This document shows, piece by piece, positions 1-64,000 of a stretch of DNA of 64,000 bases (positions are counted from its first letter, which is position 1; every line of letters begins with the position of its first letter). A program made the translations under genes and the position numbers. Source of the DNA: Lingula anatina (Eukaryota; Animalia; Brachiopoda); assembly GCA_051362555.1 (NCBI GenBank), contig CM120643.1, positions 11,568,644 to 11,632,643 on the forward strand. The letters are read 5' to 3'. A model generated the notes under the pieces. That model searched no databases and was not told the DNA's origin. It saw nothing but the letters and a program-made list of their open reading frames with translations.

Positions 1-1067
1 CTACTTTTTGAAACTTGTGTCACATGACAGTCATAAAATTTAACTAATTGTTATGTGTGCAACACACTTGCTTGAGCAGTATTGTTTTTTTTTGCGATTT
101 TACATGTGGTCTAGCTTGGATACGACAATTGACAATTTTCATGAGTTCCGATCAAAAAGTGTTACGCTTGTTACGGCCAAAAGCCTTACCGCTTTTTGTA
201 CTTTTCAAATGCAAGATTATAAAAAAAATTGGTGTGTTTAGATTCTTGAACATCTTGGTCGTGGCGTGGTATATATTGCATGGATACTGCTCCAATATTT
301 CTTGAAAAAAATAACCTGATTTGTTCAGAATACCAATTTTTTACTCTAGTGTTATGGGTAAATGTACCATTTTGGCCTTTACCTTTTTCATGTTTAAATC
401 TAAAAAGACTTATCATGACAGTTGGTCATCATTTTTCTTCTCACCATGGTGGGTGGCTTTGGAGTGGTAACTTTGTTGTTAAAGTAAAGTGCTCAGTTTT
501 TTTGACTGGAAAATTTTGCCTCCACCCAGCATTTTCCATCATGGCGGTCTAACAGGAAGTTTGACTTCACAGTGTCTTTGGCATAGTTATTTTTAACTTA
601 TTTAGTCTTCTTTTTACATATATATGTTTTAATTCATATTAAACCTTTGAAAAAAGAACACACATGAATCCTGGTGCTTCTTAATTTAAAGTCTTAAGGT
701 TTTAAGTTCACCTAGGCTCCACCAATTACTTTACCTGTTATCTCACTACACATCTCTCTTTGAGTCAAGGTGTGTAAGACACACCTTATTGTGTAAGACA
801 CCTCTATAATTAAGGGGTACTTGCTTCTCTACTAAATTATACTTCACTACTTTGGCATGTTAGGTGGCAAGCTTGGATGTTTCAGTTCATTTTAAGAAAG
901 AAGCTTTGCCTTGGTGGTTACAAAAGAATAGAACTCTATTAAGGTTTATTCATTACTTGAAATTAAATATTTCATCTTGTAGTGTTGAAACAGAAATTCT
1001 CTCAAAATTGATAATGAATTTGACATGCATATCTTAACACTACTCAAGTTCTTTTTTTCTATTATAG

Positions 1068-1694
1068 ATATGGGAGAAGGCTGCAGTGAATATATGAATT
1101 ATGGTCAGGCTGGAAAAAATTAAAATATGTCAATGAAAAAAGGAGGTCAGTGTGTCTGGGGTAAGTTACTTTTGTCATAATGCCTAAGATGCATTAAACA
1201 TTCACTAACAACAGTACCCTTTTTAATTTTTTTTTCAAAATACAACAACCTTGGGCATTTTCCTTTTAGCAACCAGCCTCTCTGAAATCCCCTTTTTGTC
1301 CTGTCAGAAGAGTAGGAACCAGGGCGGATTTAAATAATTTCTTGTAATAAGTACAATTTCTTTCAATTTCTTGGGGTTATTAGCTTTTGATCATGAATCT
1401 TGATGTTCTATATAAATTAAGTTGTAAATTGTTCATTTATGTGGTGAACATTATTTCAGTCAAGTCATAACAAGACACATTAAACTTCACTGCGTAATTC
1501 CATAATGTCTACATGGATACTAGTAGTTCATAATGCTATTATTATGTTTTTTTTTTTCTAACCTACAGGTTTCTCTCTTTTCTGAGTGGCATGGCATTAG
1601 CAAGGCAGAAGAAAAGGCCCTGAAGAAATTCTCACTTGAGTTGTCCTTTTTGGAGAAGAAACTGGATAAGACTGGCCAACAGAGATTGCATTAA
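1068..1694 (+). pseudogene. Decayed two-exon coding remnant (1068-1160, 1569-1694), probably internal to an old dispersed repeat
   Basis: AG/GTAAG and polypyrimidine-CAG sites in phase 0. First exon reads IWEKAAVNI*IMVRLEKIKICQ*KKEVSVSG (both stops TGA); second reads VSLFSEWHGISKAEEKALKKFSLELSFLEKKLDKTGQQRLH*. No family recognised. Confidence 0.3.
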
Positions 1695-2815
1695 ATTAAT
1701 AGTGCTCCTTTATGACATTTTAAAATATTTTCAGTCACCTAACTGACTCTATACATTGCAAAAGTGGACATAAATTTTATGTTATTGTTACGTGGAAAAA
1801 AATTCAAAACCTATATATAAATTGTTGAGTGCCATGGTATAACAGTCTACCTGATTGCCAGTGAAATGTCTGTTTCAGTGAAATTTCTTTAAAGCAGTCA
1901 CTTACTGCTTACTTACCAGTTAATTTTTTCAGCTGTTACATTTTATAAATGTTCTTACTAAGTGTTGTCTTGATCTATAATAACCTTTTGAAAATCCCAT
2001 GTTTTTTATCCTATTTGTAAGAATTAACCACTTTATCTTCTAGGATTTTTTTTTTTTTCATTCGGCCCATTAGATTCTCAGACCTTGCTGGCCTGTAAGT
2101 GGAATAGTATCTGGCACAGACTGGTATCAGCAAGTCAGATAAAGAAGAATATAATTATTTCTATTTGCACGGTTGAAAAAAATGCCATCATAGACTGCAT
2201 AAAACTGGAAAACTGTAGCAACTTAATCATTCTTATGACTTCATTTATTACTGCTTATGTGTAAAATTTTTGTTTTTGTTCTTCTATTGATATAATAAAA
2301 TGGTTTTACTCACAGATGCTACTTTCATGAGTATAGAGTATAGAGTGCTTGAGTATAGAGTTGACTTAAAAGATTTTTTAAGTTAATATAGTAAATAATA
2401 GTTTGAAATTCAATATTCTCATCTTTATTTGTTTCAGTGAATACTAAAATTTCTGATATATTTTGTACATAAATATATTTATGAATGAATAAAAATTATT
2501 CTTAATGTATGGCACTGTGCACTTGTTTACCGACAAATATGAACAGTGTTAGTACGTGTCAAATAATCCTGAAAAAAAGGGAAATTTCCAAGATAAAGAA
2601 ATTTATAACGAGTATTCAGTAAACTGACGTGTCGTGGCATTGCCTCAACCTTGGATTAAAATTTTAATTAAATGCATTATAATATAAAAATTATACCGAG
2701 TGAGAGAAAAAATACTTCAAGAAATTTAAAACCAGACATAAAGCGTAGGCACTGTCACAATGTATATGTTTATGGGACCCAAGGGCAGGAGGGTCCAAAC
2801 GTTAATGTATTAATA
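1234..2815 (+). repeat. Dispersed repeat shared with 23846-24815
   Basis: 1234-1380 aligns with 23846-24003 (aaaatacaacaac.ttgggcatttt...aagtacaatttctt.caatttc.tggggtta); 2510-2815 aligns with 24575-24815 (ggcactg.cacaat.tat...tatgggacc..agg...ggagggtcca). Same orientation. Confidence 0.7.
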
Positions 2816-3041
2816 TTATGTCCTTTGGCAGTGAGGACAGACGTTCACTTGAATGTCATTTTCACAAACCACAGTTGGGACGTTTTCTTTTGACTTCTCC
2901 TTGGTGATTTTTCACCGGGTTGTGCCATAAAAAAGCCATCTATCACCGACTAAAAAAGCTCATGGCAACCATCCTCAGTCACCACCTTATAATCGCTTTC
3001 TATGATATCGTTCCCTTCCAGCACATCGTCCAAATAATTAC

Positions 3042-3090
3042 CTGTGAAAAAAATCGTCAGCATACTACAGCGGCAGCGGCGCTTTGACAT
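3042..3090 (-). CDS. Candidate first coding exon of a gene running off the left edge (MSKRRCRCSMLTIFFT)
   Basis: ATG at 3090, CAG|GTAATT donor at 3042/3041, CpG-rich upstream region with a GC box at ~3196. No second exon identified. Confidence 0.25.
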
Positions 3091-3346
3091 TACTGATCTC
3101 GAATTCTAACGCGAAATAACGCATATGAAATTTATCTCCAAGCTGAGGAGAGCGACGCAGACGAAACCTTGAGACCGGAGGCCCCCCGTAGCTAGCTCCG
3201 CCCACCGTAACAGACATCGGACAATAGAAAGGCTTGCGTGTAATCTCCTTCTGTTATAACTCCTTGGTTTTTACCATGTCTTTAAATACATGATGTACGT
3301 ACGGAGCCGTAATTGATAACGTACGCTCCGGGAACGTACATGTTTG

Positions 3347-4254
3347 TATGGGCGGCCAAAAGGGCAAAAAATCCTGTCGTCGATTCAGTTATGTTTCGTC
3401 GATTCACTGCCTTCCCATCGATTCAGTTTCAAGTTTAAACGATCCTGTCATAAATTCAACATCTACTTTCGTCAATTCAACTGTCAAACATTTCTCATCT
3501 ACGGTGTATTAAAACCAATGCCGTCACTATTTTCGTCGATCGTGTAACTATTCTCGTCGATCGTCTAATCTCGTCGATCGTCCAACTAATCTCGTCGATC
3601 GTGTAACTATTCTCATCGATCGTCTAATCTCGTCGATCGTGTAACTATTCTCATCGATCGTCTATTCTCGTCGATCGTCTCATCGATCGATCGCCAGAGG
3701 GCGCTGCGGTAGCACATTGGCCTATCACATGACTATCAAAATGGCAGACAACAAAATGATTGCTAGTGAAATAAGAACATTTTCTCAACAATTTCAATTT
3801 TAGTTGTTAATAATTAAAAGACATTCGGTTGTAGGGACATTATTTTCTAGTTGTGCTTAACTCTGACCATGGCTGGCCGAGTTAAAAATTACCACGTGAT
3901 TGACAGACAGAAGCACGTGTTGCTACCGCAGCGCCCTCTGGCGATCGATCGATGAGACGATCGATGAGAATAGTTACACGATCGACGAGATTAGACGATC
4001 GACGAGAATAGTTACACGATCGACGAAAACAGTTTGACGATCGACGAGATTAGTTACACGATCGACGAAAATAGTGACAGCATTGGTTTTAATACACCAT
4101 AGATGAGAAATGTTTGACAATTGAATTGACGAAAGTAGATGTTGAATTTATGCCAGGATCGTTTAAACTTGAAACTGAATCGATGGGAAGGCAGTGAATC
4201 GACGAAACATAACTGAATCGACGACATGAATTTTTGCCCTTTTGGCCGCCCATA
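3347..4254. mobile_element. Non-autonomous foldback DNA transposon, IS3EU-like termini
   Basis: ~340-370 bp inverted arms, TATGGGCGGCCAAAAGGGCAAAAA...TTTTTGCCCTTTTGGCCGCCCATA. Flanks tgtttg/cgtttg (6-bp TSD, one CpG-type mismatch). Internal tandem TCTCGTCGATCG units. TAY..RTA ends with a 6-bp TSD is the described IS3EU pattern. Confidence 0.8.
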
Positions 4255-5078
4255 CGTTTGTCCCGGGTCATTTAATTTTAATTTTTATATCGCTTTCCGT
4301 GTATTTTGTAGTGATTCAGTCATGGTATATTATATATAACGTAAGGATGTTTTTTCTGATAAATATTTTTTTAAAACTTGTAACTCTAGGGGCTTTACGT
4401 CATGGCTAATGATATGTAACGTATGTTCGCCAGAAAAAATTGCCAGAAAGTTTCGTCTTATAGTTCTATGGTCTTACCCAGGTACTTGGTGCAATAGGAA
4501 ACAGGTCTTTCTGTTGCTGACTGAAAATTATGTTGTGATTCCATGATAGTTTGACATTTATGATACAATATTTGTACCACGAATGGAAAATAGTTTATTT
4601 ATACATATTTTACTGTCGGTGGGGTGGATTTTCCCCGTGAAGTGACAAGCAAACTATAGTCGCTCAAAAACGATTATACAGAAGATTATCATTATTCTAA
4701 TTTTTACGACGTTATACTTGTAGGAGATAAATCAAAGAACGGAACCAGTGATGATTGAATTTTCAACGTGAGTAAAACTTTTCACAGCAGGACGTTTTGT
4801 ATTCGTGATAGTAGCGTACGTTCCTTTTCTAGGGCTAGACGATGACTTCATTTTTACAATTCATGTTTCTAGGAGAGTGAAACATTGACATATACTTCTA
4901 CATGTGGGGCCCTAAAATAATTAAGCATAGTTTGCAATCTGCGCCCTAAATATTTTAAAGAGCATGCCCGTGACCTCATTTGCACCTCACTACCTGACAT
5001 TTATAATAGGGTCCTGTCCTAGCGGGCAGTGAGTGTCAACATCTGCTCACGTCAGTCTGATGAAGGCCTATTAGGTTG

Positions 5079-5255
5079 GGCGTAGGCTAACGGTACGAGA
5101 CACCGGGTTCCTTTTTTGCCGGGAAAAGTCCGTTCTGGTTCAAATTTAAGCCAGGGGCACAAAGGTTTCATGTTAAAAAGTCCTTCTTTTTTAGAAAAAA
5201 AAAAAAAAAAAAAAAAAAAAACACACCACGATTGAAATTGCTGGCTACGGGGTAT
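5079..5255. mobile_element. MITE family (related copies ~37317-37480, ~62176-62370, 62805-62981)
   Basis: Shared core gaaaag(g)tccg.tctgg...aaaaggtccactt and the end aaattgctgg.t.c.gg. Confidence 0.55.
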
Positions 5256-6114
5256 ACCCCCCCCCCACCCCCCATTGAAGGGATAAATGACAAATGCAAT
5301 AAAAAAAATTGGACCACTATTGGTGATCAGCCATGGGGTATAATTACAATCAGTTACAATTACTCGTCGTCCACTCGGCTTCGCCTAGAAGCCAAGGTAC
5401 ACTCTTGTATATCGTATACAGTGGACCACTCGTGTTGATAATACCAAACGCACGGTCACATGCCTCTGCCACACCCTACAATGAACAGTTCTCTTCACTG
5501 CACCATATATAAGGTTTACTCTCACTATTTTCTCTGTCACTCTAGCTTTTATACTCGGCAACGTACGGTACAGCAGTATCTGACGATCGCACTCTTGGTT
5601 GCAGAACAAGGTAAACTATTTATAATTCTACAGAAATAGGGACATTTTTTGCTCAGTTTAATAATTACATGAAAACTTATGTGGCGAAGGGAGTCACCGG
5701 GATGTTTTGTCATGGGAATTTTTCAAGGCGATACGCTAACTTCTCCGGCTCTGGATCTCGATAACGTTCCTACCTTTCCTTTTTCTTACACACTATGGTA
5801 TGTACTTCGTGCAAATTTCAATATTATTTATGTATAGCTTATATTTTCATTGCATTTGCATTCAGTTTTCATTATTTCCAGTTTTTATGTCATACTTTTG
5901 TTTTTGTAACTTATTTCATTTAATTTCTTTTCTTTCAGCCTTTTCGGTTTGATGTCGGCAATAAACATAATCAAAACCGAATCAATCACTTGGCAGATTA
6001 CTTGACTAAGTGCAGGTAGGCCTACACCAGAGACAATCAACCTATACACCCTGTCGGCGATTGAGCGCTACACTTTGATCTGAGGCCCCATTTCTGACAG
6101 CCTAGTACCATTCA

Positions 6115-6340
6115 CTATTCAAGTAAGTTTTTCTTTTGGCTTTTATTTTCACATGCAATTTTTTAAACTTTATTTCTACACCAGTTTTAGCGCTGAACAA
6201 GCCCTTGGCAGCGAGGCCTTTTCGTTGGTAATTTCGTCATCTGTAATGTTAGAGATTTTACAGATGCCAACACTCACATTTTCTTTGTTTTGAATATGTC
6301 TTTTGTCCGTCACTTTTCCTTTACTTTCGCCACCACCAGA
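6115..6340 (-). mobile_element. LINE ORF1 fragment (same family as 13146-17569)
   Basis: QNKENVSVGICKISNITDDEITNEK matches the ORF1 segment ENL.VVICNI..ITDDEI..EK of the other copies. Confidence 0.75.
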
Positions 6341-7226
6341 TGTTATATAATATTTTGGCGACGAAGCCGATGCTGAAAGTCGCAAAGTCTAGTACATGAA
6401 GATGCAACAGCTTTTTTTCAATCCTCAAAGACTTGACTTCTGCCTCTATTGTTAGTCTGTCCGCGGCTGTTGGAATGGTTTGGATTTTTCTTGTGCGCCT
6501 TGGCCACCCCTTTCCACTGGTAAAATTTCTAAATGTTAATTTTAATTTTCCGCTCTTTATTATCCCAATCCATTACGTTAATTGACGGGATCCCTGTGGC
6601 CTACTTTTTATTTATACGTTGTAACATGTTGAGCTGTCTCTGCTAATCTAACGATACGTTCTATTCCTTTGTTTTTCGAGGTAGGCTTTCTGCCTTTTGT
6701 TAAAAGTATTACTACATTTATAATACTCCAGTAATAGAGACATTTTTTTTTTTTTTTGCTCTATTTAATAATTACATGAAAACTGTGACGAAGGGAGTCA
6801 CCGGAATACTCGACACGGGGAAAGTAAAGACAATTATGCGATAAGGCTAATAAATTATAATAACGCAATGAGAATTAACTAAAAAGAAAGATGTAATTAT
6901 TAAAGGTGAGGGCACAGGGGGGGGGGGGAGGCATGCGGTTTCTAGCACATTTACTAGTGTTTCAGTCACATTCTCACAAATGCAAGCTAAATCTATTCAA
7001 TTGAAGACTGGTGTGACTGCGTCACTATTTAGATTGTTGGTATTTTGATGGTTAAACAGGGTTTGTTTTATTTTTCTCATGTTCCATTGTAAGCCAGCCG
7101 GTCCTCTTGCTATTCGGTTGTTCTGTGTGATTTTTACGTTTAAAAGTAGATGGTCGCTACCGACGTCTTCGTATACATAACAGCCCTATATTTTTTAGTA
7201 AAGTTGAGTCGCGACCCAAAATTTGT

Positions 7227-8309
7227 TCACTTAAAGGCAACATGGTGGATAGTTTCGCCATCTATATTAACTTTGTAGATGGTGGCGACTGCTTCCGCTA
7301 TATCTTTGCAGATGTCACTTTCATTTGTTTGTATTTTTAGGCGTTTTGATGTAATTTTGATAAGTATTTTCGTTAGGCATATTGCCAGTTTTATTGATTC
7401 GCTCACATTTCTCTTCTTTGCGTTGTCTATTGCAGTGCGCTTTTGTTCTGAGTTAATTTCTTTTTTGTATACCTTGCATCCTTTGAAAGATGCAGGGTGT
7501 TTTTCATTGCAATTGGCGCAGTTGCAGCCGCTTTCCGAGCATTTTTTGTGACTGTGCGCCCCTCCACAGTTCTTGCAAGTCTCGGGTGACTCGCATTGTT
7601 CGGCTACGTGCCCGAACTTTTGGCAATTGCAGCATTGTTTAACCGTGGTTGTGACTGGTTTGTAGTCACGCACCTTATATTTATGGTAGCCTAGTATTAG
7701 CCCTTTTTGCAGCAATTCTGTCTTTTGATGTTTGTTTTCGCATGTTATTTTCACTTTGTTTATTTCTGTGCCAGTTTTTGCACTGAACATGCGCTTGGCT
7801 ATGAGCCCTTTTTCGTTCGTTATTTCGTTTTCTGTAATATTTTGCGAGATGTTGCATATGACAACAGTCAACACTCAGATTTTCTTTGTCTTGTAAATTC
7901 TGTTTGCCTGCCACTCTCCTTAGGCCCACCTCATTTAGTCGACTTTCTTTTGCTTTCAGGGAAAGTAGGCTATTTGCCGAAGTTTTGTCTTTCACAAAGA
8001 TGAGTGTGTGTCCCCTTTTGGTTTTGATTGTTTTAGTGATGCTTACATCGCCAAGCATCTTTTCGAATTTGATGGGATTGTCAGTTAGGTGTTTGGGCAA
8101 GTTTTCAAATAGGATGGGTTTTGGATAGGTGCCCTTTTGATTTTCCGGTTTCTTTTTGTTTTTGGTTTGTACTTGAGTCCACTCCATTTCCTCGCTATCG
8201 CAGCCAGCCTCCTCCCCGCCCCGTGAAGGGTCGTTTTCTGGGCTATTGTTGGCGATTTTGTCGGAATCGCCTCCTACTGCCCTGTTCTTTTCCGTTAATT
8301 TGGCCCTTT
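7227..8309 (-). pseudogene. Gag-like ORF1 (3' part) of LINE copy A, frameshifted
   Basis: QCCNCQKFGHVAEQC..TCKNCGGAHSHKKC..CANCNEKHPASFKGC zinc knuckles. Confidence 0.85.
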
Positions 8310-8907
8310 TAGTCGCTTACCTACACTGGTCTATCGTTTCATTGTGTGAAAAGCTCCAGTGGCCAGACAATTTTCACGGTGCCATGAAGATAAACAGTTA
8401 AAAAATATCCACAATAAATTCGGCAACCGTAGGATGCGCCAACATATAGATAATTGCGATAGTATTTATGCCAAAACATCAAAATGAATAGCCCTGCCGT
8501 TCCAATCGGCAATCCTCGACTGTCGAGTGCGGAGACATCCGAGTAGTTCCAAGTGCTGCCGTTCTACCCTTTAAACCAATCAAAGCAACGGAAAGGGGTC
8601 ACGTGATCACTTGACCTACATCTGATCGATGTAAACAATGAATTTCCATGCGAAGCTTGCACATTTAATAGATGATTCCCATACGTTGTTTCAATAAAAA
8701 AATACGTCCTAGGTTTTTAAAATCGATGTCAATATCGAGAGAAAGATTTAAATAGTTGGAAAATACGTGTATTTTAGGTGTATTTATATAATTGGCTAAA
8801 TGATGGCGTGAATTCACGGCAAAAAGGTATGTAGTATAGCCCGTAGACTGTGCACTGTACCACTTCTACAATCGCACACAGGTCACACTATTACCCAATA
8901 TAGTGAT

Positions 8908-9075
8908 CAGGGGCGGATCCAGAGATATTTTCTGAGAGTCTTCCAAATTATATTTGTTGATCCATCCTCTACTTTTGACCGTCTTCCGACAGAAAAAATT
9001 AGATACCCGTCAATGTAAACTTGAAAATCTGACCGTCTTCCGGAAGACCCAGAAGACGGCCTAAATCCGCCCCTG
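8908..9075. mobile_element. hAT-like MITE with 5-bp TSD (related copies 33259-33359, ~47231-47370, ~24004-24300)
   Basis: TIR CAGGGGCGGAT..ATCCGCCCCTG, TSD gtgat. Confidence 0.85.
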
Positions 9076-9549
9076 GTGATCATATAATCACTTGCATGTA
9101 TGTTCAGTAATGTTACATTGAATGCATTTTAAATTCTCAGTTGTGTTAAAGCGCATATAATCACTTAAAATTATTTGACTCAATATTTTACACTGATAAA
9201 TAGTATAAATCCATGTGTAGAGTTACAAACTAGGTATCATGCGGACTGTCTGTTTATGAAGCTGGAAAGTGCTCAAAAAATTATTTCAAAAATATATAAG
9301 TGCTTCACTAGGTAGAATAATTGAGTTTTTTATGTTCAAGTTTATCTTTAAATTGCAGAGGTACAATTTTTAAAGAAGTTTAATTGTTGCAACTAATTGC
9401 AGCATTGTCTAGTAATAACAGCATATTAAAAGAAATAACAGCTCACATTTAACAAGGCTTTTATGATATATATAACATATTTTTCCAACTTAATTATTTC
9501 AACTGTGAAATTATAACTTTCTACATTTCTTGTGCATATCTGAAAAAGA

Positions 9550-10015
9550 ATAATAAAATGCCAGGTACACTTAAAGTTTTGCAAATGGATTTTAGGTCTA
9601 AGAAAGCAGGCTAGCAATACCATTTTTAGAGCTAAGCTTGGCAGTTACCCTATTATTTCAACTATAACTAAACCTGTCTAAAGATTAGTCTTAGACTGGA
9701 ACAACTACTAGTAGATAATAGAACTGTAAATCAGGTGCACAGTCTTGAGCAAGATACAAAGGGAAACACATGGACAGAATCTATCCGAAGATAACAACCT
9801 ACCAAAGAAATTATATCAAATAGAAAACCTTTTAGAAATATTGAACATAAAAATCGAAAAACACTTCTGGCAGGAATTAAATAGCTCAATCTCAAACAAA
9901 TTAAGGACATACAAAACAATAAAAAAAATATTATGAATGTGAAAATTACATCAAAATGAGTGTCTCCCCATTAAATATCAAAACACTTGCAAAAATTAGA
10001 CTAAGTGACCACAAC
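9550..10015 (+). mobile_element. RTEX-like LINE C-terminal fragment
   Basis: VHLKFCKWILGLRKQASNTIFRAKLGSYPI ... NKLRTYKTIKK..ECENYIK..KTLAKIRLSDHN resembles the post-RT region of RTEX/CR1-group ORF2. Confidence 0.7.
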
Positions 10016-12104
10016 TTTTTTTTTTTTACAAATAATGCAGATAGCTGGCAGCACTGGTGACTTTGATATACCAAACCCTGAGACTGATCTCAATTTCTTG
10101 GGAGATGGACCTTGTATTTTGGGAAGAGTGCAACTGGTTGATGGTTCTGTAAAAGAAGCAAAATAACATTTTACTTTTCATACCATATATATTAGTGCAT
10201 TATAATGTGCAGATACTGACTACTACAGAAACAACTTTAACGTTGGATAAATATCCAAGTGGGTGTAACAAAGATATGTAAAAATAGTAATGTGCTCAAA
10301 ATTCAGTTATAAAAACAGTTGCCCTGTATAAATAAAAAGACAACATAGAATACATATTTCAAATAAAAACATCTGGATACCTGGATACACAAATGATTTA
10401 GCAAATACAGAGCAGACCGCAAATCCTTGATTGTTGCAAGTGCAATTGTATATACAATCACTATGATTTAACTATAAAATAAATAAATAATAATGAAATA
10501 AGATAAGACAGTCGCATGTGAGTTTATCACATGATTGACACCAAGTGATATTAACAACTATAATTACATATATCCTCATGATTCAAAGGGCATAGGGTAG
10601 GTATAGGATTCAATGTATTAGTGGCTCAGCATGTTCCTTTTATGAGGAACTAAGCTGTAACAAACTATAGGCAAATGAGACCCACTGTTTAATATTTGTT
10701 GCAACTAAGACAAATAAATCAAGTTTAAAGATCTAATAATTAATAGGGAGCCCACTAGCATTCTGCTGCCCAGATTAATATCAGATGCCTTGAATAAAAT
10801 TGACTCTTCTCTTTAAACTGAACTACATCTACCAGTCACCCTACTCATTATAATTATTCCTTAATTGATACTGTTTGTCAACGTATTTCTTTATTGATAC
10901 TATTTATGTATACCTTTACTGATTTTATTCATAAGGGAAAGTTACAAGGATTATTCCTAACAGTCCTAATTAAATTAATCACATTGCAGCTTGTTCTGTG
11001 AAAAGCTATCCTACTTTTTCTGGCTCACAAGATACAGTAAATATTCCCTAAAATACATTCTCATTGAAGTTGGGCTTAGCCTATACATATTTATATTCAC
11101 TAATGGTTGCACATGTGCAGCAATGTAACTGGGGGGGAGGAACACTCCACAAATAACATAAAAGATTCTACCATGATACTTAAGCCTTTGTCTCATAAAA
11201 TCCCACCATAACATTTGTTTGTATATCTTGTTGTGTGAAGCCTTACATTATTTTGTGTAAATGCAATGCTAATATGGATGAACTAATAATGAGATGTTAA
11301 TCATGGCAAGAACATACAGCTAGCTTAGGCTGTATTCCCAGAGCTTTTAGATTGATCTGTCCCCGTGGGGAGTCTCACTAGATTACTGTCAGATAATCCG
11401 GCTTAAATGTCCGTCCCGCCTACTACAAGCTGTAAGGGGGTATTTAACTTTCGTGTCCGCCCCACTGACAGCTGTTTAGCGTGAACCCCTAAAGTAGATA
11501 TATCTAATTTCTGGAAATGGGGTCTTATTCAACAGAGAATGAGTTGTTTCATATCTTAAAACCTCTAAGTATTTACAAATAAAATAATAATAACACTAAT
11601 AAACTTTTTTATCATTTTCTTCTTTTTTCTTTCTTTCATATCACTTTTATCAGTCACATATTGTTATGTAACATCAGCCACGTACAATGTAAACATCACA
11701 CGATCAGGGCTGATTTAAAAACAAATTACAATATGTTGACATACCTTCTTCAGCAGGACTGCCTTGTTTCTCAGCTTTCTCATACTTCTTTGCCGCCTGA
11801 GATAGCCCCTTCTTGTTAGTTAGCTTTCTGTAGCAAGAAAAGTGACATCGTGGTTTGGCTTCCAAATCGTCGAATCCTTTATCTAAATCCGTACTGTACG
11901 GATCCACTGAACAGCAGCGGCTTCTCTGCTGCCAAATTTCCGCCATTGTTTCGCTGCGACTCTAAAATTTTCCCAGCGAACACGTGTGATGGTATCTAGA
12001 GTCTCTTAATTAGCTACCTTCTTCTATGTGCATGCAACACGAAAGATGAGAATTTGGCGAAGATTTCGCGTCTCCCTCCTCAGACTCTTCATTACAGCCG
12101 TCAT
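10016..12104 (-). pseudogene. Academ transposase N-terminal exons (12104-11745, 10146-~10016), frameshifted and truncated
   Basis: CCMH..RWENFRVAAKQW..CHFSCYRKLTNKK, donor G|GTATGT, phase-matched acceptor ttacag|AA giving EPSTS..PKKLRS..VLPAICIICKK. Family assignment is from recalled motif resemblance plus the element termini. Confidence 0.65.
11326..11490. mobile_element. Partial copy of the PIF/Harbinger-like MITE at 39660-39864 (another copy ~26905-27160)
   Basis: Shared ctcactagattactgtcag...ccggcttaaatgtc.gtcccgcctact..aagctgtaaggggg. Confidence 0.7.
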
Positions 12105-13559
12105 GCTGCTTTGTTTACATGGCATGGCCTGGTGGGAAGGTGACGTGACCCCTTTTCCGTTGCTTTGATTGGTTAATCTGATCTGAATCTGATTAAAAGG
12201 CTCGAACGGCGGGGCTATTCATTTTGATGTTTCGGCATAAATACTACCGCAATTATCTATATGTTGCCGCACCTCTCGGTTGCCGAATTTATTGTGGATA
12301 TTCTTTTACTGTTTATCTTAATGCACCGTGAAAATTGTTTGGCCACATCACATATTGAAGGAAAGAGCTTTTCTAAACGCTTTTATGCATATCAGGTAGG
12401 GGACTATTTTAGCGGCCTTCTTTTTAGCTTTCTTGGAGAGGTTTTCACCCTCCCTATTCACTCTTACAGGGCTGGTTTGGTCTGGGACCAGAGGACCTGT
12501 CTTCCTCTTTTCTGCTTTTCTTTTGTTTTTGTCACTGTTGTGCATATCCTCTTCAGGGACCCCCTTTTCTCCGGTCATCGGTTGACCGGAGCCGCTCCTT
12601 TCCTTTCTGGGGTCCTGAAAAGGGCCATCAAGAGCTGGTACACGGCCCTGCTCTCCTTCCGGCACCTTCGTGCTTTCAGCCATCTCAGCAGGTTCACGGA
12701 CCTGCTTTGCTACCTGGTTCTCCTCACCCCTGGGAGAGCTTTTCAACCCACTGGCAGGTACACGGTCCTGCCCCTCTGCTGACTTTCTCCTCGCCCCTTG
12801 GAGAGTCTTCCAACTGACTGGCAGGTACACGGCCCTGCCCTTCTACTGACTTCTCCACGCCCCTTGGAGAGTCATCTGTTCCACAGGCAAGTACACGGCC
12901 CTGCCTTGCATCCGATCCCTCATACTCACCTTCGCCACGGTCGGCAAGCAGTGCTCGCCGGAGCTGTGGCGGTAGAGAAGCTAGAACCTCCCGAAGGTGG
13001 TTCAGCATCTCAAGTTCTTCGTTTTGTGTTGGATACAACAGCCTTTGCGTAAGACATTATTGGTATTAGCTTGGTATGTTGAATGTTCAATCGACCTAAT
13101 GAATCAAAGTGATAGATGGAATGAAGAAATCTGGAATGATCTGCCTGTAGTATAAGTTTGCAACGGCGAAGCCGTTGCGGGAAAGTTACGAGGTCTCATG
13201 CGTCGAGATTCAAGAGCCTCTTTCAATCCCCGAGTTCTTGTATATTTTCTTCTGCCTCTATTGTTGTTGCACGTCTGTCCGTGGTGTTATTTGGGTGGCT
13301 TGGATTTTTTTCCTTTCCTCTTACGCTGGCCGCCCCTCCAGCTTGTGTATTTTTTCCAGATGAATCCTTTTTTTTTCCTTGTTTCAGCTATGATTATTCC
13401 AATTCCTTCACCTTGTCTCCGGTCGTCGGGTGACCAGATTCTTTCCTTAATTTTGAATTGGTGTTGCCCTTTTCAGGGCCAGTTGTATTTTCTCCGGTCG
13501 TTGGGAGACCGAAGCCGCCAAGTTTTTCGTGCACGATCTGTATCATTATTTATATAAGT

Positions 13560-15777
13560 CAAGGGTAGTATTTTTGCCTGGTTTGCTTACTATTATGTTT
13601 TTCAGCTTTAGTTCTTTAAATAGGAGGTTATTTTCAAACCTGCTGATTGTTTTTGTGCCCAGAAAAATAGTCTGCTTGATATATATTCAATGTTAACCAG
13701 CCAGTTGTAATTCGAGTACTCATAGGAAGTTTGAGTGCTATGCGTAGCGCTCTATTTTGAATTTTTTGTAGGTCGTTGAGCCTTGTTTTTTTGGTAGCCG
13801 CTAGTATGACCGCACCGTATTTGAGTATGGGTCGAATGAATGATTTGTATAATTTTAGGAGGCAGGCACTCGAAGACCCCCAGTTTGTACCTGTCAGTCT
13901 GATAAGAAGGCCAGTTCTTTTCCTGGCTCTTTTCACTATATTGTCAACGTGTTTTTTAAATGATAGTTTCCTATCAAAGGTGATTCCTAGCAGTGTTACT
14001 TCCTCACATGTTTCTAAACGGTCACCAAAAAGTGTGAGGTTGAGCTTAGGTTGTTGATTTGATTTTGAAAAGATGATTAATTGTGTTTTTTTTTTTGGTG
14101 TTTAGTTAAATCCGCCTTAGAGAGCACCATAGTTCGAGATCCTTTATCACACCAGTCAGTCTGGTTTCTATGCTTTTGACATTTTTGCATGATGTCCACA
14201 TGCCTAAATCGTCTGCAAATTGAGAGACCTCGGTGTAGTATCTTGGGTTTATTGAAGCAACGGGCTGATTACAGACCCCTGAGGCATGCCAGCATTGAGA
14301 CTTGCATATTCGGATGCCTCACCTTTGATTCTGACCTTGATCTTTATGTCTTTCAAAAAAGATGACAGCAAGCGGACAATCTTAACTGGCAGGTTACTAT
14401 GTGCTAATTTGTACCTTAACCTAGCGTGCCAAACTGAGTCAAAAGCCTTCTCCACGTCAAGCATCATAGCGCCCGTAACCCAGCCTTTGTTCATTGCCAG
14501 TTGTGCACTTTCAGCTAGTCTTAGCACATGTTCCATTCCTTCCTTCTTGCTCATGTACGCTCTTTGCCATTTATTGAAGTATTGGTCATTTTCAAGTTTT
14601 TCTTTTATTCTGTTTGCGATTATTCTCTCGAATAGTTTGCTTAGGCAGCTTAGCAGGCTGATCGGTCGATAATTCGTTGTTATTTTGTGATCTTTCTCAG
14701 GTTTGGGTATCATTATTCCAGTTGCTTCTTTCCATATTGTGGGGAAATATCCCAACTGCAGACAGTTGTTATAAATGTCGCATAGTTTGTTTTTTAGACA
14801 TTCAGGTAGTTGTACATGATTTTATAGAAAGGGCCTTCTTTCTTTTGAGCCAGGTGTCTTAGTTTTCTTTTCAGTTTTATAAGCTTAAGGGTGTCCTCGC
14901 TTACTCTCCATACATTTTCTCGTATCTTTGTTTTTGGGCATGCGGTTTCAAGTGCATTTATTAGTGTCTCGGTCACATTCTCACAAGCTTCGTCTATTTC
15001 AGTGGTGGTAAGTGTGACTGCGTCGCTATTTAGGTTTTTAGAAATTAGATGGTCAAACAGTGGTTGGTTTATTTTTCTTGTATTCCGTCGTAAGACGGTT
15101 GGTGCTCTTGCTATTCGGTTATTCTGTATGATTTTTACGTGTAGAGGTAGATAGTCGCTACCACCATCTTCACCTACATAACAGTCCGCTATTTTCGAGT
15201 AAAGTTGAGTCGTGACAAAAGCCATGTCCAGAGTATCAGTGTTGCCGTTGGTGGCCATATGTGTTGTTTCGCCCTCATCGTTAAGATTGATCAGATCTAA
15301 TTCTTCACTTATGTCAAAAAGAACGTTCCCGGTATTGTTTTTTTTTTTTTTTTGCAACCGAAGAAAGCATGTTTACTGTTGAAATCACCTAAAAAGAGGC
15401 AATGTTGGTATTGATCAGCAAAGTGCTTAAATACTGCTTTGTCTAATGTTATATGCGGTGGATTATATAATGAGACTATTACCGTTTTTCTTTGATTTAT
15501 TGTAGTCTCTATTCCCAGAACTTCAGCTGTGAGGTTGCTGGTGTTGATAGTTTGGAACTCTGTCTTTCTTAACGAGTATTGCCACTCTGCCCCCGTGTGC
15601 ATCCCTGTCCTTGCGCAACATCTGATAGCCGTTTACTGACATTTTTGTCCTCTCACTCAACTTAGTCTCATTTATGCATACGATGTCGGGTTTATGCTCT
15701 ACCAAATATTCAACTAAAAGTTGTTTTTTGGATTTCAGACTGTTTATGTTGATATGCAACAGATGTACCGCCATCAT
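13560..15777 (-). pseudogene. LINE ORF2 (APE endonuclease + reverse transcriptase), disrupted
   Basis: HININSL..PDIVCINETKL, GDFNSKH, TLDMAF, GSDYLP; NYRPISLLSCLSKLFERII, LDVEKAFDSVWH, GMPQGSVISP, FADD, WGSSS..LYKSFIRPILKYG. Confidence 0.92.
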
Positions 15778-15814
15778 TTAGGTGGAGGGGTTGATACGTG
15801 TTTGTGTGTCCGTT

Positions 15815-17514
15815 TTACTTAAAAGCAACGTGATGGATAGTTTCACCATCTATGTTGACCTTATAAGTGGTAGCTACAGTTTCTGCTATGTCTTTACAGA
15901 TGTCGCTCTCGTTTGCCTGTATCTTTAGTCTTTTTGATGTCATTTTGATAAGTAATTTGGCTAGGCATATTGCCAATTTGATTGATTCAGCAACATTCCC
16001 TTTTTTAGCATTGTCTATTGATATGCATTTTTGTTCGGTGTTCATTTCTTTTTTATACACCTTACATCCTTTGAAAGATGCCGGGTGTTCTTCTTTACAA
16101 TTGGCACATTTGCGGGTGCTTTCTTTGCACTCCTTATAACTGTGCGCCCCACCACAGTTTTTGCAAGTCTCGGCTGACTTGCAGTGTTCGGCTACGTGCC
16201 CGAACTGTTGACACTTGTAGCACTGTTGCACTGGTGCTGTGACTGGCTTGTAGTCACGAATTTTGTATTTTTGATAACCCAGCAACAAACCGTTCTCAAT
16301 CAAGTCTTTCTTTTGATTTTTGTTTTCACACGTAATTTTCACCTTGTTAATTTCGCTTCCTGTTTAAGCGCTGAACATACGCTTAGCTAACAGAACTTTT
16401 TCTTTTCTGATTTCATCGTCTGTTATTGAAACTGCTATGTTGCAGATGACCACGCACAAATTCTCTTTATTTTGTTTTTTGTTCGCTACTTTTCTTATGC
16501 CAACCTCATTTAGTTGGCTTTCTTTATTTTTCAGGGCAAGTAGCTTCTCAGCTGAAACCTCATCTTTGGGAAAGATAAGGGTGTTACCTTTGTTTTCACA
16601 ATTTTAGTGATATCGGCATCACCAAGCACCTTCTTTAATTTCAGTGGATTGTCATCCAGGTGCCTAGGCAAATTTTCTAACATAATGGGCCTAGGTCTTT
16701 CTGCTTTTTTGTTTTCTTGTCCGCTTTTTTTAGTTTCAGGGTGGACAATGGTGCACTCTGATTCCTCGGAGTTTCCCTCCTCGCCCCGTGGAGGGTCGTC
16801 TGCTGGAGCCTTCTCGGTGATTTTGCGGAAATCGCCTCCCACGGTCTCCACCTTCTCATTCAGTTTGTCACTTTTCTCGGCCTTTTTCCTTGCTTTCTTT
16901 GAGAGATTATCTCCCTCCTTCTCCCCTCTAATGGGGCTGGTTTGGTCACCGACCAGAGGACCTGTCTTCCTCTTTTCCCCTTTTTTCTTTCTTTGCTCAC
17001 TAACTGCCCAATCCATTTTGCTGTCCCCGGTCATCGAGAGACCGGGTGTCTTGCCCTTCTTTGGATGGGCTTTGCCCTCTTCAGGGTCTATCATTTCTCT
17101 GGTCATCGGGAGACCAGAGATATCTGCTGCCTTTTTGTGGCCCTGAAAAGGACCACTGAGAGCTGGTACACGGCCCTGCTCTGTGTTTTGAATCTCCTCA
17201 CCCCTTGGAGAATTAACCAACCGATTTGCAAGTACACGTCCCTACTCTGTATCTAAATTCTCCTCACCACTGGGAGAAATTGTACTTGTATCTTTGCTTG
17301 CAGGTACACGGCCCTGCTCCGACACCTGCTTCTCCTCGCCCTTGGGAGAGCAATCCTGTTCATACTTACCTTTGCCACAGGGATCAGCTAGCAGAGCTTG
17401 CCGAAGCTGTGGTGGTAGAGATGCCAGTACCTCCCTAAGGTGGTTCAACATCTCTACCTCCACGTCCTTAAAAGGACGTTTTGTGTTGGATACAACAGCC
17501 TTTGCGTACGACAT
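15815..17514 (-). pseudogene. LINE ORF1 (nucleic-acid chaperone, 3x CCHC), disrupted
   Basis: MSYAKAVVSNTK start, EQGRVPA..SPRGEE repeats, QCYKCQQFGHVAEHC..CKNCGGAH..C..CANCKEEHPASFKGC; split over several reading frames. Confidence 0.88.
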
Positions 17515-17569
17515 TATTGGTATTAGCTTGGATGAATGGAATGATCGAATCAATTCATGCTTCTGAATC

Positions 17570-17700
17570 GGAATGATCTGCCGAAGGTTGCCTTGTTTTA
17601 TATACTCACATATCCGACGCCAACGATCTTCAAGACCAAACCTTACCTTGATTGGCCAAAACGACCACTTATGAGTGTAGAGCGATATGATTGGACAAGT
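17570..17700 (-). promoter_or_regulatory. Pol II core promoter: two CCAAT boxes, TATA box, TCATTC initiator (histone-gene-like)
   Basis: Minus strand: CCAAT at 17694-17690 and 17655-17651, TATATAAAA at 17604-17596, Inr A at 17574, exactly 30 nt downstream of the TATA start. Confidence 0.7.
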
Positions 17701-18074
17701 CCTCAATTCTTAGGGTTCTGACACATTTCAGCTATCTTGCACTTTCATTTTTCTTAGGTAAGGAAGATGACTTCAAGAACGTCACAGATGTTCGATCCAA
17801 ATTGGTGGGAATTAAGTATATTTCTTTTGCAAATTTTGATTTCTTTCAGAAATCCACTAAACGTGATGATACATACAGAAATATGCCATTCCTTCACTCT
17901 GCCTCGGATTCAATGCTGCATATTTTAGCACACCTGTCCCACATACAGTTATACAAATTCAATGATTTTAATAAAAATACATCCAATGAGGTGCACATGA
18001 AATAAGATGGAAATTTGGGTCATCCAATCACCAAATAGACCGCCTTATTACAAATCTCCCTAGCATATACCCCA

Positions 18075-18850
18075 AATCATTTTTTGCTTTCTTAACGAGT
18101 ATAGCCACCCCGACCCCGTGTGTATCCCTGTCCTTGCATAACATCTGATACATGTAGCCATTCACTGACTTTTTTGTTTACTCACTCATCTTAGTATCGT
18201 TTATGCATACGATGTCAGGTTTATGCTCTACTAAATATTCAACTAATAGTTTCTTGGATTTAAGACCGTTTATGTTGATATGACTGTTTATGTTTATGTT
18301 GATATCAGGTGTGCCGATATCTATAGGAGGTGTGGTTGATGAGTGTAAGTGTCTGCACCTGTTTTACTTAAAGGCAACGTGGTGGATAGTTTCACCATCT
18401 GCTGACTTTATAAGTGGTGGCTTTTTTATTTGTTGATTCAGTTGCCCTTGGGCCCATTCTGTAATTCAGACACAGTCTTATGATGTGCATGTCTTCAGTG
18501 CTGCTTAAGTGCAGTTTACCTTTCTCATGGAAAATAGTTACTGAGCCACCTTCATACACATATGAGTACTTTGAACAATTTTGCAATTGACAATTGCCAC
18601 TATAACAACTTATTATGCTGTGAATCTGCTCATCCCCAATGCTGTCTTCCTCTTGTAGGTTTGATGTTCAGACTCCACTGTGATCTGGACAAGAGTTATC
18701 TTCCCCTCTTATTCTGAGCAGTATGGCAGAGCTTGTTACCAGTGTAAACACTGTATAATGTTTTGTATAAGCTTCCCTCTTTCTTTTGAGCTAGTCTTCT
18801 CATTTTTCTTTTTAATTTGATTAGTTCGTGTTTTTTTGCTGACTCTCCAA
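18075..18850 (-). mobile_element. Degraded fragments of the same LINE family (EN start, ORF1 end, ORF2 linker)
   Basis: 18075-18310 aligns with 15570-15780; 18365-18420 with the ORF1 end (ATTYKV..DGETIHHVAFK); 18755-18850 with 14810-14910. Confidence 0.75.
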
Positions 18851-18876
18851 GTATGTCCGAGTACTCGCAATACCTG

Positions 18877-18906
18877 TAGCTCAGTTGGTAGAGCGGAGGA
18901 CTGTAG
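18877..18906 (+). tRNA. tRNA-Tyr(GTA) 5'-half fragment (pseudo-tRNA)
   Basis: TAGCTCAGTTGGTAGAGCGGAGGACTGTAG is the D-arm/A-box plus anticodon arm of eukaryotic tRNA-Tyr up to the intron position. No acceptor stem or 3' half. Confidence 0.8.
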
Positions 18907-18935
18907 TGGACAGTATGAGAATACTGGAGCAGTTG

Positions 18936-21655
18936 AATAAGTTTGTCGGTGAAGCCGAGGAGGGAAGTTACGAGGACCAAAGTCTTGTGACAGTGGCCTC
19001 TTTCAACCCTCATGCTTTTGGGACACAGCAGGAGAAAAATAAATAAATAAATAAATAAATAAATAAATATATAGATAAATAATAAATAAAGTAAATAATC
19101 AGAAAGAAAGAAAAAAATACAATTAATGGTAAGAAGTTGTTCATGAAATCCATATTCCACTTGCAGGCATTGTGCCCATTTGTATTTGTCTAGAGCAGTA
19201 TTGCTGTGATTTCTCTGGATGAGTAATTTTTGGATGTGTAACGCTTTCATTATGAGGCTGGAGGAGTGTTTCGATACCCAGATGAAAAAGTCTGTTGGAT
19301 ATTGGTTTGAGGTTTGCTGTGTTACGTAGATGCTCAATTTTGGTACCATAGGGCATTTTTAAGGCTATGCAGAGGGCTTTGTTTTGGACTTTCTGCATCT
19401 CCACTTGTCATGTCTTGTTTGTGGTAGCAAATATCACTGCTCCATATTTGAATATGGGGCATATGAATGCCTTGTATTCTCTAATCAAGGTTGAGCTTGA
19501 GGTACCCCAGCTGGTGCCTCTCCGTCTTACTAGGAGATTGGTCCTCTGCCTTGCTTTGGTTGTTATGTTTCTTGTATGTTTTTTAAATGTCAATATTTGG
19601 TCTAGGGTGATTCCGAGTAAGGTGGCTTCCTTGACTTGTTTGATTTTTTCGCCAAACAGGTGAACTTCAGGCTGTATTTTCCTTTTTTTATTATGGAAAA
19701 CCACTGAGTTTTTTACGTGTTTAGTTTGATTCACCACAAAGAGCACCAGAGTTACAATAAGTCTGAGTGCTGCGTTTAGTCTTATTTCCAGTGCTTTTGT
19801 ACTTTTGGCACTGGTCCATATTCCGAGATCATCAGCAAATTGTGATGCTTCCACTTTGTGGGAAGGGTGTATGGGGAGGTCATTCACATATAATAAGAAA
19901 AGAAGAGGGCTGAGGACTGACCCTTGCGGTGTGCCTGCATTCAGCCTGACAGGATGGGAGACATTTGTTCCTACTCTAACTTTTATTTCTCTGTCATTGA
20001 GGAAAGAAGATAGCAGTCTTATGAGTTTGTTCGGAATGCAGTAATGCCCTAATTTATACTTGAGTCCATCATGCCACATGCAACGGATGCTTTTTCTACA
20101 TCAAGCAGGATTGTTCCTGTGGTCCACTGTTTATTTATAGCAAGTTGGGCTGCCTCAACTAATCTGACTTTGTGCTTGATTCCTTCTTTTTTTTCCAGGT
20201 ACGCTCTTTGCCATTTGTTGAAGGCTCTTGTATGTGTTTTGGACTGTAAGTGCTTTTATGAAGTCAAATGGTACTTTGCCTCGGCTTCGGTGCTGCATCT
20301 GTTGTGTGCTGGGAAGCGCGTGAAGTGCTGGATCCCCTTATTTGTGAAAACAGGATAGACTGAAAAAATGAAACAGAAATAAATAACAAAATTAGCATTT
20401 GAATTACTACTACATAGTTATACATGATTTTACAAAAAGGGCTTTTTTGTTTTGAGCTACGTGTCTTAATCTTATTTTCAGTTTTATAAGCTTTTGGGTG
20501 TCCTCACTCTCCATATATTTTCTCCATATATAATCTTTTTTTCTTTGGGCATGCAGTTTCTAGTGCATTTACATGCTAAATCTATTCCATTGGAGGCTGG
20601 TGTGACTGTGTCACTATTTAGGTTGTTTATAATTTGATGGTTTAACAAGGTTTGGTTTATTTTATTGATGTTCCATTGTAAGCAGATTGCTGTTCAGTTA
20701 TTCTGTATGGTTTTTGTGTAGAGGTACATAACAGTCCGTTTAAGCCTAGTCATGACAAAAGCTACATCCAGAGTATCAGTATTGCCGTCACTGGCCATAT
20801 GTGTTCTTTTGCCCTCATCATTAAGATTAATCAGGTCTTGCTTTTCACTAATGTCGACACAAACCTTTTTGGTATTTTTTTTTTTTTTTTTTTTTTTTTT
20901 TGCAACCGAAAAAAAAAAAAAAAGTTTACTGAAATGGAGTATAGCCACTCCACCTCCATACGCATGCATCTCTGTCCCTACATCTGAAGGCTGCTCACTG
21001 TCATTTGTTTTTTCACTCAAATTAGTCTTGTTTGTGTATACAATGTCAGGATTGCACTCTACCAAATGTTCAACAACTAATAGTTTTTTTGTATTTAAAA
21101 CTGTTTATGTTGATATGCATCAGGTGTGCTGACATCTTTAGGTTGTGTGGTCAATGCATGTTAATGTGTTGCAACTGTTTTACTTATCTTGGCAGAATCC
21201 TCCAAGTAGACCAATCATGGACTGTTATTTTTTTTTTGTGTGTGTTGGTATTAAGTTTGGTTGATTCAATTGCACTTGGGCTCAGTCTGTAATTCAGGCA
21301 CTGTCTTAGGATGTGCATGTCTTCAGTGTTGCTAAGTGCAGTTTACCCAAGGAATATAGTTATAGAGCCACCTTTACGTCTTCCTCTTTTTTTTATTGTT
21401 TTGCTTGGTGTTTCACCCTCTTTAGGATTGATTTTTCCCTCTTCAGGGCCTCCAGTCATTGGGAGACCAGAGATGTTTCCAGCATTAATTTTTGGGGCCC
21501 TGAAAAGGACCATCAAGAGTGCTGCGTATGGTGACTCCCTGTCCCTTTGAGTGCCCCTAGCTCCACTTGCAGGTAAATGGCCCTGCTCCACAACATGCAT
21601 CTCCTCGCCCTTGGAAGAGCCTTCCTTAACCTAGTAGCAGGTACTGTACACTGCC
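18936..21655 (-). mobile_element. Divergent, 5'-truncated LINE copy C of the same family
   Basis: ORF1 remnants 21180-21655, EN 20720-21140, RT 19400-20225 (GTPQGSVLSPLLFLLYVNDLP, QFADDL). 3' end 18936-19010 is homologous to 13151-13230. Confidence 0.85.
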
Positions 21656-21689
21656 ATGCTTGGCAAAAAATCTAATTAAAAAGTTCTAA

Positions 21690-21732
<43 letters not shown>

Positions 21733-21926
21733 CAGCACTGGTGTGGATTTTGTTGTTTCCCATCTTGCTTGGTCATTACTTTTTGTTCAGCTTAAGTTAA
21801 AAAAAAAATCCAAACTTTGGCTGATATTCTGGGTGTCAAAGATGATACTTTTTATTTTAGTCTCATTCCATTTTTCAGAAAATACTTTAAAAATTTTCTT
21901 TTAGCAGCATCCCAAAAGCAAAAAAG

Positions 21927-22232
21927 AACATTCAGGGTATCACCAAACCAGCCATCCATTATTTGGCTCGCCATGGTGGTGTCAAGCATATGCTGTAAGC
22001 GTATCTCTGGACTTAACTGTGAAGAGACCCGTGGTGTCCTGAAGGTGTTCCGCAAGAATGTCATCCGGACTCCATCACCCACACTGAGAATACCAAGAAG
22101 ACTGTCACTGCCTATGGTGTATTCTATGCTTTGAAATGACAAGGCCATACTCTGTATAAATTTGTCAGTTAGGCAGATCTATCTCATTAGAAACATAAGG
22201 TCCCTTTAGGATGACAAAACGTAAAAGAAAAG
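21927..22232 (+). pseudogene. H4: Histone H4 pseudogene (5'-truncated, frameshifted) with degenerate 3' stem-loop and downstream purine element
   Basis: NIQGITKPAIHYLARHGGVK/KRISGLNCEETRGVLKVFRKNVIR/DSITHTENTK/KTVTAYGVFYALK*QGHTLYKFVS* (stop 22172). GGTCCCTTTAGGATG at 22199-22213; AAAAGAAAAG at 22223-22232. Confidence 0.92.
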
Positions 22233-22259
22233 CTCTGCTGATACGAGCTTTGCAATAGA

Positions 22260-22308
<49 letters not shown>

Positions 22309-24912
22309 AGTAAAAATCCAAAGAACTGTCATAGAAAACAATGGAATATCTTGTAGACAAATACATACATATATACACAGCTAATCTTATGAAGTATCCT
22401 GTAAACAAGTTAACTTAGTATATATTGTGTAGTCAGTTGTACTAGTACCCTTTGGTTATCCTTTACCTCAGTGCATGCAGTCATTTTTGTTAAATTATTC
22501 AATTAGTGATAAATTTATCCTGTTGAGGACAAAATGTAAGACATGCTTTTTTAATCACCTTTTTAAATATCCCAGGATCAAGGGTTGGTCAGTCCAGGAT
22601 TAATAACTTTTACCCACATGAAATTTGTTAAATATGCATTTTTTTGGTGGGAAATTCTTTTGATGTTTTTTAGTACCTTTATCTGACTTTCATGTAAATT
22701 ATGACCAATTTGAATCTTCTCATGTCTAAGAAATTTTGTGGCTCCATAGTGTATCTGCATGGTTCCATGTACTGAACATCAGATGGGCAGGGATTGTTTC
22801 TTTTTATATTAATGAACTATTTTCTGTTGATATATGTATTGGTACATAGTTTTGCAGGCCAACCTGCAATAAATTGTTCACATTTACTAGGTTGTCATCA
22901 AACTTTGAGGTCTGTAAGCATTTTTTTATTTAAAAACCTAAATTTGATCTTCATGAAAATTAATTTTATAATTTTCACTCCAATTCATTTACTTATACAA
23001 CTTCAACCTTTTTGTAATAAACTGATTATCATTAGAATTATTACTGTTAACCCTTTCCTGGTCAGAAGGCCTGAAAAGGCCCATGTATATCAAGTTTATT
23101 TTAAATCTATCTGTTTGCATATTTTTGAACAATCATCTTGAAATTTGGCAATTAAATGCAGGACAGTAATATCAAACAATATTTAAGTTAAAATTACTGG
23201 GTCCTTGCAGCTTTTTTAAAGCAAAACAATGTTTATTTGCCTTTTTGTTTTTCAAGTTATATTGATATTTTTTTCATTAGAGATAATTATTTGTAATTAT
23301 TAATTATTATCTCTGAATATCATTGGAACTCTATGAACATTTAAGTCAGAGGAGATAATTAAGAAAAAGAGAAATAATATAAAGTTGAGAAATACACTAG
23401 TGGTGTGACAACTAATAAGTGTTGTTTTAAGAACCTTTTGAGTACACTTGCATTTTTCTATCAACAGTGAAAATTTCAAGCCAATACAATGAAAAATACG
23501 GATGCTGTGACATTTTTAGTAAAACAGTGTTTTACCGCAGAATTAGTAGAATTCCACCAGAGATAAAGATAAAATGGAGATAAATGTTTATTTATCCGAT
23601 AATATATATAATATCAATAAAAAAATGTTCTGTACAAGCATTGTATAAAAAGAAAGACAATAAAAGCTGTATGAATAAAAAGTTTAAGACTTTGTATTAA
23701 AAAAGATACAGCTAAAGGATAAAAGCTATATGAAAAGCTTTTGATACCCTTAAAAAATAAGTCTGGGTTTGCTGGGTAAAAAATTTAAAAAGATGTGAGC
23801 GGGATGAAATTTAAATCTTGATGAAAATAATTTGGAACTTTCCTGTAAAATACAACAACATTGGGCATTTTCAGTTATAGAGAACGGTCCCTCTAAGATC
23901 CTTTTTATGTCCTTTCACAACAGTGGGAGCAAGGGCAGATTTAATTAATTTCAATATCCAATTTCTTGTATCAAGTACAATTTCTTGCAATTTCGTGGGG
24001 TTACAGGTTGGATCCAGGATTATTTGAAGTGGGTGTCCATGGATGCGAAGCCGACTCCCTCCTCCCCCCCCCCCCCAACCCACACACACTTGGCGTGGGG
24101 TATGGGGCCCTTTACTGGGCCCTGAAAATTTTTGGTATTTAAGAGGGCAAACAGTGGCTTTTGGTATGGTTTAGAACTATGATTCAGCTAGTCAAATTTC
24201 CAATTTCTTGAGGGAACCATTGGTGTGATTTTTTTTCTGAAATCGAAGGGGGGGGGGGGGGGGTTCAGGACCCCACTGACACCCCCTAAATCTGCCACTG
24301 ACATATAAATACAAATTATGCTCATTTATTTTGCTGAAGGGTTGTTTTATAGGTATAAAAGTGACAAAAAATTTAAATCATTGTGAAATATAGCAATTAC
24401 AATAGGTCAAGGTTCACCCAGATTTGAGGCACTTTTGGGAAGAAAGTTATTTAATTAAGAGAATGGAAAAAGAATTTTTGTGGGATTATTTCTAATAACT
24501 TGATTTATATCTAAGCAGGGGCAGATCCAGGATTATTTGAAGGGGAGGGGGGTCAGCGGATTATTAATGTTTAGCACTTTGTGTACTGAGTATGTACTTG
24601 ATCACAGACAAATGCTAGTATGTGTCAAAATTATCCTGAAAAAAGGCCATAACCTATGTTTAGAATTTTATTTTAATGCTTTATAATATTTAAATTATTT
24701 TTAGAAATATTTTTAACATAAATTTCAAACCAAATTCACACAGCTGTGGCACTGCCACAATCTATGTTTTATGGGACCTTAGGACTGGAGGGTCCATACA
24801 TTTAAGTATTAATATCATTTAAACCTTAATTTATTCCTGTAATATTTTAATTGAAATGCATGTGAGTTTACATTAGTAATTTAGTAGGTCTATTATAATT
24901 CCAATGATCTTT

Positions 24913-25015
<103 letters not shown>

Positions 25016-25159
25016 CTAAGCAGAACTTTGAATAAAAAAGACACCTCCGAATTAGAATTGCTTTAAAGTGAAAGGAGACTCAAGGAAAGGCTTTGCTTGC
25101 TTGGTTTTGCAATGTTGCTCTTATCTTGAAGGACTTTCACATTGAGGCACCATGCGGTA

Positions 25160-25300
25160 AAATTCAAATCGAGGCTAAATCTCAAACTGATTCTCATTGG
25201 ACCATTTTTGCGTGGCTCAAAGAGTCGTGTTTTTTGATTGGTTACCTTGCTGGACATTTAATTTTAAACTATTCGAAATTAGGTTTCAAAACACAAGTTC
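25160..25300 (+). promoter_or_regulatory. UBE2C promoter with inverted CCAAT boxes and clustered CHR elements
   Basis: ATTGG at 25196 and 25237; TTTAAA 25263, TTCGAA 25272, TTCAAA 25285 (reverse TTTGAA), just upstream of the ATG. Confidence 0.6.
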
Positions 25301-25328
25301 GACTTCTGACTCTGTTCCTTTGCAAAAT

Positions 25329-28300
25329 ATGTCTACCCAAAACATAGATCCAGCTGCCAGCGGAGCAAGGAACAAAGATATGTCAGATAAAGGGAATAAG
25401 CCAAAAGACACGCATTCTGTTAGTAAAAGGTAAGATTAATGCGTGCCGTACTCTGTAGTAATATGATAATATGATGAACAAAACCTTTTATTGAATCATT
25501 TTCTTCATTCTTGCAATACATTATCCTTGTATTTTACATTTTTACGGTGGTTTACGTTTATGTTTCAACTTTTAATATCCCTATTGATTTTCACACTAAG
25601 CACAATTGTAAATATAAAAGTTTATGTATACTCGAGTTGCCAAACTGAATATAAAGAAATTTGTTATTTTTGTACTACAGATTGCAGCAAGAGCTGATGT
25701 CGCTTATGGTAAGTCCTGGGCTTGAAGAGTTAAATGCAAACACAGGGAATTTTGAAATTTTAAGCATAAAGTTAAGTGTGATTGATCAAATCAATATATA
25801 ATATTTCACAGGCTGCATTGCACAGTGTTAAATAACCATACAGCATATGAAGTTCATGCACTTAGGCAAAACATGTATTTAAAACTTACACTTAGTCTCT
25901 TTAAGTCTATTCATGACATTATGGAAAACCTGTGTTGTATGTGTTAAGCCTCTTGCAGGTTTGAAGCCTGTGTGACAGCTTCTGATATTTGCTTAAATTC
26001 ATACACACCCCCTCGCATCTGTAATTTCTCATCATTTTAGGAAAGTTTGAACTATTGCACTAATCTCTAATGGTCAGTAGCATGAGTCCATTGATAACAC
26101 CACAGTATACTATTTGAAACTATGGTGGTATTTTGTTGGTTTTAGTGGCATTGGTACAGCATAAGTATACTTGCTTGTGTGGGTTTCCCCAGAATTTGGG
26201 GTAGAGGGTATCCAAAATGTGAATCTGTAATTTGGTCTTAAATGTTCAGACAGTCCATCTAAGTAAGGCAAACTAAACAACCCAAAATTTTTGTAAGCCG
26301 TCCAGCCCTCTTTGAAAATATAGGTATGTAGGCAGTCATTTGAGGCTAAAGGCTGTGCAAATGACAGCTGGTTATGGCTCTCTGGGAAAGACCTGCTTGC
26401 TTCATATGTGCCTTTAACTCTTTCCATTGGTTGTTCCAGATGTCTGGTGAGACGGGAGTATCTGCCTTTCCTGATGGTGATAATCTGTTCAAATGGGTTG
26501 GAACTCTACAGGGAGCAGAGGGGACTGTAAGTACAATGATTAAAAAAAAAAGTTAAGCTGTCCAGCCATCTTTGAAAATATAGGCCGTCTTTGGAGGCCA
26601 TTGGCCATCCAAATGACGGTTGGACAGATGTTGGGAAAAGCCTTTTTTGTAAGACACATTTTATCTCTTGGTGAAAAAATAAAGTGAGCTTAAGTAATTA
26701 TATTCTCCACCAAGAACGTTATGATTTTGCTTTTGTATGTTGGTTTTATAGTTTGCCCGAATCATGTAGGGATTTTAATAGCATATTCACTGTAGACTAA
26801 CTTAGATCCAACTTTATTAGGATAGTGACTCACTGATCTATTGATAATTGAATAGCAGTTAGAATTGAGCAGCTTTGGTGGAGGTCTGCATGCCTTGTTA
26901 GTTTAAGGGACCATTCCCTCAGATATTTGGATCGATCGATCTCCCTAGAGAGTCTCACGAAATTGCTATCAGCTTAACTGGCTAAAATGTTTGTCACATC
27001 TAGTAAAGCTGTCAGGGGTTAATTATCTTTACCCCCTAGCTGATTCGATAGGTGACCGTGTTACAGACATTTAAACTGTTTAGTTAATAGCAATTTAGTG
27101 AGACTCCCCAGGGAGTTAGACCAATCCAGATGGGTCGATCTAGGCATAGGAATCCTGTCTAAGATGTGTATCTGTTCACCTCCCAGGTGTATGAAGGTCT
27201 GAAGTACAAGTTAACACTGGACTTTCCAAGCTCCTACCCCTACACTGCTCCAGTGGTGAAGTTTGACACACCCATCTTTCATCCCAATGTGGACACCAAC
27301 GGCAACATTTGCCTGGATATCTTGAAGGAGGAGTGGTCAGCTCTCTACACTGTGAAGACAATATTGATTTCAATTCGCAGTTTGCTTGGAGGTAAGAATC
27401 ATGAACATTATGGTTTTACTCATTATCACATGTGCATGTGGGTTAGTGCATACACACATCACAAAGCATAGAATGGGATTTTGAATATGTTTCATTTATG
27501 TTTTATAAAACTATTGTGTCTGACATTGTGTTTTTGATTGTGATTTTTTAGAAGCTTGCTTTTAAAATATGTTTCTGTTCATTTATAGAATGCTTTTATA
27601 AATGGGGTTGTTTTGAACTTTATCAAAATAAAACCTAAACAAAACACTAAGGGCAAAAGTGGTACTTTCAAGTTTGAAGAACAAAACAACATGTATTATG
27701 ATGTGTTTTGCTAGTGCTGTTTTCAAACTTTTGGATTTCATTCTTAATAGCTGTTTCTAGGTGGAACTGAATCATTTTTGTTTAGTGGTAGATGAAAAGA
27801 TAGCTTGATCAATTATTAATTTCAGCTTGAGTATATAGTAAAAAAAATTATAATTTTAAATAAAGATGTGCTCAAGTAAACAAACTCATATTGCCACTTG
27901 TGTTAGTGACTGTAATTTCCCTAGCCAAGATGAACATACAGTAATGCTCTGTATCCTCTCCAGGGAGGTGAGAATGCCTACACCCAGTCTGAATGAGGGA
28001 AAAATATGCCAGGCATATTTCTGTATTGTTGACTATTTAAAACCATGCTAAGATGCAGTGGAGTGGTATATGAGAACCAGACTTTACTATTTATTGTACA
28101 GTACTTTTACTTTTCAATTACTGCATGTGTGGCAAACATTGCCCATAGGCTTGCTATTCCAAAAATAAATTTTTCCATCAATCTGAAGTCTTATGCCAGA
28201 GTGTTGCTCCCGTGTACATCTTGTCATAGGGCACAAACACAAAACATGTTCCACTGTTTCAACTACATACTGATAGCTGTAGTTCCTCAGGTGAACCAAG

Positions 28301-29091
28301 GGTGCCATGCCAAGTGCAAGAAATATCTTGTAAATTCCTTCACATTCTGAACACTACTTCTGCTTTGAGTCAGTGAATTCTTATACCCTGGCAGACATGC
28401 TGAAAACTTTCCAGAACGGCCGGACATTTGGACCGGCAGTAATGAAAAATTTGCCGGACCAAATGGATTTTTGTTGGACCGAAAATCACCCTATTCGTTT
28501 GAGACAGATACTACCAGTACGATTAGGTAGCTTACTTTGTTTGTGGATGTGATAGGTTTGGAATGGATGGGAAAAACGTTTTGGGGTTTATATAATTTTA
28601 TTAGTGAAGTATGTCGAATGATGAATGTAAATTCAAAATTGTGGTTCTTAAAACTCTTGTCGGTCCTTTGGACTGACCAAGTCCAATTTTTTTACTGGTC
28701 CAGACAAATTTTCCCGGTCATGACCGATCAGACGGACAGTTTCAGCATGTCTGCCCTGGGGTCCCCAAGAGCCAGTGGGGGTTAAAGTTTTTGGCAGTCA
28801 CTCTACTTGATGATGTCCTACCTTCAAACACACTGTCTGACAGTGACAATGAAAATTACCACAATTTTTTAAGCTGAAGTAAAAACAAACAAAAAGGTCC
28901 ATGGGTTTCATATCTAGTTAAAAACCTTTATTTCCCTGCAGATAAATGTTTTCCTTTTGTTGTTTTCAGAGCCAAATAACAATAGTCCACTGAACACACA
29001 TGCTGCTGAACTGTGGGAAAACCAAGTGGCATACAAAAAGCTTCTCCTAGAAAAATACAAGAAGGACGTAACAGACAAAGAGTCATCTTGA
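25329..29091 (+). CDS. UBE2C: Ubiquitin-conjugating enzyme E2 C (UbcH10), 180 aa; join(25329..25429,25681..25708,26440..26526,27187..27391,28970..29091)
   Basis: All introns GT-AG and phase-consistent (543 nt). N-terminal QNIDP extension, [53 protein letters not shown] active site, [16 protein letters not shown]. Confidence 0.96.
26700..26903 (+). mobile_element. Possible Helentron-type non-autonomous element
   Basis: Subterminal inverted repeat ctccaccaa..ttggtggag followed by a short tail ending tagttt. Confidence 0.4.
28392..28753. mobile_element. hAT-like MITE in UBE2C intron 4
   Basis: TIR CAGACATGCTGAAA..TTTCAGCATGTCTG, 6-bp TSD ccctgg. Second copy at 32529-32890. Confidence 0.88.
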
Positions 29092-29775
29092 GTTAAAGAC
29101 TATTTATTTGTCACAGGAGGACAACATAACTGCAAGGATAGTAATATACAACAAATGTATTTTTATACACAATATAGTGTCTTGGACATTTTTCTTTTCT
29201 TTATGAAGCCCTTAGGTGTGCTACTTTTGCCAAAGGAACAATGATATGATATGGAAATGAAAGTGCAATTGATGTCATAAAGGGGGGTGATGAACACTTT
29301 TAAGTTAAAATAGTTAAAACTATGTTCATAAGTGGCAGAAGTTCAACTTGGTAAAATGGCAGGGGGGTAAATTATTTGTTTGAAAATGAAAATGAATTAA
29401 CATAATAACTAATTGATAAAAAAAAAAGAGACAGCCTTCGGTGAACAAAGTTTAGTAGAGAGCAGGGTAAAACTGGTGTTGACACTACAGTAATATACAC
29501 CCAGAATACTAAATATTTATTGTGTAGATTTTGTGTGCATTAATAATATAAAGATGTGCTCAAACAAGTGTTCTATCAAAAAGGAAGAGGGGGGGGTTGC
29601 AAAGTTTAAAATATAAAGATGAAGTTTAGGCCATTCTCTATAATGTAAAAAAATTGAATGACAGTGATGTTTAATGGAACTGGATGTCTGTGACATTGGC
29701 TGTAGAGTTCCGTCTGCTGTGAGAGCATTATTAGCATTATTTCTTTCTATATGGTTTCATGGAATTCCCTTTCCA

Positions 29776-29781
29776 AATAAA
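29776..29781 (+). terminator. Likely UBE2C polyadenylation signal
   Basis: AATAAA followed ~15-30 nt later by a GU/U-rich tract. Confidence 0.5.
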
Positions 29782-30629
29782 GATATCTTTTCCATGTTTT
29801 GTTTTTCTGCTTATTAATTATCATTATTTTTCAAGTTTTTTTTTTTTGATGATACTGTCAAAAAATGGTGTTTAACTTTGTAAATGCGATCTGGTTTTTA
29901 TGACCCCATTTAGATAGATAAAAATATGCACTCTGCATTCTTCGTTTGCTTATTACCGAAACCAAGGGATATGTAGGGAGTTAAATGGAGTATGCCCAGG
30001 CAGCAGGAGACGAACACTGACGATCCAGATCAACTTCTGGTTTTCAGAGTTAATTGTTGTTGAAATTTCTGATAAGAAATGACATGGGAAATCATAACTT
30101 CACTTGTAATAAATCATTAATTTGGGACATTTTTGTCCTGACCAATCTAATTTTTGGTATTTTTTTTTTGTCTATAATCAGATGTCTATATGCAGCTAAG
30201 CCAATGTTTCTTATAACTGCTGACAGGAGATTTATATATACAAGTCTTTATGTTGCGAACAAGTTTTTTAATTATGTCAAAAGGAAAAGGTCTGTCTTTA
30301 TACTATTCTAAATATGTTAAAACGTGGTGTGGACAAACAAACTTATATCAACTATGCCAATATTTAAAATCCTCTTAAACGTTTTAATAACGTTTACACG
30401 TTAAATTCGGGTAAAGGCTTTGCAATATCCAAACTGACATTATCAAGAAATCCACAATCTTAGTTGTTGACAACCCCGCCCTAAATCGTATTTCTTAGAG
30501 GCTTGCTGAACTTTGGGTGCTACGATCATTTCTAGCAACTTAAATTGCCGCGTATAGTTTGTCTTGATTTTTGGAGTTTTATTTTGAAGACAAGCGCGCC
30601 ATCTGCCGGCATATCTTATCATCTGTGGG

Positions 30630-30686
30630 ATGGCGGAAGAAGGAGGAGAAAGCGTGGTCGACGACGACCCAGTCACACTGCGTTAA
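30630..30686 (+). other. Upstream ORF MAEEGGESVVDDDPVTLR*, in frame with the SLC9A ATG
   Basis: GGGATGG context, 90 nt upstream of 30720. A second mini-uORF lies at 30691-30705. Confidence 0.55.
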
Positions 30687-30719
30687 GAACATGTGGAACA
30701 CTTAACGGGCACATTTATC

Positions 30720-33700
30720 ATGGGAAAGTACGGTCCTATCGGAACGGTCCTCTTGGTGGGGATCCAAGTTGGATTTATCTTTTGTTATGAAATGACAGTA
30801 CACAATGGTTTAGAAGACGAAGATCATATTGTTAACGTTGACGGCAATGAAAGCCATGCCAACCACACGCAGCATGAAGAACACAGTTCGTATCATGTCG
30901 TTGTATGGGACTTTGCACGTGTGGCGTCTCCTTTTGTTATATCGGCATGGATTTTACTGGCGAGTGTGGCGAAAATAGGTAAGTTTTTTTCTCCAGATTT
31001 TTTGACAGCTGTTGTGTTTTGTTTTTATTTTTACGTACGTTCGTTGTACATAATGGTTTTTCACATTCTGGTAACCATTTTCAAACTGCCATGGTTTCAC
31101 CAGTTCGCAAGACAAGGTTTGGACCTTGTTCTCTTAGAATTAGACAGGATGAATATTTGAGGTATCCTTCCCCCTCTAATACGCGACGGCAACGACTTTG
31201 GACCAATCAATACTCAATATAGGCGCTTTTAACACTGGCCAGTCACGTGGACGTTTGATCGAACAGCTGAGTGATATTGACATTTCTTTTCTGGTGTTTT
31301 ACAATACACCAAAGAGCCGCGCTTACATGAACTATTGCCACAATACTCCTCGGTTCAAGTAACTTGATGTATCAATTTATGTGCATTCAGTGTATGCAAC
31401 AGCAACAAAGCTGTGTAAGTTACTATGTAAGAAATCCATTCAAGTTCACTCGAGAATTTTTGTCTTTGCAGACTTGTGACGTTGTTTGCAGGGAAAATGC
31501 CTAGGGTAAAATGATAAATGTTCCGCCTCATTTTTTTCACCCAGTTTCAATTAAAGGTCTGAAAGGTTCGCGGTGAGGTTTTATCATGTCTATTGCCCCC
31601 ATGTTGGCCATTAGGGTAACTGCTACAGAAATAAGAAAACATTTTTTTCTGAATGCCCAAAGCATTTTTGCTGTCTTAATTGAATGAAATGTGTCTATGC
31701 AAAAAGTTAAACACAATTTATTTTGTATCCCATGTTTTTTCACAATGCCAGTGTCATCCCTGAAATATGTAGCACAGGCCTATTTCAGGCTAATACGTTT
31801 CCAGGCTGTCTAGACCTTAATTCAAGAAGATTTTGTCTTAGAAAAGCAGAAATAGAAGCACACAAGTCCTTAAACTGGTATATCACTCTTACATCTGTGC
31901 ATAATAGCATTAGGCTACCATTACTCTGCCATTACACCAAGAGAAAGATACCGCCGCCTGATAGAATAAACTGCAGCGTTTTCTCTTATCTCTTGTATTT
32001 TAACACTCAAAGTTGCCCGCCTATTTTTCTTTGAAATAAGATGGTAGCATATTACAAACAGATCTATATAACAATGTATATAGTCAGTTGTATTAATCTG
32101 ACATTCCATATATTCCAGGATAATAAGGCCTTTCTCTCCATTACTTAAAATTGTGCAATTCATCAAAATTTGGAAATATTTACATCCTTGGATTTGCGCT
32201 GAGTGAAATTAAATCCTGTTTGATTTTCTTGTGAAGGATGTGATATTGGCATAAATAAAGATTCCGAGAAAAACAACTTTTCAATTTTTTATCAACTCAG
32301 GTAGGCAATGTTATTTTTGCTGCGTCACACAGGAAGGAGGGGGAGCAGGAAGATGGCAGTTGACAGGGGGGCATGTGAGGGACCGTTTACAATGAATTTT
32401 GCTGACCTAGCTGAGGTACATTAACTCTACGAGGATTCATGCTGAATGCAATGAGATCATTAACAGACTGGCTTGCTTCCTCTTGTCTTTAATGTACTCC
32501 TATGCTGGCTTTTCTATTTTCTTCACAACAGACATGCTGAAAACTATTTAGAATGGTCGGACATTTGGACCGACAGTAATGAAAAAATTGCTGGATTGAA
32601 TGAAATTTTGTCGGACCAAAAATCACCCTATTCGTTTGAGACAGATACTACCAGCATTATTATGGTAGCTTACTTTGTTTGTGAATGTGATTGGTTTGAA
32701 ATGGAAGGGAAAAACGCTTTGGGTCTTATATAATTTTATTAGTGAAGTATGTCGATTGATGACTGTAAATCCAAAATTGCGGCTCTTCAAACTCTTGTTG
32801 GTCCTTTGGACCAACCAAGTCCAATTTTTTACCGGTCCAGACAAATTTTGTCGGTCATGACCGATCGGACCGACAGTTTAAGCATGTCTGCTCAATGCCA
32901 GGAAGAGGCATCCTGGTTTGGTGTTTAAGCATTAAGTGAATTCCTGATATCAAATTATGTCAGAGCCACATTTCTTGATAATAGAAAGACCATAGATGAT
33001 TTGTCAGAATATGATTTTTGACTTAAAATATGTTATAGGTCCGTTAGTCTGTTAATTTGATTGGATTCAGCAAGAGTCCTGGGTGGAGTTAGTGTGCATT
33101 AGCTGGGCCGACAAAATTCACTGGGAAAGGTCCATCCAAATAAGAACTGAGACACCACTTCCTGTTACGAAAAGGGACATCAGTGAAAATTTATATTCAG
33201 GATGACTCAAAGTTACACCTTATTAAGTCCGTAAAAAAAGAAATACACCCGGAAAAATCAGGGGCAGATTGAGGCCATCGGAAGATGGTCAAAAATGGAG
33301 GATGGATCAACAAAGACGATTAGGAAGACTGTCAATAAATATATCTGGATCCGCCCCTGAAAAGAATAATAATTCATTATCATCTTGTTTGCTTCTGTAC
33401 ACTTTAAAAAATGCCTTATATATCTACCATTTACACTGTGTGTGTGTATGTGTGTATATATGTGAGTGTGCTTGGGTGTGGGCATCCACCAGAACAAAGT
33501 GATTTAGGAATATAACTCATTGACAAGTTGTTGAAAAATCTTATTATATATACAAAGGGATGATTTCAGATATTTATACCTTCATTAATGAACTCCATTC
33601 AAAAACACACATTTTCTTACAATAAAGTCTGATGTAATGCTAGAGCTATCTTTTTCAGCTATTTCACAGTCTTATCAGTAATAGTATTGTTGTTGAAAAA

Positions 33701-36700
33701 AATATGAAATCATTTTACGAGCAGATTCCAGTACCTCCCTGAATGTTTTCCATTTCAAAACCTGCAACCAGGTTAGGTAGTCTAATTAGGAAGCTCTACA
33801 AATTGATAAACAGATGCCATGCAAACATTTCTCTCAGAGTTGTCTAATCTCATGGCCTCGGCTCAGGTTAAAATGAATTTAAACATGCTTCTATATCCAT
33901 GAACATTGTGAAGTGACACCAAGCACAATAGTCTGTTATGTCGCACGCAATTTTTATTTCTAATATCTGTTTCTGCTATTTACAAAATAATAGTAAGTTT
34001 AAGTAGAGAAGATTATGTTAAGACCATGTGTCATTTTCATCCCTCTCGGAACAAGTTTGACAGTTAAATTAACAAGCAGAGTTTTCATCCGTTTTAAAAG
34101 TCTCCAACTAGAGACGTTCAAAATACAGCTGGTAAGCTTAGTAGTATAAAGAGACACTTAAGCTCTCCCTAGGTGTTTTTAAGACATCTTAAAACATATC
34201 TTTAGAGAGAAAGAAATTTTGGAAAATATCTTTTGAGAGAAAAAGAGAAATTACATTAAATGGAGAACTTGGCATTTAGCACAATTGGCTTGGCGCAAAG
34301 GACCTGTTCTCTTGAAAATGGCTTTCAAATTAGCTTTAAGGGTGAGCTCCTTTTAGTTTTCAGATATCCCAATACTGAATATAAATATTTTTACGAGGGA
34401 TTTGGAATTATAATAATGATAATTAAAGAGCTCAGACATTTCTTTAAAAAAACCAAGATGAACTTTATTTGATCTGATGACAAATTTTGGAGTTAAAGTG
34501 CAAAACTACACATGATGATGTGATGTTTTGGTTGTGAGTACCATGAGGCATGCTCCATATAACTCTTAACTTGTTTAAAAGTCTTTGCTTTTGTGTCTGA
34601 ATTGATAAAAATTTCAGTGTTTTATACACCCCTTATGAGCAGAGAATGAATGAGAAAAGTTGTGAAAAAGTGTCAGAAGTGATTTTCATATATAGACATT
34701 TTGTACCTTGAGCAAGTTGAGATTTGGGAACAAAAAACACCAGTGCACAAGACAGCTGTTGCTGCCATTAAAAAAAGATAAGATTATTAATAATGAACTG
34801 CTGTTTATCTACACATTTGGACTATTCCTACTTTTGACTTAAAAGGGACATTTTATGGCAGATAATGTAAAAATCAATAGATCTTCACATTTTTCTGAAC
34901 TGTGTCGCGTGCTGTACAATTTATGTTTGTCTGCTCCAGATGCATGCTGTTATAGTTTGTAAAGATAATGTTGTCACATGTCTTGAACTGTCTGTCATGC
35001 CTGTTTATAATCACCAAGGGACATGTCATACTTGCAGAGCTGTAAGCATGCATTTTTAATATGATCTCAATTCAACTACTGAGGCTAACTGCAAGTGCCT
35101 TTTTACTTTGTGGAAGTGTTTTGCTTTCACAGATCAACCCATCTACAGTATTTATTTAGGTATTTTATTACATGGTTTAGGCAGTAAACACATGCTTGTT
35201 GACAGTGCTTGAGAATTTTTTTTTTAAATGATTTTTTATAAATATGAGGATGTGTTTTGGTTTGTTTATATTTCTTAAACTAAATGGCATTAACATTTTA
35301 GAGAAGAGAAATGGAGGTGTTGTGGAAGGGGGGGGGGGGTACATGTATATATGTATGAACTTTGGGTCACATATTTCGATTGCTGTCAAAAAGGATCACT
35401 TTGTCAGGTGTTTGTGATCCAGACACAGTTGTCAGACGTAAATTCCAGCTGAAAATACCATTGAGTTTTTCAGGCAAAGAAAAGAAGTCATGATAAGTCA
35501 GGTGAATGATTCAGTGGGAAGCATATATACCAGATCTCTTCAACTTGAATAAATAAGCATTATCCCTCTCTAGTGTGAACTTGAGTGTATCTCCTCTTCT
35601 ACCTGCTGACTAACATGCCTTGCTCACTACTGCACTGACTCAGATGAAAACAAAAGAAAGTGTCTTCAAAAGAGAGAGAGGGTAGATATTCTTGGTCTAG
35701 TGCTTTTCAATCATTTTGCCTACACTTTGGGCCTGTTATCAAGAAGTGTGGTGTTGACTTAATTTGATATCAGGAATTTACTTAATGCTTGGTACATGGA
35801 GTTTGTAGTGAAAAGCCAACCTTGTGTACACATTGCTAGAATATGTGGAAATAAAAACTAAGTTTTAAACAGGCCATAGAGCCAGTATACTTCTGTTTTG
35901 TCTGTCTGGTGCCCCTTATCTACATTTTCCCCTTTAATATCATAGTTTCATAGATGGCTTTTTTCCAACAAATGATTTACAAAAGTAACAAAATATAAAG
36001 AAACGTGTAATTTACCAGAGCTAAAGTAAATTGTTTTTAGTTGTAGGTGAAAATTAAACATGGGCAAATTCACGGAAAAGGGCTGGAAGACATCGGTCTT
36101 AAAACTGGAATAGTCTGTATTCCATGTACATATGGTTGGGTATCCTTGGCTGTCAGTTTCCATGGCCAAAAGTGGCATTTTGGGTTATTTGTCAGATTGG
36201 ATAATTGAATGAAACATCTAATGATCTTCTGTAAGTAGCCCTGTGTGTGTCTTAATGAGAAATCATCAAGGCGCAGAGAGCACTAAACCAAACTGAAAAA
36301 TGCTTTGATGAGCTCTTATTAAAGAAGACGAATCTTTGATATCTTGATCACCATTGAGGAGCATGCAACCTGGTGATAACAAATCCCTTATTTACAGGTA
36401 TATTGAAAAAAAAAAAGGAAAAAAAAAAGAAACGGGGAAACATGATTTAGAGCCAACTTAAAGGAGGCAATTCTAGACTGATTTTGAAAAAAGTTTGTTA
36501 AGCTGTTGGTGGGTCTGGTGTTGGAACGAATACATACTCATTTTTTCACCACTGGAATGTTCATGTTTGTTAATGTAAATACTATAGAAGTTGTGTACAT
36601 TATATTCCATGCTGTAGTGAAGGGGGCAGTGTACAGGCTTTCCATCATCTCACATTTTACCATTTTCTGTCTAGTAGCTGTTAAACGTTATATGGCTTTT

Positions 36701-39700
36701 TTTTTTTTAGAGAAGTTAGAACACTATCTCTAGCTCAAAATTGCAATTTTTGAAATGAAAACATGGAAAATGCAAGTAACTTTAGCCAAGTGAATATTGT
36801 TATTAAAACATTAATTTTTATAGCATATCTTAGTTTAGAAGTTCAGTAGATGGTCTTTATGTAATAGAAGATTTTTGTCAGTGTTTATACCCCAAACCTG
36901 TATATTGTCACTAAATTGTAACTGTTATAGTTTACATAGCAGCAATAGACAATATTTCTGTTTGAGCAGCTGCAGTAGCTACAATATTAGCTCTGATATT
37001 TTGTTTTTATTTTATGATATTTAGACTTGGCTGTTTGTGTGAACAAAAAAAAAAAAAAATTCCTTCTCACTTCAAATTGTGCAATAAAAGGGCAGCTGAT
37101 CCTTACTGTAATGTTCATTACCTGACAATTGATACAAAGATGTGTCAACACTGCCTTATTACAGAAGCGATAAAATCTTGAAGTGGGATTTTGTGCAGTG
37201 AAAATCTTAGTCTCAAAATAGGAACACATAAAGCTAAAACCATTTCTTTAAAGACATGAACTCTAGTTTCTTGGTGAAAATAGGGGAGACTGTCATTTCT
37301 CCTTGATGCTACCCCAAGCCTGTATCCGGGGATGGGGGAGGGGTTTGGAGGGCTCGAAAGAACCACTCCTTTTGCAGGGAAAAGGTCCGCTCTGGGTAAA
37401 ATTTGATCTTGGTACATGAAATTTTTATGGTAAAAGGTCCACTTTATGAGAAAAAGAATTCCCCCTCCCCTAATTTACGACTAAAATACATTAATATTTA
37501 TCTGTAAAATTCAGAATTTCCTCATTGAAAAGATTGAGTCATTACCATACTATTTTAGGGTCATAGATTCAATGGAGTCCTTGTTCAGATATTTGGTGAA
37601 CCTAATCATGTCTAAAACTTGCACTGGAACCAAGGACAGGAAGAACTGACATTAAATCATTGCACCTCACATAACTTAGTTGCCTGTACTTTGTCAGTGA
37701 ATTAATTCTAGGCTGATATTATATTTTCAAATTTTCTGACACAAAATGAAGGTTCTTGCGTGGCATTAGATCTGTAATGAAAGGTGCTGGTTTTCCAATT
37801 TGGATCAAGTTTTATCATCGGGCAAAGCACTGAGTGACCCAGATGTGGCCTGGGCATTTAAGTTACCTGGATTGGGATTTTGCTTGCTTGTTCCAGCAAC
37901 TAAATTGAATGATTTAAAAAAGGAACATCACCCCAGGTTGTGATAGCAGATATATCTGTCCTTTAATGTATTACTTTCTTCTTTCCAAAATTTTACTTAT
38001 AAAACATGTCACAGGAATAGTTAAGTAAAATCAATTACTACTATTTAGAAGAAAATTTGACTACTTTAATTTGAAATATTGATTGCAGAAAATGTATGGT
38101 AGACAATTTTTAGAAAATTGCCAGCTTGAGACAAAGAGTTTTCCTGTATTAAATTCACAGCTGAGGGCAGAGTGGACTATTCCACATGAAAGAGACAGAG
38201 TGCCACTGCATTCTCACATCATATTAGCTGGGTCGACCCAACTCTGCAGGGGATTCTCGCTTAAGTGCAGGCAGTGGAATCAGCTTAATTGCCTGACATG
38301 CCTCCTTGAGCAGCTGAAAAAAAAAAGATTATTTGCAAATGTTCAGATTAGCAAGTGACTGTACAGTAATTGTTAAACAGTTTTATGAACACAGTGTGTT
38401 TGAACTTTTAGTCATCACCTGCATCTGCCTGTTGCCAGTTGCGTTGCTGCCTGTGCCACCATGCACTTTCCTAGTTTTGAACTTGTTAATGCCAATTATC
38501 AGTTATCTGCTGCAAAGGCAACTTAAGCAAATTGATTTTAAAAATAGAAAACATTCTAATTTTATCTTAAGCAAAAGTTTTTTTGCCAGGTTTGCAGGTG
38601 GAAATTGGAAATTCCATTTTCATGATTTTAATTTTTATTTTAAAAAATAAAATGCATTAGTTAGAATAATCAGTTATTTTTTTTTCTGAATAATGAATCT
38701 GATGTGGGGTACTAAATATTGCTTTAATTGTATTCTTTTATCTTTTTAGGTTTTCATCTCTACAACAAGCTGTCCTCCATTTTCCCAGAAAGTTGTCTAC
38801 TGATCGTCCTGGGCGTAATCATTGGAGTCATCCTCTACCTCTCCAATGCATCCAAAGAAGCCTACACCCTCAACGCTGAAACTTTCTTTTTGTTCCTGCT
38901 GCCACCTATTGTACTAGAGGCAGGATATTTTATGCCGAGCAGGGCATTCTTTGACAACATCGGCACCATTTTGATGTTTGCGGTGGTTGGCACGCTTTTC
39001 AATACATTCTGCATAGGAGGCTCCCTCTATGCTTTTTCAGGAGGTGGTAAGTTTTAGATGAAGCTTGAGGTGCGTTCGCATTGAAGATAGGTAAGATCTT
39101 CTCAGTTGGACCCTTTTCTGTGGACCATGTGTTTGCTAGTAAGTTTGATCAAAATCAGTCAAAAAGGCCCAAAACAAGGTTTTCAGCTCTGTGTGACATA
39201 ATAAGAGACTAGAAAACATGAGCTAAGTCCCACATACTTTCCTCCAAATCCCAGGAAATCGTGTTTTATTTTACACTAATTCATATGATAATGATCTTGT
39301 TGGCTATCTTGGATGATTCCTTTACCATGCTCAGCAAATATGAATCTGCTGCGTCTGGTAAAGTGCTAAAGAAGAGCAGACTTGCATGCTAAAATGAAGA
39401 AGTCAGTTAACAGAAAAGGGTTTTTAATTGGGGTAAAGATTGACTTATCTTCAATGTAAATGCACCCACATTTCTACAAAAACCACACACTGTGTAATCT
39501 TATATGCTAATTTGGAAGCATTCTTGTTTGCTGAGACAAAGCCAAACTATATTTGATTTGTTTAGGAGATATTTGATTTCAATAGCTTGTGCAGAGATCC
39601 CAAGTTAAAAGCTGTCTTGGCAGAATATCCTACTGAGTTGATATTTTTATGTGCTCTTAGACTGCATTCCCACAGATTTAGATTGATCCATCTGGATTGA

Positions 39701-42700
39701 CCTAACTCCCTGGGGGTTCATGCTGTCAGCCAAGCGCGCACGAAAGGTAATTACCCCCTTACAGCTTTTAGTAGGCGGGACAGACATTTAAGCCGGCTAA
39801 GCTGACAGTAATCTAGTGAGCCTCCCCACAGATAAATCGATCTAAAATCTGTGGGAATGCAGTCTTACACAATGAATACTAGACTGAGGGCTCTGGTGGT
39901 GATACAGAGAAAGGCATCCTATCTGGGATTTTCGTACCAAATGGAATTTACCCCTCCCCCACCTCCCCCCCCCCCCCCCCCCCCCCCCAACAAGCTATTT
40001 TCTTCTTCTCTTGAATCTCAGCCCAGAAGAAAATACGTCGTACAAACTTTCACTGTATATGAGTATAGTTTTATCATTTTTAATTGTTGGAATGGGGAAA
40101 GACAGGAAGCTTTTTGGGAGTATAACTTGGGGACATTTTCAAAATATGCATGATACCTTAAACTGTCTGGACATTGAATTGCTTCACAATGAGATGAGAT
40201 CACGTAAAATGTGTGGGTACATACAAAAGCTGAAAGCTGATGAGTGGGATGGTGAATTGGTGTATGCAGAACATGACTTTCCAACTACTGTGCCTGTTCA
40301 ATTTTGGATCAAAACAGTATAGTTAGCATGTGTATCATGTTGGATGATTAAAAGGGATAAAGGGTTAAGAAAAAAAAAAAACTTTCTAAAAATGTAAATT
40401 TCCAATGAAACCAAGGAGTTGGTACACAGTGTTATTAGCATCCACAGTGATAAATAAAATGGGTTTGCTACCTGCCCTCTTTAAGAAGAGAAAGCCTAAT
40501 CTGTCTTAGCTTCATTGGTATGGTAATTGCCTTTTAAATATAAATGAAAATTATTTATGTTTCAGAAACAAATTTTGTTGTAAAAACCTTACACAGATCA
40601 TTTGAAATTCCTGTTCATGAAAAATGCTTGTGTCAGAAAGGGAAATATGTTAGTGACTTGAAAATGAGAAAAGTACAGTATATTGAAAGATTTGATGCTC
40701 TTAAAATTTGTGGATTATAACTGTAGCTGCTAGATTTTGGCCCTTGTGTCTCCTTCATATGGACCTTTATACAATGAATTTTAAGTACTGGTAAGCTAGA
40801 TTTTGGGATTCTCATGATGTGTCTCAACATTTACCAACTGGTACTTAAAAACTGACAGGTGGAGACAAGAAAGTGCAAGCATGAATGTATTGATTAAGTT
40901 GGATTAAAGATATCCCGGATCTGAATTTGAGGACAAGTTACTATATTTGTCATGTAGTCCTGCTATTGATAAGGTGTCGGTGGAAAGTTTGTGTATTAAA
41001 AAAAAAAAGAAAAATGTTTCAGTCATGATTTTACCTGTGTTGGTTACACGAAAACAGCTTCTTATTTCTAGAGAATAATAAGTCTTTATTTTTTTGTTAT
41101 GTTTGTGTCTTAATACAATATTTGAAATGTGAATTTTAATTTCTATACCTTTTGATAATTATTTTGCATTATATTAACATATGAGTAAAGTCATATTCTT
41201 ATTCCACTGAGGTACTTGTTTTACTGTTTAATGATGATCCTTTGTAATTTCACACAGGAATCCCTCTGCTTGTCAAAAATGGAATATCTATTAAGCATAG
41301 AAAATAATTTCTCCCACCAGAAAAACCATGAATAAAGAGTGATTGTTAAAAAATGCAAATGAAATAATTGTCTGTCCATTTTTATGTCAATTATGAAATC
41401 ACACACAAAATAAAGATATTACAGCAGGATATGACTGACAGTCTTCTATTATCTGTGGAAAATCAGGATACTTGTCTTAATGCTTTATTGATAAGCATCA
41501 TTTAAGAAAATTCTGACCACGCCTTTAAAAGCTCATTCTAAATCCGCCCTTGACTTTTATTATTATTATTCAAGAACACAGTCATTTCCACCATTTCTGT
41601 GCAAGCTAGGTGGCAGGTACAGTAACGGAAGAAGGAAATCCTGTCATGCTGCAGGCCGAATTCTTAATTAGCAAAAAAAGAAAAAGGAAGTAGACACACT
41701 ATGTATGTCATAGCATAATATCCACCTGCATATATTCTTATGTAAGGTACAGGAACATTTAATGTCAACTGAAGTGAGAGGTTATGAATTCACATCCTGG
41801 TAATTATAGTAATATTAGTCAATTTATGAAGACTTGAGGACCTGATTCAGCAATAGGAAATCATTTGGGCAGAGAGAGAGAGAGAGAGAGCTATTACTAT
41901 TAACAGGCCTTATATGGATTTGGAGTTTACTAACACTATCCCTAGATCTTTAAGCACTAACACCCATATTAACCACATAACCCACAAATTAACTAGCACT
42001 GTCAGAGCAGATGAATGTTAGTGCTAGATATCACTTTGTTGGTGCTAAATAATTGTGCAGTGTGTTGGTTAATTTGTGGGTTTTGTGGTTAATATGGGCA
42101 TCATTGTTAAAAGATATGTAGGTAGTGTTAGTAAATGCCTTATCTGTTTATAAGGCCTGATTAAGGGAAGAAGAAAACTAACAATGCTGTTCTATTTCTG
42201 TCATAAATGGTAGATAAACAGAGAATAGGGATGCCTTCATCACAGAGATCTCATAAAAGACTAGGTCTGTTGTTTATGGTATTATAAACAACTAGAATGA
42301 CGCATGAAGACAGAGAATTAATCAATAGTCAGAACGAGAAGAACAACAGACGCTGTGAAATTTATGAAATGTGAGCTGACTTCTTATCTGAAAGAGTGCT
42401 TTTGTCAGTGACAAAAATCTGAAAATGCACAATATTGGAAGGTGTAAAATATACTAATTTGTATCATTTGCAAATTACATTTAATGTATGTTGAAAAGGA
42501 GATGTCAGATAATATCAGTCCAGCATCACTCCACCTTTACACAGCTATATACACACCTCTCTTTTCCTCATTCAGTCAGGTGGGGTTCTGCTTGGGTGGA
42601 GACTTCGGGATGGCATTGACTACAATATACGTAATAAGTCTTGGACATCACAGTTTTAAAAGTGTAATCAAATCTAAAAATACACAATATGCCCAAATTG

Positions 42701-45700
42701 GTTTCTGCTTTTATGTAGTACTGCATATGAAAGTTTGTTCCTAATTATCTGTGTACCTAAAGGTATCAAACCATCTTTTTTCAGAAACCTGTATATATTG
42801 AACTGACCCATGGTTTAGTTTTAGATTAAGTGAGGGGATATGTGGAAGGGTAGCTGTAGGTGTTGTTATATCATACAGGGGGAAAGACTTAGAACACACC
42901 TGCTCATCTGTAATTAAAATGTGCTGGTGCTCAGCCCTGATGAAAGAGAAAGATTCAATGCTGCTGATGTCCTTTATTAGAACTGTAATAAGTACAGTGA
43001 ATGTATACCGTGATGATGGAAAAGACCACTGGTAGATGATCATTAAAAAATAGAATGAATGGGTTTCATGTGTGAAATTCATCTGCTCTGTCTAATGCTT
43101 CCATTTTAGTTTCTTTGAAAAGACTTCTGGAAGTTGGAATAATTAGAAGTTTGAAAAGATATTGATGAAATGATGCTTTTGAGAGGTTTATGAAAGCAAG
43201 CTGTTACATGTTTTGTTTTATGATTCTGTTACAATGGAAATAGAAGACTTATTGTGAACTGGTGCAAACAAGCTGTACACTGTAGTAGTTAAACACAATA
43301 TACATGGTGCAACAGATGCTTACTATCTTCACTACAACTTTTTGTATACACACTCTCCTCTCTCTCTTTCTCTCCTAGCATAATTGCTGAGCAAATATAT
43401 TTCATGACAAATTGCACTGTTAACATTTATGTTGTCGCAGATGTAGAGGAGAAAAACAACATGCTTGTGGTTGTTAAATCTGCTGACAGTCTTTTTAAAA
43501 TTTTATATTATTATATTACTCATTCTGTAAGTAATTTGATTTGTATCTGAAGGATTTGATTTAATATGTGGTCTCTTCAGATTGGGCCTAATGTCTTTTT
43601 ATGCTTATTCATTCATTAAAATTAAATTATAAAAATTTTATTCAGATGTGGTATCTAGAAAATATTTTTAGAGTTTTTTTTATTCCAACATTAAATCATT
43701 AGCAATTTACTCTCTTGACATTGTGTGAGCCTACACATGGTTTCATATGAATGCTTTTTGAAGAACTAACAGAGTCTTAAAATTTTAATCAGGGCAAGTT
43801 TGAATTACATTATGCTGTATTTTGTTGCAAAACATTAGCCCACCAGTGCCATGAAGTGAAAAGGATTGCTGCATTCTTAAATCACTGACTGGTTTCCCAG
43901 AGTCCATGTACCTTTAAACAGATTACTTATGTACACATTTCTCAAACACAACCCTGTCACTGGATTTGGCCCCTGTCATATCATCTGAAATTTCAGGGAT
44001 TTTTCCACCTTTTCTTGGAAAGTTCCTGGAATGTATTGACTACTGGAAGCAAACAAAGCTAAGACTTCAGATTCTTTGTGAAACACTCCAAGTTGGCTAA
44101 ATGTCTAGTCTACTTAACTAGGTCACTTTGCTCAGGCTAGTCAACTATGGCTTTATATATATATATATATATTTTGGCAATTTTATTAAAAACTTCGAAA
44201 AAATACTTACCTGATGTAAATGGATACTTTTTTTGCATAATGATAGTCTTGTGTGGTATTTTACAGTCGTTTTTGGTGGATTTTAGTTTCATTGTCTGAT
44301 AAAGGTAACAGCCCAGATTGAGCACAGCAAATCAAGCAGTTAAGGTCAGAGCAATTAACTGTCTTGATTGCAATCAGAGGGATTTGGCAGGAACTTATAA
44401 GTTAGCAGTGCCTAGCAGTTATGCAAACAATTACCAACCCAGTAATTATCCTTGAGATTTCATAACAGGGTCACAATAGAGAGTGTGCCATGAATAAGGT
44501 AGAGACATATCCTTGAAAATCTAGTGAAAATAATTAAATCTGTAGCCCTGGTAGAGGCTAGAGCCAATGAAAGGCTGAAGCGTAGGTGGCATTAATGTCA
44601 TTTTTAATGTCAAGACAATCTGTTTTAAAGGTTAAGGACATTTTTACTTTGCAATTTCCTGATAAAAAAATGCTGCTGTGAAGTTGATAGTTTTATTTAT
44701 TAAATTTATCATGTCTGTTGTGTTGTGTTGTGGGATAGAAATGTGATTTTACTCAATCCAATTTTGAGATTGTATTGACAGTGGTAGAACAAGATGGGAT
44801 TTAGGTGTGTAATAGTGTGCTGAATATAAAATAACTTAAAAAGTCACAGGAATAATTCAGTGCAGGTTTTTCTCATCAGTATTATCAGTTTTCCCTTCTG
44901 TTCATTTTCTAAGTAAGTTGAAGAAAAAAACATGAATTTAACTCATGTTTATCAGGAATTGTAGTCATATGTTTGTTTCTGTCACTAATGTGGTTTATTC
45001 TGCTTATCTGTAGGATTATATTTGTTTACAATTCTGATCTGACTCATCTGAAATAAAAGCTAACCTAGTCCTGATTTGATCAGTATTCTGATCTGCTGCA
45101 GACCAGTTTCTGACTAGACTGGATTCTGATATGGCCTGCGACAGCATGTGTACACACACATGCACACACATGCTAAAACAGATGCATGCTCTCTCTCTCT
45201 CTCTCTCTCTCTCTCAGGCACTTAACATTTGTACTTAATTCCTTTACCATTACATATTCCAGTAATTGGGCTCATGGACATTCGCATCAGCTTCCTCCAT
45301 TGCCTGGTCTTCAGCAGCCTCATCTCTGCGGTAGACCCTGTCGCTGTCTTGGCAGTATTTGAAGAGATCCAAGTCAATGAAGTCCTATACATCATCGTAT
45401 TTGGGGAATCCTTGCTGAATGATGCTGTGACAGTGGTAAGTAAGATGTTTAGACATACTAGCTTTTAAATCCTTTTCACATCAAGCATTAAACTTAACTG
45501 AACTGGTCAACTTTGATGGGTCCTATACAATGTGCAATTACACTACAGAAGAGGGGGAAGTCACAGTTGATCCCTTTCACAAGTTCTTCCCAAGATTACT
45601 TTCTGCTATAAGATTGATTAAATGGTTGTATCGGGGGCGTCTCGATAGTCCGAAAGTTCATTGGTCTGAAAAATGGTAATATTTTCATCAGTTTTATAAT

Positions 45701-46376
45701 CTAGGGTTCATTAATCCGAAGGTACTACATTCAGACCAATGAACCCAGGGCTTGACACTAACTTTTATCGATACTGGCCCGAGATATCGGTAAATATTGC
45801 AAGGGTCATTTGGCACATGGCATTTTACTTGCTCTTTGGGCCAGTGACCCCAGCGATTCAATGGCCCTAGGTTGGTTTTCAGTGGCCCAGGGCCAGTGGG
45901 CCACCCTTAATGTCAAGAACTGGAACCTTCGGACTATTGAACCTTTGGACCATTGCTAGGGCCCTGTTGTATCTAGTGAGGGGCTCTGTTTAGGTGACTC
46001 TAGCATAATCACCAAACTATTAAGTTGTCAATTTCTCAAAGTGGACCGGTACAGTTAAGTGGACTGCTAGATGTGAAAATTAAGGGCCTTAGTGAGTTTC
46101 CAATGTAGTGATACAGAAAACGTTTTTTTTTTGTTGTTGTTGTTGTACCCTCAAAAACAAGATTGTTTGTAATTGCTGAGAAATGATTTTAAAAATAAAC
46201 ATCAGAAATATTTTTCATTTTCATGGGCTGAATATGATTATAAGCCATCATCTGAAATTCTATTTGCTGATTTTAAAATTTAAATGGATAAAGATGTGGG
46301 AGGATTTGTTTCCCAATGCATGTCCAGGTATACACCTGTTACAGGTCTGAATAATCACTGAGAAAATACAAACAAA

Positions 46377-46431
<55 letters not shown>

Positions 46432-49400
46432 AGATTGAATTGTGGATAAAAAAAGTGCTAGAGAAATTGGAATCCTACCTTCAGTGTCATTTTTATACGT
46501 TTTGTACATTTGACTTGGTTTGCAATTTGTCTATCTGGGCAAACTGCATTTGAACACCCATTGTTTTTATGATTGCCTTACAAATATCATAAGTCCATTG
46601 AGGAAGTCTGGTTTCATTAGACTAATTCACTGGTCAAAGTCTTATCGTGTTAAGTCCAGTCTGGGTCATCCCTGGTCAGTTAAGGTGCTTTAATAGGTCA
46701 TGGAAATGTCAGGAGTGTTATGGCAAGGTGTATAGAGAGGTGGTGTAGGGGTCAGGGATGTTATGACAAGGGTCTGCTGAGGGCCAGTTAAGGGTCAGAT
46801 GGAGCACTTCAAGGTCACTGGGAGGTCACACGTGTTGGAGAACACATGGTGTTAAGTATGTTAAGTATCACTTGAAAGGGTCTGCTGAATCTTGCATGTG
46901 CTGTTTAGAAAAAAGGTAAATAAGAGTTTATTGATTCTTGCAATGAGAAGTTACATGTATTAAGGTCAGGACCTATATTGTATATTGGGTCCTTAATTGT
47001 TAGAATTAAGCTAGCCAGGTAGTCGCCATAGTCATGAACATAATGGACTGTTTTTCTTTTATACTGCTTAATCATAATAAACCTAATTTTTGAACCCCTG
47101 GTACGTGTCTCGTAAAATATACCTGTAGCGTTACTTTGTTATAAAAGTTGCTTCATAGGTGCTCCTTAGTGATCTCTCAGTCAAGGGGTAAGATCTCGGG
47201 GAGGGGGGAGGGTGGCTTTGAGCACATCTTGTGGCGGATCCAGAGATATTTTCTGATGGTGTTCCAAATTATATTTCCTAAACCATCCTCCATTTTTTGA
47301 CCGTCTTCCGACAGAAAAAATTAAATGCCTTTCAATGTAAACTTGAAAAATTCTGACCGTCTGTCCACTGACATTAAATAGCTAGAGCACTTGGAGCAGT
47401 ACTCTGTGCCCACTGGCTTGGTTGCTGTCAGCATTTATTACATATTGTTAAGATTTTAAAGGTTTGCGTTCGGCTTAATTTGCTTGGGTGGGAGTCTGGC
47501 TTAATTTGCTTGGGTGCAAACCTGGTTTAATCAGCCTAATAAAGGATGACTGCTCCTCAATAGCATCTTCTAAAACTTGACTAGGTGCAACTGTCTGGAG
47601 AATTATTCAATTGGAAATATGATTAGCCCTATAGACAAGGGACGCGATTGATTTTCCAATGAAATATCACCTACTGCTAATGTCAAATGTACGCCAAGTG
47701 AATTATGTCATTGATTTGTTCATTCCCTTGTCTTTTTTTGCAGAGAGGAAAAGTAATAAGAGGGTGGAAAGATGCCAGACATTTTATGTTTTTTTTTTTT
47801 TTCGTACTTATAAGTGCACTGGCCTAATCAATGTTGGGTTGGGTAAATGAGAATGTTGTTTTATTGGACTGAGTGGAAAGGGTGATAGAAAATACAAGTC
47901 CCATAGCATTTCTTTGGCAATGCATTTCACTAAGGAAGCGTTATTTGCCAGTTCCTCGGCTGTCTACCCATACAAGACTTTGTGATTATACTCCAGATTC
48001 TGTATTTTCTATGTTCTGAGCATTCTTTAGAAATATAACAACCAGTGATGATTCTGAATTTTTCTTGTGCCCTTTTAAGTAATTTGTGCTAAGATCTACA
48101 TCTGTGTGTTCTGTATAGTTTTTAAAGGATTGTTTAAGTACCTGTTGACTGATAATGATTTTGAAAATTTTTTGCTTGTTTCATTTCAAGATTGCTTCAA
48201 AAGATCCCTCTCAATGACCCTTGTGTTGGTTCACAGATTTCTAGCACTAATTTATGTAAAAATAATAATATTCATGCTAATTTGCCACTAAAATAGTTGG
48301 ATTGTACAATAAAGTAAATGGTTAAGTTCACTAAATGAGAATAAGATTGATAAAATTGTTAATTAAAAGTGTTAAGAATAATACATTTGGTACTCTGAGG
48401 GTTTTTAAAAATACATGAATATTTATTAAAAAACGTACTTAAACTGCATGAGGTCAGTTTTTAAAAGTTTTAAGTACCCATGATGTGAATGTTAATGCCA
48501 GAGTCTATAAAAACACTTAAGAAATCAACAAAAACAGAAATTATTTCATAATGATTGTAAAAAATAAAAAGAAAAAAAAATGGGAAAAATGAGGAAGACC
48601 ATAAGCAGGGCTGAGGGAGGGGGTGAAGTGGGGGGTTGTTACCCTGAAGCTTCCCCTCTCATTTTAATAAAAACACAGCATGCAAAGTGATAAGCCAAGG
48701 TTATATCCAAAGCCTTCAAGAGAAAGGTTACTTGGGTTCTGTGTTGTGAAGACTTAACTTTCCAGGGTTTTCCAAGAAAATGAATGACCTGTCATTGAGC
48801 ACTAGATTGAGCTCAAGATTAGCTCTTAAGCCCCTGATTTCCCTCACAAACCTAGTGTAAATCTATCTTTAATCAAGGTGTTCCTTCAGTGCGAATGTGA
48901 AAGCTACCCTGGTTTAGTACCCTGACAGTGCATATATGTCCAGGTTTAGCTTATTTCTCTATTTTTTTTTTCAATTATTTCCTGACAGTGTGCTAATATT
49001 CAGGTTTAACTTATTTCTCTGTTTTTCTGGTTATTGCCTGCCAATTAAGGTGTATTTCTTCTAAAGCGTGATATTCATCCACCCCAGGTTTAAGTTGACA
49101 CTGAAAACCCACCTCTCTACTATCCCCAAGCTTCTGCTGGTATTTTTGGAAATTGCCATGTGTTATCTGCTGAAATTCAGGGTGCATTCACCGATTCATC
49201 TAGCCTCGACAAAAATGAAAAGCAAATCCATTGGTTTTCACACTATTATGTAGTTGCTGAAACTATACTTGGAAATGATTATGCTTTCTGTAGAAAATTA
49301 GGTTATTTGATTATGTGTAATACCGTGGTGACCTTATCTAAAAGTGAAGATTGTGCAATAAAATGTTTTTTTCAGAACTGCTTAAAGTAAGAACATTTCA

Positions 49401-52400
49401 GTTTTACCAGTAACTGTTGTATTAATGGATCAAAATAGCATTGCACTAACATTTTAAGACTGAATCTTAAAGTTGAGACCCACTTTTAAGTTCTGTAAAT
49501 TAGAAATGGGTTCCTAATACAAGTGCCAGATTGGTTACGAAGACACATTTTAGGTTAATTTGCATATTTTATAGCTGATCATTTTCTCCAGCTTAAAAAA
49601 AAAAAAAAAACCAAGCCAGCATCAGCTGGGTGTTACTTTCCTTGAAGCTTGTTTACATGTACTTTCCTTTCATCTCCACCAAAATGAACATGTCAATACC
49701 AGGAAACCTGCACTGAGTGGTTGCTTATATCACCATGTTGGCTTCACAAATAGGCGGAGTTCACATGATGAAAATCTTCAAATGCTGTTAGTCAGTATAA
49801 TACATTGACAATAAATAGTGAAGGCTATTTTTTTTCACCAGCAGGGTTTATTCGCAGTATGGTTATCCTTGGTTGTAAGAGTTGATTGCAATCTGAATAG
49901 GCTCATTGCTTGACTGCATGCTGTGGACTTTACATATGGTGTGATCTGTTTATGATCTCCCAAAGTAGCAGAGTTTACAGTATTAAATCATGCCTGGTTA
50001 TGAGGTTAATTACAATTGTTAAAGTTGATTGCTTGACCCTGTATATATAGTATACTGTCATCCCTATGGTGGGCTATACATACATCTGATACATTCATGG
50101 AAGCAGCTGAATATTCTAAGAACGAGGTCAGACTCAATGGATTCAGAGAGTCAATTATCTGTTATCTGTCAGTTTTGATTATTTGACCCTGTTCTGATCC
50201 AGACATTATGTGTCCAGACCGCATGGCTTTTAATGAAAACTAGTATAAAAATATAATCAGATGATCCCATTTAGAAGCCAGTGGGTATAAATTTCCTGAC
50301 TCAAAAATAGATTTTTTTTATCACTTTGTTGCAGCACAGTATCATTTTTTAACCTCAGATCAGTTTGAGGCTAGTTTGTAGGCCTACAAAAATTGTGCAT
50401 TTTAATTTTTGGCAGTGAAAACCAATAATTCCAGTCCTGTACAGCTAGGGCTCCGCCGTGAATGGAATTCCTTGTGAATTGGCCAAAGGACTTGTCTCGG
50501 TTTATCACAGTAATGTGAACTCTAGATAAACATTGGTGTGCTAATAAACCAGATGCACTCAAGGTATCAGTTTGTTATGTAAATAAAGCACATTTCCGGG
50601 ATAAAGCACATTTCTGAGATACATTCAGGTGGAACATGCAGATTTAGACTACAGTGTAAGGCCATCAGGTATATGTGATACACAGCTGAATTATTAGACG
50701 ATTTAGATTATTCTGTGGACTTACGGGTGTGTTCCCAATTAAACTATAGCACTAGATAGATCAATCCAACTCCCCGGGGTTTCTTGCTGAAAGCAGTCAG
50801 ATTAATTGAATGACACCTTGAATGATGCCTCCTCGGGCAGCTAGGGGGAGGATTTACTTTCATGTACGCTTGCATTGGCTTCTGGAAGCCTTTTCTCTTC
50901 ATTTTAAGTGTGACTGAAAGGAATATACTGCGACCCAATGCATCCTTAAAAGCTACAGCACTTAAATAGATTTTTTAGGTAATTCCTTAATACATTTGAA
51001 CAACATAAATTACCTCCCCCCTGCCCCCTTAAATGATTTGTTATAAGTTATAGTTGATTCATAAGTTGATTCATGTCAGCAGGTTTATTGTTGTGGGTAT
51101 TTGAAAACAATAATTTCTGTAAGTACAAGGAACATATTGTGTAGGGTTTTCATGCTCTTTTTTTATTTCTAATCTCATTGGTGTTAAATTTTCTGTGATA
51201 CTTTTGATCAATGTTTGTATGTAACAGAACACTGTTGAATAACTTTTGGAGCTAAATTAGTGTTGTTATTGATCAGAAGTCTGGATATGGTTTAAAGTTT
51301 CCTAAAATGAATGAACAATTACTTTCAGTAGGAGGCTCATTTGTACATGTACATAATAAGGTTACTGTTAATTGGTTCCTTTGTCTGTCTATGCTTGCAC
51401 GATTGAGGTTCTCTTAAATCTCCGTTGGCATGGACATAATGACTTCTACGTTGAAAATATATATTTCTCTGCTGTTATTGTGAAAACCCAATTTTGTGTA
51501 ATGATAAATTTAAGTTAGCATTGATGCATATGCACACATGCACAGACACACACAAACACACACACACACACACACACATACACACACAGACATAGATGGA
51601 TCAAATTTCAATCTGAGAAGAACTTTTTCCTGGCCAATATGGCTGTTCGTTGGACTCCCCCCCCCCCCCCCCCCCAATTTTTCACTGTGTACTAACACAT
51701 AACTGCTACAATTAATTTTGTCAGTATCAAATCAGGCCAGTGTGGACTTGGGTCAGCCAGACAGGTTTGAGACAGGTCAAAAATAAGACCAGTATGAGAA
51801 ATGTGAACCATGATACCCAGGTCGGGTTATACTTTAGGTCAAAAACCAGGCTGACTGCACCAAACTGAACTGATTGTGTCTTGAAACATGGCACTAGCCA
51901 GCTGCAGGCAACTGATCAGCTGTCTCTGCTTCCAGAAACCTTTGTTATCTTCAGGCCTTGCTTTGCATTGATTTATCTGTTAAAAACCTTCATCAGGCAG
52001 TTTGACATTGGATTTGAAAAATGCATGGATGCCAGGAACCCCTGTTGAGGTTGTTACTCTTTATTATTAGATTAAAAAAGCAATGACAAAATTTTGTCTC
52101 TGCTCGAACCACACCCTGCTTTTGCAGTGTTGCTTTCCATAGATCTTTGGGTCGATCCATGTAGACCAGATTTTCATTGTGAAGAGCCCTTATAATTGGC
52201 TGCTTTGAGCTTTTATTTATATATGCTGAGTTATTCTTTAGTGCTCCAAGTATCGTTTTTAAGAGCATCTTTGGTTGGGTGTTTGGTATGGCCTTGCCAG
52301 CCAAGAGATCTTAACTGCTTTATGTTTCTTTGCAGGCTATCATTGATCTGCCAAGTATATTTATTCTTTGGTAAACAATTAATTACTGCATAAAAGTATT

Positions 52401-54720
52401 TTTATATCATGGTTATCTTTATTGGTGTATTGGCCTCTGGGAAATTGACTGACTGTTTGAAGAGATAGCCTTCAACCAGAGACGCCAATATATGCAAGTT
52501 ATACCCAAGTCAGCTGAGGTGAGGATGAACAGAAAATGAATATTGGCATTTCATCAGAGGATTCACTTTCAGGGTTTAAAGACTGAATCAGTTTGGATTT
52601 ATCAAAGCCAGGCTCCCAGAGGATCTTCACTTGCTAATACAGAAAGTTCTTAATTGACATAGAGATCAAAAGGAAGCAAGTGGCAGTGGGTTATTAACCC
52701 TAAAGTAGTGCCTGTTATTTGAAATTATGTGCTTCAGTGCATCATGAAATTCCAACTCTTGCACATCTTAAGTTTTTTTATTTTTATTATTTTTAAAGCA
52801 CATTTATAGAAGAACTTGACCAGCTGAGGTATAAGAATATTGATTTTTCAGAAGAGATTAATTTCTCTGTGCCAATCAATTGTGTGTGTGTGCGTGGGTG
52901 CGTGCATTATTGTATTTGGACATGCATATATGAATCAAAATGAAGGCTGAAGTGAGAAAATCTTTTGAAGGAATCTCAGTGGTTCTTCAAAAAAAAAAAA
53001 TAAAATAATAATAAATAAATAAATAAAATAAAATAAATAAATGAATAAAAATGAATAAATAAAGAGTATTTATCAGCATACCTCATTATAACTTATCAGT
53101 GGCTGATCACATAAAGTTTTTATTTTTATCATTTTAAGGAGAGTAACCAGTCAATCCTTAGTGATAATTAATTTTATTGATGCTGGCTGAAAGTCCCTAG
53201 ATGTCATGCCAATCCTCATACTGCTTCAAGGAGGAGCAAGTATGACTCCAGATCAGACATTCCGACTCCTGTGATAATAAAACGGATGACATTGATAATG
53301 ATGAATGCACCCTAGGCTTGTATAAGTCAGAAGGAAGTTTTAAGTACTATATCTGGCCTATGGGGTGTGCCCGTTTCTTTGTCTCTATTGGAAATGCTTT
53401 GATTTTTTACTGGATCAGTAGAATTTAAATTTTTATTACTTTTCCAGTTTAATTAAAATATTTTTCCTCAGAAATGTTCAGTAAGAATTAAAATTTTATT
53501 ACTTTTCTCGTTTAATTAGAATATTTTTTCCCTAAGAAATGTTGAAAGTTTTGATTTATTACCAGCATTTGACTCGTTTATTATTTCTAACAGAAGCATA
53601 TACCTACAGCCTATATATTTGAAGGGGGAGGAGGGGAATTAATGAGCCAGTGTGCATGGTGCAAAAAGTTCAGAATAATTGACAAGCAACTGAGGTGGCC
53701 TTAACATGGCCTTGAGACATGTAGAGATCCTTTTGATTACTTGTTCGACCTTTCTGAAGTTCAAATCGGTTCACAAACCAGAGGGCTGCTAAAACACAGA
53801 ACAAGTTACCTGTAGAATTAACATGGATGTTATTTGGACACTGTAGTACAAGGTTAACTGTGCCTGATTTACATAAGGTTTAAGGGAGTGGTAGAGCTCC
53901 AAGTGGCCCAAACATTAGGTATTCCTAGTTTGTGCTATCACCCATCATAGAGGAGGGACAGGAGAGAGATTTGATGAGTCCTGGCATTGTCTGGTTGCAT
54001 GGAGACCATGAGTACATATTCCCTGGTAAGACATAGAGAAAATATGGCATGAGGTTAATGGTGTCTGTTGGTAATTAGGAGTTTAGTTTTAATGTGCACT
54101 CTAAATTATTGATGTAGTTTCAGTTAGTCTTGATATTGGTTTCAGGGTTCATCCCAGATCTAAGGTGTGTTTCTGCGTAGATGGGTATACTATACTATTT
54201 TTGCAAATTGCTTTTTTTCTATGGTAATCTGCAACTATCTCTTGGCTTGCTTTGATAGAAGGCTTATTATATGACTTCAGAGAAAAAAAGCTTATGAGTT
54301 CTTGGAAGATGATAGAGTTGCATGTTGTTAAATTGTCACATAGGCTCAATACAGGCATGCTAGGATATAGTTTTGGGATGGCTTTCATTATCTTTTCAAT
54401 GAGATTGCTGGGGCCTGGTTGTTGTATCCATTTCTTTGTATGTAGTATGTGTGAGATAAAACACTGTCACTCCAGCCATGTATACCAAAACACTTCTTGC
54501 TGGTGCTCAAGGTGATCAAGGCACATATCATGAGAGGGTAGCAGTGTATTGTGTGACATATACACTGTAGCATTGGGATGAAGTACTCTCATTTCAAAGA
54601 AAAACACCCCCTAAACCAACATTTCTGTTGCTTAAGACTCAGATGGATAATATCCAAGGACAGTTACGTGTAGCTCCCTGTTTAACTTCACAGGACAGCA
54701 TGAAGCCAATGATATTTTTT

Positions 54721-54753
<33 letters not shown>

Positions 54754-57700
54754 AACTGTGCTGCAAGACTGCAAGACATGAAAAATAGCAATGATGACTC
54801 CCAGTGAAAAAATGATGGAACTGAAATGAGATCCCACAGTTTTGATGTAATGGTTACAGATCTCTCCTTGATGATCAGATAGATAGCCTTAGTGTTACGA
54901 TGTCGTGCAACATTGTTGCTAGAAATTACATGAAATTCCGTTTATTGTCTGACGTTGATAAACAGCTGTTGATAAATTATTCTACCAGGGCAAGTGGTTG
55001 AATAAGCTGTGTGTGAATGGTTTCATGTTCACTTTACTAGCAAGACACAAAATTATCAATAAAATGTTGTCTCTGTTTCACAAATTATCAAGTTCCAAAA
55101 TTGTAAACAAGGAGAATCCTTGTTGTTAACAATGCCTTTTTTCATAAAATGCCTTATTGCAGTAGTTTCAGTTAAATGGAAATTAAGTGAAAATTGCATT
55201 AGTAGCATTTAGGAATATTAACTCGATGGTGAAGACAAAAATAGATCACAGTTATGAAAGGAGGGTTTAGCGAAAGGTCAAGATATAGGCTACAAGCCTC
55301 AAGGGTCCTTACAAATGATGTAAGCTTCATGACGATTTGTTTGTGTAGCAGCTCTGCGATTTTATCATCTCCAGTCCTCAAATTGCCCTCTCTTATTAAA
55401 GAAAAGGTTGTTAGGAGAAGTGCTTGTGTCTTTTTAACTGAATTATAAATGGTTTACAAAACCATGTTTTGGTAAATATATGGTTAATATATTTAATTGT
55501 GAAAAAAAAGCACAAAGTTTATAAAAAAATTATGAAATTATTGAAAGTGGAATCAGTACGGTGGCATTGTTGTTGGTGTGCTTACTTCCCTGAGGGATAA
55601 CAGACGTGATGATCATTTTGTAATAACTGGGAAGGCTTCTGGAGTCAGTGTCACTCCTCTTTGTTAATGAAACGGCTGATTAAAAGTCCTTGCCAGCCAA
55701 GTGATTGATTGACAGAATGGCCTGGTTTATGCAAAGATTTATTTATGCAAATTTCAGGAAGAGGAATGTGCTAATGTTTTATTGCATGTGCCATAATTTA
55801 AGTGTTATCATTATTTTGTGAAATATATATACAGTTTTTGATGCACACACGCATTATACACACTGTTCACTCATTACTATTATGATTATTAACACAAATG
55901 ACATAACACTACATCTAGGATTTCGTGCAACACATAACATCCAGGGGCTTGAAATATTTAATTACAAAGCCATCTCCTCATGGCGACAATCTTTTACCTT
56001 AAAATATTGAAATACCACCAGCCACATCTGACAAGCATTGTATGTGTTGATGTGATGAATTTTTTCTTCTAAATTAAAAATGTATTGTTCTGCTTTGTAC
56101 CATTTGAACATGTTGATAAGACAAGAATCTTTTAATTTGTTTTCAGATATTTTCCTTTGCTAGGTGTTATAGTGATACCAGGTACTGAGTGTTGCTTGTT
56201 ATCAAATCTTAATTAAATCTTGTTAAGTCTCCACACAAATTCTGATTATCGCTGTCTCCCAACTTATCCGGAAATTGTGTTTTTCAAATGACATTTCAAT
56301 GTCAAAAAATATTTACTCATTTTGTGATGTAGTGAATGCTATGCAGCAATATAGTATGTATCTCCACATAACTGGAAAACTATCATTTATCTACAACAAA
56401 TCTTATGGAGTGGAATTTTTTTTTTTTTTTGGCATCAGTTAAAATTTATGAACTATCTCCAACTCAGTCTGTGCATATCGCAGTTCCTTTCCCAAAGCAC
56501 ACTGTCTTATAGATCTATACATTATGAGTGGTCTGCCAGGGCCGTAGCGATAGTCCGAAGGTTCAATAGTCCGAAGGTTCATTGGTCCGAATGTTCACTA
56601 TAGAACCTTCGGACCAATGAACCCTTGATTAAAAAATCGATGAAAATGTTACCACTTTTTGGACCAATGAACCTTCGGACCAATGAACCTTCGGACTATC
56701 GAGACGCCCCCGGTCTGCCGTACAGGGGAAGTTAACAAAATAGCTATCTGTAGGTATCTATTTTTTTCACAGATGGCACAGAGAAAAGTGATATTGCATT
56801 TGATTTTGCAGCACAATCATTCCCCTTTGATTTGATCTACTACAGCTGCAGAGTTTTCAGGTTTTGGTCTCTTATATATTTTTGTGCACTTGCATGTGCA
56901 GTAAGTTGGAGCATTGTTTTTTTCTCCTTTGCGTATATTGCCTGTATGAAATGTTTTTATGGGAACTAATTATGGTACATTTTCCTCAGAATTTATGTGG
57001 AATTTTCATTCTGGTCAAGGAAAGTAAACAGGCTCTTGCATGGATTTTCTAGAGCTGACCTCCATTGCCCTTGGTCAAAATTGAAATCGTGGTGTCTTTT
57101 GGAATTTAATTTCATTTAACGATAATTCAGTAAACTAGGGAGTTAAATGCCAGGAATCAATGTTGGTAGACAGTCTTTGGGCTTATTCCCAGTGAAACTC
57201 TCACTAAATGCAGTCATGAATACAGCCCCAGCCTTCTCCTGGTATTGAGTAGATAATAGAAAAGCTGGTGATTATCCGAGTATGTTGGAAAGTGTGTCAT
57301 TTAGTTAATCTGATTGCATTCAGCGAGAGTAACCACTCACCCAATTCCAAATACCAATAAAATTTAAACCACTGGGTCATTCAAATTTCCTAAATTTGTT
57401 AATTTACTGACCACTATTTCTTCTTTGGGCCAGTTAATTCTTAGGGTGTGTTCACAATGAAGCTATCATACTAGGTAGTTCGAACTAACTTCACAGGGAC
57501 TCTTGCTAAATGCAACCAGATTAAAAGATTAACACGCCTCCTCCTTGAGTAGTATACATACAAGTTGGTTATTATATGAGTACATTGGAAAAGAAGAGGC
57601 ATGTTAATATGTTAATCTGATTGCATTCATTTAGAGTTCACGGGTAGTTTGGATTACCTAGAATGATAGTTTCATTGTGAACTTACCCTTATACCCGATG

Positions 57701-58446
57701 CCCCAAAGGACCAAAAAGCTTTAAAAAGTTATTGACACAGACTATCAACTTAATAGTTTGATAGAGTTAGACTCCGTTCACATGAAAAATCTATTTTCTA
57801 TTCGCGGTATCTTGTGATTAGAAAATAGATTTTTCATGTGAACGAAGCCTTAGTTTCATAATTATCTAGTCTACTCTAGTCTTTGAGTCTAAAGTGGTAG
57901 AAATCACTATATGCTGTGCCTTTTCTACCTCTTTGAGTCTAAAGTGGTAGAAATCACTATATGCTGTGCCTTTTCTGCCCCTTCTTCCCCCTACCCTCAA
58001 AAAAAGTAATTGTAATTGTAAGTATTATAATGGTAGACATCATTTAGAGAAGTTTTAGATAGAATGAACCTTTTCCCAGCGTGAATACTACCTCAGTCAG
58101 CATAAATATCATTTTCTTGCTATGTTTATTTACAAATACAAGCAAATGATTGCTTTCGAATTGGCATCAAAGTAATCTTTTCATTTAATTCCCTGAAGTG
58201 AATTAATTCCTTTCTCTTGAGGAGGTTTAAGGAAATTTCCTTCTGACCCCTTGCTGGGTAATCAACTGTAAAAGTACGGAGGATTATTGAGTTCATGAAA
58301 TTAGAGTTTTGTTTCTGCTTTTGCTCTTGCTCATCCTCCGTGACTTATGCCACTTCCTCTTTGACATCCTTTATTATCTTACTTATTAATAATGTACAAC
58401 ATTGCAGACAGGGAAACTGACAGGATTTTTGTGTTGTATACAGTAA

Positions 58447-58499
<53 letters not shown>

Positions 58500-61186
58500 T
58501 TCACCTAATGTTATTGTTTTTAGGACAGTGATAATGTGCAGAATTATTGATTTTTTAACAGGCTTCCTTCAAATTAGCATCCAGGATTAATGGCTTGGAT
58601 ATCTGTAATTGTGATGATTGAAACCTCATAAATGGGTATAATGTCTGTCCTATCTCATATAGACCTTCTGCAATTATTACGGTAATTTTCCACAAAATTC
58701 ATATACCTCACATGTTACTGTTATTTTCCATACTATTTTTTTCACTTGAGAAAACGAAACAAAAAGAATAAATTTTTCATTGGTTTGTAGACCCCTTTAA
58801 ATGTACCACTATGGAAACATTTGGACTGGGGGAAGGTGACTATCTTCCATAAAAGCCAGGCTATTCAATGTCAATATCCTTAAGTATTTTGTTATAGATA
58901 AATGTTATGCAGGGAGTTAAAAGGGAATAACAGAATATTGTTTGTGAAAGTATGAATAATCCAATTTGTTTGAATCTGCTGAGTAATTACAGTAGTTGTA
59001 GTATTAAAGTATAACACCAAGTTAGAGAGGGGCATAGAATGAGATTTTCCTGTATGGGAGAAGTTTTATAGTTGCTGGAAGCATAGTAGACTAGACAGTT
59101 TTGTCAATGAGTTGGTGCAATTTATTGATTTTATATAAAGAATGCAGCGTAGTGAGTATCTTCGCAGCACCTCCATGATTTTCAGGCCTTCCCAACTACC
59201 AAACTCGGGCCCCGAATGATCCTGAATTCACCGGTATATCGGACTACAGTACCTGTTTTCAAGGTGTGCGTCAGTACATGCTTCGAAGTATCAGTTGCGA
59301 CACTGCTCTTGATTAGCACGCGATGTGATAGTGATGATTCTCAGCGGGTTGGAAAGTAGTGCATCTCATCTCAAAATTTGTTCCAGGGTATGATACTATG
59401 AAATGCGTACTGACACACACCTTGAAAACAGGAAGTGTGGTCCGATCTACCGGTGAATTCTGGATCGTTCAGTGCCCAGGCTGGCAGTTAGGTAGGTCTG
59501 ATTTTGTATCACGGAAATGAGAGAGATAGAGAATTAAATGACATTTGTCTTGATGTGGCCAAACTTCTGCAGATATTATGGGCTTTAAGATTAAACTTGA
59601 AATAAATAAAGCAAGAAATAAAGGCATAGGAGACTTATTTTGTGGTAAGTTTTTATCTCCTAGAAAAAAATGGATTTATGCACATGTAAGATTGAAGAGG
59701 CTCTCTTTTTGGTGAGCATTGAAAAATTGATGTTGATCTATACTTGAAGCAAAAATGTCATTGGATGGTGAACTTTTCCTTGGTGACTTTTCCCCATAAT
59801 TAAGGTCATTATAGAAAATATTTTGTCAGTGGTCCTTCTTACATTAAGTGGTACATCTAAATAGATAAGTCCACTTAAGAAAGTCCAGGCCTGTATGCTA
59901 CAGGGGTTTTTACTTCTCTACACCTCCCTGTTAAGGTAATTAATTGGTCATGTGTGGTGGACAGTTGGGGGGGGGGGGGGATTTAGGTAATTCTTTTATG
60001 AAATACATTGCTTTAAGTTGTCAATCTCTCACACTAGACCAGTCCAGGTAACTATACTGCTTGATTGATAAAAAAAGACCTTTCAGTTCATTTTCATTAG
60101 TGTTCTTCGTTGGCTCAAAATATTAAAGGAAGTTTAGGAAATTGGAGTGCTTTTTTACTAATAGTTATCTTGATTACAAAATCACATTTTAGGATGAAAG
60201 CATACAGAATAGACTAGACTGATAAAAGTCACCTTGGGCATCATTTTATCTGAGAATGAGGCAATTGTGTGACTACTGAATCATTACTGTTATTGCCTGT
60301 GGACTTCCTTTTTAGTCAAATTCAATGCTGACATTCTGATAAAAGTTCGTTTTCAGAGAAAAAAATGAAGGATAAAAAAAGGAAACTATTTGACATGGCA
60401 ATTGAAATGCAGTTTTGCAATATTTATTTTCTCCGTGGCTCCAGGGTTGGATATAAAAGTCAATTTCTCTTCATTTGATATTGAATTATATCTTTAAAAA
60501 TTGCCCTGGAGACCTAGAATGTATGTGTAGAGACCATACAGTACATTAGTCTTTCTGCTGTGTGGGGAAAGTGCAGTTAAACTTTTAAGAAATACTGAAT
60601 GGGATTAATTTTGTCTTTCTCTTATTATGATTTGCAACTTTTTTTTTTTTGGGGGGGGGGGGGGGGGGGCAGGGAGGGGGACGCAGAAAAAAGTACACTA
60701 ATTAAATGCAATGATATGAAGAAAAAGTTAAATAAGGTATGAAAAGGAGACAGACAGACAGACAGACATATAACTCAACACAACTAATCAGATCTGAAAA
60801 TCCAACCTTCCTCATTTGTGAAATGCTTCAACTAACCTGGCTTTAAAATTTTAAGTGATGAATTATAGAGGAATGTTAGAAATATAATAAGACTGTATAG
60901 TAAATTGGATATGAACCTCTCTTTTCCAGGTCCTGTATCACATGTTTGAGACATACAGCCATATTGGAGAGGACAACATCACAGCCCAAGATGTCCTTGC
61001 TGGAATTGCATCTTTCTGTATTGTTGGGATTGGGGGCACATTGGTCGGGGTGATCTACGGCCTCATCACTGCATTCATCACGCGTTATACAGACCACGTG
61101 CGCGTGATTGAGCCACTGTTTGTGTTTGTGATGTCATACCTCTCGTATCTGACAGCCGAAATCTTTCACCTGTCGGGAATTATGGC
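30720..61186 (+). CDS. SLC9A: Sodium/hydrogen exchanger, plasma-membrane type (SLC9A1-5/NHE2-3-like), partial; join(30720..30978,38750..39046,45263..45435,60930..61186), continues beyond the window
   Basis: Phase-consistent GT-AG exons. [99 protein letters not shown]. Confidence 0.95.
32529..32890. mobile_element. Second copy of the CAGACATGCTG MITE
   Basis: Colinear with 28392-28753; flanks cacaa/ctcaa. Confidence 0.88.
39069..39466. mobile_element. MITE just downstream of SLC9A exon 2
   Basis: TIR ggtgcgttcgcattgaagatagg / cttatcttcaatgtaaatgcacc. Confidence 0.65.
39660..39864. mobile_element. PIF/Harbinger-type MITE
   Basis: TIR GACTGCATTCCCACAGATTT..AAATCTGTGGGAATGCAGTC, TSD TTA. Confidence 0.88.
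41904..42159. mobile_element. Palindromic MITE with 5-bp TSD
   Basis: CAGGCCTTATA..TATAAGGCCTG, long inverted arms, TSD attaa. Confidence 0.85.
45633..45965. mobile_element. Foldback-type MITE with 16-bp subterminal repeats and 8-bp TSD, carrying a nested insertion
   Basis: TSD gttgtatc; units atagtccgaaggttca. An uninterrupted copy lies at 56538-56711. Confidence 0.85.
45746..45922. mobile_element. hAT-like MITE with 5-bp TSD nested in the previous element
   Basis: CAGGGCTTGACA..TGTCAAGAACTG, TSD gaacc. Confidence 0.85.
46375..46431. repeat. (TAAA)n microsatellite (others at ~19037, ~21689, ~22262, ~63793)
   Basis: Read directly from the sequence. Confidence 0.95.
56538..56711. mobile_element. 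Foldback-type MITE, 8-bp TSD
   Basis: AGGGCCGTAGCGATAGTCCGAAGG..CCTTCGGACTATCGAGACGCCCCC, TSD ggtctgcc. Confidence 0.88.
57444..57688. mobile_element. PIF/Harbinger-type MITE (related remnant ~50724-50946)
   Basis: GGGTGTGTTCACAATGAA..TTCATTGTGAACTTACCC, TSD TTA. Confidence 0.85.
57770..57849. mobile_element. 80-bp hairpin mini-MITE (Harbinger-like)
   Basis: Perfect arm cgttcacatgaaaaatctattttcta / tagaaaatagatttttcatgtgaacg, TSD TTA. Confidence 0.8.
57880..57976. repeat. Exact 50-bp-period tandem duplication
   Basis: tctttgagtctaaagtggtagaaatcactatatgctgtgccttttct occurs twice. Confidence 0.9.
58447..58498. repeat. (TG)n(AG)n microsatellite
   Basis: Read directly from the sequence. Confidence 0.9.
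59183..59500. mobile_element. Palindromic MITE with 5-bp TSD
   Basis: CAGGCCTTCCCAACT..AGTTAGGTAGGTCTG, ~110-bp inverted arms (gaattcaccggta.atcggac..cctgttttcaaggtgtg), TSD atttt. Confidence 0.85.
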
Positions 61187-63791
61187 GTGAGTATGAAAAG
61201 GTGTATGCAGTGATTAAATTTTTAGCATGACTTTTGAGGGGGAAAAAAGTTTAAAATGCAAACTTATTTCAGTGCATGCAGACAACTTTCTAGAAATACC
61301 ATGTTTAAGCATGGCTTCTTGCTTTTGGTAAAATACAAAAAAAAAAGAAAAAAGAAGAATGAATGAATTTTGGTGCATTTATATAACTAAAAAAATGCAG
61401 ATTTCTTGAGGTAATTTACCTTATTGCTTTAATCATTGGTAGATGATTTATTTTTTTGTCTTTTGCTTTAGTTAAAGGTTAATGACTTTTATCAGTTGCT
61501 TGATGTTTTGCCAGCTGTTATGAACACAGGTCATAATGTCTATGAACTTTACATTGAATTTTGGCTGCATGTAACCATAGGAAAATTGAGAATAACCATG
61601 TTCAGATGCCTGTATTGATGATAAATATTGAGGATCATAAAAATAGGATATTGTTCAGTAAATGTTAAAAAATATTGTTAAGGCAGACTGCTAAGTCGTT
61701 CCCTCTTGACACTTTACTGGAAAGGCACCTTTATAGTTTTTGAACAGGGAGTGCATATATGTGTATAACTTAGTATAAGTTGTGGGATTGAAATTCAGCT
61801 CAGAAATTTGTTGACATGTTTGCATTTGTGTGGGAAGAAGGAAAAATAAAGAATTAAGACTTAACAATGCAGAATAAAATAATTGAGCAGTCATTGGTGG
61901 AAAAACATAATAAACAAGACAGAATTGCATTTTTTTGTGGTAAAAAAAGAGTTTCATTTCCATGTGAGCTCTGGAAGTCGGGATCTTTGGCCTCTTTACC
62001 AATTGATTTACTTTTTGGCTATCGTTTATCCAGAGACAGTGAAATTTTGTTTTCAAGTGTGGATAATATCCCCCTGAGTTCCAGTCTCCTGGAAACTCGT
62101 CTGTATGAACTGCATTGTGCTGTTTTAATGAAATAGTCTCTGTACTTCGGTACTCTGAACCTTAGGGGATTATGGGATAGGACTACAGGCAGGATGGCTA
62201 TGGGGGTTTGAAAGAACTGCCTTTTGGTTTGAAAATTCTCTTTTCAAGATCAAAATTGAACCTTGGTTCTGTGCCATTTTTCAAGGTTGGGTCAACTAAG
62301 GGGATGCGAAGGTCCACTTTTTCAGGAAAAGACCCCCTCCCTCCCTTTTAAAATTGCTGGCTTCAGGACTAGACTAACATGAAGTTGTTTCATAATATTG
62401 GCAGTCTTGTTAGTTGTAGCTGCCACAGTTGGTTTAACTTATACCCATTTATCATTAATTTCCTTTGGCAGTTTCTGATAGGTTTGTAGTTTAAATAAAT
62501 TGGAAAGCATTTCTGCCAACTCTACAGTAATTATCTTGTTTGAAACAGCGTTGGCACTTTTCTCCCTTTTCCTTGAAAATTGCATTCTTCAAGAATGATG
62601 TGATTGGTTCTTTTTCTGAAAATTTTTCTCAGAAAATTTTATTGCGTCAATCTTTTGTAGAAGGGAATTTTCCCTAGTAGATTACAGCTTCACTTGTTTC
62701 TGCATGTAGGTTGCTTTACTAATCAAGCAGATCAGCTATGGTTCCTTCCCGTGAGATTAAAACACTGTGACATCAAACATTGAGAATAGAAATAACTTAA
62801 TTGGCAGGCCCCTATCCAGCAATTTCAAGGGGGGGGGGTATTATTATTATTATTATTTTTTCAAAAAGTGGACCTTTTATCATTAAACCTTTGTGTACCT
62901 AAATCAATGCATTTTTAACCAAGAGCGGACCTTTTCCTGGCAAAAAAAGTGGTTCAAACCCCCCCCCCTTCTGTGGACCTGCTCGGTGTACCAAGACCTT
63001 GACAGAAATTTATTTTGTTTATGAATCGCAAAGACAATCTCTGTTATGATAGATAAAATCTGTGAGCAGTCTTTGTTTGCAGTCTTTTGCTAGAATTTAT
63101 TTGAAATGAGAGCTGACAGGTAAAAAATGGTTTGCTTTTGGTCCAAAGATTCTCTATCCATCTTTGTGTGAATTCCTCGTGAGATTATTTGTCAGAATTG
63201 TCTTCAGCATGGAGCATTGATCTGTTTAGCGTGATGGATATCCTTACGAGCTCAGAGTTTTCTCCCCAAGGGCTATGAAGTGGACTATTGAGATAATGCC
63301 ACATATTTAATCCTGCCAGTTATCCTTATTAAGAACTGATGAGATGTGCAGATGCCATGGTGCATAATGAAACGCATTCAAAATAAAAATGCGTGGAAGG
63401 AACAAATGCTGTTGCATGTGGACGTATTGGCATGCAAAAGCATGCATATACACTTTTAAAGACATGCATGTGCATCTCATACACTCATGCATATATGTAT
63501 GCACACACAGTAATTGAGTCATGACTTGGTTGCAAACTATGCCAGAATATTACATATTCTTACTCCATTAAAATACTGTAGTAAGACCACATCCTTCAAG
63601 GACGTTGAAAGTGATCTAGGCAAAATATAAAATGCATTGTTTACATGCATAGCACTTGTTGAGTAGGTTTGTAGACACATTTCTGATGAAGAAGTACATG
63701 CATATATTCCACACACATTTGTCTGCCTCTTCAGTATTTGACAACAAATACAAGATTATCCAAAATTCCATTGCCTATCAACTTCAAGAAA

Positions 63792-63836
<45 letters not shown>

Positions 63837-64000
63837 AACGGATATAGAATGATATGCTTTCAGATTAGCATATCCTATACCAGACAACCTGCTATGATGG
63901 TATACTATAATAGTTATGTAAACCCATCTTCACTGGAAACGCACCTTAACATTCATCTGAGCATGACTCGTTTCTTATTCCTCGACATGGTAATCTCTCT

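Follow-up and report, generated by a model that had tools for sequence, protein, structure and literature searches.

The decayed two-ORF LINE of Lingula anatina described here (copy B) carries an AP endonuclease and a reverse transcriptase (RT) on the minus strand of the 64-kb stretch of DNA that was analysed (the window), and it probably comes from a lineage that chooses its sites by their position at Pol II starts, is transcribed from host promoters and favours multicopy histone genes. Start-site targeting, as proposed for this locus in the initial annotation, is very probable for the lineage and well supported, mainly by relatives in the histone arrays of another animal (G001), and the arrangement of promoter and element makes it likely that host promoters are borrowed. 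Both are favoured because the G001 lineage repeatedly landed about 12 bases or less from predicted histone starts. In the literature searched we found no LINE inserting at histone starts.

In G001 a tandem H4-H3-H2A-H2B array on contigs C2, C3 and C5 carries nine LINE copies. Eight of the nine, counted on histone-array contigs only, lie in sense orientation within -12 to +12 of the CATTY motif of H4, H2A, H3 or H2B, which serves as a motif call for +1; one of the eight belongs to a second, more distant family. The ninth lies in antisense orientation within a GT repeat some 290 bp upstream of H4, and an interrupted H3 leader (C2:32491) was excluded from the nine, having no LINE match. The duplications span -12 to -1, -12 to +1 and -12 to +12 at H4, -11 to +2 at H2A, about -6 to +1 at H3 and, for the second family, -2 to +6 at H2B, and at two further 5' junctions, at H4 and H2B, the exact match stops at -3. 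By chance such placement has a probability of 2e-15, which becomes 9e-10 when each site is counted once. At H4 the three copies are only 83–86% alike and thus represent separate insertion events at one base. The duplications are alike in position and unlike in sequence, and the fixed TCATTC target that had also been suggested was rejected, as the junctions at the four genes differ in sequence and the high-copy Lingula blocks described below diverge at position 17580. Proteins near-identical to these LINEs occur on contigs of up to 5.7 Mb, and intact ORF2 copies are present (G001:C5), so the targeting rule is testable.

In Lingula, copy B is bounded by a 13-bp direct repeat, GGCAGATCATTCC on the minus strand (Table 1), with no third site in the window even when one mismatch was allowed; at least 13 shared bases were seen in 4 of 19,874 random 40-nt pairs drawn from the window. 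The repeat, the LINE between its two copies and the older copy A directly after the downstream repeat were all borne out as initially annotated. The LINE is frameshifted, with zinc knuckles in ORF1 and endonuclease and RT in ORF2. PF03372, PF14529 and PF00078 matched copy B fragments and intact relatives, and an ORF2 with RT behind an AP-like endonuclease, together with a duplication and no LTRs, identifies an APE-type non-LTR retrotransposon. RNase H families were absent from the 16 proteins scanned, no empty allele was seen among the 15 joints listed of 39, and no relative among 74 candidate stretches of viral contigs. Copy A is 91% identical to copy B over 76 nt and 70–78% thereafter. A 4-kb inverted-repeat element (8359–12346) interrupts it, and a search around 6340, where its 3' end presumably lies, gave no target-site duplication. 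Further relatives C, D and Z lie on the same strand as A and B, and the 3' flank of C lacks TCATT.

Table 1: Features of the copy B locus (positions in the window; start counted from A at 17574).
Feature	Position	Strand	Basis or remark
Copy A continuation beyond the inverted-repeat element, internally deleted	6340..8277	-	alignment; 3' end presumed
5' portion of copy A, with a stacked leader of 65 nt and the beginning of ORF1	12407..13132	-	alignment to copy B
3' target-site duplication	13133..13145	-	sequence repeat
3' UTR	13146..13548	-	terminal motif common to relatives; no poly(A)
ORF2, broken; AP-like endonuclease and RT	13549..15777	-	domain search, no RNase H found
Broken ORF1 with N-terminal repeats and three Cys/His knuckles	15815..17514	-	ATG at 17514; zf-CCHC E 0.005 (weak)
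Sequence complementary to stem-loop	17074..17088	-	long hairpin predicted, z -3.75
Histone-type stem-loop inside ORF1, sense strand	17139..17154	-	Rfam Histone3 20.4 bits, E 0.15, below gathering
Leader of copy B: variable stack (45 nt) of initiator-like units followed by the start common to copy A	17515..17574	-	unit count
5' target-site duplication	17570..17582	-	-8 to +5 of predicted start; +1 by motif only
Promoter-like block, multicopy and bidirectional; DNA of the host or of a host repeat	17580..18081		contig depth; outward CCAAT pairs
CCAAT (-120), CCAAT (-81), TATATAAAA (-30)	17596..17694	-	positions relative to predicted start
Older relatives C and D, in fragments	18087..21630	-	sequence similarity
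Histone H4 pseudogene, codons 24–101	21921..22213	+	tblastn E 3e-11, 74% nucleotide identity

Upstream of copy B the annotated CCAAT boxes and TATATAAAA stand where they had been placed, the TATA box 30 nt ahead of the start predicted by motif, and another CCAAT follows at -231. The CCAAT pairs of the block point outwards on the two strands. Contig depth marks the block as multicopy, though depth is not copy number: it reaches 1069–2207 summed over contigs (X1), against a depth of about 40 for near-identical contigs and 85–143 over the LINE 5' end. High-depth contigs part from the window at both ends of the block. As depth and contig ends separate it from the LINE, the possibility that the CCAAT-TATA block is element sequence was rejected, an outcome in favour of the initial annotation. 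The high-copy versions depart from the window inside the 13-bp duplication and are without TCATTCC, which may therefore stem from the leader of copy A and not from a host gene. The block is likely an H2A/H2B-type spacer, and on circumstantial evidence we lean towards a histone promoter at copy B. Of this part of the original proposal, the multicopy, bidirectional block and a nearby H4 pseudogene speak in favour, whereas no H2A, H2B or H3 remnant was detected in the window by tblastn with fetched histones, the pseudogene being the only histone match, and the loose contig ends are too short to show a coding sequence. The pseudogene lies 3.8 kb past the block, ends in a decayed stem-loop-like remnant read by eye (22199–22213) and fits in orientation the H2A<-|->H2B, H4-> unit of G001 and Owenia; a Pfam search of 95 of the 534 stop-free stretches of at least 45 aa had missed it.

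A second connection to histone genes is a histone-type stem-loop, found near the 5' end in both the Lingula and the G001 lineages. It recurs in copy A (12626) and relative C (21511), and all three matches in the window fall within these LINEs (0.05 expected); in G001 it is present in four of four complete family-1 leaders, where a likely 3' splice site overlaps it and covariation was no better than in shuffles (84/500). At the Rfam gathering score nine loci gave no match, but real G001 histone stem-loops were missed as well, so that this cut-off is uninformative here. In copy B the complementary sequence is predicted to mask the stem-loop in a long hairpin. A tentative and rather doubtful extension would be that a lineage widespread among invertebrates targets the open Pol II start complex and lives in histone arrays on borrowed promoters, with stacked 5' tags recording earlier host starts and a maskable stem-loop by which its RNA, for expression or homing, uses the histone-mRNA machinery (SLBP, histone locus body).

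The stem-loops in two such distant lineages, the H4 pseudogene in the expected orientation and the bidirectional double-CCAAT layout also argue against the most serious alternative, general start-site targeting without histone preference, in which the Lingula block would be the promoter of another repeat (e.g., a transposon) and histone arrays would collect copies through their many active starts. We consider this unlikely but worth keeping in mind, as no core histone was found behind the Lingula promoter in the window, the 3' end of metagenome relative L013 is followed after about 90 nt by the ATG-like start of another gene, and that of L009 by an initiator with GGACG at +28. Salmon Nimb LINEs, moreover, have 18% of their copies in promoters, according to an excerpt of PMC11960703.

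The leaders bear on a different explanation, namely that the family is driven by an initiator-type promoter of its own, internal and beginning with ATCATTCC, and inserts into its own 5' end, the upstream TATA being incidental. Copy B indeed sits exactly at the 5' end of copy A, several same-strand copies are stacked in the window, the high-copy blocks are without TCATTCC and the G001 family-1 leaders open with an initiator-like GTTCAYT. However, the leaders of A and B are neither equally long nor alike in sequence and lack initiator-DPE spacing (no RGWYV at +28 to +32 of their initiator-like motifs, read by eye), TATA lies at exactly -30, and all nine G001 copies are in host DNA with none nested in another copy, which together make self-nesting improbable. 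By their sequence the two leaders instead look like stacks of initiator fragments: within 45 nt that of B holds six [CG]AT[TC] units (p 1e-4 by shuffling, for a pattern picked after viewing the sequence) and that of A holds seven (p 3e-4), and the H2B leader recurs in that of G001 family 2. That an untargeted LINE merely fell into an accessible promoter is highly improbable, for although Lingula offers a single locus and the element has many genomic copies, three diverged copies coincide to the base at H4 -12 and eight of nine G001 copies are sense.

For targeting of start sites by position we propose two nicks by the endonuclease, one in the template strand about 8–12 nt ahead of +1 and one in the opposite strand around +1 to +5; these points roughly match the limits usually given for the open promoter bubble. 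The inserted element would then lie in sense between TATA and gene, be read from the host start and transmit a few bases of that start site to daughter copies, giving rise to stacked leaders. Copy A would have landed first and copy B would have struck the start driving it; the displaced gene would be severed from its promoter, a loss that a tandem array may tolerate. If true, this would add a new target class for LINEs, protein-coding histone genes hit with base precision at their Pol II starts, and make position a new targeting rule beside DNA sequence in RNA genes or repeats. It would also explain how a LINE persists without its own promoter and make LINE insertion a source of histone-array turnover, and a start-site-seeking, sense-oriented integrase could be of interest for promoter trapping.

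Insertion at a fixed position relative to the transcription start is familiar from TRE5-A of Dictyostelium and Ty3 of yeast, but these target Pol III genes via TFIIIB, Ty3 being an LTR element and TRE5 landing upstream with its own promoter, whereas here predicted Pol II starts are hit. Tf1, the P element and 297 prefer Pol II promoters, and 297 is known from the TATA box of the Drosophila histone gene H3; unlike the present lineage they are LTR or DNA elements with own promoters and have broad windows or a TATA sequence as target. HeT-A of Drosophila accumulates 5' tags and borrows its promoter from a neighbouring telomeric copy, not from a host gene. Its head-to-tail copies are driven by a promoter upstream of their own 5' end, as stated in an excerpt of PMC5537684. 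R2 and R1 (28S), NeSL (SL exon), Utopia and Keno (U2) and other Tx1 families likewise insert in multicopy genes, and R2 relies on transcription from its flank, as given in PMC4494074, where a target-specific LINE is also defined by having >20% of its copies within a single multicopy target. The targets listed in an excerpt of PMC4640811 are rRNA, SL, tRNA and snRNA genes, transposons, microsatellites and telomeres. R2, R1, Tx1/Keno and Utopia know their target by one conserved sequence, while the G001 junctions lie in protein-coding genes and have position and not sequence in common.

In an RT tree with named insect elements as outside RTs and without clade-labelled references, G001 family 1 (RT 37–41% identical to copy B) groups with copy B at 95/89, apart from the insect elements; family 2 is 26% identical and its place is not settled. 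From its architecture we provisionally place the lineage in the Jockey clade, with which it shares an ORF1 with knuckles, an ORF2 of about 900 aa with EN and RT and the lack of RNase H, but from which it differs by branching separately from the named insect elements and by short-repeat tails without poly(A). Jockey-clade LINEs have an internal initiator plus DPE promoter, of which motif reading gave no sign in the leaders of B and A.

Among metagenome relatives (loci L001–L061) no histone or stem-loop was found, and five loci with possibly two ends gave no convincing duplication. A cluster look-up of ten proteins assigned none of them to a taxon. TCA[GT]T occurs within 25 nt of the 3' end in 4 of 11 relatives, with ends placed by eye and the motif absent in the other seven, against a background of 5–7%. 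One exon in the window is 99% identical to NHE3 of Lingula anatina, which marks this species as the host and led us to reject a sea urchin, and ARAGORN found no tRNA there.

Copy B is a 4.4-kb frameshifted LINE with knuckles in ORF1 and an endonuclease and RT in ORF2, and it lies between two 13-bp repeats that were found, together with two CCAAT boxes and a TATA box, exactly where the initial annotation had placed them. The repeat occurs only twice within the window, and as a chance control at least 13 shared bases were seen in 4 of 19,874 random 40-nt pairs. Copy B with its start-site setting is a real feature. All LINE relatives in the window (A, B, C, D and the scrap Z) are carried by the minus strand, no target-site duplication was found at the presumed 3' end of A, and the window matched histones only at a plus-strand H4 pseudogene (21921-22163).

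The proposed check whether the CCAAT-TATA block belongs to the LINE showed it to be separate, as judged from contig depth and from contig ends at 17580 and 18081. Depth in contigs of four DNA runs over 17562-18122 was 1069-2207 (X1), 1663-2011 (X3) and 189-254 (X4) versus 85-143, 94-277 and 15-36 over the LINE 5' end, and in X20 high depth was confined to the far third. We read this as a block present in tens of copies, contig depth being no copy number. The high-depth contigs diverge from the window at 17580 and 18081, some of them miss 74-379 bases of the block middle, and the block shows outward-facing CCAAT pairs on both strands. One X1 contig of 366 nt spans block and element without differences, and X1 may be the source sample. 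Because the deep contigs diverge at 17580, the TCATTCC at the start site may, against the simplest reading, be the first leader unit of copy A and not a host initiator, and B would then have struck the start driving A.

A scan of genome contigs for relatives gave four loci, including one on a eukaryotic contig in the bacterial genome G001. Three contigs of this genome (C2, C3 and C5; L062-L070) are contaminating animal histone arrays, and contaminating eukaryotic LINE contigs are also present in three further bacterial genomes (L059-L061). The 4.6-kb H4-H3-H2A-H2B array, a unit as in Owenia (available text of PMC12153100), has 51 intact histone starts and is interrupted by nine LINE copies, the sample consisting of histone contigs only. 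Their positions refer to a +1 called by motif, at the only CATTY no more than 120 nt from each ATG. Three H4 copies, mutually 83-86% alike, have the -12 junction in common. The probability of such clustering by chance is 2e-15, or 9e-10 after collapsing repeats of a site, for a ±12 window chosen after inspection of the data. Junction sequences vary from one histone gene to another and therefore the rule is positional, so that the fixed TCATTC target suggested initially was not borne out. In an RT tree taking in 42 of 115 listed rows, family 1 from G001 (37-41% identical to copy B) sits on the branch of B at 95/89 with named insect RTs outside, and the distant family 2 has no supported placement. 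A positional Pol II start-site rule is well supported in this sister lineage and, judged from the copies in the window, likely in Lingula. The family 2 copy at an H2B start (L066 426-5701, minus) might have acquired its habit independently. At L064 3491-3914 an H3 leader is broken about 17 nt past +1 by intervening DNA.

Features in the window and LINE junctions in the G001 histone array (relative to +1)
Feature	Position	Strand or remark
LINE relatives C and D	21630-18087	-
Copy A	13132-12407, then 8277-6340	-; continues beyond 4-kb inverted-repeat element
LINE scrap Z	near 6200	-
4-kb element splitting A	8359-12346	terminal inverted repeats 120 nt, 91% complementary; exon-like pieces
tRNA-like 5' half	18878-18910	+; adjoins 3' end of C
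Foldback element	3346-4255	arms 223 nt; internal repeats 17/21 nt
Ubiquitin-conjugating enzyme fragment	27163-27468	+
Na/H exchanger gene exons	within 38728-61187	+
Duplications at H4	-12..-1, -12..+1, -12..+12	three copies
Duplication at H2A	-11..+2	
Duplication at H3	about -6..+1	
Duplication at H2B	-2..+6	second family
Two truncated copies, contig ends		5' junctions at H4 and H2B
Ninth copy	about 290 bp upstream of H4	antisense, in GT repeat

General start-site targeting without histone preference finds its main support in metagenome relatives. From 58 loci the 3' end was placed by eye in 11, and in four of these a TCA[GT]T lies no more than 25 nt from it (background 5-7%; P 0.006); a search for histones in the metagenome loci found none in any. 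These ends agree with a wider start-site habit. ATTGG and TATAAG motifs stand ahead of one 5'-truncated relative (L008 60-135).

For the observed duplication and its geometry, the multicopy block and the histone-start insertions of the sister lineage we propose that nicking would be guided by position, close to the borders of the open promoter, whose bubble limits are presumed here. The element would insert in sense between TATA and gene, its RNA would begin at the host start, and gene redundancy would make such insertions tolerable. If the start that drives an element belongs to the host and lies in the element's 5' duplication, each daughter would receive a few host bases, and start-site tags would stack up in leaders. 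The leader of B has six [CG]AT[TC] units in 45 variable bases (shuffle p 1e-4) and that of A seven in 65 (3e-4), the pattern having been picked by eye, and the H2B leader is repeated in that of family 2. No initiator-DPE spacing was seen in the B and A leaders. This leader make-up suggests promoter borrowing, and target-specific LINEs would gain a variant whose rule is position at the Pol II start. No LINE at histone starts was described in the literature searched, which was mainly open-access papers. Histone genes are not among the targets enumerated in the available text of PMC4640811, and the available text of PMC4494074, where R2 transcription depends on the flank, does not contain the word 'histone'. 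According to the accessible parts of two further papers, 18% of salmon Nimb LINEs lie in promoters (PMC11960703) and HeT-A, for comparison, has its promoter upstream of the element (PMC5537684).

The histone 3' hairpin pattern matches three times in the window (0.05 expected), with one match per copy in A, B and C, always on the sense strand of ORF1; as these stem-loops are homologous, they count as one event. That of B scores 20.4 bits in Rfam (E 0.15), and a complementary stretch 50 nt beyond is predicted to mask it. Such a stem is kept in all four complete family 1 leaders, where it overlaps a likely splice acceptor and one pair is changed on both sides, with covariation no better than in shuffles; L001-L061 gave no such stem-loop. 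That SLBP plays a part is speculative. The same four leaders (L070 10090-10345, minus, and three others) have a 9-bp 5' hairpin and a likely 60-nt intron with branch-point motif, kept in the genomic copies. The 3' UTR of B (13414-13510, minus) repeats the hairpin-rich ORF1 segment 17022-17115 (72%) and carries an antisense stem-loop-like motif, and a further imperfect sequence like the histone stem-loop was seen by eye at 23065-23082 (minus).

Among the neighbouring features, four stretches of the 4-kb element gave no Pfam match, and the tRNA-like sequence, which we take to be Tyr-like, was called by neither ARAGORN nor Rfam. The host is a brachiopod, as shown by an exon in another part of the window that matches Lingula anatina NHE3 at 99% identity.

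Follow-up and report, generated by a model that had tools for sequence, protein, structure and literature searches.

The window is the 64,000-nucleotide stretch of Lingula anatina DNA analysed here. It contains several copies of one LINE and a second element inserted into one of them.

13555..17582, minus strand: LINE copy B, near full length and decayed, with three CCHC knuckles in ORF1 and an APE endonuclease and reverse transcriptase (RT) in ORF2.
12407..13145, minus strand: LINE copy A, 5' part.
6930..8309, minus strand: piece D, the continuation of copy A past the inserted element.
8310..12406, no strand assigned: 4.1-kb insertion between A and D, with terminal inverted repeats TAGTC...GACTA.
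About 19100..21640, minus strand: LINE copy C, internally deleted.

All LINE pieces (A, B, C, and D) lie on the minus strand, and the stack is enclosed by a plus-strand host transcript. A and D are a single LINE copy interrupted by the 4.1-kb element. ORF2 matches Pfam RVT_1 (E 8.5e-22) and Exo_endo_phos (E 7.5e-07), and ORF1 is closest to PRE_C2HC clusters (score 0.93), which serves as a lead. With an APE endonuclease and RT in ORF2 and CCHC knuckles in ORF1, the element is an APE-type non-LTR retrotransposon of Jockey/I-like kind. Protein searches and metagenome scans with ORF1 returned no matches, and viral scans returned none. The element at 8310-12406 has inverted repeats of about 145 nt and a likely 3-nt duplication, and 63 frames gave no Pfam match of note. 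Its TAGTC...GACTA ends look Academ-like. Two tandem arrays rich in CGATCG, inverted relative to each other and with 17-21-nt units, are found at 3346-4255. Exons of a sodium/proton exchanger lie on the plus strand at 30687-31000 and 60951-61190 (the second with Pfam Na_H_Exchanger, E 7e-15). A match to an H2A motif at 61140 was rejected as exchanger exon.

Short RNA hairpins are placed as follows along the LINE copies.

17139..17154, minus strand: flagged 16-mer of copy B, GGTCCTTTTCAGGGCC, read as ORF1 codons G-P-F-Q-G.
21496..21511, minus strand: flagged 16-mer of copy C, GGTCCTTTTCAGGGCC.
12611..12626, minus strand: flagged 16-mer of copy A, GGCCCTTTTCAGGACC, with a C.A mismatch at stem pair 3.
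17463..17478, minus strand: SL2, hairpin CGTCCT-TTTA-AGGACG of copy B, with a CAAAA 5' flank.
17098..17118, minus strand: inner hairpin GGTC-N7-GACC of copy B, also found at 12570-12590, 21451-21471, 17026-17046, 13493-13513, and 13418-13438.
17075..17086, minus strand: downstream cassette CCCT-GAAG-AGGG of copy B, also found at 12547-12558, 21437-21448, and 13467-13478.

The first-pass annotation had read the three 16-mers as histone 3' stem-loops conserved inside ORF1. A pattern search confirmed all three at these sites on the LINE sense strand. The B and C 16-mers are fully paired with one G.U, and A carries one C.A. All have G-C at stem position 2 and U at loop positions 1 and 3. With at most one mismatch allowed, the histone pattern matches the window four times against 0.56 expected, a count reached in 0/100 shuffles; the fourth match (13465-13480) is on the plus strand. 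On the sense strand the 16-mer arose in 0/4000 shuffles of the ORF1 pieces and in 2/4000 of the whole element, and its chance expectation is about 0.02 per 64-kb window. Copies A, B, and C share one ancestor, and their 16-mers are not independent.

The 16-mer is 437 nt (B) and 532 nt (A) from the presumed start, in agreement with the first estimates. The A-rich 5' flank was correctly reported to be absent at the flagged sites (CAGT, TGAT). The surroundings had been described as otherwise variable, and this does not hold: the adjoining cassettes are equally conserved when A, B, and C columns are compared. Identical columns number 14/16 in the 16-mer, 11/12 in the downstream cassette, and 15/21 in the inner hairpin, and 7/20 and 1/11 in the spacers. 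The Rfam Histone3 model, suggested as a check, scored copy B at 20.4 bits, below its gathering score of 34, and did not match A or C.

SL2 was overlooked in the earlier reading of the window. It ends 11 nt ahead of an in-frame ATG (17452), a spacing like that between hairpin and ATG in the relatives described below. SL2 folds in every context tried, with a predicted pairing of about 1. Its first pair is C-G instead of G-C, and Rfam Histone3 gave no match for it. On the sense strand of the window, the pattern of SLBP key positions matches only SL2 and the three flagged 16-mers. SL2 is known from copy B only; copy A has a 14-nt deletion there, and copy C is broken off before it.

A promoter-like stretch adjoins the 5' end of copy B, and a histone relic lies near copy C.

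17583..18080, no strand assigned: promoter-like multicopy stretch with two CCAAT boxes on each strand.
21921..22163, plus strand: histone H4 pseudogene.
22199-22213: decayed stem-loop-like stretch by the H4 relic, starting GGTCC.
21447..21640, plus strand: exon of a polyadenylated host RNA that crosses copy C in antisense orientation.

Copy B starts 22 nt past a TATA box that itself follows two CCAAT boxes. The sequence TATATAAAA is found at 17604, 29 nt ahead of TCATTC at the start of B; we take CATTC to be a cap motif. CCAAT boxes number 4 in 515 nt against 0.27 expected. The stretch before B is multicopy in two DNA runs, where one contig has depths of 704 and 961, whereas contigs identical to B reach 63-66 and 22-40. 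The stretch at 17583-18080 is a putative histone promoter. Comparison with the histone promoters of the relatives' host gave no useful match (best E 0.025). A second CCAAT pair, 41 nt apart, is located on the minus strand at 25200-25241.

A tblastn search of the window with the four histones of relative locus L002 found H4 only. The H4 relic is about 280 nt from copy C. Neither B nor A/D has a histone ORF after it in the window. No histone came up when Pfam was run on 81 of the 111 frames in 1-6200 and on 80 frames elsewhere, but these scans missed the H4 relic as well. Spliced host RNA joins the copy C exon to the H4 relic (from 21905, plus strand). The acceptor of this exon comes from the reverse of the downstream cassette, and the upstream exon seemingly ends at 6120. 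The host RNA is about 200 reads deep in RNA run X11 and has stops in all three frames.

Relatives were found by a scan with an RT alignment, which gave 10 loci; more copies were taken from further stretches of the same contigs. Seven loci (L002-L008, 45-47% RT identity) are in tandem H2A/H2B/H4/H3 arrays of another animal. No histones were seen at the other three (L001, L009, and L010), of which L009 and L010 are short. Every intact 3' tail (9/9) is followed by a histone ATG on the same strand, 40-102 nt on: H4 four times, H2B four times, and H2A once. One copy without a tail precedes H3. A further relative (L015) is opposite in orientation to H4. Cap-region sequence is duplicated at the junctions. 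RT sequences are 86-100% alike between copies. Two copies, one at H2B and one at H4, share identical RT stretches, evidence of recent movement of the family. The relatives are independent copies at one kind of site. Junction sequences at H4, H2B, H2A, and H3 differ and hold no single endonuclease target. Site choice therefore looks positional rather than sequence-specific.

The relatives' host contigs sit in three bacterial bins. The bacterial genome records concerned (G001-G003, loci L002-L017) contain animal histone-array contigs as host contamination. The bins probably caught these contigs because the arrays are multicopy, so they say nothing about what fraction of copies genome-wide is in arrays. 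Where the relatives sit within the array is free of that bias. A second LINE family (L011 8400-13750, 32-33% RT identity) is found at an H2B start. Since its 5' part has no such hairpin, insertion there does not depend on one. Derivatives of the histone-array family that retain ORF1 only, with ORF2 deleted, occur at H2A and H3 starts (L011 1505-3975 and L012 1660-3900). L016 and G001:C2 11200-23720 are made up of short units in tandem, about 360 nt and 520 nt long, and every unit holds both a histone stem-loop and a downstream element; the 3 kb examined of this array holds no ORF of at least 96 residues.

A quick RT tree was made from 126 rows. It held no reference clade members, and two short and seven duplicate matches were omitted. 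The window RT falls within a 96-row clade (support 99). The histone-array family falls outside this clade at an open fork (85), and beyond it lie named insect elements; the trait is therefore either old or twice arisen. L001 is inside the window's clade and comprises two decayed copies without 5' ends, with neither histones nor hairpin in 6.7 kb.

Leaders of the relatives were searched with a query that excluded the hairpin itself, and seven were found. All seven contain a histone-type hairpin, GGYYCT-TNTT-AGRRCC, which is non-coding and lies 9-14 nt before the ORF1 ATG. Its variants are GGTTCT-TATT-AGAACC (3), GGTTCT-TTTT-AGAACC (2), and GGCTCT-TCTT-AGGGCC (2). Six aligned leaders are paired in 36/36 cells, with one wobble and one double (compensatory) change; the latter is a single event, and 35/500 shuffles score as high. 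RNAalifold recovers the hairpin unprompted, as one arm of a junction with flanks predicted to be paired, and its predicted pairing probability is about 1. Among 5000 shuffles of the first 500 nt, none has the strict pattern and 10-17 have the looser pattern of key positions. The looser pattern is also present on antisense strands, and in two loci those matches are fully paired.

Loop positions 1 and 3 of the leader hairpin are invariant U, and position 2 is A, U, or C. Such variation is compatible with SLBP, which is described as needing loop positions L1 and L3 and tolerating L2C; the latter weakens 3'hExo instead (PMC4604434). It is also described as wanting adenines that flank the stem (PMC10388802). 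The relatives' hairpin is without 5' flanking adenines, and the L007 leader scores 15.6 bits with Rfam Histone3, below the gathering score of 34. The true histone stem-loops of the relatives' host score 30.6-30.7 bits, also below gathering, so this cut-off is strict. These host stem-loops (e.g., L002 1201) have no adenines directly before the stem (ACACCC, ACATCC) and have a pyrimidine-rich downstream element. Since genuine host stem-loops fail both the Rfam cut-off and the A-rich flank, both weigh less against the LINE hairpins. No match to the host's conserved downstream element was found in the relatives.

We tentatively favor, at somewhat less than even probability, a role for the histone-type hairpins near the LINE 5' end as candidate SLBP docking sites on the full-length RNA, not as 3' ends. 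SL2 would likely be the main site, and the flagged 16-mer likely a secondary one, predicted to switch with a longer helix. The histone-mRNA mimicry first suggested for the 16-mer is strongly and independently supported for the lineage, in which relatives sit at histone starts and carry a non-coding hairpin of the histone type. As a candidate, the flagged 16-mer itself is weaker: it is predicted to be sequestered, and in the A subfamily it carries a mismatch. By extension from the relatives, the window's own family may also target histone genes.

In the proposed mechanism, the element would land at a histone start site, and insertion at the cap site would put it under the host histone promoter. 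The histone-type hairpin just before ORF1 would bind SLBP and, having no downstream element, would remain uncut. Bound SLBP could hold the LINE particle near histone loci. It could also gate ORF1 translation, under S-phase or oocyte control. The flagged 16-mer may be a second copy able to switch with the long helix.

A possible but on balance unlikely alternative is that the flagged 16-mer serves just as the 5' arm in a longer helix; it would be an inverted copy of a GAAA/GAAG hairpin cassette, with an incidental resemblance to the histone motif. ORF1 would then be under general selection for short RNA hairpins, whatever the leader hairpin of the relatives does. The 16-mer is nearly the reverse complement of a cassette found 63-68 nt further on. 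A 10-bp helix between the two, enclosing the inner hairpin, is predicted, and A, B, and C share it as their consensus fold. The helix is paired in 30/30 cells; because it is invariant, it has no covariation support, which counts against this reading. The inner hairpin keeps 42/42 pairs. When 90 nt of downstream sequence are included, the short flagged hairpin has a predicted probability of at most 0.02 in A, B, and C; local folding of B gives about 0.5. Forcing the short hairpin costs 0.7-3.4 kcal/mol in B, 5.5-9.1 in C, and 9.9-16.5 in A. Reverse-complemented, the cassette at 13480-13465 also fits the histone pattern with one mismatch. Taken alone, the context of the flagged site would make the histone look probably a matter of chance.

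General selection for hairpins fits the 5' part of ORF1, which is a series of short palindromic cassettes. Short hairpins were counted against synonymous-codon shuffles. Copy B has 10 against 3.75 (0/150) and copy A 7 against 2.35 (1/150). The 3' parts of B and D each have 4 against 0.8 (0/150 in both), and the middle of D has 2 against 0.5 (16/150). The excess is several-fold in 4/5 ORF1 pieces, and four ORF2 pieces show no enrichment. The antisense strand is also enriched because the cassettes are near-perfect palindromes. A synonymous-site comparison, proposed in the first-pass annotation, bears the conservation out: between B and D, 19/20 sites are kept in stems against 70/122 outside (p 0.0008), and in the reverse comparison 19/21 against 70/121 (p 0.003), with p from 0.0004 to 0.08 across 8 settings. 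Changes in the other cassettes (three types, 103 pairs) give G.U 7 times and A.C once (p 0.035), an indication of sense-strand RNA structure. Against the long-helix explanation, a second A-type sequence is changed in the 3' arm (12549). The explanation also leaves SL2 unaccounted for, as well as the relatives' non-coding leader motif and histone-start positions. ORF1 of the relatives is not hairpin-rich.

Minus-strand ORF1 fragments of a further related subfamily, at 13250-13530 and 6090-6570, carry the inner hairpin and a GAAA cassette. The loops of ORF1 hairpins are CG-rich, at 0.08-0.11 per nt against 0.02-0.03 elsewhere (15815-17514, 12407-13058, and 7227-8309), and this richness is absent from the histone-array relatives. 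A hammerhead reading of CTGAAGA was rejected, as no GAAA follows stem II by eye and Rfam gave no match.

It is improbable that the hairpins were taken up passively from histone 3' ends by array-dwelling elements and do nothing. Histone sequence is carried along at 5' junctions, as in L014 with its scrambled H2B start, and the H4 relic with its decayed GGTCC-starting stem-loop adjoins copy C in the window. However, the relatives' hairpin differs from the host's GGCCTT-TTTC-AAGGCC at several stem positions and is still fully paired. It lacks the histone flank, and it is kept in 7/7 leaders whose other columns are only 57% invariant.

Still less probable is that SLBP and the U7 snRNP cut the LINE RNA past the stem and that the resulting short poly(A)-minus RNA attenuates the element. 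The ACAAA reported after the stem in copy B is present, and a purine run follows the 16-mer in copy A; both speak for such cutting. Purine motifs are nevertheless commonplace, in 17-58% of 20-nt windows of ORF1. RNA reads were examined for A-type sense transcripts, of which 28 were found in run X12, with about 6% of the run sampled; read strand was set by spliced reads of run X11 from the same study. Run X14 contributed 2 reads, and runs X10 and X17 contributed none. They reveal a second, transcribed A-type sequence that differs from A at 9/104 letters and has the same C.A mismatch. It is a paralogue or a divergent allele. Its sense poly(A) reads traverse the 16-mer at a depth of 19-22. A 3'-end pile-up just after the stem had been expected from the histone interpretation; the only pile is at 12562, with 5/15 molecules, 49 nt past the stem. 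This read-through, together with relatives that lack the downstream element of their host, speaks against the U7-type cleavage first raised for the 16-mer. Poly(A)-minus ends are invisible to poly(A)-selected reads, which therefore give only a partial test of U7 cutting.

The least probable reading, voiced as a caveat in the first-pass annotation, is a conserved GPFQG peptide whose codons produce the hairpin incidentally. In its favor, the 16-mer is read in frame, and most repeat units have lengths divisible by three. Against it, copy A encodes GPFQD, third positions are kept, and the peptide does not explain the relatives' hairpin because that hairpin is non-coding, which largely refutes it for the lineage.

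SLBP CLIP in HeLa cells found only histone mRNAs, as reported in section 16 of PMC4604434, and this counts against SLBP docking on the LINE RNA. Use of SLBP by a retrotransposon, if true, would be the first parasite RNA target of this protein in the literature covered. A LINE at four histone starts raises the question of how an element with an APE endonuclease finds a position without a common sequence; the hairpin suggests an answer that can be tested directly. Should SLBP not bind, LINEs at histone starts would still be a source of histone-array turnover and a possible route to multicopy insertion. The literature covered describes no LINE with a histone stem-loop and none at histone starts; subscription and Repbase reports were mostly outside this coverage, and a prior description is possible.

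The LINE hairpins work like the histone 3' stem-loop family (RF00032) and are not members of it. The histone stem-loop is described with a G-C pair at stem position 2, a U-A closing pair, and U at loop positions 1 and 3 (bioRxiv 10.64898/2026.10.14.759114; PMC4604434). The LINE hairpins share these three features, along with a 6-bp stem, a 4-nt loop, and a pyrimidine-rich 5' arm. They lie in ORF1 or the leader near the RNA 5' end, whereas the histone stem-loop lies about 25-60 nt after the stop codon, at the mRNA 3' end. Unlike the histone stem-loop, they come without evidence of an RNA end, and their flanks are not A-rich except at SL2. A histone stem-loop inside a polyadenylated RNA has a parallel in the long poly(A) H2AFX mRNA, whose internal stem-loop SLBP can contact (PMC4604434, section 16). 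H2AFX differs in being a histone gene with the hairpin in its 3' UTR.

Drosophila 297 reportedly inserts at the H3 TATA box. Tf, P, Mutator, and mPing prefer sites upstream of protein-coding genes (PMC6719617). Like all of these, the relatives insert at or beside polymerase II start regions. Unlike the relatives, these are LTR or DNA elements, and none is described as carrying a histone RNA signal.

Target-specific non-LTR elements include Keno in U2 snRNA genes and R2 in 28S rDNA, with further cases in the Tx1 clade (PMC4494074). The relatives resemble Keno and R2 in inserting repeatedly at fixed places in a tandem gene family, on the same strand, and they probably rely on host gene transcription as well. 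In contrast, they target the starts of four protein-coding genes, each with a different sequence. Their ORF1 is Jockey/I-like, and their RNA carries the target genes' own RNA signal.

The I factor localisation signal (ILS) is a LINE stem-loop read by Egl-BicD, which also reads gurken mRNA (PMC13186709). The hairpins described here would be a similar case, in which a LINE hairpin looks like a signal in host mRNA and would draw in the factor that reads it. They differ from the ILS in that the reader would be SLBP and in that the signal would be linked to the insertion site.
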